Assembly: GCF_004010195.1 (NCBI RefSeq)
Contig: NC_057719.1
Span: 24,932,750 to 24,996,749 of the forward strand
Length of the DNA stretch: 64,000 bases
Source of the DNA: Chiloscyllium plagiosum
Lineage: Eukaryota
Direction of reading: 5' to 3'
Of the stretch, positions 1 through 64,000 are shown one piece after another. Under the pieces are notes generated by a model. The model did no database searches. It was given only the letters and a program-made list of their open reading frames with translations, and was not told where the DNA came from. A program made the position numbers and the translations under genes. The number at the start of each line of letters is the position of its first letter. Position 1 is the stretch's first letter.

Positions 1-706
1 GAGTTTAATTCAGATAAATGTGAGGTGCTGCATTTTGGAAAAGCAAATCTTAGCATCACTTATACACTTAATGATAAGGTCCTAGGGAGTGTTGCTTAAC
101 AAAGAGACCTTCGAGTGCAGGTTCATAGCTCCTTGAAAGTGGAGTCGCAGGTAGATAGGATAGTGAAGAAGGTGTTTGGTATGCTTTCCTTTATTGGTCA
201 GAGTATTGAGTACAGGAGTTGGGACATCATGTTGCGGCTGTACAGGACATTGGTTAGGCCACTGTTGGAACATTGCATGCAATTCTGGTCTCCTTCCTAT
301 CGCAAAGATGTTGTGAAACTCAAAAGGGTTCAGAAAAGATTTACAAGGATGTTGCTAGGGTTGGAGATTTGAGCGAAAGGGAGAGGCTGAACAGGCTGGG
401 GCTGTTTTCCCTGGAGCGTCGGAGGCTGAGGGGTGACCTTATAGATGTTTACAAAAGTATGAGGGGCATGGATATGATAAATAGACAAAGTCTTTTCCCT
501 GGGTTGGGGGAGTCCAGAACTAGAGGGCATAGGTTTAGGGTGAGAGGGGCAAGATATAAAAGAGACCTAAGGAGCAACTTTTTCATGCAGAGGGTGGTAC
601 GTGTATGGAATGAGTTGCCAGAGGAAGTGGTGGAGGCTGGTACAATTGCAACATTTAAAAGGCATTTGGATGGGTATATGAATAGGAAGGGTTTGGAGGG
701 ATATGA
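1..706 (+). mobile_element. CR1-clade LINE (HER1-like), 3' part of ORF2, frameshifted
   Basis: Translations LYRTLVRPLLE..QFWSP, LGLFSLERRRLRGDLI, FFMQRVVRVWNELPEEVV are typical of the CR1 ORF2 C-terminus. Confidence 0.9.
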
Positions 707-719
707 CTCTAATTAATTT

Positions 720-2150
720 ACCTCTGCCTAAAAAAAAATTCAATGACCTGCCTCCATCGCCTTCTGAAGCAGAGTTCCATTGTCACACAGCCCTGTGAAA
801 GAAAACAAAATCCTCCTCTGTCTAAAAGAGTGTCCATTAATTTTAAAACTGTGCCCCTGAATATTCGACTTACCCAACTTGTCAAGACCTTTCCAGATTT
901 TATACACCAGTTAAATCACCCTTCATCGAAACTCCAGTATAAACATGCCCTGTCTGTCCAACTTTCCCCAGAAGGCAACCTATTCATTCCAGGTATCAAT
1001 TCACCAAACCGCCTCCAATTCATTAACATTCTTCCTTAAATGAGGAGGCCAATCTATGCACAGTGCTTGAGAGTTGGTATGTAATTGAAGTAGAACATCT
1101 GTACTTTTATGTTCAATTCCTTTTGTAATAGAGAATAGCATTATATTGACTTTTTAAAATTACTTGCCATAACTGCATAATAAATTTGTGTGATCCAGGC
1201 ACTAGAATACATAGATCCCTCTGCACCTCAGAGTTCTGCAATCATTCAGTGCTTAAGTAATACTCTGCCTTTTTATTCTTCCTGCCAGACTGAACAACTT
1301 CACATTTTCCCACATTATATTCAATCTGCCAGATTTTTGGCCACTCACCCAAACTATTGATGTTGATCTGCAACCTCATGACATCTCTGCAACATACATA
1401 ACTGGCCATCTTTGTATCATCTACAAGTTCAGCTACAATGCCATCCCACTCATTTAAAACAAAAACAAAAATTGCTAGAAAACCTCAGGAGATCTGGCAG
1501 CAACCGTGGAGAGAAAGCAGAATTGATGTTTCAGGTTCAGTCACCACCTTTCTGAAGAAAGGTCATTGGATCTGAAATTCTGCTTTCTCCCCACAGTTGC
1601 TGCCAGATCACCTGAGTTTATCTCACAATTTTTGTTATGTTTCTGATGTCCAGCATCTGCAGTTCTTTGCGGGTTTTTTTTTGCTTAGTGTTCGAATCAT
1701 CTGAATCATTTGATATAAATTGTAGAACTTGTCACTTCCTGCCAATCAGGAAAAGAATAATTTATGCAAACTCTCAGTTTTTTGTCAACCAGCCAATCTT
1801 TTAATCCATGCCGATGTTCGACATCCTACATCATGGCAAGCAACTTTGTGCAATAACTTTTTATGTTGCGTCTAGCCAACTGCCTTCTGGAAATTCAAGT
1901 ACAGTATGTCAATGGGTTTCCCTTTATCCACAGCACAGTTAATTCCTTCCAAGAACTTCATCATATTGGTTAAACATGATTTCCTTTACACAAAGAAAAT
2001 GCTGACTCTTTCTGATTCACTTGAGTTTTTCCAAATGCTCAGCTATAACTTCCTATATGATTGATTCCACAATTTCCCCATGATAGATGACAACCTAACT
2101 AGCCTATAGTTTCCTACTTTCTGCCCCCTCTCTCTTTTGATTAGAGGGGC
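720..2150 (-). mobile_element. Older degraded CR1-like LINE, interrupted by a PLE-derived fold-back at ~1457-1670
   Basis: Reverse-strand remnants of CR1 RT-region motifs (e.g. gccttctggaaattcaagta, acttcacattttcccacatt). Confidence 0.6.
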
Positions 2151-2603
2151 TATATTGTTTACTTTGCAAACAACACACACATTCGAGAAGGAAATGCCCT
2201 GGAAGTCTTCAACATTGACTCTGGACTCCGTGAAGTCTCACGTCATTAGATCAAACCATGCACAAGGACATCTCCTGCTGACATTATCTGTCAACCCTTC
2301 TCCTCCCAACACCCAAACCCAATATGTTATTGAACACCATTTAGAGAATCACTGAGGGTTCATTGAGTTCCTGGCTGAGGAGGTATGAACTGCCTCCCCT
2401 TCTCCATTTCCTACACTTTCAATGGTTGCAACAAGGTTAATTTAAAAACACATCCCTTCTCTTTTGGATGTCTGTTTCCCAGACCCAATGAAAGTTATGT
2501 TTAAAAGAAGTCTATTTAAGCAGTTATTTTGAGTTAACGAAGAGTGAGTTCATTAATTCCTAAACATGAGCAGAATTAGCAACACAAGTCACAAACACAC
2601 AGA

Positions 2604-2815
2604 ACCAAAAACAGAAATTGCTGGAAAAGGTCAGTATACCTGGCAGTATCTGTGGAGAGAAATCAGAGTAAATGTTTTGGGTCCAGTGACCCTTGCTCAG
2701 AACTGGACCTGAAACGTTAAGTTGATTTCTCTCCACAGATGCTGCCAGACCTGCTCAGCTTTCCCAGTAATTTCTGTTTTTGGTTCTGATTTCCAACATC
2801 TGCAGTTCTTTCGGT
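2604..2815. mobile_element. Short palindromic PLE-derived non-autonomous element (old subfamily)
   Basis: aaaacagaaattgctggaaaa...ctggcag...tgtggagagaaatc mirrored by gatttctctccacagatgctgccag...aatttctgttttt, plus a catctgcagt tail; similar copies at ~1457-1670, ~16017-16200 and ~32546-32700. Confidence 0.65.
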
Positions 2816-2862
2816 TTACAGGTTAGAAATAACAGGCAAGTCCTAAATGTCCTACATCCTAT

Positions 2863-3178
2863 GGACGGCACGGTAGCACAGTGGTTAGCACTGCTGCCTC
2901 ACAGCGCCAGAGACCCGGGTTCAATTCCCACCTCAGGTGACTCTCTGTGTGGAGTTTGCACATTCTCCCCTTGTCTGTGTGGGTTTCCTCCGGGTGCTCT
3001 GGTTTCCTCCCACAATCCAAAAATGTGCAAATTAGGTGAATTGGCCAGGCTAAATTGCCCGTAGTGTTAGGTGAAGGGGTAAATGTAGGGGAATGGGTCT
3101 GGGTGGGTTGCGCTTCGGCGGGTCGGTGTGGACTTATTGGGCCGAAGGGCCTGTTTCCACACTGTAAGTAGTTTAGTC
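2863..3178 (+). mobile_element. HE1-type tRNA-derived SINE
   Basis: A box GGTAGCACAGTGG, B box GGGTTCAATTCCC, central V-SINE-like block, CR1-like 3' tail gggccgaagggcctgtttccacactgta. Confidence 0.9.
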
Positions 3179-3286
3179 ACAAAAAAATTGTTCCATATCT
3201 GAATTGATCACGAAGAGCGGCAAGGTGAATTGCAGCTGTTGCAGTGAAGCTTACTGTTTGTGTTGACATTGGTAAATGAAGCTGAA

Positions 3287-4103
3287 AATCACACAACACC
3301 AGGTTATAATCCAAAAGGTTCATTTGAAAGCACTAGCTGTCAGAGCGCTGCTCCTTCATCAGGTAGTTGTGGAGGATAAGATCATGCTCATAGAACTTAT
3401 AGCCAAAGGAGTCCAATGTCATGGAGATGTGATACAGTAAACAATCTTTGATTAAAACTTTCATCTTTTATAATGGGTTATGCTGGTTTCTGTTCTTTGA
3501 TATGTAAATCCAGAACTTCGTTTAAATTACATTCTCAAGATAGCTCAGGTTTTTAAACAATATTGTAATTTAAAAGAAGTTCTGGGATTTACATATCAAA
3601 GGACAGAAACCAGCATAACTCATTATAAAAGATGAAAGTTTTAATCTAAGATTGTTTACTGTATCACATCTCCATTACACTGGACTCCTTTGGCTATAAA
3701 TTCTATGAGCATGATCTTAACCTCCACAACGGCACGGTGGCACAGTGGTTAGCACTGCTGCCTCACAGCGCCGGAGACGCAGGTTCAATTCCTGCCTCAG
3801 GCGACTGACTGTGTGGAGTTTGCACGTTCTCCCCGTGTCTGCGTGGGTTTCCTCCGGGTGCTCCGGTTTCCTCCCACAATCCAAAGATGTGCAGGTCAGA
3901 TGAATTGCCCGTAGAGTTAGGTAAGGGGTAAATGTAGGGGTATGGGTGGGTTGTGCTTTGGCGGGTCGGTGTGGACTTGTTGGGCCGAAGGGCCTGTTTC
4001 TACACTGTAAGTAATCTAATCTAAAACTACCTGATGAAGGAGCGGCACTCTGAAAGCTAGTGCTTCGAAATAAACCTGTTGGACTATAACCTGGTGTTGT
4101 GTT
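3287..4103. mobile_element. Long fold-back PLE-derived element (~240 bp inverted arms) with hammerhead-like motifs; right arm split by a SINE
   Basis: 3290-3531 is the reverse complement of 3564-3730 plus 4026-4103; CTGATGAAGGAGCGGCACTCTGAAAGCTA at 4031-4059. Confidence 0.8.
3730..4023 (+). mobile_element. HE1-type SINE nested in the fold-back element
   Basis: A/B boxes and AATCT tail; flanks rejoin as cctccacaac|tacctgatg, matching the left arm. Confidence 0.9.
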
Positions 4104-4571
4104 AAAATGTCCATAGTACTTCAGAATTCTGACCTGTGGTCAAGAACATTTGCTCCCTATTAGGTCCCATAACTGCTGGACACCCTAGTTTACATGGGTC
4201 TGGCTAGCTTCTACTGCTCATGAGACTTTTTGCTGTGTAGGGCCTCTCAGTCCTGGAATCACCTGGGAATATCATAGGAATAGTCCTGTTTCCCATTTTA
4301 TTCTGCAAAGAATGAGTTTGTCAATTCTATTTCTAGCTCACTTCTTCCATCTCTTGAAACTAGTGACCCCTTCTTGATCCCTTTTAATTTTTCTGGCCCG
4401 CTCTCAAAGTTTTTAAATCCAGGTAACCTCCCCAGAGCACCTTATCTCCCCATGCAGGGCCTCTGAACTTTTCCGCCTTCTGTCATACTGCAAACCATTC
4501 TGAAATGGTTTGGATTGTCTAGCTTTGGACTATCACTTGGCGTTCATTCTGACACTATTTGAATCTACGAC

Positions 4572-4800
4572 TTAGATTAGATGCCCTGCAATATGGCCCT
4601 ACAAGTCCACACCAACCCTCCAAACAGTGACCCACCCAGACCCATTCCCCTACCTTATATTTGCCCCTGATTAATGCACCTAACAGTATGGGCAATTTAG
4701 CATGGCCAATTCACTGAACCTGCACATCTTTGGCTTGGTGGAGGAAACCCACACAGACACGGGGAGAATGTGCAAACTCCACACAGACAGCTGTCTGAGA
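4572..4800 (-). mobile_element. Partial HE1-type SINE
   Basis: Reverse complement of the SINE body and tail (ttagattagat...gtgcaaactccacacagac). Confidence 0.8.
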
Positions 4801-5133
4801 TTCCTCTGTCCTTTTTAAGAGGCTGGAGACCACTTCAGCTTGGATTCATTGGATTAGCTGAACAAAGTTTTCCTGGTTCCTTTTGTTTTTTCAGCTTCCT
4901 TGGACTTTTCTGGATTCTTTTGACACAGGGCCTGGGATCTTATCAAGCTACTGTTCATATTACAGCTAATTCCCTTGAAAAGCATTTAGAAAAACTCAGG
5001 TCTTCTTGTCCTAGGAGGGATTTTCTCTGTGTTCTCCCAGTTATAATCTCAATAGCCCTGGGTTTAAACCGGTTAAGATTTTATCAATTAGTTCTTCCTA
5101 TTCTACATCATTCTTTGAGGTGAACTGTATGGC

Positions 5134-5857
5134 ACTGGAAAAGCACAGAAGATCAGGAGCAGGAGAATCGATGTTTTGGGCATAACCCCTTCATCATATG
5201 GGGGGGTAAAGGGGCTGAGAGATAAATAGGAGGGTGGGAGTGGAGCTTGGGGAAAGGTAGCTGGGATGCTGGAGACCAGAGTTGAAAAATGTGGTGCTGG
5301 AAAAACACAGCAGGCCAGGCAGCATCCGAGGAGCAGGAGAATCGACATTTCGGGCATAAGCCCTTCTTCAGCCCTTATCCTGAAGAAGGGCTTATGCCCG
5401 AAACATCGATTCTCCTGCTCCTGGGATGCTGCCTGGCCTGCTGTGTTTTTCCAGCACCACATTTTTCAACTCTGGTCTCCAGCATCTGCAGTCCTCACTT
5501 TCTCCTTTTTGGTTGGTGGGTCTCAAGGTGAAAGATGAGGCGTTCTTCTTCCAGTTGTCGGGTGGCTTGGATTTGGTGGTGGAGGAGACAGAGGACTTGC
5601 ATGTCCTTGGCGGAGTGGGAGGAGGAGTTGAAGTGGTCAACCATAGGGCAGTGAGGTTGTTGGGTGCTTGTGTCCCAGAGATGTTCACTGAAACGTTCTG
5701 TGGATTGGTGTCCTGTTTTCCCAATGTAGGGGAGACCACATCGAGAGCAACAAACACAGTAGATTACATGTTTGGATGTACAGAAAAATCTCTGCCGGAT
5801 GTGGAAGGATCCTTTGGGGCCTCAGACGGAGGTGAGGTGTGAGTGCAGGTTTTACAT
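5134..5857 (-). mobile_element. Penelope-like (Neptune-type) composite: inverted pLTRs with two hammerhead-like cores plus GIY-YIG remnant
   Basis: Palindrome 5266-5485 centred on facing CTGAAGAAGGGCTTATGCCCGAAA motifs; minus-strand endonuclease remnant at 5507-5857 similar to the copies at 21.9 and 43.2 kb. Confidence 0.8.
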
Positions 5858-6496
5858 TGAGCCTGTTGCAACTGATCTTAATTAAGAGATTTTGCGGTGG
5901 TGACTTTTATTTGCTTTAAAGAAAATATTCAGCCACTGCATTTGCCCTCTTGGCATCCAATTGGTTTATTTCCAAAACAATTCAGTCCCATTTTAAGATT
6001 TTAATATAATCATATTTTTGCACACTTAAGTGAAATGTGGCTTCCTTCAATTGATCTCTCCTGGGAAAGATCCAATTTATGTCAAAGATAATACAGAGAG
6101 GTGCATTTAATTATTTTGTTATTTTCATCTTCTGCTTATAACAAAAGTGCCTTAATGTCAGGAGAGTCATTCTCCCCTCATTTCTGGAGTTTTGTTCATA
6201 GTTTTGGACCAAGGGGATAATGAGGCCAGGTTTTGGCAGAACCCAAAGTGAAATGTCAGTTATTGCTGAGCAAGTGCTGCTTGACAGCACCATTGACAAC
6301 ATCTTCCATCACTTCACTGATGATTAAGAGTCAACTGATGGGTGTGTGGGGGAGGGAGGAGTTGGTTATTATAAGGAGTAGGAGCAGGAGAAGGCCATTT
6401 AGCCCATCGATTCTGCTCTGTCATTCAATGAGATCATGGCTGATCTGATAACCCTTCACTTACCTGAATTTTCCCAAGAACCCTTGATTTCCTTAC

Positions 6497-9476
6497 TTTT
6501 TAAAATAAATATTTTTATTAGAAACCTTCTTAAATCTTTTACAAAACACTTATATACAAAAGAAGAATTACACCATCAAAACAGGAAAAAAAGGCAGTAC
6601 AAAAAAGCCATAACACAGTATCTGTTAATAAACGACCTATTTTTCTACCAAACAAACATATTGACTTAAACTACAAACATATTAAATAAATACTAACTTA
6701 AACTAAAGTCAAACAATTAAAATTAAATAATATCTCACTACTTTATTCTATCTCACTCATCACACCTCCACTGAGGCTCCCATCCTGTATTCTTTCTCCC
6801 ACAGTCTCTTCTTCCCGGAGCCCCACAGGCATCCATACTGAATCCCACGGCTCTACCATGGCCCTAATTAACATTGCTGATAGGGCAGCATCAATACAAT
6901 TTAAAAAGGGCTGCAACGTCTTGTAGAGCTGTTCTGTTTTGTGGTGCACCATATTTGTGAGGTAATCTTGGGGGAGATGCTCCATCACTAGCTTACGCCA
7001 CCCCACAAGACCTGGTGGTTTTTCTTACATCCAAATTCACTAGAATATTCTTCCTCGCGCAGTGGGTAAGAATGTTACACAGTCTCTTCCCGTGTTCCCC
7101 CAGAGAAGGCAAATTTGGCAACCCCAGATTCACATTAATTTCAATCTCCAGGATGTCCTTTAGCTCCCTTATTATAGCACTCCACTATCTCTGGATCTTA
7201 CAACAGGACCAGTAGCAGTGTGTGAGAATGCCTATAGTAATTTTACATTTGGAACACCCTGATGATACTCGTCTCTTGAACTTAGCTAGCCTTCCTGGCA
7301 CCGTATGAGTCCTGTATAGGATTTTCAATTACATGCCCTGTGCTCTGTTATATACTGAGATTTTCCTTACATTCCCCCAGAAGTCCTCCCATACCTCCAA
7401 TGAAATGTCCTCTTCTAACTCTCGATTCCACATCCTACAGAGTCCTTCCATGTTTCTCAGGGCATGACCTTTTTGAAATGATATAAAGTACTGAGTGAAA
7501 AAGCACCCGTACACCAAAATATTCTTTTCTCCACGTCTAATTTGTAACATTGGACCAGGAGCGTGGTCTTCCTCTGTCTATAGTCCCTTATCTGGAAATA
7601 TAAGAAAAAGTCCCTGTTAGACAATCCATATTTCTGACCTTAACTGACGAAATGACATCAGGACCACCCCCTCAAATAAGTCTCCCAGACAGAAGATTCC
7701 CTTATTCTCCCATGACTTAAAGCTGGAGTCCCTTGCCCCAGGTTTAAATCCTTGGGCTCCCACCAATGTGGTAAATGGTGACATCTTAGACCAATTGCCC
7801 TCGTCTTGCCTCATTATTCTCCAGGCTTTCACCGTATTTAAAATAATTGGACTTTTACACTGCTGGGTCACAGATTTCATCTTGTCCATGAATAATAAAT
7901 TAATTAAAGGACATCTTGACTGCGAGGCTTCATTATTAAGCCAAATCGACACCGAATGCCCCCGTACACAGTCACCAACATATGTTAACAGGGCACTTAT
8001 TTGGTATTTCTTCAAATCCAGAAGATCCACCCCTCCCTCACCCTGCGAAAGCTACAATTTAGTGAATTTAATTAGAAGGCGCCTGCGGCACCAAATAAAG
8101 GACCATGGCCGACCACTAAGCCTCTTTAACACTTGTCTCGGTAGCAACAACGGGAGCATTCTCATGGGGTACAGCAGTCGAGGAAGAACATTCATCTTAA
8201 CCAAGGCTATTCGGCCCAACCATGATAATGGTAACCCCTCCCACTGCTGCAAATCCTGTTTTATCCTCTTTAGTAATTGTACATAGTTAGCTTTATAGAG
8301 CTGGTGGAAAGAAGGGGTAATAAAAATTCCCAAATACAAAAAGCCTTTTGGCGACCATCTAAATGGAAGTTGCATTCCACCCTTCAGATTAGGCACCTCC
8401 ACTAATCAGACTTCTCCAGATTGGCCAAAAACAAAAGGACTTCATCAGCATATAGGGTGATCTTATGCTCCCCCATTCCCACCTTTGGCGCTACTATTTC
8501 AGGATCCCTCCTGATAGCTTCGGCTAATGGTTCGATCATCAAGGTAAATAACAGCAGTGATAAAGGACACCCATGTCGACTATCTCTTCCAATATTAAAG
8601 TTATTTGACTTAATACTGTTTGTAATGACTGCCGCCTTAGGATCATTAGACAGTACTGCTACCCATCTGGCAAAGGATACCCCCAAACCAAAGCGCTCTA
8701 GGACCTCAAATAGATGCGGCCATTCTATTCGATCAAACGCCTTTTCTGCATCTACAGAGACCACCAAACCCAGAATCAATCTTTGCTGGCATCCTGCACT
8801 GTGTTCAGTACTCTCCTGATATTGTTGGAGGAGCTACGGCCCTTAACTAAACCTGTCTGGTCTTCTTTTATAATATGGGGCAGGTCCTTCTCCAACCTCA
8901 GAGCCAGCATCTTGGATAAAATTCTGAAATCTACATTCAACAACGAAACTGGTCTATATGAAGTACATTCTTCGGGGTCCCTCCCTGTCTTTAAAATGAC
9001 GTAGATATTCACCCCCCCTAAGAGAAGGCGGCAGAAAATCCTGTATATAAGAATAGTTGTATATCCCTAGAAGTGGTTCCACTAACATGTTAATGAATTC
9101 CTTATAGAATTCATTTGGGAATCCATCTGGCCCCAGTGCTTTGCTACCCTGGAGATGCCTTATTGCGTCCTGCACTTCCCTTATCATTATAGGTGCATTC
9201 AAAAGGGAAGCCTGCTTTGTACTCCCATTGGGGAGGTCCAGATTTTCAAAAAAGGACTGCATTCCCATTGTACCGTGTTCACCCCCCTCTGACCGATATA
9301 GCTCTGCAAAATATTCCCTAAACCTAACATTGATCTTCTTCAATTCATGGGTAATTGTACTAGCTTTCTCCCTAACAGACATAATATATTGGGAAGCTTT
9401 TTTCCTCCTAGTCAAATAAGCCAGATATCTACTAGGCTTATTTTCAAATTCAAACAATCTTTGTTTGGCAAAGGAG
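6497..9476 (-). mobile_element. 5'-truncated, frameshifted L1/Tx1-clade LINE (RT and C-terminal zinc knuckle), inserted in a CR1 3' fragment
   Basis: ORF fragments YRPVSLLNVDFRILSK, VSVDAEKAFDRIEW, HGCPLSLLLF, LYADE, FLYLGI, ALVKMNVLPRLLY; CPKC...HCYWSC near 7200-7260; candidate TSD gatttccttac (6486-6496) / gattcccttac (9477-9487). Confidence 0.88.
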
Positions 9477-10087
9477 GATTCCCTTACAGGTTAAAGATCT
9501 GTCTATCTCAGCACTGAATATACATAATAATCCAGCCTTGACAGCCATCTGTGGTAAAGAATTCTACAGGTTCACTATCTTTTGAGAGAAGAAATTTCTC
9601 TTCATCTTTGTCCAGATTGTTTGCTCTGCTTTGCATTCTACAAAAATCAGTTATATGTTTAACTGAAGAGTAACTAAGATTTCATCACACCAATAGCCAG
9701 CTAAATAAGTTTCCAGAGAAAATAATTAAACTTTAAAGACCAGATTTTCAAGTATTTGTCATGCAGAGTGTTGTATGGAGTGGTCATGTTTTCAAACAGA
9801 CTTTTAAACAAGTTTGCAAACTTCCAGGCTATGTGCAATTCTGGAGGGGTTTCCCTGGAATATATGGAGTATGAGAAGATTTTACAGTTTGAAGGCATTT
9901 ACTCCACAAATCTTGGTTGCACTTCAGTACCATACTCCTGATCTTTGGTTATTTGGTGCAGAGGAGAGGAGCAGGTAGGTCAGAGAACATTGATGTGTGT
10001 TTGCTGCTGGTCCTGTGAATGACAGCCATCAACAGGACCAAGCAACATGTGGCCAAGGAGAAAACTCATTCCATACTCATCCTGCAA

Positions 10088-10813
10088 CAATCCCTCAATG
10101 TCAGCAAAACAAAGATTATGGTCATTAATTTCAGGAAATAGAGTGGCGGACATGCCAGTGTCTGTATCAATGGAGCTGAGGTGGAGATGGTCGAGAGCTT
10201 CAAGTTCCTAGGACTCAAGACTACCAACAGTCTGTCCTGGTCCATCCACATCAAGATGATGATCAAGAAAGCACATCAATGCCTCTAATTTCACATAAGG
10301 CTAAGTAAATTTGGCATGCCCACAATGACTCTTACCAATTTTTATTGATGCATCATATAAAGTATCTTATCCAAATGCGTCACAGCTTAGTATGGCAACT
10401 GGTCTGCCCAAAACTGCAAGAAACACAGCCCAGTCAAACCAGCTTTCCATCCATTGATCCTATCTTTACTTCTTTTACCTCTGGAAAGCAGCCAATATAA
10501 TCAAGGACCCCTCCCACCCCGGTAATACTCTATTCCATCCACTTCCATTGGCAGAAGATACAGAAGCTTGAACACACATACCAACTAATTTAAGAACAAC
10601 TTCTTGCCCACTATTATCAGACTTATGATTGGACCTCCCATACATTAGAGTTAATCTTTCACTGCACCTTCTCTGTAGCTGTAACTCTATATTCTGCATT
10701 TTGTTCTAATACCCTGACGTATTTATGTAAGGTACGATTTCCGGATAGCATGCAAAACAATACTTTTTAACAGTATCTCAGTATGTGACAATAATAAATC
10801 AAATCAAATCAAA
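10088..10813 (+). mobile_element. Rex1/Babar-like LINE 3' fragment
   Basis: Translates LNVSKTKIMVINFRK...INGAEVEMVESFKFLG; ends in aataaatc(aaatc)n tail. Confidence 0.7.
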
Positions 10814-11669
10814 CCATAAGAAAATAAGAAAAAGGAATAGGAGTGGTTCATACAGCACCTCAAACCTGTTCTGCCATTCAATATGATTACAGTTGATTTG
10901 TTTTCATTTATCAATCCAAACAGGATCTCTGAATTGGTGCTCCTTTATAAAAGATCCATCCCTCTACATTCAAAACTATTTGGAGACACAGTCAACTCCT
11001 CGGATAAATTAAAACAGGAATTATAGAATGATACTGTCTGGAAGGATATCATTTGGCCCATCTTTCGTCTGCACGATCAGTCAAAACCTGATATTAACTC
11101 AGTGTTGATTTGCGTGTTTATGCTAATCTAAATCAATTACTTAATTGCAGCTTTCTATTTGTGAGTCAAGGGAAAAACTCAGTGCAAGATGCCATGACAT
11201 ACTTTAAATGACAGAGTTGATTCTTTTCATACTAGTTCTATAGTCATGCTCACCATTATGTAACAGCAGCAATATTTAAGCAGCAATTTGATTTAACACT
11301 TAATTGAAATGCTTCTGATCAATGAAATGTCTAATTAAAGAGGCTTGCTTAAACCATGATGTCAATAAATTATTGAAGAACTCTCAATTCACCTCTTCAA
11401 TCTTTCGTTAATTGAACATTTCTTAGACTGGGGGAGGACAGGTCTCCACAACTGTTTTTTAAATAAAAATGCACTAGGATCCCAAGGTCACAAATTTAAG
11501 ACTATTATTGAGAATAAAGGAGATGTTTTGTTTTCTACTTGTTTGGAGCAGAAAGTGTTGGACTGGGGTGGACAAAGTCAAAAATCACACAACACCAATT
11601 TGTAGTCCAAGAGGTTTATTTGAAAGTACTAGATTTCAGAGCACTGTGTGATTTTTCACTTCTATTTAA

Positions 11670-11975
11670 AGTCACAGAGATGTACAACATGGAAACATAC
11701 CCTTTGGTCCAACCTGTCCATGCCGACCAGATATCCCAACCCAATCTAGTCCCACCTACCAGCACCCGGCCCACATTCCTCCAAACCCTTCACATTCATG
11801 TACCCATCTAGATGCCTTTTAAATGTTGCAATTGTACCAGCCTCCACCACTTCCTCCGGCAGCTCATTCCATACACATAACACCCTCTGCTTGAAAACAT
11901 TGCCCTTTAGATCTCTTTTATATCTTTCCCCTCTCACCCTAAACCTATGCCGTCTAGTTCTGGACTCCCCCACCC
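11670..11975 (-). mobile_element. CR1 LINE 3' end
   Basis: ORF 11746-11973 GESRTRRHRFRVRGERYKRDL...VWNELPEEVV plus the CR1 3' UTR. Confidence 0.88.
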
Positions 11976-12311
11976 CTTATTAGGACAGTTACAGAGTATT
12001 CCATTTCAAAGTCTCCATAATTATTGACAACATTGAATACTGTTCAATAAGGAGTAGCTTCACTTTCTGCAGGGGAAGTATTAGAAAACATGATGCTTTG
12101 TCATGATAATCAAAGTCTCACACCTTAAGGAGAAAATGAGCTGTGTGACCTTCAGAAACTGGAATCTTAGTAAGTGGGTTAGAAAATTAAACCTAATAAC
12201 ACAGAATATAGGGAATTTCTTTGTGAATTAATTGGCCCTTCTGTAGAAGAGGTATTGCTAAGGGAAGAGCATTTTTTTTTCTTTTCTCAGATCATACCTG
12301 CTCGACCTTCA

Positions 12312-12513
12312 GGGAGAAAGTGAGGACTGCAGATGCTGGAGATCAGAGCTGAAAATGTGTTGCTGGAAAAGCGCAGGTCAGGCAGCATCCAAGGAGCAGG
12401 AGAATCGACGTTTCGGGCATTTCGTTCCTGAAGAAGGGCTCATGCCCGAAACGTCGATTCTCCTGCTCCTTGGATGCTGCCTGACCTGCTGCGCTTTTCC
12501 AGCAACACATTTT
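12312..12513. mobile_element. 202-bp fold-back PLE mini-element with hammerhead core and 14-bp TSD
   Basis: TSD ctgctcgaccttca at 12298-12311 and 12514-12527; CTGAAGAAGGGCTCATGCCCGAAACGTC at 12428-12455. Confidence 0.88.
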
Positions 12514-13697
12514 CTGCTCGACCTTCACACTAACATGCTTGTGAACAGCTTAAACATTAATGAATGTTATTTCAACAACCTGAATTACAATCAATACTTT
12601 CAATTAATAATGAGATTAAAACCAAATCACTGCATTTTTGATGGTGCAGCACTCACACATTGGAGTGTTAAATTAACTATTTTTGTTGTTTTCCTCATAG
12701 TGGTACTTGAACCTTTGATATGGAGGTGAGACTTCTACCCGCTGGGATATGGCTGGTTCCACTTTTTGTTTAATTACTTTGAAAAGAATACACAATTAGG
12801 TGGATTATTAACAGCCATTTTTAAAAACTCTCGGTACTGTGCTTGAAAACATGTGCATAATGATTATTTTAAGTGTGCATGCTCCTAAAGAGGTAGGAAA
12901 TAGAGAATACCATCAAGGAATATGGGGACATCCCATTTTCGATGGCATTGAAGTAGATTAATCAACCATGATCCAGAATAATGAAGCAGGCTCAAGAGCT
13001 GAATGGCCTACTCCTGCTCCTATGATCCTACAGCAAAAACAAATACAGAAAATACTCCCCATATCTGGCAGCCTCTGTGGAAAGAGAAACAGTTTGCTCC
13101 ATATGTTCAATTTGATATTAGATACAGCCCACTTTGTCTTATATTAAATATAATATCCACCTTCAAATGTGCATTTCCTACAACTCACATAACTTTTTGA
13201 AACATGGTGATGTATAGCTTTTAATTCTTATATTGTACCAATTTATCAGGTGTTTTTCCCTGCTAACTTTTGTCCACTGTATTCAAATCAGTTCACCTCA
13301 CAAGAGCCCAGTCTTGGGTCAGTAGGACTAAAACAACCAACCCACAGTGAAATAAACAATCTCAGAATGTGATGTCTTCCTTCAAAAAACTTAAATTTAA
13401 TAGACCTAAGCTATACTATATATTTCCCAGACACTGTTTAGAATGTATACTCCTTAAGGAGAATCTAAGAGAATGGAGTTTAAGTTATAACTAAAAACTG
13501 TACTAATTTTACGATTTCATGAAATAAACTGCTATACCAAAATCTATCAAAAATGTAATATCAGATCTAATAGAATCCAAGGTGCTGTTACCTTTAAGTA
13601 TTCAGAATATCTAAAATCTGGGAATAACCAAGAATAGGATGTCCATCAGCATTTAAAATAAAGTTTTACTTAAGGCCCAAAGCCAGTAATCTATTTT

Positions 13698-14381
13698 AGA
13701 ACATAGAACATAGAACAATACAGCACAGAACAGGCCCTTCGGCCCACGATGTTGTGCCAAACATTTGTCCTAGCTTAAGCACCCATCCATGTACCTATCC
13801 AATTGCCGCTTAAAGGTCGCCAATGATTCTGACTCTGCCATTCCCACAGGCAGCGCATTCCATGCCTCCACCACTCTCTGGGTAAAGAACCTACCTCTGA
13901 CATACCCCCTATACCTTCCACCCTTCACCTTAAATTTATGTCCCCTTGTCCACATCTTTCCTAAAGTGAGGCGACCAGAACTGCACAGAGTACTCCAAAT
14001 GTGGCCTAACCAAAGTCCTGTGCAGCTGTAACATCACTTTACGACTCTTGAATTCAATCCCTCTGCTAATGAAGGATAATACTCCATAGGCCTTCTTACA
14101 AACTCTATCCACCTGAGTGGCAACTTTCAAAGATCTATGAGCATAGACCCCAAGATCCCTCTGTTCCTCCACCTTACTAAGAACCCTACCGTTAACCCTG
14201 TATTCCGCATTCTTATTTGTCCTTCCAAAATGGACAACCTCACACTTGGCAGGGTTGAACTCCATCTGCCACTCCTCAGCCCAGCTCTGCATCATATCTA
14301 AGTCCCTTTGCTGCCGATAACAGCCCTCCTCACTATCCACAACTCCACCAATCTTTGTATCATCTGCAAATTTACTGACCC
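13698..14381 (-). mobile_element. CR1 LINE with internal deletion and (TAGAACA)n-type tail
   Basis: ORFs 13936-14340 (WQMEFNPAKCEVVHFG) and 13770-13955. Confidence 0.88.
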
Positions 14382-14977
14382 GAATTTTCTCCCAATTGGG
14401 AAAAAAATCTTTTGAGTGCTATTAGTAGGATTAATTGGACCTCTACAGCTATACACATCTTAATTGCTTTATTGAATTCAACGGTGGAAAAAACTTTATT
14501 GTCACCATCACAGACAGAATATACATGCTCCCCTACTGCCTGTCATCATATGTTTTGTATGGAAAGGATTGGATCCTGCAGCGTTTCGTTCCAAATAAAT
14601 AATTCAGCAGCAAGTTTTAATGAGTTTAAACTAAAATAACCATCATTTATTCTCACACACTTGCCCGAAATACTGTAATGTTTTACACATGCATTCTCAC
14701 ACACCCACTCACATACACAAAGAATGGATAGAGATAAATATAGAGCATATCTAAGGATTACAGTTAACTCAGTCTTTGATCTCCACTTTCCCACATAGAA
14801 GGTTTGTGGATTTTAAATGGGTGTGATGAAGTTGAAGTAATGGTCTTGTAAAATGAAGTGCTTATGGCAGATTGTGAGGAATCTTGTAGTCAGCTACCTT
14901 ACAGTTGAGTTGTCAGATAAACCTGAAGTTAGAACAGTTTGGGGAGATTGCAACTTTGAGTTAAGATGGCCCACATG

Positions 14978-15378
14978 CATAGAGACATACAGCATGGAAA
15001 CAGACCCTTCGGTCCAATTCGTCCATGCCGACCAGATATCCTAAATCAATCTAGTCCCAATTGCCAGCACTTGGCCCATATCCTCTAAACCTTTCCTACT
15101 CATATACCCACCCAGATGCCGTTTAAATGTTGCAATTGTACCAGTCTCCACCGCTTCCTCTGGCAGCTCATTCTATACACTTTCCATGAAAAAGTTACCC
15201 CTTAGGTCCCTTTTAAACTTTTCCCCTCTCACCCTATGCCCTGTAGTTCTGAACTCCGCCACCCCAGGGAAAAGACCTCGCCTTCTTACACCATCCATGC
15301 CCCTTATGATTGTATAAACCTCCATAAGGTCACCCCTCCACCTCTGATACTCCAGGGAAAACAGCCCCAGCCTATTCA
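14978..15378 (-). mobile_element. CR1 LINE 3' end
   Basis: ORF 15173-15379 LGLFSLEYQRWRGDLMEVY plus the 3' UTR. Confidence 0.85.
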
Positions 15379-18300
15379 AAGTACTATTATGAATTGTCTT
15401 GGCTACTTGATGACTTGCAGCTAGTTTGTGGTTTGCTTTCTGATCAACTGATGACTAACTACAGTTTATTAAAAAGCAGACAAAAACATGGTTGCCTCAC
15501 CTGTGACTGCCCACAAGTTCAAGTCCTTTTCCAAATAAGGGTTTAGACTCATAGTAGTTCTATAGCCTATGTCATGGTTTTATGTTGACATTCACCCTGG
15601 TGGTTTAAAACAGTTAGTGTCTTTGTTTTAAAATAACCCATTCAATCAGATAATATCCATTTGATTGTTTTCAGGGAAGGACATAACCTCGCATCAGTGT
15701 GGATCCTCTTTTGTTCCCTCTGGAAAGATATGATGGCTTCAATTCACACAAAATTAGTCAGTTGAGCTGGGGTGGCTATATTTTTTAGTTACTTTTTACC
15801 CAGCTTTTAAAATGTAAAATCATTCTGAAGTTCAGAATGTGATCTGCCTGCACTTGGTTATGACACCATTTTAAAATTTCAAACAGGAAACTGACATGAA
15901 ACTTTATGCCTGGCCTTGCATTTTCTACATGGCTATATGCCAACTTAGAGATTACTGACAAACAGAAAATCATTACATGGTCTCTTAATTTGTTGTTGGG
16001 TCACATATAGGAATTGACAGACTTAAGTTTGAGAGATAAAAACAGAAAATGCTAGACAAACACAACTGGTGAAAGCAGAGTTAACATTTTGAGTCTCAAT
16101 TCTAAAGAAGTCATATTAGACTCAAAACATTAACACTTTCTGCTTCTCCACAGAAACTACCAAACCTTTCAAGTTCCTTCTGTCATTTTATTTCTTTATA
16201 TTAGATTTTTTTAAAAAAAGTATTCATTTTTGGGAGTTGGGCATCGCTGGCTGATCAGTATTGGTAGCCCATCCCCAACTGCCCTTGAGAAGGTGGTGGT
16301 GAGACCCAACGACTATGAAGGAACAGCAATATATTTCCAAGTCAGGGTGGTGAGTGGCTTGGAGGGGATCTCCAGCATCTACGGTGCTTTGCTTTTGTTT
16401 ACATTCAAGAAAACTACTACAGAAAGTTGCCAGAAGATAGGCAAGCTTCTACATTTTACTACTGTGGCACTTATTAAAGTCCCTATAAATAAGTCACTTA
16501 TCAATAAATGAAAGAATACTTTTTTTCACAAATTAAACAATATACCATACCAAGCACCAAAATAAAGAAGGTTACTTGATATAATTTGTATTTTCAACTA
16601 TGAATTTTGATCCTGGTACTTGAAGACAAAGTTGTGTGCTAATTCAGATGCATTTCAGTAATTGTATCTGCTGTCAGCCATCACATTTCTTGAATCATTT
16701 TTAATCAGTGACAATATTGAAAAACATAATCCATAAACAGCAGCAGCACTGACCAATACAGTGAGCTACATCGATGGCAACGTTGATTGAAAAGGTGTAA
16801 TTTTGTTGTGTTGTGACTGAAGCTCTATGTAAATGGTTAAAATTTCCAAAGAGAAAAAGGTTCAAATACAATATTTCTTAAACAACACCAATCTTGGTTA
16901 ATCATCATACTGCTATCTTTAACATGTAATAAAGGATTTAATAATGTTTGGCAGGTAGAAAATCATTACTAACATTTTTGAACCAACTATGATTAAAATT
17001 TTCTGTTGATTTGTTGGTAAGATTGTTTGTGAATAATGCATGTCTATTAATTTTAGTCTAATAAACTTCAAGGTCTGTTACTATTTTTCCCAAGTGTAAG
17101 TCTAGAGTTAATTAATGATAGCGTTCTCTTTTTTTAACTGCTTGTGTTAAAATAAATGTCAGGACGTGAGCCTTAAGAACAACTGGCAAATGAAAAATCT
17201 CCCCAGTCAGAACTTTATCAGGTTAAATAACATTCTTAGCAGGACAAAGAAAATAAACCCTAAACAATATTTTCAGGTATGTGGTGTTAGAATGATGAAA
17301 CCAGATTCAAGGTTGTTAATAATAGGACAGATGTCAGACGCAATCTTTTATCTGGAGAATGATCAACAGCACCAATGGTTGTCATGGAAATAGATGTCTG
17401 TTGGCAGGAGAGACCTTGTTAAAGAAAGCTTTTTGTGCTGTAATAGTTCAGATTACTGTTCCACAGGGAGAGCTTATTAGGCAGGGCTGCTCTTTGCAGT
17501 CATCCTTAGAGTTGCATGAGCAAGAGGAGACCACCAGGCTCCTCATTGTGAATGAATAGCTTGTCAATGGAAAGGATTCAGGCAGACGGAAATGGGGAAA
17601 ATAAAAAAAAATCACAGGGGAAATGAATAAAGCAACATTTTGCTTTTAAAAGGTGCATTGTTTCAAACCATAGTTTGTTTAACCATTGAGTGTTGATGCG
17701 ATCGTTTGAGGAATTGATAAGGATTTAAGTTAGTCATACAGCACAAACATGTTGGTTAATGTAAATGGAATGTAAGTCAAGAATGTTTTCTGTCCACAGC
17801 ATTGGATCTCAACTCTGTATTTTGCAGTCAGGTAGCTTGTCGAGTTATTTTGCATTTCCAGTGTATTCTGCTGAAAAACGAAGCTTTGTGTTTAACAATA
17901 TGTAATGAGAAATGGAGATCTTTACACCGCTTATAAATAGATATAGGTAAAAACATTTTAAGAGGAAAGGCTAGATGAATACAATCTTACAAAGTAGGTA
18001 CTCAACTAAATGAAAATCTAAACACACATTAATGGACCAGATTTTCTGAATAGTGGTAATCTCATGCACGTTGCCACTCTGTTCCTTTTACAAAACCACA
18101 GAGTTTCACATTTCTGTCAGAAGATTACAATTAGGGCTCCTCCAGAAATGCAAAGCCTGTAGTGTATTACTTTTCTGATGGCTCTCTTATAGTGCAGAGC
18201 TTTAAGATGGAGGTTAATCATGGCCCCTGTTCACAGCAGTCACAGACTCTATTCTGAATTTTAAAAATCCAGAATAACAGATAGCCACGTTAACAGCTGC

Positions 18301-18997
18301 TATCAAATAGTAAAGAGAGAGATTAAGGTGCCAGATAGCTAGGCGTATGAAAGGGGGAAGACTGCCGGGTAAGTAGGGTGCAAAATTGGATTGGGTGCCA
18401 GATGGATAGGATTTAAGTGTGTAAGAAGGTAGGGTGTCAGGGGTAGTGTGCCAGGATATTAGGTTAGAAGGGGGTCAGGCAAATCATGCTGTGCTTAGGT
18501 AGGCTGGGGGAAGGGAATGGGGTATGCAGATCGGCCCGGAAGTGGGGGAAGGGGAGGCAGTGGGTCTGGATTGTGGGAAAGGAGAACAAGTTCCAGGAGG
18601 GTGGAGAGACAGTTCGGTTCCAGAGAAATGGAAGGGGGGATATAGGGGAAGAGAGAATTGAGAGTGAGGAGAAATGGGGAGCAGGTCTGAATAGGGTGAA
18701 ATGCGTCCAGAGCAGGTGTAGTCAGAGTCCGTGAGGTGTAAATTGTCTAGAGAGGTGAAGTACAAGGATGAATGAGTTAAGTAAGAGGTCAGCTGAATAG
18801 TTAGTCAGGAGTTAAATTACATATTTAAAAATCTAACTTTCATTGTATAATTGTTTGCTTAGTTTATTTGGAACCCGCCAAACTCTCCAATTTTAATGGG
18901 AACTTTCAGAACATTCCAAGTGTAGAGGAATCATCCAACACAAACTTCAACTTGCAGATACATTCTATTTTGTTCCAAAAGCACACAATTTATAGGT

Positions 18998-19702
18998 AGT
19001 TGAAAAGATGGTGCTGGAAAAGCACAGCAGGTCAGGCAACATTCGAGGAGCAGCAGAGTCGATGTTTCAGGCATTAGCCCTTCATCAGGAATGTGGAGGG
19101 GGAGGGGGCTGAGAGATAAATATGTGGGTCTGGATTGAGGGAAAGGACAAGAAGTTCCAGGAGGGGTGGAGATGCAGTTCTGTTCTAGAGCAACGGAAGT
19201 GGGGATATGGGGGAGGGGAGAATCAAAATCGCCCTGTGGCCGACACTTCAACTCCTCCTCCTACTCTGCCAAAGACATGCAAGTCCTAGGCCTCCTCCAC
19301 CGCCTAATCCAAACCACCAGATGACTGGAGGACCCTCCAACCACACAGCATCAACGTCGACTTCACCAGTTTCCTTATCTCCCTTCCCCCACCTCATCCC
19401 AGATCCAAACTTCTAATTTGGCACCACCCTGTTGAACTATTCTACTTGTCCATCTTCCTTCCCACCCATCTGCTCCACCCTCCCCTCCGACCTATCACTA
19501 TCACCATCCCAACTGCACCTACCTATTGCCTTCTGCTACCTTTCCCCCAACCCATCCCTACCCTCCTATTTATCTCTCAGCCCCCTTTCCCCCACCCACA
19601 CACCTGATGAAGGGCTCCTTGGATGCTGCCTGATGTGCTGTGCTTTTCCAGTGTCACATGTTTTGTCTCTGATCTCCAGCATTTGCAGTCCTCACTTTCT
19701 CA
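18998..19702. mobile_element. Degenerate Neptune-type PLE with inverted pLTRs enclosing a copy of nearby DNA
   Basis: Minus pLTR 18998-19122, plus-strand endonuclease remnant and pLTR 19230-19702 ending in the catttgcagtcctcactttc tail. Confidence 0.75.
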
Positions 19703-19759
19703 CAATCTGCAGGCAGTCAGTCTAAGTGAGATTTTATAAATTCCTACTTTGGAAATAGA

Positions 19760-20135
19760 ATCGGTCTGACTCAAGTTTTGAATACAGACAGACTCTAATC
19801 TCAGACCTTTAATGCATTGTCTGAGCTGAGATGTCACTTTTTATAAAATCTTAAGTTATCTTAGGAATGTGACATGAAACAAGTTCTGGAATTTATATAT
19901 TAATAAATTGAAACCTGCAACCCATTCTAAGTTGTTAAAAGACATAACTGCAATCTAGGTTTGTTCAATGCATCACATTAGTTGTATGACACTTTGATCT
20001 TTCACTATACCTGTAAATTCTGTGTCCTATGAATTTGCCCCACTAGCTACCTGATGAAGGAGCTGCGCTCTGAAAGCTTGTACTTCCAAATAAACTTGTT
20101 GGACTGTAACCTGGTGTTGTGTGATTTCTAACTTC
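19760..20135 (+). mobile_element. PLE-derived terminal-repeat element, same family as the 3287-4103 arms
   Basis: Ends ctacCTGATGAAGGAGCTGCGCTCTGAAAGCTTgtacttccaaataaacttgttggactgtaacctggtgttgtgtg. Confidence 0.75.
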
Positions 20136-21681
20136 AGTTTCCCAACAGTTCCTTTTGTGTGCATGGGAATTCCACAGGGTCTCAATGCACATTTCCCATC
20201 TACACAGTAATAAAGACTGGTCAGTGAAAAATTCAGGTCAAATTAAAATGGCACTTGTGGCCAATTTTTAAAAGGTGTAAGAAGCGGTTTAATAATGTAT
20301 TTTAGAAGTTATGTATTATTGCAAATATTCAGATTCAGATTGTTTTGTCACTAAGATTACAATTAGATTGATATAACATTAAAACTGCTTTGCCTCAGCG
20401 CAAAATTGGAACCATGATTGCCAAATTATCTCAGTTTAATCTTGATTTGCTTGATAAATTACACTCTGATTAAGTTGATAAATGTAGAACTTAATTCCAG
20501 CAAAAGGTAAAAGCATACTTTTTATTCTTTCATGAGATGTGAATTTCACTGGTTAGGCTATCATGTGTTGCTACAGGTGTAGGAATGCCTCAATGCTGTT
20601 GGAAAAGGAATTCCAGAAATTTGGCTAACTGACAGTGAAGGGACAGTGATATTGTTCCAAGCAAGTATTGTGTGAGACTTGGAGGAGAACATGCAGGTGG
20701 TGGTATTCCTATATACCCATTGCATCTTCCCTGTGGATGGAAGAGATCACAAATTTTAAAGATGCTGTCAAAGGAGCTTACAAATTGTTGCACTGCATCT
20801 TATTAATAATGCATGTTGCAACCACTGTGTGTCAATGGTACAGAGAGGTAATAATATTGAAGGTAATGGAGGGCTCTAATCAAAAATGTTGCTTTATTGT
20901 GAATGGTGTTGAACATGTTTATATTGTTAAAAACTGGAGTCATCCAGGTAATTAGAGGGTCTGAGGTACTTCACCACATTCTAAATTTTTGTCTTGAAGA
21001 TGATAGGCTCAAGGGAGGTGAGTGGTTTACCTCAGATATCCTAGCTTTGGATCCGTTCTTGTAGACCCTGTATTTACATGATTCTTCCAGATCAATTTCT
21101 GATCAGTGGTGACCCACAATACATTGATGATGGGGGAAATTCAGTGAAGGCAATGTCAGTTAAGATCAATATTTTTGATAGAGATAGTTATTGTCTGGCA
21201 CTTTTGCGGTGTGACTGCTACTTGCTGCTGTATAATATCAGTACTGGAAAGGATTTTTGCATCACACGATAAACTCTATAGATTGGGATATGGGTTCTTG
21301 TGGTACAGTAGTAGTCTCCCTGCCACTGAGACAGGAGACCTGGGTTCAAGTCCCATCTGCTCCAGAGGTGTGTGTTAATATCCCTGAACATTCTTATAAA
21401 GGACTGGTCCTGAGAGGAGCTAACGAGTTTTTAACTGGCTGCCAAAATCTATTTCCAGTGCTTCAGTGTCAGTTTTTTCTAGTGCTGAGTCCTCTTAGCT
21501 AACAGAAATGTGTATTTAGTCTTAAGTAGAGCTGATGTCTCACAGGAGGCTATCAGCTATTTGAGATGCAACTAGCATTGGAATACTATGCAGTAAATCT
21601 TTACTATTCATCAAGATTGAGCCTCATTTCTGCTGAAGATGTTCTGTGGGCATTCCTCCCCTCATGGTAGTAGTAATTAAG

Positions 21682-22367
21682 GATGGAAATGTGTTGCTGG
21701 AAAAGCGCAGCAGGTCAGGCAGCATCCAGGGAACAGGAGAATCGACGTTTCGGGCATAAGCCCTTCTTCAGGAATGGGGAAAGTTTGTCCAGCAGGGTAA
21801 GATAAAAGGTAGGGAGGAGGGACTTGGGGGAGGGGCGTCGGAAATGTGATAGGTGGAAAGAGGTCAAGGTGAGGGTGATAGGTCAGACTGGGGTGGGGGC
21901 GGAGAGGTCGGGAAGAAGATCTCAGGTTAGGAAGGCGGTGCTGAATTTGATGGATTTGACTGAGACAGGCTGGGGTGAGGGGAAATGAGGAAACTGGTGA
22001 AATCTGAGTTCATCCCTTGTGGTTGGAGGGTTCCTAGCCGGAAGATGAGGTGTTCTTCCTCCAACCGTCGTTTTGTTGTGGTCTGACGTTGGAGGAGTCC
22101 AAAGACCTGCATATGCTTGGTGGAGTGGGAGGGGGAATTGAAATGTTGGGCTACAGGGTGGTTGGGTTGGTTGGTCCGGGTGTCCCAGAGGTGTTCTCTG
22201 AAACGCTCCGCAAGTAGGCGGCCTGTCTCCCCAATATACAGGAGGCCACATCGGGTGCAAAGGATGCAATAACTGATATGTGTGAAGGTACAGGTGAATC
22301 TGTGGCGGATTTTCCAGCAACACATTTCCATCTCTGATCTCCAGCATCTGCAGACCTCACTTTCTCC
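21682..22367 (-). mobile_element. Neptune-type PLE (GIY-YIG endonuclease C-terminus, pLTR, inverted tail), 14-bp TSD
   Basis: ORF 21927-22331 FTCTFTHISYCILCTRCGLLYIGETGRLLAERFREHL; TSD tagtagtaattaag at 21668-21681 and 22368-22381; intact minus-strand hammerhead core at ~21744-21771. Confidence 0.92.
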
Positions 22368-22629
22368 TAGTAGTAATTAAGCCCAAACAAATAAAAAAGA
22401 ACTGGAAGTAATGGGTCTACCAAAGTTATCATAGATGGTTCAGGCAGACAATATAATTTGGTATCAGCAGTAGTCTAAAGATAATCTTTAATTCTACAAA
22501 AGCCATCCAATGAGAAGAAAAAAGAAAAATTCAATTTGGGAAAACTGTTAGTGTATCTTTAAATATTCAGCAGTTAAAAAGCACATAGTAACTCAGTTTC
22601 TGGGAATGCAGCAGCCCAGCAATCAGCAG

Positions 22630-22655
<26 letters not shown>
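22630..22655. repeat. (TA)n microsatellite
   Basis: Read directly. Confidence 0.9.
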
Positions 22656-22660
<5 letters not shown>

Positions 22661-23014
22661 CACTAAAATCTAATAGCTGAAAACAGGTAGAAATATTGAA
22701 AACTATTGAACAAGCTTGTCTAGACCTTGGAATTGGCAGAGCTAGAAGAACGAAAATATGAATCATAAACCTAGCAAACATCTACAGCCAGTGGTCACAC
22801 AAAATCAGATAAGCTTCTGAGACAAAGGTTAAAATTCTTACAATTGAGGAAAAATTTTAGGCTGAAAGAAGGCTTAAATTGTTAAATTTATTAAATGAGC
22901 ATTGTTAAAATTATTTAAAATTATTGAGAAAAACTGCAAAAAAACTTTGAAAAGGATTCTTATTAAAAATATATTTGGAGAGAAAAGAATATTTTTAATG
23001 TAAAAACAAAAAAA

Positions 23015-24245
23015 TTAGTAAATTAGATCACATGGGCTTCTGGATGAGCTTGCCAATTGGATACAACATTGGCTTAACAGCAAGAGACAGAGAATGATGG
23101 TGGAGAGTTGTTTTTCGGACTGGAGGCCTGTGACCAGCAGTGTTCCACAAAGATTGGTGCTGGGTCCACTTTGGTTTATCATGTTATAAATGTTTTGGAT
23201 GAGAATATAGAAAGCATGGTTAGTAAGTTTGCCGATTACATCAAAATTGGTGGTCCAGAGGACAGTGAAGAAGGTTATCCAAGATTTCAAAGAGATATTG
23301 ATCAATTGGGTCAATGGACTGAAGAGTGGCAGATGGAGTTTAATTTGAAAAACGGGAAGTGTTGCGTTTTGGTAAAACAAACAAGGACAGGACTTATACA
23401 ATTAAAAGTAGGACCTTAGGTAATATTGTAGAACAGAGACCCAGGATTTTTAAGGTGAGAGGAGAAGGATTTAAAAAAGACAAGGGGTATTGTTTTATAC
23501 AGTCAATCATTCGTGTGTGGAATAATCTTCCAAAGGAAGTGGTAGATACGGGTTCAGTTACAACATAATTCTTTGAAGTTTGCGTCATATATATATATAG
23601 GGTTGTAAAGAAGGCAATTAGTAGGCTTGCCTTCATTGCTCTGATCTTTGAGTATAGGAGTTGAGGCATTATGTTAAGGTTGTACAGAATGTTGGTGAGG
23701 CCTCTGCTAGAGTACTATGTCCAGTTCTGGTTGCCCTGTTATAGGAAGGATATTATTAAGTTGGAGAGAGTTCAGAAGAAATTTACAAGGTTATTGTTGG
23801 GTATGGAGGGCTTGAGTTATAAGGAGAGGCTGGATAGGCTGTGACTTTTTACATTGGAGTATTGGAGGTTGAGGGTTGACATTGCAGAGGTTTATAAAAT
23901 CATGAGGGATTTAGTTAGATAAAGTGAATGGCAGGTATCTGTTCCCTAGGATGGGAAATTTTATGACTATGGGCATATTTTTAAGGTGAGAGGAGAAGGA
24001 TTTAAAAAAGACAAGGGGTATTGTTTTATACAGTCAATCATTCATGTGTGGAATAATCTTCCAAAGGAAGTGGTAGATACGGGTTCAGTTACAACATTTA
24101 AAGGACATTAGATAAGTATATGAATAAAAGATGTTTGGAGGGATATGGGCCAAGTGCAGGCAGGTGGGACTAATTTAGTTTGGGATTACGGCATAGACTA
24201 GTTGGACTGAAGGGTTTGTTTCCATGCTGTATGACTATACGACTG
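23015..24245 (+). mobile_element. Degenerate CR1 LINE (RT C-terminus to 3' tail) with an internal 121-bp duplication
   Basis: SKFADYIKIGG, WQMEFNL motifs; 3' UTR ending tatgactatacgactgta. Confidence 0.85.
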
Positions 24246-24485
24246 TACATGTTTTCTTAAACACACAATAATAGTTAGCAAGTTTTGAGAAGGCGGAACT
24301 CTATTAACAAACATATTGATTTGGATCCCATTTACCACCCTCGAGAAAAATAACTGGAAATGACATCACCATAGGAAATGATGTCACCATAGAAAATGAC
24401 ATCACCAACCCTCGGAAACTCATACATATAAATAGAAAATGGGCTACACCACCAATGTTTTATTCAGAGGCTCACTGAAGATGTT

Positions 24486-26986
24486 GGTCTCGATTAGAAT
24501 GGTGCTGGAAAAGCACAGTAGGTCAGGCAGCATCTGAGGAGCAGGAAAATCGACGTTTTGGCTGAAGTGTTCTGAGGCGGAAGATGAGGTGTTCTTCCTC
24601 CAGGCATCGGGTGGTTAGGGAGTGGTGGTGGAGGAGGCCTAGGACCTGTATGTCCTCGGCACAGTGGGAGGGGAAGTTGAAATATTGGGCCACGGGGCAA
24701 TGGGGTTGATTGGTACGGGTGTCCTGGAGATTTTCCCTAAAGCGCTCTGCAAGAAGGTGTCCAATGTAAAGGAGACTGCATCAGGAGCAACGGATACAAT
24801 AAATGACATTGGTGGATGTGCAGGTGAAACTTTGATGGATGTGGAAGGCTCGTTTGGGGCCTTGGATGGAGGTGAGGGGGGAGGTGTGGACGCAGGTTTT
24901 ACAATTGCTGCGGTGGCAGGGGAAGGTGCCAGGACAGGAGGGTGGGTTATTGGGGGGCTTGGACCTGACCAGGTAGTCACGGAGGGAACATTCTTTGTGG
25001 AAAGCGGAAAAGAGACAGGCATAGCTGGGGCCCATGCGGGTGCCAATGGCTGCCCCTTTCATCTGGAGGAAGTAAGGGGATTTGAAGGAGAAATTGTTAA
25101 GGGTGAGGACCAGTTTAGCCAAACGAATGAGTGTCAGTGGAAGGGTATTGTTGGGGACGTCGGGAGAGGAAGAAATGGAGGGCTTGGAGGCCCTAGTCAT
25201 GGCGGATAAGGTGTAGAGGGATTGAATGTCCATGGTGAAGAGGAGGTGTTGGGGGCTGGGGAAACAGAAGTCTTGGAGGAGGTGGAGGGTGTGAATGGTG
25301 TCTCGAACGTATGTGGGGAGTTCCTGGACTAGGGGGGATAGGACAGTATCGAGCTAGATGGAGATGAGTTTGGTGGGGCAGGAGTAGGCTGAGACAATGG
25401 GTCGGCCAGAGTGGTCAGGCTTGTGGATCTTGGGAAGGAGGTAGGATCGTGCTTCGGAATACTTCAACCCCAGGGCATCAATGTGGACTTCACCAGTATC
25501 CTTATTTCCCCTCCCCCTTCCTTACCCCTTCCAGCTCAGCATCATCCTCATGACCTGTCCTACCTGCCAATCTTCCTTCCCACCTATCTGCTCCACACTC
25601 CTCTCTGATCTAGAATATAGAACATAGAACATAGAAAAGTACAGCACAGGACAGACCCTTTGGCCCACGAGATTGTGCCGAGGGTTAATCCTAATGTAAA
25701 ATATAGTAACTTAACCTACGCATCCCTCAACTCACTGCTATCCATGTGCATGTCCAGCAGTCGCTTAAATATCCCTAATGACTCTGCTTCCACCACCACC
25801 ACAGGCAACGCAGTCCATGCATCCACAACACTCTGCATAAAGAACCTTCCTCTTACGTCCCCTCCATACCTTTCTCCTAATATCTTAAAACTATATCCCC
25901 TCGTACCAGTCAATCCTGCCCTGGGGAAAAAGTCTCTGGTTATTGACCTTATCTATTCCTCTCATTATCTTATATACCTTGATCAGGTCTCCTCTCTTCC
26001 TCCTTCTCTCCAGAGAGAAAAGTCCGAGCTTATTCATCCTTTCTTCATAAGGCAAGCCCTCCAGTCCAGGCAGAATCCAGGTAAATCTTCTTTGCACTCT
26101 CTCCAAAGCCTCTGTATCTTTCCTATAGTAGGGTGACCAGAACTGGACACAATAGTCCAAGTGTGGTCTCACCAGGGACTTATAGAGTTGTAGCAAAACC
26201 TCATGGCTCTTAAACTCGATACCCCTGTTAATGAAAGCCAAAACATCATATGGTTTCTTAACAATCCTATCTACTTGGGTGGCAATTTTGAGGGATCTAC
26301 GTACTTGCACACCCAAATCCCTCTGTTCCTCCACACTGCCAAGAATCCTGTCATTAATCCTATATACAGCATTCGAGTTCGACTTTCCAAAATGCATCAC
26401 TTCGCATTTATCCAGGTTGAACTCCATCTGCCATTTCTCAGCCCAGCTCTGCATCCTGTCAATGTCATGCTGCAGCCTGCAATAGCCATCGATATATCAA
26501 CGGCACCTCCAACTTTTGTGTCATCTGCAAATTTACTAACCCACCCCTCAACCTCCTCATCCAAATCATTTATAAAACTACAAAGAGCAGAGGCCCAAGA
26601 ACAGAGCCCTGCGGGACCCCACTCAACACTGACCTCCAGGCAGAATAGTTTCCATCTACAACTACTCTTTGCCTTCTGTTAGCCAACCAATTCTGAATCC
26701 AGATAGCCAAATCTCCCTGCATCCCATATATCCTGACTTTATGAATGACCTACACCTTCATCCCCACCTCCATCCACCTATTGTACTCTTGGCTACCTTC
26801 TCCCCAGTCCCATCCCCTTCCATTTATCTCTCCACCCCGGAGGCTCCCTGCCTACATTCCTGATGAAGGGCTTTTGCCCAAAACATTGATTTTCCTGCTC
26901 CTCAGATGCTGCCTGAAACACTGTGCTTTTCCAGCACCACTCTAATCTAGACTCTGATGTTCAGCATCTGCAGTCCTCACTTTTGC
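24486..26986. mobile_element. Neptune-type PLE (minus-strand RT/GIY-YIG remnants, inverted pLTR), 15-bp TSD, itself interrupted by a CR1
   Basis: ORF 24781-25233 MDIQSLYT..LVLTLNNFSF..QMKGAAIGTRMGPSYACLF..FTCTSTNVIYCIRCS (PLE RT plus endonuclease); TSD ctcactgaagatgtt at 24471-24485 and 26987-27001. Confidence 0.88.
25613..26745 (-). mobile_element. CR1 LINE nested in the PLE pLTR
   Basis: ORF 25891-26454 WQMEFNLDKCEVMHFG...LYKSLVRPHLDYCVQFWSP; tail (tagaaca)n; flanks tgatcta/tgaccta rejoin the pLTR. Confidence 0.9.
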
Positions 26987-29318
26987 CTCACTGAAGATGT
27001 TTCGTATGGTGACAAAACGTCTGAAAACAAACCTTCCAGCTCAACGAGCAAACTTACATCCACACAGTAACAGTGCAATACCTTTTTTAAAATTTGAAAT
27101 ATTGCAAAAATCATAGAGAAAAAGTAGAGGACAGGAATCATCTATACTAATTTGTCATTATCAGAGATGTACTTAAATTTTGCTTAACCATTAAATCCTC
27201 AGAATTAATAATGCTTATTTACATTATAAAGAGGTTAATACCTTACTGCAAGCATATTTGGAAGATAACCCAGACTACCAAAGTGCACTTTGATTAGAAC
27301 ATTTATCATGATATGATATACACCCTTCGTAAAATGAGAACTAACTTCTTCCAGGGGTAATATCTGACTTGTCTGAATCAGATATGACACAGACCATGTA
27401 AGTTAATTATCATCCACCTAAGTTCAAACTTGGCATCAGGGAATGTTTTACAGTGTTATCTGAAATAACATTTTTCAACTGAAGAGTATGAAATTACAAC
27501 TTGTTAACGAAGAACTTCATGGTACAGACAGAATCAGCTTAAAATTACAGGAATGCTGAGATTTACAGATGCGTACACAATGGGAAATGGATACATCATC
27601 AGAAACCAACACTTTCAATTCTGAGCAGGAATATGTAGAAGACCCTGAACCAGTTCAAATGACAAATACCAATGATTAGCGTAGCTTGACGGATTAATAA
27701 GACATAGTGGAAAACTCTTTGAACCCTATAGAAAGTATTCCCCACTCGAGATGAATTACTTTGATGTCTAGTAACTCCTTACGATCGAGAGATGTGAAGA
27801 TACTACTAATTTCACATGCTTGGAGGAACAGATGAATCTTCGTAATCTGCTTATCTGATATTCTTAACAGCACAGTCACTAGGAGTTGACCCATGATGCA
27901 GACAAATCAGTTGTTTAAAAGAAACAGTATCCAAATAGCACAATATCTTTTATTGTCTGTAATTAAACCTCATAAAATGACTAAGTTATCCAAAGGTTTA
28001 CATGAGAGAATTGAAAGATGATGTGACTACCTCATCACAATTTCAAAAGGAGAAGATTAGGTTTTTCAGAGATACAACTGTCTTCTCTGATATGATTTGA
28101 AGAAACATTCAACAGTAACATTGATGCCAGAGGATGTCCTCTGTAAGGAGAATTTAGGAAATCAAAGATCCACTAAGGTTCCAGTATAACACCAAACTGT
28201 ACCTGAACGTTTCATCCTAAAGCATAAACTTTCATCCTAACCAAGTCCTCAGCCATTTATAAAATTGGAGGCCTGAGGGAAGGAGTAAACCTTCACTTAT
28301 TTGAAACAATTGTGTAAAGAAGTTAATGCCTAGAAAAAATAAGTTTGTAGGGAAATATTCTATAGTTTAAAACATCAAAGGTTTAACCAAGATTATGAGT
28401 TAAGTTTTGTTCATCCAGATTTAAAAGACTGGGTTCCTTGGGGGAGTGAACCAATTTTTATTAGATTGCTAATACATGTTCCAGTGTTACAGTATCAATT
28501 GATACAGTGCTATGTCCATCTGGATAACAATGAGATGTACTTACTTGTAAAGTGAGTTGATGATGTCTCACAAAAGGCGATCATGTATCTTAAATGTAAC
28601 ATAATTAACTATTCACCTCTCTAATAAATCTTTACTGTTTATCAAGACTAAACTTATCTGAGGCTGAAGTCTTCCTGTGACCTCTTTCCCCTAATGATAG
28701 CAATAATTTAGACTCATATCAATAAAAAGGATGGGATACCTAAAGTATCCCAAATTGCTCAAGAGGACATGACATATGTTCCCTTTTTTCTTTTCCTCAG
28801 CAGTGACTTCTGAAACCAAACGTTAATGCTGTGAATGGTATCAGCATGCCGATTTCCGTGTACAGACCCTTAGAACTGCTGTGCCACTTAGAGGGACCGT
28901 TGGACATAACTGTGAAAATACAATACTTGCCACTTATCAGCTGCAGGACATGTTGTACATAGACACAGACTGTTTTAATATCATGTTGGCAAAGTATAAT
29001 AAGAGGACTGTCACAGTAGGGATGTTTTACTACATCTATAAAGGGCTTGGGGAGACCACACTTAGATACTGTGAACGCTTTAAGTCTCTTTATTTAAGGA
29101 GTAATTTATTTGCATTGGTGGCACTTCAGAGAAGGGTCACGAAGTTGATTGTGGCATGTAGGTGTTGTCTTATGTGGAATAGTTAAGCAACATGGGCTTA
29201 TACTTGGATCTTAACGAATTATAGGTATCTTATTGGAACATATGAGATCATTAGGAGGTTTGACATAACAGGTGCTGAGAGGATGTTTGCTCTCATAAGG
29301 AATCTAAAAAGGAATTGT

Positions 29319-29521
29319 GGGCGGCACGGTGGCACAGTGGTTAGCACTGCTGCCTCACAGCGCCAGAGAANNNNNNNNNNNNNNNNNNNNNNNNNNNNNN
29401 NNNNNNNNNNNNGTAAATGTAGGGGTATGGGTGGGTTGCGCTTCGGCGGGTCGGTGTGGACTTGTTGGGCCAAAGGGCCTGTTTCCACACTGTAATGTAA
29501 TCTAAATCTAATCTAATCTAA
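29319..29521 (+). mobile_element. HE1-type SINE (spans assembly gap 29371-29412) inside an old CR1 fragment (~29020-29790)
   Basis: 5' A box and 3' tail flank the N run. Confidence 0.85.
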
Positions 29522-30306
29522 AAATAGGGGCACAGTTTCAGAATAAGGTGCCTCCCATTTAAGTCAGAGTTGAAGGGAGTTTCTTTGCTAAGTTCATAAA
29601 TCATTTGAATTCTCTAACCCAGAAAGCAAGTGATGGTTGGATCATTGAAAGTATTCAAATCTGAGTTAGAGATTTTTGATCTATAAGAGCATCAATGGTA
29701 ATGTGAAAGCAGACAGTAAAGTGAATTAAGGCCAGAATCAGATCAACCATGATCATATTGAAGTGAAGAACAGGCTTTAGAGGCCAAATGGTAACATTTT
29801 TTATGTTCTTAGGTAGAAGTAGTGAAGGGGGCAGAGCCCTGTGCAATCATCAGTGAACACCCCCATCTCCAATTTTCTGGTGGAGGGAAGGTCATTAAAG
29901 CAGCTGAAGTTGTTTGGACCCAGTTCACTACCCTGAGGAATTCCTGCAGAAATATTCTGGAGCTAAAATAATTGGGCATCTACAACCACAATCATCTTCC
30001 TTTGTACCAGATATGACACTAACTAGTGGAGATTTCTCAACGATTCCCTGACTTCAATTTTGCCAGGGTGCCACACTTGGTCAAATGCTTGATGTCAAGG
30101 TCAGTCACTCCCACCTGTCATTTGGAGTTCAGTTCTAAATCCTCTGTGGACCATGGCTATGATAAAATCAACCGTCAACTGACCCTAATGGAACCCAGAC
30201 TACATTGGTCCTTCTGGTCTTTTTGCACATACATCAAATCTTCTCACGTTATGAAAAAATAAGCTTTCTTATCAGTTCATTCCTCTTGTTCTTAAAATCA
30301 TTTTAA

Positions 30307-30690
30307 ATGAACACCAACTAGCCACGAAACGACACGACCAGCTATCCTTAGTAGCCACACACGCAGATGACAAGCAACATGAATTCAACTGGGACAACAC
30401 TACTATTATAGGACAAGCCAAACAGAGAACAGCCAGGGAATTCCTAGAGGCATGGCACTCATCCACAGATTCAATCAATAAGCACATCGACTTGGACCCA
30501 ATATACCGGCCACTGCAACGGACAGCTGGAACTGACAACCGGAGGCGGCCGATTCAAACCACTACAAATGCCGGAGAAAAGATCACAGAAGCGCTTCACA
30601 GGAGGCTCCCAAGCACTGAGGATGTCACCTAGACAGGGGACGAAACGTCTGCAACACAAATTCCCAGCTCGGCGAACAGAACCACAACAA
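30307..30690 (+). mobile_element. Poseidon-type PLE 3' end: GIY-YIG C-terminus and hammerhead-containing pLTR
   Basis: Open frame EHQLATKRHDQLSLVATHADDKQHEFNWDNTTIIGQAKQRTAREFLEAWHS...INKHIDLDPIY; little decay. Confidence 0.85.
30613..30652 (+). ncRNA. Minimal type I hammerhead ribozyme motif (PLE-associated)
   Basis: GCA-CUGAGGA-U-GUCACCU-AGAC-AGGGGAC-GAAA-CG-UC|UGC; stem I GCA/UGC; palindromic ACGU stem III. Confidence 0.75.
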
Positions 30691-33600
30691 TCTACTTTGT
30701 TTGAGATGACCTTGGAAAGCTGGATTAATATCCATTTGCTGTTGCTGAATGGAATACTTACTAAGTATATATTCTATGCATGGAAGAATGAAAGATGCAC
30801 CATATTAAAATATTTCTGATTTTGGATTAATCATACAAAGATAAACTAAATATTGGTCATATTACCAGCACATTAAATACAATGAAAATGAATTCTCTAG
30901 AATGATCCACATTTTCTGCTAATACTTTGCAATGTCAGTGATAAATATGAACATTCTATGGCTATGAATCAATATGGCTACCTACAATAGAAGCAAAGTG
31001 TTATCCTGTACATGTTTGTGTACTGTTTGTATATGTTTAAAACAAAATGTAAATTATGTAAATGACATCTTCATTTGATATGGATGTCATTACTTAGAAG
31101 AAATAAATCCAAATATTTAGATTGTGGGAATTGACTGTGCACAAGTAGCTACCACATTTTCTACACTACAACAGTGACTATATTTCCAAAGTACTACTTT
31201 GGCTGTAAATCACAATGGGACATCCTGCAATATGCCAAATAAATACAAGTCTTTCCATTTATGTGAAGGTAGACGTGATCTTGGTAAAAACTATGAATGT
31301 TTAAGCTGGTGAATGGATTGCCTCTTGAACTTGCAGATAAGGCAAGATGAAAAATCACTTTTTATCTAATATAAACCAAAGTAAACTGATAAACATTCAA
31401 TTTATCAAAGCCTCTTTGCTCTTGCGTTCTTTCCAATTTACAAAATCCAAAATGTCCTTTCTTAAATTATATCTGTCTGCATAAAAAGAATCATGTCTAT
31501 GAGCATCTCACTGTCTCTGTGCCTTTGGAACTGTCAGGATCTTTCTCTTTAAATGGGTAATCCTTTTTATTGTTTATCTTGAAAATTCATTACCTCGTTT
31601 TTTCTGCACTAAATTCCATTTGCCTCCTTCTGCCTGGTCACCTAATCTCTTTTATGCCTTCATGAAGTAATTCATCATCTTTCTTGCTATTTATTCTTAA
31701 TTTTATGCTATCAGTTTTGATATTGTGCTCCCTGTGGTAAAGTCCACAATTATCAATCAAGAAATAAAGTGGGCAAAATTCCTCTACAATGCTTTTCTAA
31801 CATTAGCAAAACTTATTAACCTCAGGCTTCTGTTCAACAGCTTACTTTCTATTCATGTCGCTGAATTTCTTTTCATAGAACTTCACATCATGCCTCCTGT
31901 GAGGCGCTCCCTTGTGGATATTCCAAAACTTATAGGTATCTTTTCTTTATTCTTGTAAGGGATGTGGGATGAAAAGCAAGGCCAGCATTTGATGCCCAAA
32001 TCTGATTTGCCTTTGAATTGAATGGTTTGCGAGATGATTTTTAAAAATCAAGGTGTAGCATCAACATGTAGGCCAGACAGCGTAAGGATAGTAGATCTTT
32101 CCTCAAGAGTACATTAGTGAACTAAATATTACATGGTTGCCATTACACTCGCTTTGAATTCCAGATTTTTATTGAACTCAAATTTCATCATCTGCCACTA
32201 TGGAGTTCAAACTCATCTCCCAAGAACATTAGATGAAAGCTCTTGATTACTAATGCAGTGATATCACCACTGAACTACTGTCTCTCCACGATGTTTACAT
32301 TTATTTTATCTCAATCATATTTAATAACTTGAATCTGTCAAATTTAATTTCTGTAATTGGTTTTATGTTATATTTTTCATTGTTCCATGTATTTCCAATG
32401 GCTTTGCAATATTAATTTACCCAAATCAAAATCAATTTAGTTCTTGATCTTGCTTCTTTTTTCTGTGTTTAAATATAATCAGTCTTTAAGCAAGAATACT
32501 GAAGTATATTTAACTGTTCTGAAGAAGTCATAGTAGATTTAAACAAAAACAGAGTGCTAGAGAAACACAGCAGGGTCTGTCAGCATCTGTAGAGAAAAAA
32601 AGAGTTTATGTTCAGAGTTTAATGAAGACGCGAAATGTTAACTCTGTTCTCTCTACAGATGCTGGCAGATCGGCTGAGTTTCTCCAGCACTTTCTGTTTA
32701 TTTTAAAATATATTAGATGTTGTACAACCTGCACAGCCGATGATCGAACAATTCTGTGATTTTGTATGGCAAAAGTCACAAATAGCTCTTATCCTGAAAT
32801 TATGAAAAAGGGTAGCTAGACTTAAAATGTTAACTCTGCTTTCTATCCAGTGATGCTGTCAGACCTGCTGAATTTCTCCAGAAATTTCTGTTTTTGTAGC
32901 TCTACGTCATTCACATTCAGTTTTTTTTTACAGCTGTGGAGAATATACTGTCTTCAATATTAAGCAACACGTTTATTATAAAAATGTAAATTCAACTCAT
33001 AATTATGTGGGAGTGAGTGAAGGCTGTAAACCCGAGTAATTATGTGGGAGTGAATTGAAGGCTATAAGCCAATCTTCGAGTAGAGATTTTTAAAAAGTGG
33101 GAATGTAGATAAATAAATCAGAAAATGTTGAAGATACACAGCAGCTCTGTTCTCGCCTGAAAGAAACATAAGGACAAAAGGGGGTCAGGTCTCAGTGTGA
33201 CACAGAAAGTGTCTTGAGTTAAAGTTTAAATATCTTAAATTTAATTCTAAACCTGGCTTGTGTTTGTTTCTTTTAAATCAGGATACAAGCAACAATCGCA
33301 ACACACTCAGCCTTCGTCCTTCCAGTTAATGCGATCCACTCAGACGTTAATCCGTTCACAGGAGGAAAGCACAAGGCTTTCATTCTCTCTTCTCATGTTG
33401 GTGCTGTTGCTTAGCGACGGAGCCGGTGGCTGTGGCGGTGTCGGCGCGTTCTCCCGCGGGGCACCGCTCGGTGGCGATGTCGCCGGCGGCCTCCGGGGGC
33501 GGCTGGAGCCTCGCAGTTGGGGAGCTCTCTTGACCCAATCGGAGAGGGCCTGGTGAGACAAGGAGCGGGTCTTTCAGTAACCTAGCCTCCGATTGGACGC

Positions 33601-33779
33601 ATGGTTTGGGCTTGTGGTCCAATCAGGTGGGGGTTTGGGCGGCGGGGTTGGGGAGGGAGAGGTGATGGGGATGTGGGTTTGGAGTGGGGTTCGAGGCGGT
33701 AGCGGATCGGGTCTGTGCTGAGCAAGCGGTCTCGGGAATTTTGTTGGAAGGGAGGATCGCGGGCCCAGTCCGGAGTGTG

Positions 33780-33932
33780 AGGAGGGGGACGAAGAGAGAG
33801 AGAGAGGTGGCGACGACGACGACGACGACGACGGAGGGGGAGGTGTTCGGGAAAGAGCTGGAAGGGCAAAGGTCTACTCTGCTGAACCCGGCTACTCTCG
33901 CTGGGAAAAAAAGAGCGGCGGAAAAAGTTCAG
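33780..33932 (+). other. BTBD7: Probable non-coding exon 1 (5' UTR) of BTBD7; start approximate
   Basis: GC-rich segment downstream of CCAAT boxes ending at a good donor CAG|GTAAAG (33932/33933); exon 2 begins in the UTR, so an upstream exon is required. Confidence 0.65.
33811..33833 (+). repeat. (CGA)7 trinucleotide microsatellite in the putative BTBD7 exon 1
   Basis: cgacgacgacgacgacgacgacg read directly. Confidence 0.9.
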
Positions 33933-36549
33933 GTAAAGGAGCCCCCCCCCGGCCCAGGAGAGCGAGCTCGGGGGTCCCCGGTGTCGGCAGCTTCCCTCGA
34001 CCCCTGCGCTGCCTCTGTCTGGAGGAGGAGAGGGTAGTGATTGAAGGGGCTGTGTCTACGTTTGTGTCAGTGTGTGTGTGGACGAGAGAGTGGAGACTTC
34101 TAATTATTGGTGGCATTCACAACATATTGCTGAGCGGCGGAATTGCACCGGGGTTTTGGGAATGGTTTGGAGAGGGGGGAGGCACTTTCAGGTTCCCAGT
34201 GGAGCTGCTTCTCCCTAATTGCTAAGATTCTGGGGGGCGGGGAGACACTGGATGCAATTTGCATCCCTCCGAATCGCAACGAAGAGTTAAAGGGAGTGGG
34301 GAGGTAACTGTTTAAGGTGGAATGGGGTATGCAACTGGTTGCTGACATGTCGTCTTCTGTACCCCCAGTCCTCCCCCAAAACACATGCATAGATCTGTTT
34401 TACTGTTAGTGAACAATTTCTGCAACATGTAGGCTGCAACAGGAGTGCAAACTGAGTAATAAGTATTAGTCATTTTTCTGCATTTTTCACTGGGTGGGTT
34501 CTGTCAGAATGGGTGTAATTTTTATGGAATATCTTCCCTGTTTTTTTTGGTTCTGTCACAGTCCAGAGATATGTCTACCTTTGACATTGCAGGACATATG
34601 CATTATTTATACACATCCACACACATACTGTTTCCTTCTTGGGCACAGGGCAGGTATTCAAGTTAATAGAATGACTGGAAAATGCAGAAAATGTGATAGT
34701 TATTGGTTAATTTTGGCATTAGGGAATATGTTGATGTTCAGATGTTATTTTGCTGCTTAGAGACTTGGAGTTTGTTCAGATTTATGGGCTATGAACAGCC
34801 TGAATTCATGTTAGTATTTAGTGCTCTTGCATTGGAAAAGTGGCCTGCTGTTGGTGGAATATTGATATTTGGGCAGTGGTGGTCCTAAGATAGGCCCTTG
34901 TGGTGCTTTGGGATATTAGTAGTTTTTTTTTGTAAAATAATTTTGTAGTTGCATGCCCACTTTCTCAATTTACAGTAGGTGTTGACTTCCAATATGAAAA
35001 ACCTCAATCTCAAACAATTAGAATTGTATAATAGAAGGAAGATTTGAGGAGTACTGAATTGTGGTAAAGCAGTCAAGCCATTCAATGTACATTAGCTGAA
35101 GTAGCCATGAAACAAACTAGTTGAATGGTATCAGTTGACTTCTTTTACTGTGATTACAACTATCCACATTTGTACGTTTCGCCAAACAGCTGTAGGAAAG
35201 CAATGAGGAATAAAAGCTCCCGAGCAGTACTTCTACCAAATGTAGAATTGACTTAGTTGGGATCACGTAGTACTTAACAGGGATATTTTTGGTTTGTAAC
35301 TTGTTGGGATATGCATTTGTTCAAACATTTGAGACAATTTTTCTCTAGTTGCCTGTCAGTGTGTGCTATCAACCACTTCTTGCCAATTTACAGACGCCTT
35401 AATCAGAGGAGTGTTCTAGGATTCTGAGATGACTTCCCATCACCTTGTTTCTGCTGATAGAAATGAATGCATGAAGATGGTTAGGAACTTGAGAGTAATC
35501 CTAGGGAGGCAGCAATGTAGGCATTTGTGTATATGCACATGCAGTTCTACATAGGTTTGTATACAGGAAGTAACATACATTTCTTGTCACATTTTTAACC
35601 ATACTCTTGTCAACAGTTACAGTTCAAAATGGCAGCACATTCAGTTTTGCTGCGTCAGTTGTCAAAATGGAATCATAGTGTCATAGAACACAGAAGCAGG
35701 TCCTTTGGCCGAACTGAACGCTTTTATCATTATGTAGCTTTGCAGCATTAGCCCTTCATGCCCTACTGGCTCTTTCAGAGAGGTATCTAATTCATCCCAT
35801 TCCCTGATTTATCCCTATAGCCTTGCAGTTTTTTCCTCTCAATTTCTTATTCAGTTTTCATTTTGAAAGTTATCAACTTGATTTCCACCACCTTTTCTGG
35901 CAGTGCACTCCAACATATAAACACTTGCCACACAAGATAATTTCTCTTCATGTTGCCTCTCTACATCTGTGTCGCCTTGTACCAATCTTTCTAGTATTGC
36001 ATAGTTTTCCTTTAGCTAGATAACATCATGGTTAGACAAATTGTAAGATAACAAGGTTTCTGAATTTCAAGCTCCTTAATGTGAATTATGAAAGTGATTT
36101 TTTTTCTTTGTGGATAACAGTATATGTACAACTATCATTGTGCTGACTGTAAGAAGTTTTTAAGGTCATAATTGCAGAGGCTGAAATGGGCAGCTTTTCT
36201 AAGAAGCCTATCGTACCTGTCCATATGGGGTTAAGATTACAATAAACTGTTAAAATATTCCAAAATGCAAATACTTCTAGTATGAAGCTCAATTAAACAG
36301 TTTGAAAGTGTTTAAAAATTGAAAATTTAAAGCCAAATGTACTACTTAGGAGCAGAAGTAGGCTATTTAGCCCATTAAATCATGTCCACCAATCAGTGTT
36401 AGTTCATGGCTGATCTGATAATCCTCAATACCACTTTCCTGCTGTATCCCCATTACCCTGATTCCTATAATGTTTAGAAATCTCTGTCTCAGCCTTGAAT
36501 ATACTTAGCCCAACCGTGTTAGCCTTCTGCTATAAAGAATTCCACAAGA

Positions 36550-37991
36550 AGTGCCGGAAGACTGGAGGTTGGCAAATGTGGTGCCACTGTATAAGAAGGG
36601 TGATAAGGATAAGCCAGGGAACTATAGACCAGTGAGCCTGACCTCGGTGATGGGCAAGTTGTTGGAGGGAATCCTGAGGGAGAGGATGTACATGTATTTG
36701 GAAAGGCAAGGACTGATTCGGGATAGTCAGCATGGCTTTGTACGTGGGAAATCATGTCTCACAAACTTGATTGAATTTTTTGATGAAGTAACAAAGAAGA
36801 TTGATGAGGGCAGAGCAGTAGATATAATCTATATGGACTTCAGTAAGGCGTTCGACAAGTATACCCATGGGATACTGATTAGCAAGGTTAGATCTCATGG
36901 AATACAGGGAGAACTAGCCATTTGGATACAGAACTGGCTCAAAGGTAGAAGACAGAGGGTGGTGGTGGAGGGTTGTTTTTTAGACCAGAGTCTTGTGACC
37001 AGTGGAGTGCCACAAGGATCGGTGCTGGGTCCTCTACGTTTTGTCATTTACATAAATGATTTGGGTGCGAGCATGAGAGGTACAATTAGTAAGTTTGCAG
37101 ATGACACCAAAGTTGGAGATATAGTGCACAGCAAAGAGGGTTACCTCAGATTACAACAGGTTCTGGACCAGATGGGCCAATGGTCTGAGAAGTGGCAGAT
37201 GGAGTTTAATTCAGATAAATGCAAGGTGCTGCATTTTGGGAAAGCAAACCTTAGCAGGACTTATACACTTTATGGTAAGGTCCTAGGGAGTGTTGCTGAA
37301 CAAAGAGACCTTGGAGTGCAGGTTCATAGCTCCTTGAAAGTGGAGTTGCAGGTAGACAGGATAGTGAAGAAGGCGTTTGGTATGCTTTCCTTTATTGGTC
37401 AGAGTATTGAGTACAGGAGTTGGGAGGTCATGTGGCGGCTGTACAGGACATTGGTTAGGCCACTGTTGGAATATTGCTTGCAATTCTGGTCTTCCTATCG
37501 GAAAGGTGTTGTGAAACTTGAAAGGGTTGAGAAAAGATTTACAAGGATGTTGCCAGGGTTGGAGGATCTGAGCTGCAGGGAGAGGCTGAACAGGCTGGGG
37601 CTGTTTTCCCTGGAGCGTCGGAGGCTGAGGGATGACCTGATGGAGGTTTACAAAATTATGAGGGGCATGGATGGGATAAATAGACTGGGGTTGGGGAGTT
37701 CAGATATAGAGGGGGTAGGTTTAGGGTGAGAGGGGAAAGATATAAAAGAGACCTAAGGGACAACTTTTTCGCGCAGAGGGTGGTACGTGTATGGAATGAG
37801 CTGCCAGAGGATGTGGTGGAGGCTGGTACAATTGCAACATTAAGGCATTTGGATAGGTATATGAATAGGAAGGGTTTGGAGGGATATGGGCTGGATGCTG
37901 GCAGGTGGGACGAGATTTGGTTGGGATATCTGGTCGGCATGGACGGGTTGGACGAAAGGGTCTGTTTCCATGCTGTACATCTCTATGACTC
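36550..37991 (+). mobile_element. Young 5'-truncated CR1 LINE with a 392-codon RT ORF, in BTBD7 intron 1
   Basis: PEDWRLANVVPLYKKG..YRPVSLTS..QHGF..YMDFSKAFDK..GVPQGSVLGP..SKFADDTK. Confidence 0.95.
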
Positions 37992-39676
37992 TTAAGTTCA
38001 CTACCCTCCTCGGGCAAACAACCTTGCTGCATCTACCTTGTCAAAACCCTGAAGAATCTTAATTTGTAATGAGTTTTTCTCATTCTTCTAAACTTCAATG
38101 CATATAAGCTCAACCTATCCTCATAATAAAGTCCCTCCATACTTAGGATCAACTATAGGACATCATCTCTAAACTGCGTCCAACATCTTTATTTACAGAG
38201 GGGAACTAAAACTGTTCACTGTATTCCAAATGTGGTTTAACTTGTATAGATTTAGCAAGATCTTGCTATCTTTAGAGTCCACTCCCTTTGAAATAAGGGC
38301 CAACATTCCATTTGCTGTTTCTATGACCTGCTAAACTTGGATGCTTACCTTTTGCAAGTAATGCATGAGGATCCACAAATCCCTCTGTGCTGCAGCTTTC
38401 TGCAGTTTTTTTCCATTTAAGTATTCTTCCTTCTAAAGTACAAAATCTCACATTTTCTCACGTTATATTCCATATGACACGTTTTTGCCTATATCGATCT
38501 GTGGACATCCTTACTGTTTGCCTTCCCACCTATTTTAATATCATTTGCAAAGTTGACAATTGTACATTCACTTCTGTCATCCAAATCACTATAGAGTCAT
38601 ACAGCATGGAAGCAGGTGCTTAAGTCCAATTCGCCCACATGGACCAGATATCCTAAGCTGATCTAGTCCCATTTGGCTCATATTCCTCTAAACTCTTCCT
38701 CTTCATGTACCCATTCCGATGCCTTATAAATGTTGTAATTGTACCTGCCTCAAGCAGCTCGTTCCATACACTCACCTCGCTCCGCGTAAAAAAAAAAAAA
38801 GGTTGCCTGTCAGGTTCTTTTTAAATCTTTCTCCTCTCGCCTTCAACCTTAACATCAATGTATGTTATAAATAGCTATGGCCCCAGTGTTGATCCCTGTC
38901 ACACTACACTAGTTGTAGGCTGCTAAAATTTAAAATGTCCCCTTTATTCAAATTCTCTGTCTTCTGCTAGTCAGTCCTCTATCATGTTAATGTACTATCC
39001 CCAACACCATGGATTCTTATCTTATTAAGTAGTCCTCTGTGCAGTACTGTATTAAATGCCTTTATGTATAGACACTTAGTGTCTGGAATCTTAAAATCTG
39101 CCTGTAGTAATCTGAATGCATGCTTTCCTTCAAGATTTATTTTAAATATTAAGTGAGAAAGAATTTCAAATTTCCGTTCAGTTCTTACTCTCAAGACTTT
39201 GTGGTGCTTTTTCAAATGAAATGTGATTGTGGTCAAGATATGGCTGTCTTTTACAATACGTCCTTTTTTCCATCTCTCAAAGGTTGCCTGATGCTCACCA
39301 GCACATTTATTTTCTATTTGGGATACATGTTGCTGGCTAGCAACATACTATCATTTATTTTTGTAATGCACGAATGATTTAATTGCACAGCCCCTTTTTT
39401 GTACTACCATTTATGCATTGTAACATAGAGTCTGACTTGTGCATGGAGCCTTCAGATTGTCATGCAGTTTAGAGGGAACGGTGCTCGCAAAACCAATATT
39501 TCTTGTCCTTCCCTTATTGTCTTTTGAGATGATGAGCTGCTGCTGGTGATCCACTGTAGTCCATGCACCATAGATGCACAAGTATTGTTTGGTTTTGGCC
39601 CAGTGATGATGTAGGGCCAATACCATATTTCAGTCAGAGCAATGTGGAGTTGGCAGATTGTGGTCTTCCTTGCTAC

Positions 39677-40611
39677 TGTTATGGACTAGGCCAGACCCCT
39701 TAAAACATTTTTAAGCAGGTAGTCCAGACCATAACTGCGCTATTTGTTTAGCGAAGTGTATAGTAGATATTCCTGGTGTGAATTAGCTGGGCGGCACGGT
39801 GGCACAGTGGTTAGCACTGCTGCCTCACAGTGCCAGAGACCCGGGTTCAATTCCCGCCTCAGGCGACTCTCTGTGTGGAGTTTGCACATTCTCCCCGTGT
39901 CTGCGTGGGTTTCCTCCGGGTGCTCCGGTTTCCTCCCACAATCCAAAAATGTGCAGGTTAGGTGAATTGACCATGCTAAATTGCCCGTAGTGTTAGGTAA
40001 AGGGGTAAATGTAGGAGTATGGGTCTGGGTGGTATACGCTTCGGCGGGTCGGTGTGGACTTGTTGGGCCGAAGGGCCTGTTTCCACACTGTAAATAATCT
40101 AATCTAATCTAATCTAATCTAATCTAATCGATTGCCAGGTTTTAGACAAACAAAATTTATTTACAATATTATGGAATGAAACACAAAGAACAGAAAATAG
40201 AATACACAATAACTTATCCTATCAAAACCCGACTTAATGATACTATTCCAAAAATACACGCAACAGTCCCAATACACACATCCCTTAGCACAAACAATAA
40301 AACATGACACAGCCAACTCAGAGTTTGCAAGGAGAGAGAAGTCAGCAACCTGTTTCACACATCCCCTGCTGCAACTGAACGAAAAAAACCTCCGCTATCT
40401 GGACTGGCCAGTTCCCTTTTCATTATGCAAGTTATTTCTAAACCATGAAAGCCTTTGGGTAAACAAAAGGGCCCCAGTAAACCATTCACCTCTCCACCAA
40501 CTCTGCTGTTTCAGACCCTGGGCTGTTTTATGACCCCTCTGGAAAAAAATCAAGGACACAGTAACTTTGAGAAAAAGGAACAACTTTGAGAAAAGGGCCA
40601 GTTTTGTGACG
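39677..40611 (-). mobile_element. Probable solo LTR (~600 bp without the nested SINE)
   Basis: Termini TGTTA...GTGACG, flanks ctac/ctat, minus-strand AATAAA near 40157; interrupts an older repeat that rejoins across it. Confidence 0.6.
39789..40128 (+). mobile_element. Full-length young HE1-type SINE with (AATCT)n tail
   Basis: A box GGTGGCACAGTGG, B box GGGTTCAATTCCC, tail of about six AATCT units. Confidence 0.93.
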
Positions 40612-43600
40612 CTATCTTTGTCCTAAGTAGCAGTATTCATGGGTTTCTTGAAATGTGCTGTTGAAATCTGGGAATATTGCTGCAGTGCATTTTGTAGATG
40701 GTACATGTTGCAGCCACAGTGTATTGTTGAAACTAATGCTATTGCAGCATGTCCTTTCAAAATGAAAACATGAGCATTTATCTTTAGATGATATTAAATA
40801 CATTTTAAAATGAAACAATTATGATTCCGGTACCAATTGTTAATCAGTACCATTATATTGTCTAATTTTGTGTGTGATTAGGAATGCAATCTCATTGTGA
40901 GGAGTAGGTTAAGCATCCAAAATGGTATAAAGTTACTTTCTGTTGTGAAGATGAAGTTGCCATAGTCCTATCAGACTAAAGGGCCACTCTGTCATTATAG
41001 AAATGACTGCTGGTGATTTAACCTGAGACAAGGGGCGAGGTTGAGAAGGGGAGTCCTTCATGGTAAGCTCAGCAGGAATTGAATCCACACTCTTGGCATC
41101 ACCCAGCTTTGCAAACCATATGTTCAGCCAACTAAGCTACTGACCCCCTTTTATAGTTTAAGTGGGCTTATGCATATAACATCTTTTCAAATATATTTGT
41201 CCTATTATATGCAGATAAGGAGTGCAGTGAATACCACTGATCAAGAAATCGCATGTTGGAATAATACAGGTCTTGCCAACTTTAACAGCAGGACATCATG
41301 TAAATTTAATGGCTCTGTTTGCAGCTCAGTATCTGGACAAATTGAAGGCAAGTGTTTTGGTAAAATGGGGACACTTTGGCAGCATAGTTTGGGAGTCAAT
41401 GTGCAGTGGTCCTTGATTACAGTAAGTTTGCATGAGGGTCTCCTTACTAAATCACAAGCAGTGCTGGAAAAGTGCTTCTGTCCACAGGCCATGGTCCTTG
41501 CCTCACTTTAGCTGCTAGATTTTCTGAATATGAGGAACCTGACCTGCAGCTGTTAAATCCAAATTGATAAAACCTAAAATACACTCAAAACATTAATTCT
41601 GCTCTCTCCACAGATGCTGCCAGATGAGCAATTTCTATTTTTGCTTGATAAAATCAAAGGAGTCCTTATTTAAATGTTGTTAATTTCTCTCCATGGTTAC
41701 TCATCTAACAGTAAAGCTCCCCTACTTTGAATGGAAGGCTTGTTCACGACTGGTTTTCTGTTTCTAAGAATTTATCTCTTGCCCATTTCCTTGCCATTCA
41801 ATGTTATTAACATGCCCCACACCCTATACTATCTCATTGTGTACTTTCCACAGTGTACATTGAGTCTTCAATTACAAATAAGGAGCTCCATTATTAATAG
41901 TCTCTCTGATCATTTAGTGTACCCACTACATTGCTCTTTATCCTGGTCTGCTGTACCACAGAATAGTACAGACAGAAATTATGAATGGGCGATTGTCATT
42001 TATCTTTGCTTTTTTTTTATTTGGTTGTTACTTTGGTTTCCTGAGGAATGGAATTGTTATAAGTGTTCCTGGGATTTTGAGGTTAGATTTTCCGACCAAA
42101 CTTCTGTTGAGTTTTTCCTTTTGAATTCAAACTGCCCTCCCACCCTGCCCAAAAAAGGGGTTTTAATTTGTTACTGCCTTTACTACTGTTCTACCTAATT
42201 CTTATACTTGAGCAGTTGATTCCCCTGTTAATGACCCATTAGGTCTTGGGGCGTTTGAAAAAGTTCCCTATGTATTTGGAAAATTTTCTGTTAAATTTGA
42301 TTGAAAAGGTTTTTGGAGTTGTTTTTCAGGACAAATGGATGCTGTAATATAGGTGTCCCATTCAAGAGTACACGTACACATATGTGACATCGAGGATTAT
42401 TGCCTAACCTCAATTTAATCGTTATTTCCCATAGTGTGAATTTGAGATTGAATGTTGCATTTAATGATAACATTAAATTCCTCCCCCTCCAGTGTAGAAT
42501 CACAGCTGTGTTTTGTTTTCTGATTAAGTGCTTTCTTGTATTTGCCATCAGCAATTTATGTAAAACCATTACCTTTTTAAAAGCTTTGCTATCATTCGCT
42601 TGCAATGTTAAAATATTTAGCATTTTGTGAATGCCTTGGGTTGTAAATAATATGACATTGTAAGAGTGTTAAGATAATATTCTTTCACACCTGCTTTTAG
42701 GCTTTTTTGTTTCTGTCTTCCTTCACTAGTGTTTAGAGTCAATCAATTGCAGCATCCATCATTTGAGGTGATGTGTGTAATTTTTTTTATCCTAAGTAAT
42801 CTAGCATGTCATGGGTGGGGAAGAATTCACAAATTATCTTAGGGACACAGAGTTTGGAAGCCCCAGGTTCAAGACCCATCTGCTTCAGAGGTGTGTCATA
42901 CAGCTGAACAGGTCGATTAAATAAAATCTGTTGAAACTTTATTGCTGGAACAGCGCAGCAGGTCAGGCAGCATCCAGGGAACAGGAGATTCGACGTTTCG
43001 GGCACAGGCCCTTCTTCAGGAATGAGCAGAGAGTGTTCAGCAGGAGAAGATAAAAGGTAGGGAGGAGGGACTTGGAGGAGGGGAGTTGGAAATGTGATAG
43101 GTGGAAAGAGGTCAAGGTGAGGGTGATAGGTCGGAGTAGGATGGAGGCGGAGAGGTCAAGAAGAAGACTACAGGTCAGGAAGGCAGTGCCGGGCTGGAGG
43201 GATCCGGCGGAGACAAGGTGGGGGGAGGGGGGATGAAGAAACTGGTGAAGTCCAAGTTCATCCCCTGCGGTTGGAGGGGTCCCAGTCGGAAGATAAGACG
43301 CTCCTCCTCCGACCGCCGGGTTGTTGTGGTTTGGCGGTGGATGAGTCCAATGACCTGCATATCCTCGGTGGAGTGGGAGGGGGAGTTGAAATGCTGTGCT
43401 ACAGGGTGGTTGGGTTGGTTCGGCCGGGTGGCCCAGAGGTGCTCTTTGAATCGCTCCGCAAGTAGGCGGCCTGTCTCCCCAATATAGAGGAGGCCACACC
43501 GGCTGCAGCGGATGCAGTAGATGATGTGGGTGGAGGTGCAGGTGAATCTGTGGCGGATATGGAAGTTTCCTTTGGGGACTTGGAGAAAAGTGAGGGGGGG

Positions 43601-44090
43601 AGGTGTGGGCGCAAGTGTTGCACCTCCGGCGGTTGCAAGGGAAGGTGCCGGGAGTGGAGGGTGGGTCGGTGGGGGGTGTGGATCTGACAAGGGAGCCNNN
43701 NNNNNNNNNNNNNNNNNNNNNNNNNNNNNNNNNNNNNNNNNNNNNNNNNNNNNNNNNNNNNNNNNNNNNNNNNNNNNNNNNNNNNNNNNNNNNNNNNNNN
43801 NNNNNNNNNNNNNNNNNNNNNNNNNNNNNNNNNNNNNNNNNNNNNNNNNNNNNNNNNNNNNNNNNNNNNNNNNNNNNNNNNNNNNNNNNNNNNNNNNNNN
43901 NNNNNNNNNNNNNNNNNNNNNNNNNNNNNNNNNNNNNNNNNNNNNNNNNNNNNNNNNNNNNNNNNNNNNNNNNCCTACTCCGCCCTATCACCCTCACCTT
44001 GGCCTCTTTCCACCTATCACATTTCCCCCGCCCCTCCTCCAAGTCCCTCCTCCCTACCTTTTATCTTCTCCTGCTGAACACTCTCTGCTC

Positions 44091-44126
44091 ATTCCTGAAG
44101 AAGGGCCTGTGCCCGAAACGTCGAAT
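44091..44126 (+). ncRNA. Minimal hammerhead ribozyme motif, copy 1 (predicted cleavage after 44122)
   Basis: AUUC-CUGAAGA-A-GGGC-CUGU-GCCC-GAAA-CG-UC|GAAU. Confidence 0.75.
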
Positions 44127-44376
44127 CTCCTGTTCCCTGGATGCTGCCTGACCTGCTGTGCTGTTCCAGCAATAAAGTTTCAACTTTGATCTCCAGCATC
44201 TGCAGACCTCACTTTCTTGCAGTCTTCTGCAGTCTTCTTCTTGACCTCTCCGCCTCCATCCTACTCCGACCTATCACCCTCACCTTGACCTCTTTCCACC
44301 TATCACATTTCCAACTCCCCTCCTCCAAGTCCCTCCTCCCTACCTTTTATCTTCTCCTGCTGAACACTCTCTGCTC

Positions 44377-44412
44377 ATTCCTGAAGAAGGGCCTGTGCCC
44401 GAAACGTCGAAT
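44377..44412 (+). ncRNA. Minimal hammerhead ribozyme motif, copy 2 (predicted cleavage after 44408)
   Basis: Identical to copy 1, 286 nt downstream. Confidence 0.75.
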
Positions 44413-47400
44413 CTCCTGTTCCCTGGATGCTGCCTGACCTGCTGCGCTGTTCCAGCAATAAAGTTTCAACTTTGATCTCCAGCATCTGCAGACCTCACTT
44501 TCTCCTTAAATAAAATCTGTGCCAAGTTTAGAGAAAATGCAGAAATCTTCCCATGTCATATCGACATAATTGTGGATATATTAAAGAGCAAGCATTCTGA
44601 TTCAGGTGTATGGTTCCAGTATTAAATTTTCTGTTAAAAGTTGCCCAAAGAACTGGATTTTTGGACACTGTGAAATGATCTACAGAAGTGTCAGGCACCA
44701 CTATCTTGAAGTCTCTCAAGACATCAAGTGGGCTCTTAGGGTTTTGCTTGAAGGAGGAAGGTTTGGTAGTTTTAACACTGAAGATATCATTGCCTGGTTG
44801 TGCCCTTGCAGAGGGAGTAACTCAGCTAACCCCATACAATTGCATTTTCCCAGTAACCTCAAATATTTTTCTTCAGATAACTGTTCAATTCCCTTTTGAA
44901 AGCCCTAATTCAATCTGTCTCCCCCACAGTCTCAGGCTATTTATTTCAGATCCTAAAAACCTTGTGCTTTAAAGCAAATTTTGCCTTCTGTAGACTTTAG
45001 TTTTTTGTTTAATTTCTTTAAATTGCTGTCCTCTGGTTTTTGACTATTCTATACTTTTCTGTATCTACTATGTGCAAATCCCACATAGTTTTGAATACCT
45101 CCATCAAATTTCCTTTCAACTGTCTTTTCTCCAAAGGGAACCGCCAATGTCTCCAAGCTACCCATATAACTTTGATTCTATATTCATTTTCTCGTTTGTT
45201 TTATCAAAAGATGTTTTTGCTTGGGGAAAAAAAACTGACTTTTGTTATAGTTTGGTTAGAGATGGGGCAATGTTGATATTCAAGCTTACTCTGCTGTAGA
45301 GTGGTATTCCACAGATTTAACAATGGATAATATGGGTTGTAAACAAGGAAACAGGCAAATTTGGCCCTATTTTCCATGCTCATGTTTATGTTCTACTCGA
45401 CCTCCTCCCATCTTTGCTCTTCTAAATCTACCATTATAACGTCCTATTTCCTTCCCCCTCCTGTACTTGTCTAGATTCCCCTTAAATGCATCTAAATGCA
45501 TATCCTAGACCAACCATGCTTTCTATCCTAAGGTCCAAAGTGCACTCATCAATAAACAGCCCACGATGTTCAGTACTATTACAACTCTTCTGATATTGAA
45601 GTAGCCTGAACGCAGTGAGATCTGGCCAATATTCAGGTATGGACTGAAGTGTCAAGCAAAAACCATCTCCAAAAAGACAGGAACAACATTTTATGAGTGA
45701 AGGTTAACTTGCCACAGTCCCGGAGGACCATTGATTGGCGCTCTCATTGGAGATGTGAAATGCATCGCCTGAGATTGTAATGGGGGCAGTTTCATTAAGT
45801 TGCTTTGCAAAAATCTGTTACAAACATGTAACTTTTATTCCTTGACATTGAAAGAATAATTCTTTCTAATGTACATTTATTGTATAAATAAACTTGTTGT
45901 CTTGCTTTATTGTAAGATTCTCCTAAGATTCTGAATGTTCTTGATATATTTTCATTTGCAAGTAGCTGCAAATTTTGAAATGTTTCATAAATATCATTTA
46001 TGAATGATTATAGATAAATTTACTAAGGTTAAGCTTCTGGCTTTGTATTTTGCTGATCATATGATATATCAGGCAAGTGAGTCATTTTAACAAGTTGCAC
46101 AGATTTGTATTGCCAATGTCCCATTACAGTAACAGAATTAAAGCAATTCCAAGTTTGTGGTTGAAAAAGAAATGTAGGATGACTCTTAGCTCATATTTAT
46201 AGTTGTACACTTTTCTGATATTACCCTGGAGTATCAAAATAATTGTCTCTGAGATATATGGATCTGTCTCTGAGTGCAGCAATTCACAAATATTTGGGTG
46301 GCACAAGTCAAATGAAGTTTAGTTTAAAAAAAAAGTATTTAAATCCCTTGAGTAAAGCCATGGCTTCTACAACATTCTATTCAGTGTGTGAATCTGACCC
46401 TGTGCATGTATGAAGTAAAACTAGATTGCTCCCCAGCTGTCTTTTGCCTGCAGCATGTTTCTAATTCCCAGTGCACTTAAATGTCTGACTCTTTTCTATC
46501 TTGAAACTGACAAATTGTGAAGAAAAATTTTCAGATTCTTTGTTCTTCTGTGTTAAGAATTGTCCAGATTGATTTCTTTTTGCCATTTGACAGATTTGGT
46601 TAGTGTGATTTATAATATTTCTAGCAAGTTTTGGGATGATTCAAGGCGGCAGTACCTTGTGACTTCTGTAATAATGCTTTAGCTTGGTGGTCTCACCATC
46701 TTCAACCCTCATAATGGCTTTTTAACAGTCTTCTCGAATCAACTAATGGTTGTGGAAGAAGATTTACAGTAACTTTTTCAAAAATATATTTGAAGTCAAA
46801 CTTGTATTTATCATCTTTTGATATTTTACTAAACCATGGTGCAATGGCTCAGTCTATGCTGGGCACTATATTTAAATAATTAACTAAAGGAAACAAAATA
46901 TGGAATAATGTATTTCCTCATTAGGAAAGTAGGTATTTAAATTTGTATAATTTCTTCTGAGTTTATCTTGGAAGCTGTAAAATTAGAGTATTATCAAATT
47001 TTTACAGGGGCTGCTTTCCTTCTCTTATCTGTACCTATTTCAACTTACTGACAGTAACCAGGGTATTGAAGTTTCATAGGTTTGATAGGTTTTCATCTAC
47101 TTGAAAAATAGCATGATAATTGAAGATGTCTACAACAGAATATAAATTTTGCAATGTAATTTTTTTAGAAGTTGCTGGATTGGAAAATTCAGATATAAAG
47201 AGTTAGGGTTAAACTGTAAAAGTTTAAGAATTTGCCACTTCAAAATATTATATAAAATGAGAATATTGGAATTAACTTCACTGTTGGATCATAAATTTCT
47301 CACTGTTGGTGCTGAGGTGAATACCTTTTCATTATGGAAGGAATATTTGGTAATAGTTGCTCAAGTTTTGAAGAGATTATCTAGTAAGGCATGCCATCTC

Positions 47401-47433
47401 TGCATTATCATTAATTCTAATAAATAATTATTT

Positions 47434-47778
47434 GACGGCACGGTGGCTCAGTGGTTAGCACTGCTGCCTCATAGCGCTAGGATCCGGGTTTGATTCCAGC
47501 CTTGGGTAACTATCTGTGTGGAGTATGCACGTTTTCCCTGTGTTGGTTTCTGCTGGGTACTTCGGTTTCCTCCCACAGTCCAAATCCATGCTGATTAGAT
47601 GGGTAGGCCTTGCAAAATTGCCCTGTAGTGTCGAGGATGTGCAGGCTAGGTGGGTTAGCCATGTCAAATGTGCGGTTAAGGGGATCGGGTGAATTTGCAT
47701 GGGACACTCTTCGGAGGGTTGGTACAGACTCAATGGACCAAATGGCTTCTCTCTGCACTGTGGGGATTCTATGATTCT
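47434..47778 (+). mobile_element. Older HE1-like SINE with ATTCTATG tail
   Basis: A box GGTGGCTCAGTGG, degenerate B box, V-SINE-like core. Confidence 0.8.
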
Positions 47779-48989
47779 GAGAAGAATAAATTGATTTCTG
47801 TCCCTTTTCAAAGCGCCACTGGATATTACAACTCTTTTTGTAAATTATTAAAATGAAAGATGAAAGGCTTTAAAGATATTTGGGTCTTCTGAAGTTTTTC
47901 CAGTATGTATTTTATTCTCTTGTTTTGTTCTGCCAGTAACTCAGATTGAAGATTGAGATTTGGCTGATGAAATGGCTAAATATAAACCACTGTCATATGT
48001 GTGGATAATAAGAAACCCTCAGAAGTGCTGAAGATGCTATAGCAGAAATGTACTGTCGTCATGTTTTGCTGGTAAATTTGTTTATTATTATAGATTACTA
48101 AAACAGTTATTATCATGCTAGCCTTCATGCAGTCTGCAAGGGCTGAATGTAAATTTAAATAATTTGAATTTTTTTTTAGAATTTTAATTCATTTTGTCTC
48201 CTAACTCTGGAATTCAGATTTTTTTTTTAAATCCACTGTTCAAAACCTAATCTATAATCATTTGCACTGTTTAAGATCTTGGAATACATTTTATTTTTAA
48301 ACAGCATGAAAGGCAATTATGTCCTCTATATACTGTACTTTTTTTGTCACTTATGTACCTTAAAATTTTATCTTTTTATACAAAAGGCAGGGATTAACAT
48401 GGAAATGTTTTGAGTATTTACCAATTTGAAACATTGGTTTCTTTATTCCTCTGGACTATGTCAATCCTTTCTACTTGAGTTCCTTTATCCTACTTCCATA
48501 ACTTGTAGCGCTTGTCCAGATTTAATCTGTCTCTATTTTAAAAAGTTCATACATCTCCAGTTTTCTGTCATTACCCCTGACACAAGGTCAACTTTACAAT
48601 CCTTTGTAATTTCTTCAACACGACCATGTTCTTTGTTTCTTAGCAATTAATACTGGATACTCCCTTTTTGGTATTGTCTGACTTAAGTATTGAGGTTTAA
48701 CATGATTTCCTCTAATACTCTCCTACTCTGTGCTATTATTCAACACTCTGCTAGTTTTGTTAATTGCCACTCTGCACTGGCTAAATAGATTGTGTCCGCT
48801 AATGCTTGGATAGATTTAAGTTTCACTCTTGACAGTTTCAAAACCATTCATGGAATATACATTGTTCACTTTTCCAACCTTTGTTAAATATTTTACTGTG
48901 GTACTCTGTAAATGTGTAATGTGTAAATTGTGAGCGGCTTGCTAGGCCATTTCAGAGGGCAGTTCAGATTCATTCACATAATGGGCAGT

Positions 48990-50160
48990 GCAGCGATCAG
49001 TACTTGGATCCTAGCCATTCACAATATTATTCATGATTTAGATGAGGGAACTACAAATATTATCTCCCAAGTTTGCAGACAACACAAAGTTGGATGGGAG
49101 ATGAATTATGAGGAGGTTGCAGAGATACTCCAAGTGTGATTTGGAAAAGTTGTGTGTGGGGCAGTTGCATGCCAGTTTGAAGTATGATTTGGAGAAATGT
49201 GAAGTTATCCACTTTGGTAGCAAAAACGCAAAGGCAGATTATCTGAACGGCAATAACTTGGCAAAGTTGCAACAAGATCTGGGTGCCCTTGTACACCAGT
49301 TGCTAAAAGTAAACATGCAGGTGAAGCAGGCAGATGATATTTGGTGTTCGTTGTGAGAGGACTTGAGTACAGGAGCAGGGATGTCTTGCTGCAATTGTAC
49401 AGTCCCTTGGTCAGACCACTGCTGAAGTATTATGTGCTGCTTTGATCTTCTAATCTGACAAATAATTTTTTTAGTTTAGAGGCTTACTAGACTGATTTCT
49501 TGGATAGCAGAACTGACCTATGAAAGAGACTGGTTCCGTTAGGGTTATTTATTGGAGTTTGGGAGAATGGGGAGAGGTCTCGTAGAAACCTATAAAATTT
49601 CAGTAGGAGAGCTCTTTCCATGCTTTATGACTCTGACTGGATAGAGTAAACACAGGAAAGATTTTCCCAATGAACGGGGCATTTCACTCCAAGGATACAG
49701 TGCAGGCTATTAAGGAGGGAGAGGAGGAGAAATTTCTTGGCAGAGCGTGTTGAGGTTGTGGAATTCTCTACCATAGAATGCAATTTAGGCCAAAATATTG
49801 AATTCTTCAAGAAGGAATTAGGTATAGTTCTTGGTTTAAAGGGTCTGGGCAAAAGTGTGAACAGGTGAAAGTGAGGACTGCAGATGCTGGAGATCAGAGT
49901 CAAGATTAGTGGTGCTGGAAAAGCACAGCAGGTTGGGGAGTATCAACGTTTCAGGCACCATTCCTTGTGAAGGGCTTTTGCCCGAAACGTGAATTTTCCC
50001 TGCTCCTCGGATGCTGCCTGACCTACTGTACTTTTCCAGCACCACTCTAATCTTGACTGCAAAAGTGAGAACAGGTTACTGAGTTGGATGATCAGCCATG
50101 AGTATATTGAATGACAGATCAGATTTGAAGGGCTGAATGGCTTACTCCAAGCACTGCTTT
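48990..50160 (+). mobile_element. Old degraded CR1 LINE
   Basis: KCEVIHFGSKNAKADY motif in ORF 49108-49356 and CR1 3' UTR remnants. Confidence 0.7.
49867..50058. mobile_element. 192-bp fold-back PLE mini-element with 18-bp TSD, inserted in the CR1 3' end
   Basis: TSD gcaaaagtg(t/a)gaacaggt at 49849-49866 and 50059-50076; decayed core cttgtgaagggcttttgcccgaaacgtg. Confidence 0.85.
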
Positions 50161-53118
50161 CTGTTTCAATCCTCTTTCCTGTGGAGATGAGATAGGCAAG
50201 AACAGCTGACATCTTTCACTAAAGAACATTCTTATAAAAATTCTAACCTGTGTCATCAATCAGTGGTAATCTCAGTAATGGCAACTGTGAAACTAAATTT
50301 CAATTCTAGATTTAGTAACTAAATTTACATTCCACTAGCTGCTGTACTGTGTTTTAAACCCATTTAAAATAGAAAAAAAGGGAGGTCCGCATTTCTCAAA
50401 AGAGCTTCTTTAAGGGTTCCTTAGAGAACTGTGAATCTGGATTATTAAACCGCTGACATTATCACAATTTTGATGTCTCCCTTTTGCTAAATGTAGTTTG
50501 TGTTGGAGGCTAATAGTGATGGCATTGGTCTTCTAGTGTCTGGAAGAAATTGTACATGACTTAATGACATGCAAGTAATTTGACAAGAGATTCAGCAGTA
50601 GTGGTGGTGGAATGGGTGGTATCAGTGTACACATTGCATACCCATTGTCAGTGTCCATATGTAGATGAAACCACAAGTAGGCACTGGGACACTCTGGAGG
50701 TAGTGGTGCTCTAACTGTGGTTGGATAGAGAGGAGTGGAACCAGGTGAAGGTTTTCACAGTTAGGAGAACCATTAGACTATGACATTGTGATCAACTGTC
50801 AAAGCATACAAAGAGGTCAGTTGAGAGCTAATACACTACAAGAAATTCCATCAGTAATATTTTTTTTCAAGACATTTCAGTGCTGTAGAAGGACAGAACC
50901 TTATTGAGGACTTTCAGCTGTGCAAAAAGTGGACTTGGAGATGGGGTGGTCATTTTTTTTTTTTTAGGACGTTTTTGTTCCTGGGTAGTAATTAGGAAGG
51001 AAATTAGAGATGTGAGATAGTAGGAGTACAGAGATGAACAATTTGGGGAAATGTTTTTAGGAGAGCAAGTGGTAGGATTCATGGACCAAGAGAACTTAAT
51101 GAGAAGAGATTGAGAAATGAAAGATGTGGCTTTATGGGTAGAGTATAAGGACGCTATCAGAAAAGGTAATTTTAGTCTGGGTGGCAAGTGGGAAAGAAGA
51201 CTAGTTTGAGAGAAGGCATTGTTAATTTATCTTCATACAACAGGCTAATGATAGAGTCAGTGCACTGTAAGAAGTATGACTTTTGATGATCTGTGTTAAA
51301 CTAGTTATAGCTTAATATATCATTGCACTCCAGACCAAAATGAAAATCGTATTGGGAAAGTAATCTGGGAAATGGCAATTCATTTGATGGGGCCAATTAT
51401 ATGAGAAAGGTGTCGACCAAATCCATAGTTGGTAAAATATCTTGTTTGAATGGAAGGGAAAAGTATGGAATTTAAAAGTGCAATTATAAGTCATTCAGGA
51501 GGAGTTTAATTTTCAGGAGTGGACAAAAAGAAATAAAAGGATGAAGATGTGGATGGTGAAGGATTTAAAGAAGTGATCAGAAATAAGCATGTTAGTATGA
51601 TGATGGAAACAGATCCCACTAAAAGGAGCAAGACCTAGGAGATATCTTTATTTGTTCATGAGGGGTGGATGTTGCTGACTGAGCTAGCATTTATTGCCCA
51701 TCCTTAATTGCCATAGAGAATGACTGGAGTGCATTTCTCATGCAGCACTGAGACTCCCATGATCGATTCCAATCTAACTTCTGTCAGGTGTGACTAGTCT
51801 TTTCAGGGTTAGTCCCTCGACCCTCTGTTTTCCTCAGTCCTCTGAGGAGAAAGCTGTCAAAGTAGCTGTAAATGTCAGAATGCACTAACTGACTGCTGGA
51901 AAAGGGGGTGTGGCTGGCCTGCCTTTTGACCATTTCATACTACGAAGGGTCAGTCAAAATAGAAGTATGGCTCCACATTTCTAAGGAACCCTTAAAGAAG
52001 CTCTTTTGAGAAATGTGGAGCTCCCTTTTTTTCTATTTTTAAAAAAAGGCTGAGTGGCAACCTGCATGAACTGCTGCAATCTGCGAGATGTAAGTACACC
52101 AATTGTCCTTAAATTTAGGGACTTCCCCAATTTTAATCCAGCAATGGTGATGTTGCAGGATGTTGTGTGGCATCAAGGTGAACTTGGAGGTGTTGGTGTT
52201 CGCATGAGTCTGCTGTACCTTGTTTTTCTAGGTGGTAAAGTTGGCAGGTTTGAAAGTCTTTGGCAAATTGTTGCAGTGCATCATGTGGATGGGAAATTGA
52301 AATTAATGAATACTAATATTATTTCAAAGACAGTTGGAACTTTTTAAATATTTGAAATATTTTTTGAAAACCAGCATAAGTTGCTTGCTAAAACATCTGT
52401 TAATTTGTCTAAATTTAGTGGCATGCAGCCTATTGACGAATTATGTTGCTTGAAATTAAATGCTGGGCTGTTTCTGTTTTCAGATAGATGATTGAAAGCA
52501 TTTTTTGAGCTGTACTTTATAAAAAACAAAAGTTTGACTAACTACAAAACTGGATTAGGAAGATTAGTGTGTTCACAGCTGGCATAGTCTTGTTTTCAAT
52601 GTGCAATTTGGAACAGTGATCAAGAGCACACATTTGACCACAGACTGACTGCAACTAAAGCTATAAGATTGCAAACTAGGATTGCAAATCCAAGATAATT
52701 GTTGTTTTTCTGTTTATTTATTATATCATTTTTATAGCTGTCAAATTCGATTTTTAAGCTTTGTTAACTTTGAAGTTTACTGGCTCTATCTTGGAATCAG
52801 CTGTTTACCCTGAGATGTTAGTGGTCCAGATTTCAAATGTTTTATTCCAGTTTTTTTTTGAAAGCATAAAAAGTACTTGAAATACAGGCATGAGTTTGGA
52901 AGCAAACAGCCTAATCATTGAGCAGCATCAGTTAAAGCTTGCACATTTGATGTAATGATTTGTGTCTCTATGCATTCTGTTGGATCTGTGCAGTACAAAA
53001 TATTTGCTTGATGCTATCAGTTTCCACATGTATTTTGGTGGTTTGCAGAATTTGCTTGGTGTGTTTTCTCATTGTTTGCCTTCATGTGCCACTTATTTTT
53101 GTTTTAGATATTCCAGAA

Positions 53119-53172
53119 ATGGCTGAACATAACTCGGAGATAATAGATCTGCATTTGATGACCAGCTGGTGA
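53119..53172 (+). promoter_or_regulatory. Upstream ORF in the BTBD7 5' UTR (MAEHNSEIIDLHLMTSW*)
   Basis: ATG in gaaATGG context 11 nt into exon 2; stop 38 nt before the main ATG; a second uORF (MLRCLT*) lies at 53186-53206. Confidence 0.55.
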
Positions 53173-53210
53173 ACTAGCAGCCAGAATGTTGCGTTGTTTG
53201 ACCTGAGACA

Positions 53211-53292
53211 ATGGGTGTCAATGCATCTAACTACCCTCACTCTTTCTCCCAGAGGATAGGAGGAAATTCACAGGCTCAACAAACATTTATAG
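53211..53292 (+). CDS. BTBD7: BTBD7 first coding exon (exon starts 53108 after ttttag; ATG 53211; 82 coding nt, MGVNASNYPHSFSQRIGGNSQAQQTFI-G)
   Basis: Translation matches the recalled N-terminus of human BTBD7 (MGANASNYPHSCSPRVGGNSQAQQTFIG); donor AG|GTATGT at 53292/53293; phase 1 joins correctly to the next exon; MGxxxS myristoylation-type start. Confidence 0.95.
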
Positions 53293-54917
53293 GTATGTTC
53301 TGTTCCATTGTGCTCTTGGGATGAGAGTAATTCTAGCAACGCATTTATTGCCTATTCCTATTTGCTCTGAGAAGGTTGCACTGGCCTGATCTTTGGGTGG
53401 CCACAATTCTTGTGGTAAGAGTTCTGCAGTGCGTGGCTATAATTTCCAAAATGGGGGGGAAAAAAAACAAACCACTGCGAATGCTGGAAATTAGAAACAA
53501 TAGAAATTACAGGAAAATCTCAGGAGATCTGGCAGTACCTGTGAATCGAAAGCACAGTTAATATTTTGTATCCAGTGACCCTTCTGAAGAAGTGTAATTT
53601 CGAAAACATTGGCATAAATGGAATGGTTCCTGGTTCTATCCCTGGGTTGTGTTAAATGCGGTAGTCTTGACTAGATTGCTACAATGTACCAGGTTTCAGG
53701 GGAGGGAGGAAACTTGAGAGGTGGATCTGTCTTAATAATAGCTTTTTTATTCATGTATGTATCCCTCAGTGGCTTGCCAGCATTTATTGCTCCTCCCTAA
53801 TTGACCTTGAGAAAGTGATGGTGAGCCACCATCTTGAACCGCTGCCATAAAGTACCGTTAGGGAGTTTTTGGATTTTGACAGTGAAGAACAATTATGTAG
53901 TTTATGATCCTAGCTGATGTCAGGCTTGAGACAGAAATGGAACACAGTGGTGTGCTAATCAGTCGGGCTGTTTGTCCTGCTTTCAATTATTGTTGTTGGA
54001 GTCACACAAATCCAGACATGTGGGAGAGTATACCATCATACTACTGACTTGTGACAGCTTTGGGTTTCAAGCAATGAGACTCTTAGTACAGGATCCCAAC
54101 CTGTGACCACAGTTTGTAGCCACAATATTAATATAGCTTGTCCATTTTAGTTTCAGATCAGTGGTCAGTATGTTTTTAATGGGGATTCAGTGACAGCAAT
54201 GCTGTTGAATGAGGAGGTTTTGGTGCAGTCTTATTAGAGATGGTCATTGTACTGTGCTTATGTGGTGTGAATGTTTAAGTGTGAGCCTGAATGTTTTCCA
54301 GGTCTTGCTGCATGTTGACATGGAATGTTGGAATGACTAAGGCGTCACGAATGACTAAGGCGTCACAAATGATGCTGGGCATTGTACAGGGAGCATTCTC
54401 ATTTCTGAACTTGAGGGAAAAATTGATGAAACAGCTTAAAAAGTGTTGGGCTGAGGATACTACCTTGAAGGACATAGGATTCCTTAATTTGCAGTGGTGG
54501 TGCAGTAAAAACAAACTAAAAGCCTTCCTGGCTCTTGTTGAGCCCTGACCCTGCCCACTCATTCTTTTGCCTCTTTTTAAAAAAAAAAACACACTGGAGA
54601 GAACTCAAAAGTTGTTTACAAACTGTGTGTCTTTAGGAGACATTCTGGAACCACTGTGGCCATACCTGTGCAAGAGAAACAGGACAGAACCCATCTCTCT
54701 TAAAGGCATAGTACTGCCACACTGTTAACAATTACTTAAGGAATTGTTTGGTGAGATCAATTTGCATTTAACATATAAGTTAGTGAACAACTCTTCATGA
54801 CTATCGTTCTCTTGTTCTCGATAGCTTTAACAGATTATAAGGTAACATTTGTTTTTAAATGAAGGAGCAGATATTTAATTGTATGGCACAGTGTGAATTT
54901 TTGTTCTTATTGCATAG

Positions 54918-56000
54918 GAACGTCCTCCTATTTACATCAAGGATATGGATGCGAATCAAAATTATATAGCCTTGAACACAGCCATGAGAAACCACAAGAC
55001 AAAAAGAAAAAGAGCTCTGGTCTGGCAACTCTGAAAAAGAGATTTATAAAAAGACGTAAATCTAATCGGTCTGCTGATCATGCAAAACAGATGCGTGAGC
55101 TCCTTTCTGGATGGGACGTAAGGGATGTAAATGCATTAGTGGAAGAATATGAAGGCACTGCAGCTTTGAAAGAACTTGCATTGCAGGGTAATTTGGCACG
55201 ACCGGATGCACGGACTTTGCAAAGAGATTTGGCGGACCTTTATGAATACAAGTACTGCACTGATGTTGATTTAATATTCCAAGACACTTGCTTTCCTGTA
55301 CATCGAGCTATTCTGGCAGCAAGATGTCCCTTTTTTAAGACTTTGCTTTCATCCTCACCTGAATATGGTGCTGAGATTATGATGGACATAAACACAGCTG
55401 GCATAGACTTGCCTATGTTTTCAGCATTATTACATTATCTATACACCGGAGAGTTTGGGATAGAGGACTCCAGGTTCCAAAATGTAGAAATTCTGGTACA
55501 ACTTACTGAAGAATTTGGAACCCCAAATTCACTGGATGTTGATATGCGAGAACTTTTTGACAGTATGTGCTACTATGATGCCGTTCTGAACTTCTCATCT
55601 GATTCTGAATTAGTGGAACCATTTGGAGCAACATCACATTGTTTAGATGAAGAACTCTGTGGGCATAAGGCTGTCCTATCTGCACGTTCTCCGTTTTTTA
55701 GAAATCTTCTCCAAAGACGAATAAGGACTGGTGAAGAAATTACAGATAGAACTCTGCAGACTCCAACTAGAATCGTGCTAGATGAGTCCATCATTCCAAA
55801 GAAATATGCAAAAGTAATTTTACATTGTATGTACACTGATCTTGTAGATTTGTCTCTGGTACTACATTGTAATCCATCTGTAGGGAGCCTGAGTGAAGTT
55901 CAAGCAATGGTTGCAGGAAAAGGTAGCATGTCAAGAGCTGAAGAAGCAATGGAACTTTACCACATAGCACTTTTTCTTGAGTTCAACATGCTTGCTCAAG
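54918..56000 (+). CDS. BTBD7: BTBD7 large coding exon (1083 nt) encoding a basic NLS-like segment and two BTB/POZ domains
   Basis: ORF 54893-56020 contains KKRFIKRRKSNRSADHAKQMRELL, YCTDVDLIFQDTCFPVHRAILAARCPFF and HKAVLSARSPFFRNLL; acceptor catag| at 54917, donor AAG|GTGGGT at 56000/56001. Confidence 0.98.
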
Positions 56001-57419
56001 GTGGGTTTGATATTACTTGAAATGGACTGAACAGTTACGTGGAGAAACTTGTATCTTTATTTTCACTGAAGGCAGTCTAATTACAACTTATGTTCAAAGT
56101 TTGTGCTCGTAGTATGTTTTATATTCAAAGCAAAGTATGATTTTAGTGTACTTAAGAACTCCTGCAGTAGTACTGCTATAAAGAATTGGTTTTCTGATGC
56201 ACTTTTGACAAACTAGAAGACCAGGTAGAGTTGAATTTTAGGAATTGGACATTGGTATCAAAGTATTGCTTGCTTCTTATCAAACTTGGTTGGCACTGAT
56301 CCAGTAAGTACATTTTAGCATGCTCCCTGTTAATTGATTCAAATGACAAACAAAAAAAAAGTAAAAGTCTTGGTTATGAAGTGGATCAAGCTAAGTTTAT
56401 CAGTAATAAGGTAAATTGAAATTTTTTTTAACTGAGAGAGTTTGCCTGAAACACTTTCTTTTCTATTCTATCTAAAATATCTGGGAAGGGATCTAATTGA
56501 TTCTGGAAACAAGTACTTAACTGTTTTTCTCACCCAATCTTCTTCCCCTCTCCGGTAGGTGCAATTGAACTCCTGGAAGCATTCACCATATAGGGTTGGA
56601 AGCTGGCATGAGGGGGGAGAGATCTCCAAAGTAGGCCAGCAATTTCCTTGAAGTCAGCTTGTGAACTTTTTGAATAACTTGTGATCTGCATGTCTTGTGA
56701 TGTTTCCATGTCACCAAACCATTTCTTGGATTCAGTTACAGTCTGTTGTGAGCCAACTTTTCTGGAACTCCTGGGGTAGAATTGGGGTGAAGAGGAACCT
56801 TCAGGGACTTGATGTTTCTGATCTTCCAGCTGGTAGGAAGTCAAATCCCTTATTCCAGTGTATTGTGTGTTTCTGTAGCCCAACAATGCACAAGTTTTCA
56901 TGTACAGTAATCTAAATGAATCCACTTGAATCTGAAGAAATGCTTATTGGCTAATAAATCTAGATCCACTTCCCATACTTGTTGCAGTCTACCTTGCGTC
57001 CCATGTATGTATGCAAGAGAAAGATGAATGGGCTTAGGTAGAAAGCAAAGTCTTGCATTTATTTCCAAATTTTCACAACTCCAATCATCTTGCAAACTGT
57101 TTGAGAGACTGGTTAATTTGCACAATATCATGACTTGGAATTATGGTGCTGTTTCATCCTTGTTGTTGGAGCCCTGAGCTCCCCTGCCCTTTTTAGCACT
57201 GTGGTTGTACCTACCGCATAAACACTGCAACAATTGAATAAGGTGGTTCATCACCACCACCTTGAAATCAATACAGATGGTCAATAAATGATAGCCTTAC
57301 CAGTGATGTCAAGATCCTTTTGATTTTCTTTCCTCTAGAAAAGGGAACAGAACTGAGGATTGTAATCAGTCTAAGTAGTACAGAGGCTGAGGTAGAAGAT
57401 TTTGGGAAGAAGCAGGATT

Positions 57420-58915
57420 TAACTTACATATTACGGAAAAACTGATGGAGGCCATAGTGCAAGATAAGGTAAATATACACATACAGAAAAATAAGTTCAT
57501 ACTAGATAGTCAATGTGGTTTTGTCAAGGGCAGGTCATGTTTGATAAATTTGAGTTCTTTGAGGTAGATGAGGGTAGTGGTATATAGTGATCAGATTAGA
57601 TTACTTAGTGTGGAAACAGGCCCTTCGGCCCAACAAGTCCGCTCTGACCTTCCGAAAAGCAACCCACCCAGACCCATTCCCCAACATTTACCCCTTCACC
57701 TAACACTACGGGCAATTTAGCATGGCCAATTCACCTAACCTGCACATCTTTGGACTGTGGGAGGAAACCGGAACACCCGGAGGAAACCCACGCAGACACT
57801 GGATAACGTGCAAACTCCACACAGTTGTCTGAGACATGAATTGAACCCGGGTCTCTGGTGCTGTGAGGCAGCTGTGCTAACCACTGTTGTACTTTTGAGA
57901 AGACATTTGATACAGTGCGACGTAGGTTGTTTAGCAAATTAGAAATACTTGGAATTGATGGGTCCTTAGCAACCTGGATTAGAAGTTAGCTAAAAGATAG
58001 GAAACCGAGGATGGGTATAGATGGGCATTTCTTAGTTTGGAGATGAGTTAAAAGTGGTGTTCCCCAGAGATCATTGTTCAGACCCTTATGATTTAAATAA
58101 ATGATTTGGGTGTTGAGGGCAAAGTCTTTAAATGGTACTGAGCCAGGGGAATGGTGCTGAGGATGATGCTGAGCAACTTCAGAGGGACATTGGCAAGAGA
58201 CCATACAGGGTCAGTGGTACAACTTTGTGGGGAATGCAGGAGCAGAGGACCCTTAGAGATCATGTGCATAATTCTCTGAAGGTGCCCATTCAAGTTGAAA
58301 TATGTTAATAAGACAGCTGATAGAATCCTTGGGTTTATAGGTTGAGGCATAAAGCAAGCAGGTGATGCTACATCGTTTCAAATCATTGGTCGGACCATAT
58401 TTGGAGAACTATGTTCCGTTTGTGGAAGGATAGGAAAGCCTGAGAGAGCAAAGGAGATTTACTAGAATAATATCAGGAATGAGGGATTTTATATACCAGG
58501 AAAGATTAGAGAAATTGGGCTTATTCTGCTAACAGTAAGAAGATTAAGAGGTGACCTTATTGTGGTGTTCAAAATTATGAACAATTGTGACAGGATAAAG
58601 AATATTCTGTTTTCACTAGTTGGAAAGTCATTTGGAATGGCTTGCAATTTCAAGATTTTCAGCAAGAGAGCTAGGAGTCAGAGGAAGAGAAATTTCTTTA
58701 TTCGATTGTTAGCATTTAGAATGCACTGCATAGGAAAGTGCTGTAAATGTATTCCACAGAAGATTTCAAGAGAGTGCTGGATATATATTTGAAAGTGAAT
58801 TTTCAGGGCTATAGAGATCGGGTTTGAGAATGAGGCTCGTCTGGTAGTTCTTTCAGGAGTTGGTACAGACACAGTAGGTCATATGGCCTCCTTCTGTGGC
58901 GTAAAATTGTATGAT
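57420..58915 (+). mobile_element. Old degraded CR1 LINE in BTBD7 intron, interrupted by a SINE
   Basis: Remnants tggttttgtcaagggcaggtcatgtttgataaatttg, agtggtgttccccag, agattaagaggtgaccttattgtggtgttcaaaattatg. Confidence 0.65.
57594..57886 (-). mobile_element. HE1-type SINE
   Basis: Reverse complement of A/B boxes and tail. Confidence 0.88.
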
Positions 58916-61824
58916 TGTATTATTGCTTTCAGATTTTATCATCCATAAACTGGTTCCTTAATCCCATTTACAGTTTGACTTGGTGTCCCCAATAATATAT
59001 CCTGGCCAAAAGATAACTCTGGTATATTTGTTGCACAAACAAAATATTTTGTTTTATCTATATCAATGTATCAACACACATGTTCCTTGCCTTAGCCCTA
59101 TGTGAAATTTCTGAAGTACAGTTTTAAAAATTACATTATTGGATCTGTTATTAGCCATAATGGGCTTTTAGAACATGAAAGCCCATTGAATGCAAAGAAA
59201 ACAAATATCACTTAGCCAGTTTGTTTGACAATTGTTCAATAAAAGCCACTATCTTATGTTGCTGCTACACCCAAGTCTGTGTAAGACAAGGCATTTTATT
59301 GGAATATATTTGTGTCTCTTTAAGCTGTGAAGTTAAATTGTTAAAAAACCAAGGCTGAGGTCATGTACTGTTTCATTGTTATTTGGCCCAGGAATTTTGA
59401 AGACCGGAATGTGCTTGTCAGCTTTAAACTGAAGTTAGAGACTATGGGTAAACTTTGTGTTTTGTATCTTCATTAGGGTAGGGTGTCTGCAAAAGGACAT
59501 TTAGCTTTTAATAGTAATCTTGTAAGTTTGATATTTCTGTCCCTAAGCGTGAACTGAATTAATGCAAGCGATGCAGGAACAATTTACATTCGGCTTGAGT
59601 AACCTTTTGAAGCCATATTTCAGCAAAAAGCACAGAATCGGTTTGTTTTTGTGTAATTTTTTTTGTGCTTTCTTACCCCAGAACCTACTTTAATATTAAT
59701 GTTCTTTTTCCTATTACACTAATGGTTATGTAGGTGGATGAAAAAATAAGAATTCGGATGTATTCTTTAGTTATGAGTGGAGTTTTGAAAAATAGTCTTA
59801 TGACAGTAGCTAGTAATTTCTGGTCCAAAATATCAAATTGGATTTATAGAAAATTCTTAAATTCAACTAATGTATTTTCTAAAAGACGTTATCTGCAAAC
59901 CAGGAAATATGTGCTATACTCTCATAGTGGAAATACAGTTAAATTTGTGGGTATCTCCATAAAATGGCACTTACTGGTTAATTTCACAGGTTATCATTAT
60001 ATCATTGCACAATCCAATAGCCTATTCTTGGTAATAAGGTGTTGATTATATTCCATCCTTGCATAAGGAAGTCTAAAGAATGAGAAACTATCCAATGCAG
60101 TGTATATATCTCTCTCTCTATCAAAGACAGGTGACAACCAATTTCAATTTGCTTACTGGGGTATGTCTTGCATTGTTGGAGTAAAAATTGGGAATGAAAT
60201 GTGCGGTTGTGATCATTTTCAGGATGCGTTTTGTTTTGTGCAACCAAACTTTTGTAGTTTTTTTTTGTTTGCAGTACTCTTCAAGGAATTACAGATGCTC
60301 CTTAGAATTGTCTTGGTTTTCTCCCATTGCTTTGTTTTTGCAAAAGCAAATCTTAATACTGTATATTAAACCTTCTTGACATTTTAAGAAACTTTTCAGT
60401 TGAGGTTTTTTAATTATTGGGGACAAACTATTACATTTGAACTACACATGTTCTCGCCCAAATCTGTGTTCAAAGCCTACGAAACTATTTCAGCCCATGA
60501 GTCTGAAATCAATTCAGAGGAAGCATGGGCAGATCAGTGATAACAATGAAAGCTGGATACTGTGCTGAAATCTTTGCAGTTGTATCGAGTTCTAAGAGAG
60601 CCACATCTGCAAAACATACATTCTTGGATCACTTCTGTTCACCACCACCAAGAAAACGTCTTCCAAGTTATTTGTTTTGTGCATTTTATCCTTGATGCTA
60701 ACTTGTGTTGATACTTTTTTTCATCTTAGCCCTTATTTCATCATCCTTGTTGAACTTTCTGTGTAATGTAAGGCCTGTATCTCTGCTTTTGGAAACCTTA
60801 GTTGTACCAGGGAATACTTGTTTTTAGTATCATCTTAGCTTTCCTTTGTATTCAATTCTGCTTGAACATCCTTCCTAAGCTGAGTACAACTTTCTAAATG
60901 TGCCCTAACCAATGACTGATTTAGAATTAGCATTAACTATTTGCTTTTGTGCTCCATAACCCCATCTTTAAAATGTGTTTTTCTATTTTGTTGAAATTGT
61001 TTTACTTGCTTGTTTCCACTTTTCAAGGTTGTTAAATTTCGAACAAGGGTGTCCCTCCCTGCTTCCTTTTTCATTATTTTCTCCCCTTTTTCTGCCACAC
61101 CACCATTTTTCACATCTCATTTTTGTACACTAATTTCAAAAAGACTGAAAATATTTATCAATATGACACCAATTTAGGCAAGTAAAGAATAGAACTTATT
61201 TCACAAGAATACTTGTAGCTCCAATCTGGATATGAAACATGGCTGCCTTGGCCTCTAATATTCTCGCCACACAACGCTGGTGTCGTACTGGTTCCTCCTC
61301 CACCCCATTACTTGGAGTGTAATCACCTTTACAAATTATAATTAGTTATCCCTTACAAAATCCCTTACTACAGAATGTATATTGGCTATCACAATGCATT
61401 TATATAAATCATTAATCAGTGTTTATCTGATTCATATTGACCCTTTTAAGAAACTGTGGTTTGGCCTCTTTGGAATATTGTGTTCTGGTTTGAATATGAG
61501 GTCAGCCTCCTCAGAATGCTAAAATGATTGACTAATTGAACAATGAAAAGTATCAGTTATGTGGAAGACTTGGAGAAACTGGGATTTTCAGAGCAGGGAT
61601 GTTTTAAGAGAAGGTTGGGCAAAACCATAACCATTTTTGCTTGATGTAACAAGAAACAGAAAAAAACTTGTAATCAGACAACATTAATTTAAGTTGATTA
61701 GAAAAGAACCAGAGACAATATGGGGGATTTTTCTTATGCAATTATTGTGATCTAGAGTGCACTGCTTGTAGTGACAGTGAAAACCAATCATTACAGCAAT
61801 AACTTTGAATTGCAAAAAGCCAAG

Positions 61825-62485
61825 TTCAGGGTTGTCTTAAAGGTTAGCATGCAGCTTCAGTTGGCAGTTAGGAAGGCAAATACAATGTTAGCCTCCATTT
61901 TGAGTTGGTGTGAAAACAAGAGCAGAGATGTACTTCTGAGGCTGTATGAGACTCTGCATTTGGAATATTGTGAGCAGCTTTGGGCCTTGTGTCTGGGGAA
62001 AGATGTGCTGCCATTTGAGGGGCTCCAAAGAATGATCCCAGGAATAAAGGGCTTATGTAAGGAACGGTTGAAGACTCTGGGTCTGTACTTGGAGTTTAGA
62101 AGAATAAGGAGGGATCTTTTTGAAGCTTAAAGAATACTGAGATAACTGTTTAGAGTTAATGTGAAGATGTTTCCACTAGTAGAAGAGACTAGGGTCTAAG
62201 GACACAGCCTTGGAGTGAAGGGATGACCCTTTAGAACTAAGATGAGGATGAATTTATTCAGCCAGTGAGTAGTGAATCTGTGGAACTCATTGCTACAGAT
62301 TTATGGAGGCCAATTCATTGAGTGCATTTAGAACAGAGGTAGATTTTTGATTAGTAAGAGGGTTGAGAGTTATGGAGAGAAGGCAGGAGAATAGCGTGAG
62401 AAACACATCAGCCATGATACAATGGTAGAATCAACTTGATGGGCTGAATTGACTAATTCTGCTCCTATATGTTGTGGTTTTATGG
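61825..62485 (+). mobile_element. Degraded CR1 LINE 3' portion
   Basis: ORF 61771-62130 VRKANTML...KSRDVLLRLYETLHLEYCEQLWA...RRIRRDLFEA. Confidence 0.75.
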
Positions 62486-62893
62486 AATTGGATAAATACT
62501 TAAAAAAGGTCAAAAGTTAGAGAACAATGGAAAAGGCAGGTGTGTAGGACAACGTTCTCAAAGTTTTATAGTATGCATGACCAGTTTTTCAGTGTGTAAT
62601 ACCTTTTAATTTTTGTTGGTCAATGAATATGGGGAACAAATCCAACACTCTGCAGATGATTGCATATGGCAATTTAGCAGAAAATATTAGAGTGGAACGA
62701 ATGAATAACACTTTTAAAGAGCCACAAACTTCGTGGTCCAAATGGCTTCCTGCGCTCATCACATTCTGTTTCTCTCAGGCAGTAATTCAAAACAATTTTG
62801 TGTATAACTTTTTGGGTAGCAGCACCTTTTATTCAGAAGGATAATATGCATTTCTGTTGTAATCAAAATAATATTTAGATTATATTTTTACAG

Positions 62894-63102
62894 GTTGTGA
62901 AGATATTGTGATGGAGAGCATCTCCTTGGACACCTTGATTTCTATTCTGAAATGGAGTTCACAGCCTTATGGTTCTAAATGGGTTTATCGCCAGGCACTT
63001 AACTTCCTATGTGAGGAGTTCACTTCTGTCATGGTCTCAGATGTGTTCTTTGAACTCGGCAAGGACCATTTGCCTTCTGTCCTTCAGTCAGACTATTTGC
63101 AG
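62894..63102 (+). CDS. BTBD7: BTBD7 coding exon (209 nt), start of the BACK-like region: GCEDIVMESISLDTLISILKWSSQPYGSKWVYRQALNFLCEEF...QSDYLQ
   Basis: Acceptor ttttacag| at 62893, donor CAG|GTATTG at 63102/63103; in frame with the preceding exon; matches recalled vertebrate BTBD7 sequence. Confidence 0.96.
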
Positions 63103-63142
63103 GTATTGGGTCTTTTACAGTAAAATATTCAGTAAATTTATA

Positions 63143-63300
63143 ATTTGGAGATGCCGGTGTTGGACAGTGGTGTACAAAGTTAAAAATCTCAACACCAGGG
63201 TATAGTCCAACAGGTTTAATTGGAAGCACCAGCTTTCAAAGCACTGCTCCTTCAGCTGGTTGATGATGAAGGAGCAACGCTCCGAAAGCTAGTGCTTCCA
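63143..63300. mobile_element. Short fold-back PLE-derived element 40 nt downstream of the last BTBD7 donor in the window
   Basis: ggaagcaccagctttcaaagcactgctccttca mirrored by tgatgaaggagcaacgctccgaaagctagtgcttcc; same family as 3287-4103. Confidence 0.7.
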
Positions 63301-63338
63301 AGTAAGTTTATAGTTTGACAAAGCTAGTTACCTAAATA

Positions 63339-63406
63339 GCTGAAAATGTGTTGCTGGAAAAGCACAGCAGGTCAGGCAGCATCCAAGGAGCAGGAGAATC
63401 GACGTT
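63339..63406 (-). mobile_element. 68-bp PLE pLTR fragment with 12-bp TSD
   Basis: TSD gttacctaaata at 63327-63338 and 63407-63418. Confidence 0.85.
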
Positions 63407-64000
63407 GTTACCTAAATATGCAAACTCAGATTTCTTAGAGTGAGTCCACTGTGCTTGACCACCTGTGATTTGACAATCTTGAGTGAGAATGGTGCTATTA
63501 TAGGAAATGGAAAACTGGCTGCTTGTTTGTGCCAAACATTAAACTGAATTTTATTTTTTAGGTTGCTCTTCCTCATCGCGAACAAAACAATTCCCCTAAA
63601 ACTAACTTAAAAACCAGTTCAAAACATTTTCAGGAATGTTTGTTACTTAACAAGTGGGAGGCTGCCTTTAAATAGAGAAAATGTTAGACCTTGTTTAAAC
63701 ATTAACTGATAGAGTTGCTGTAAACTGATAAAGTATCTTCCTTTTGCAAAAATGGCAAATGCCATTTAGAATTTCCTTTCCGTTTAATTTAAATTTTCTT
63801 GGATTCCAAAGTAAAAGAATATTGAAAGATTTGCTTGAATTTCAATTTATTCATTATGTAGCTTTCTGTAAACATAAAAGGAGTACTGTTTACATAAAGC
63901 CCATCCCTAAAGCATGCAATGTAACTTCACACAGGCTGTATTCAATTATTGCTTAAAAATGTGTTGCTGGAAAAGTGCAGCAGGTCAGGCAGCATCAAAG

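Follow-up and report, generated by a model that had tools for sequence, protein, structure and literature searches.

Hammerhead motifs upstream of the coding sequence of a shark BTB gene lie in a young Penelope-like insertion and are probably uncut passengers

Results

A Penelope-like insertion upstream of the coding exons of a BTB gene

We analysed a 64,000-nt stretch of the Chiloscyllium plagiosum genome (the window). The host gene lies on the + strand, and a profile search of the window translations recovered a BTB domain (PF00651, E 2.7e-22). We take this gene to be BTBD7, a provisional name based on likeness and on an Atlas lead scoring <0.9. A CpG island at about 33400–34000 lies upstream of the host coding exons:

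53108–53292, + strand: exon in which the coding sequence of the host BTB gene begins (ATG at 53211), which sets the host strand and puts the insertion upstream of the coding sequence
54918–56000, + strand: next host exon, downstream of the start-codon exon

The insertion can be placed in 'intron 1' only on the condition that the 34.0–53.1 kb interval contains no additional untranslated exon.

Judged from its sequence, the segment 42932–44505 is a single Penelope-like element (PLE) insertion with textbook PLE architecture, likely of the Neptune clade. Its parts are:

42917–42931, + strand: left target-site duplication, 15 bp, identical to 44506–44520; its final 2 nt are also compatible with the element end
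42932–43184, − strand: inverted pLTR without tail
42988–43023, − strand: minimal type I hammerhead, running antisense to the host gene; its cut is predicted after C42992
43175–43697, − strand: 3' remnant of the PLE ORF, with a C-x4-C-x2-C linker, one frameshift, GIY-YIG and a stop at 43177–43175 (from translations)
43698–43973: assembly gap of 276 N, a nominal length; the inversion point lies inside
43974–44217, + strand: pLTR unit 1, its tail short of the last 2 nt, with a 5-site haplotype common to loci L060, L076 and L091
44089–44095, + strand: initiator-like heptamer, with a second copy at 44375–44381
44091–44126, + strand: minimal type I hammerhead 1, predicted cut after C44122
44123–44408, + strand: hypothetical 286-nt unit from double cleavage, from the two predicted cut sites
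44218–44226, + strand: 9-nt duplicate of the pLTR start that forms the junction between tail 1 and unit 2; marker of the sub-lineage
44227–44505, + strand: pLTR unit 2, with a 35-nt tail at 44471–44505
44377–44412, + strand: minimal type I hammerhead 2, predicted cut after C44408
44506–44520, + strand: right target-site duplication, 15 bp, a perfect match to the left copy

Units 1 and 2 form a direct repeat, differing at 6 of its 244 nt. The inverted arm is 97% identical to unit 1 over 211 nt and matches unit 2 at 243 of 244 positions, which bears out the description in an initial annotation of this DNA of a third hammerhead inside a near-perfect inverted pLTR. The tail is present on the + end only. 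With one difference in 244 nt and a perfect target duplication, the insertion is young. The heptamer resembles the initiator consensus YYANWYY; its A44091 opens hammerhead stem I and is also the most frequent 5' end among family copies. The 15-bp target-site duplication and the GIY-YIG remnant were absent from the initial annotation.

The GIY-YIG profile (PF01541) matched 43178–43696 on the minus strand (23.2 bits against a cut-off of 22.6; E 8.6e-5). The C-x4-C-x2-C motif sits upstream of it, one frameshift away, and fits the CX2-5CxxC linker motif of Neptune. In Craig et al. (2021; PMC8557442), this motif of the RT-EN linker is given for Neptune and also for Nematis and Naiad. The Neptune assignment is likely and comes from the linker motif, the RT being absent from the visible insertion. 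The layout features of EN+ PLEs were found throughout: a pLTR with a hammerhead, the 35-nt tail, an inverted 5'-truncated copy and a target duplication, the last three belonging to the PLE layout as described in PMC8557442, PMC3846280 and PMC2377424. Contigs of other samples enter the element for 24–25 nt from both flanks, indicating that the insertion is not private to the present assembly; no independent record runs across the whole element. This reach is below the 31 nt required to call a bridging contig, and no empty allele appeared among the joints listed.

The hammerhead motifs are identical and abundant

The three 36-nt hammerheads are identical, each with a 4-bp stem I, CUGAAGA, one unpaired A, a 4-bp stem II and GAAA-C-GUC. 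They have no stem III loop and carry a palindromic ACGU instead, and the predicted + strand cuts are 286 nt apart; positions and spacing thus agree with the initial annotation. All features of the minimal PLE hammerhead were present (CUGANGA, GAAA, an NUH triplet, the bulge before stem II and palindromic stem III bases), matching the motifs set out in PMC4209133; the earlier assignment to pLTR motifs built to act as dimers stands. Rfam returned no matches in the window at gathering thresholds. The exact 34-nt hammerhead motif had 11,575 matches in the genome and its reversed control none; the motifs are neither chance occurrences nor rare. Minus-then-plus pairs less than 400 bp apart made up 48 of the first 100 listed matches of the pLTR 3' pattern.

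Host-domesticated intronic hammerheads of the amniote ultraconserved type have few copies and deep orthologous conservation. The 11,575 exact copies, near-zero divergence and intact target duplication argue against such an origin here.

One tandem junction is shared by 58 loci

A 31-nt pattern spanning the 9-nt junction was used as a marker and searched genome-wide. The tandem junction was found at 59 places in 58 loci, exact in every case and with different flanks. Thirty of the 58 loci had their own target duplication of 12–16 bp, a count that leaves out long matches at L073 and L103, which lie in tandem repeats, and at eight loci the endonuclease sequence ran gap-free into unit 1 and unit 2. 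These three observations indicate that the tandem was inherited as the end of a sub-lineage; it did not arise by duplication in the assembly and is not confined to BTBD7. The 3' end fell at the tail in 30 loci, at a tail-less site in 22 and elsewhere in 6. Both hammerheads were exact in 32 of the 58 loci, and in 21 of the 30 without a gap near the junction.

On this evidence, it is highly unlikely that the second pLTR was produced by a duplication error of the assembly next to the gap. The tandem adjoins the 276-N gap, the assembly is fragmented, with a gap within 300 nt upstream at 28 of the 58 junction loci, many sister loci begin at shared positions adjoining gaps, and no independent record spans the element. 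However, 6 of 244 sites distinguish the two units, the gap-free loci L060 and L076 carry the unit-1 haplotype together with the same junction, and the 30 loci without a gap within 300 nt have differing flanks and private substitutions. The tandem pair of the initial annotation is real. A real sister haplotype misplaced at the BTBD7 locus keeps a residual probability.

The same loci bear on whether the tandem acts as a proto-retrozyme. In this reading, transcripts initiated within the pLTR, either from the initiator-like site or from an upstream recurrent 5' end, would skip the inverted arm, fold as a double hammerhead with protein help and release the 286-nt unit, partly circularised, whether or not the circles are copied. 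The tandem has two units at 286-nt spacing, each with a complete type I hammerhead, and by unit size and motif content falls within the operational retrozyme definition of at least two consecutive 150–450-bp units. Non-coding dimer derivatives were re-mobilised, a second tandem junction class of 224 nt occurs at 40 places, and one locus, L067, is a trimer. Low but real cleavage of min-HHR dimers is reported in PMC4209133. On the other side, 57 of the 58 loci carry a single junction, whereas rolling-circle copying would be expected to give multimers. In the trimer the first unit is of unit-1 type and the last of unit-2 type; in the middle one the change of type falls somewhere in positions 41–99, which lie upstream of the cut at 191. 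With only three informative sites, this pattern is compatible with slippage or unequal exchange but not with a circle closed at the cut site. None of the junction loci had its 5' end at cut site 1 (the calls at L080 and L047 were misalignments and were excluded). The 4-bp stem I and missing stem III loop also depart from the full helix I and loop 1–loop 2 contact of the canonical type I hammerhead; canonical type I retrozyme hammerheads are separated from minimal PLE motifs in PMC7229834. We consider the proto-retrozyme reading unlikely, and the circle that the initial annotation had suggested, taken as a replicating form, does not agree with the single junctions and the trimer alleles.

Copied templates appear mostly uncut

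Family arms were sampled from the first 100 matches on one contig; 3 of 99 arms were dropped (two long alignments failing the end check and one beside a gap). Of the remaining 96, 86 ran upstream of the cut site. The 5' ends of 50 arms lay at −36 to −27, near the initiator-like site 32 nt before the cut, and two arms ended no more than 3 nt from the cut. Truncation exactly at the cut site was counted 66 times, against 44 and 24 at two control sites; these counts are not normalised, and their fixed parts differ. A single inversion junction, attributable to microhomology in stem I, makes up 37 of the 66 and accounts for the excess. The copied templates appear to have been mostly uncut; inserted copies record the RNAs that served as templates and would miss any cut RNAs that were never copied.

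One poly(A) single-cell RNA run, of which about 2% was read, gave 737 family reads with no pile-up of ends and no joints, from a library unsuited to short uncapped or circular RNA. The same run gave no coverage of the unique flank 44537–44800, and a second RNA run gave no family reads. A join of 44408 to 44123 has the same sequence as the intact linear hammerhead found in thousands of copies, so joins in short reads are not diagnostic.

The inverted arm is predicted to keep the dimer off in host pre-mRNA

In the fold model, the dimer fold cost about 235 kcal/mol with the inverted arm and 11–15 kcal/mol above the minimum without it, the latter being favourable to the proto-retrozyme reading. 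Duplexes of the inverted arm with the pLTR units reached −527/−441 kcal/mol. These energies disregard tertiary contacts, kinetics, proteins and helicases. The inverted arm would be transcribed first and is predicted to pair over 211–244 nt with unit 1 or unit 2, leaving the dimer off in BTBD7 pre-mRNA. A transcript starting at 44091 would omit the inverted arm yet contain both hammerheads.

The initial annotation had proposed an active dimer in BTBD7 pre-mRNA and a regulated switch, in which the tandem cuts the intron and the inverted copy toggles cutting. The two sense hammerheads lie on the host strand with their motifs intact, the insertion is seen from both flanks in other samples, and the inverted copy is indeed able to form a duplex of more than 200 bp with either unit. 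However, the dimer needs two partners and each pairing takes one of them away, which makes both pairings off states, and at the modelled dimer cost there is no second state to switch to. The model predicts a fixed off state, not a switch, and neither the dimer nor the switch proposed for the host transcript is upheld. The insertion is also young, its layout recurs at sister loci (an intact inverted core lies within 3 kb upstream at 17 of the 58), and the BTBD7 copy bears no mark of selection, which argues against a device specific to this locus. We regard a regulated host switch as extremely unlikely. Our literature search found no paper in which an inverted repeat gates an intronic hammerhead.

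Discussion

The locus is, with high probability, a young 5'-truncated, 5'-inverted Penelope-like insertion, likely Neptune, from a sub-lineage with two pLTRs at its 3' end, whose hammerheads are likely uncut passengers in host pre-mRNA. In a single event, a reverse transcriptase near the 5' end of one pLTR RNA may have jumped to the tail of another, giving an ORF-pLTR-pLTR master. RNAs with both hammerheads uncut would then have been copied repeatedly, primed at either of the two known internal sites, which lie at the end of the tail and 35 nt before it. At the BTBD7 locus, priming would have used the unit 2 tail on one target strand and the tail-less site on its opposite, with a head-to-head join of the resulting cDNAs inside what is now the assembly gap. 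In host pre-mRNA the antisense arm would come first, and its pairing over more than 200 bp would remove the only cis partner of a hammerhead that lacks stem III; the expected product is a long intronic hairpin, with no cut. Among Xenopus dimers, 8 of 9 failed to cleave (bioRxiv 2026.07.22.740005).

A host RNA switch would have been striking; the evidence points to a passenger, and the locus is likely ordinary. One junction in 58 insertions implies that RNAs with two intact cis hammerheads were copied uncut, and the tail and tail-less ends support two internal priming sites of the anole type in a second, likely Neptune, family. The tandem loci are ready constructs for studying PLE hammerhead cutting in vivo and the origin of retrozymes from pLTRs. 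We give a small probability to a retrozyme at birth. In this reading, a two-hammerhead Penelope sub-lineage would make a short non-coding dimer RNA from a start within the pLTR; this RNA would be mobilised in trans at dozens of loci, and part of it would cleave itself with protein help to give ligated 286-nt circles. If so, the 58 near-identical loci, with and without the inverted arm, would form a natural series from PLE end to retrozyme. We found no paper on a doubled-pLTR lineage in sharks; the supplementary lists of the retrozyme preprint may contain similar shark families.

The shark motif resembles the minimal hammerheads of metazoan PLEs (Cervera and De la Pena, 2014, PMC4209133; Lunse et al., 2016, as cited in PMC6765202) in its core boxes, the bulged base before stem II, G10.1–C11.1, the palindromic 15.2–16.2 bases and the short stem I; opposite-strand pairs 100–700 bp apart were previously reported for them. 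It differs in a stem II of just 4 bp, and cleavage of this variant is a prediction.

Non-LTR retrozymes (Cervera and De la Pena, 2020, PMC7229834; Li et al., bioRxiv 10.64898/2026.07.22.740005) likewise have head-to-tail units of 150–450 bp with a type I hammerhead each, are pLTR-derived and show long target duplications. In contrast, the shark tandem shows dimers only plus one trimer, minimal hammerheads, no evidence of circles, and an endonuclease still attached at 8 of 58 loci.

In the anole Poseidon element PAc (Frangieh et al., 2024, PMC11167929), the main insertion substrate is uncut RNA, the ribozyme needed protein and no RNA-seq ends lay at the cut site. Two internal priming sites flank the tail, as the 30 and 22 ends suggest here, and both target strands are extended on an uncut template. 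The shark element is of a different clade, with a mechanism read from genomic copies only.

A closely matching layout is that of Neptune-clade EN+ PLEs (Craig et al., 2021, PMC8557442; Arkhipova et al., 2013, PMC3846280; Schostak et al., 2008, PMC2377424), which share with the shark element partial tandems, a C-terminal GIY-YIG, the linker motif, a pLTR with an initiator-like motif, a 30–40-bp tail on one end, an inverted arm, a target duplication and assembly gaps at the inversion. Compared with the EN+ PLEs described there, the shark element differs in that its partial tandem is 3'-terminal (ORF-pLTR-pLTR) and that one junction has been inherited by 58 insertions.

Structure of the insertion

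A perfect 15-bp duplication (42917-42931 and 44506-44520) flanks positions 42932-44505 and marks this stretch as a single insertion. On the minus strand, its left arm contains, in order, a C-x4-C-x2-C linker, a frameshift, a GIY-YIG domain (PF01541, E 8.6e-5), a stop and a tail-less pLTR, the terminal repeat unit of Penelope-like elements (PLEs). The right arm consists of two pLTRs, unit 1 (43974-44217) and unit 2 (44227-44505), the last with a 35-nt tail; their direct repeat is 244 nt long, with a spacing of 286 and 6 differences, and the inverted arm is identical to unit 2 at 243/244 positions. The initial annotation correctly placed three hammerhead motifs here (44091-44126 and 44377-44412 on plus, ~42988-43023 on minus). 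They are identical across 36 nt, with a 4-bp stem I, CUGAAGA, an unpaired A, a 4-bp stem II, GAAA-C-GUC and no stem III loop, and are predicted to cut after 44122 (+), 44408 (+) and 42992 (minus). The host gene, probably BTBD7 by likeness and an Atlas lead scoring 0.87, lies on the plus strand.

Features in and around the insertion
~33400-34000, CpG island of the host gene
53108-53292, +, start-codon exon of the host gene
54918-56000, +, BTB exon of the host gene
43698-43973, assembly gap of 276 N
5265-5822, 12313-12514, 18998-19701, 21676-22367, 24503-25523, 26747-26983, 49864-50041, 63338-63406, 63953-63996, older relics of this PLE family, several of them paired in inverted orientation
4031-4070, 30616-30649, hammerhead-like motifs of other families
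7617-9490, minus, LINE RT remnant, presumably (from its translation) a broken L1/Tx1-like ORF2
36536-37729, +, LINE RT remnant with a 397-aa frame, assumed from its translation to be CR1-like

At 43695-43697, directly left of the gap, the three bases equal the first three of the recurrent pLTR boundary that lies 193 nt ahead of the cut (described below), and they show one mismatch to the family sequence found in the reads; thus, the inversion point may sit there, and the real gap may be far below 276.

Inheritance of the tandem junction

A 31-nt pattern over the tail-to-pLTR junction was found at 59 places in 58 loci; the search tolerated one mismatch, yet every match was exact. We compared all 57 sisters and the window locus (n=58). 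Thirty of the 58 had their own 12-16-bp duplication. The 3' end lay at the tail in 30/58, at a tail-less site 35 nt earlier in 22/58 and elsewhere in 6/58, two classes that match the two internal priming sites demonstrated for an anole element in PMC11167929. Every junction copy ending at either site goes back to an RNA in which hammerhead 2 had either not been cut or been ligated again. Because the endonuclease continues without a gap through unit 1 and the junction into unit 2 in 8/58 loci, the source element was ORF-pLTR-pLTR. Both hammerheads were exact in 32/58 loci (21/30 among those without a gap within 300 nt), and the window's unit-1 haplotype recurred in L060 and L076, both gap-free, and in L091.

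The exact junction at 58 loci, the separate duplications of 30 of them and the gap-free sister haplotypes make an assembly duplication of the pLTR very unlikely. The arrangement is also not peculiar to BTBD7, since the junction is shared and an intact inverted core lies within 3 kb upstream of 17/58 loci (an inverted pLTR end, 23/58; some of either may be neighbours). A template jump probably produced the doubled-pLTR end, and two-strand priming the insertion. Contigs from other samples enter the element 24-25 letters from each flank (left: X1, X2, X8; right: X1, X5, X8), which fits its presence in other individuals; these overlaps are shorter than we required for bridging.

The exact 34-nt hammerhead had 11,575 genome matches and a 24-nt pLTR end pattern 19,334. 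Among the first 100 listed matches of the latter, 48/100 were minus-then-plus pairs <400 bp apart; together with the high copy number, this indicated that an antisense copy is the norm for the family.

Other junctions and 5' boundaries

The family has passed on another tandem junction too, which sets hammerheads 224 nt apart. It occurred at 40 places in the genome (loci L041/L134, L042/L135-L136, L137-L141), twice consecutively in L042, and possibly stands nearer to retrozymes than the 286-nt arrangement does. Other spacings, 291 and 320, were also seen. Five junction loci (L050, L058, L068, L085, L095) have 646-1105 nt of common upstream sequence, joined at the initiator-like site. It is a LINE RT-like fragment also present at window 68-685 and 37245-37868, and each of L050 and L068 is flanked by a 14-bp duplication of its own; this group is a re-mobilised composite with host flank. 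Another 5' boundary that recurs lies 193 nt ahead of the cut, right before the ORF stop (window 43184, minus), and is possibly a second transcript start. There unit 1 joins several unrelated sequences (L060, L065, L072, L082, L087, L092, L093, L097), and ten more loci start there beside gaps.

Folding in the host pre-mRNA

The initial annotation had envisaged an active dimer in the host pre-mRNA, switched by the inverted copy. In the fold model, the nested double hammerhead lay 11-15 kcal/mol over the minimum without the inverted arm and ~235 kcal/mol over it with the arm included, which argues against such a dimer. Pairing of the inverted copy with a pLTR was supported by predicted duplex energies of -527 (unit 2) and -441 (unit 1), and in the minimum-energy fold (N gap kept unpaired) every base of the antisense hammerhead was paired with its counterpart in hammerhead 2. 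The switch itself was not: pairing of either unit would leave both states off, because the unit left unpaired lacks its cis partner. The hammerheads would thus be silent in this RNA. A transcript starting at 44091 would escape pairing with the inverted arm, which leaves room for an unlikely rival reading, a proto-retrozyme that folds as a self-cutting double hammerhead. Back-joined short reads cannot diagnose a circle, since across the join they are identical to a motif that was never cut.

Use of the hammerheads

We sampled 5' ends with a pattern downstream of the cut, taking the first 100 listed matches on one contig (99 arms recovered, 96 usable). Arms reached upstream of the cut in 86/96, stopping at -36..-27 in 50/96; of the rest, 8/96 ended downstream and 2/96 no more than 3 nt away from the cut. 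The modal end, -32, is the first base of stem I and the A of an initiator-like heptamer, which makes it the likely start of the copied RNA. Across the genome, 66 exact truncations at the cut compare with 44 and 24 at control sites (not normalised). Of these, 37/66, counted as places irrespective of the independence of events, were a single junction: an inverted arm that stops at stem I is joined exactly to the predicted cut site via the 4-nt stem-I complement. It needs no cleavage, as microhomology suffices. In the only trimer (L067), with a first unit of unit-1 type and a last of unit-2 type, the middle unit changes from one type to the other somewhere in positions 41-99, away from the cut (191), which counts against a circle closed at the cut site on three informative sites. 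About 2% of one poly(A) single-cell RNA run gave 737 family reads with no pile-up of ends, from a library type unsuited to short uncapped or circular RNA. Published activity of such hammerheads is low, with weak cleavage of min-HHR dimers (PMC4209133), protein-dependent cleavage with an uncut template in the anole element (PMC11167929) and 8/9 inactive Xenopus dimers (bioRxiv 2026.07.22.740005).

Comparison with described PLEs

The modest novelty of the insertion is a doubled-pLTR end passed on to 58 insertions. It is otherwise an ordinary young PLE, sharing with the layout described in PMC8557442, PMC3846280 and PMC2377424 the partial tandem, the adjoining inverted truncated copy, the tail at one end and the assembly trouble.
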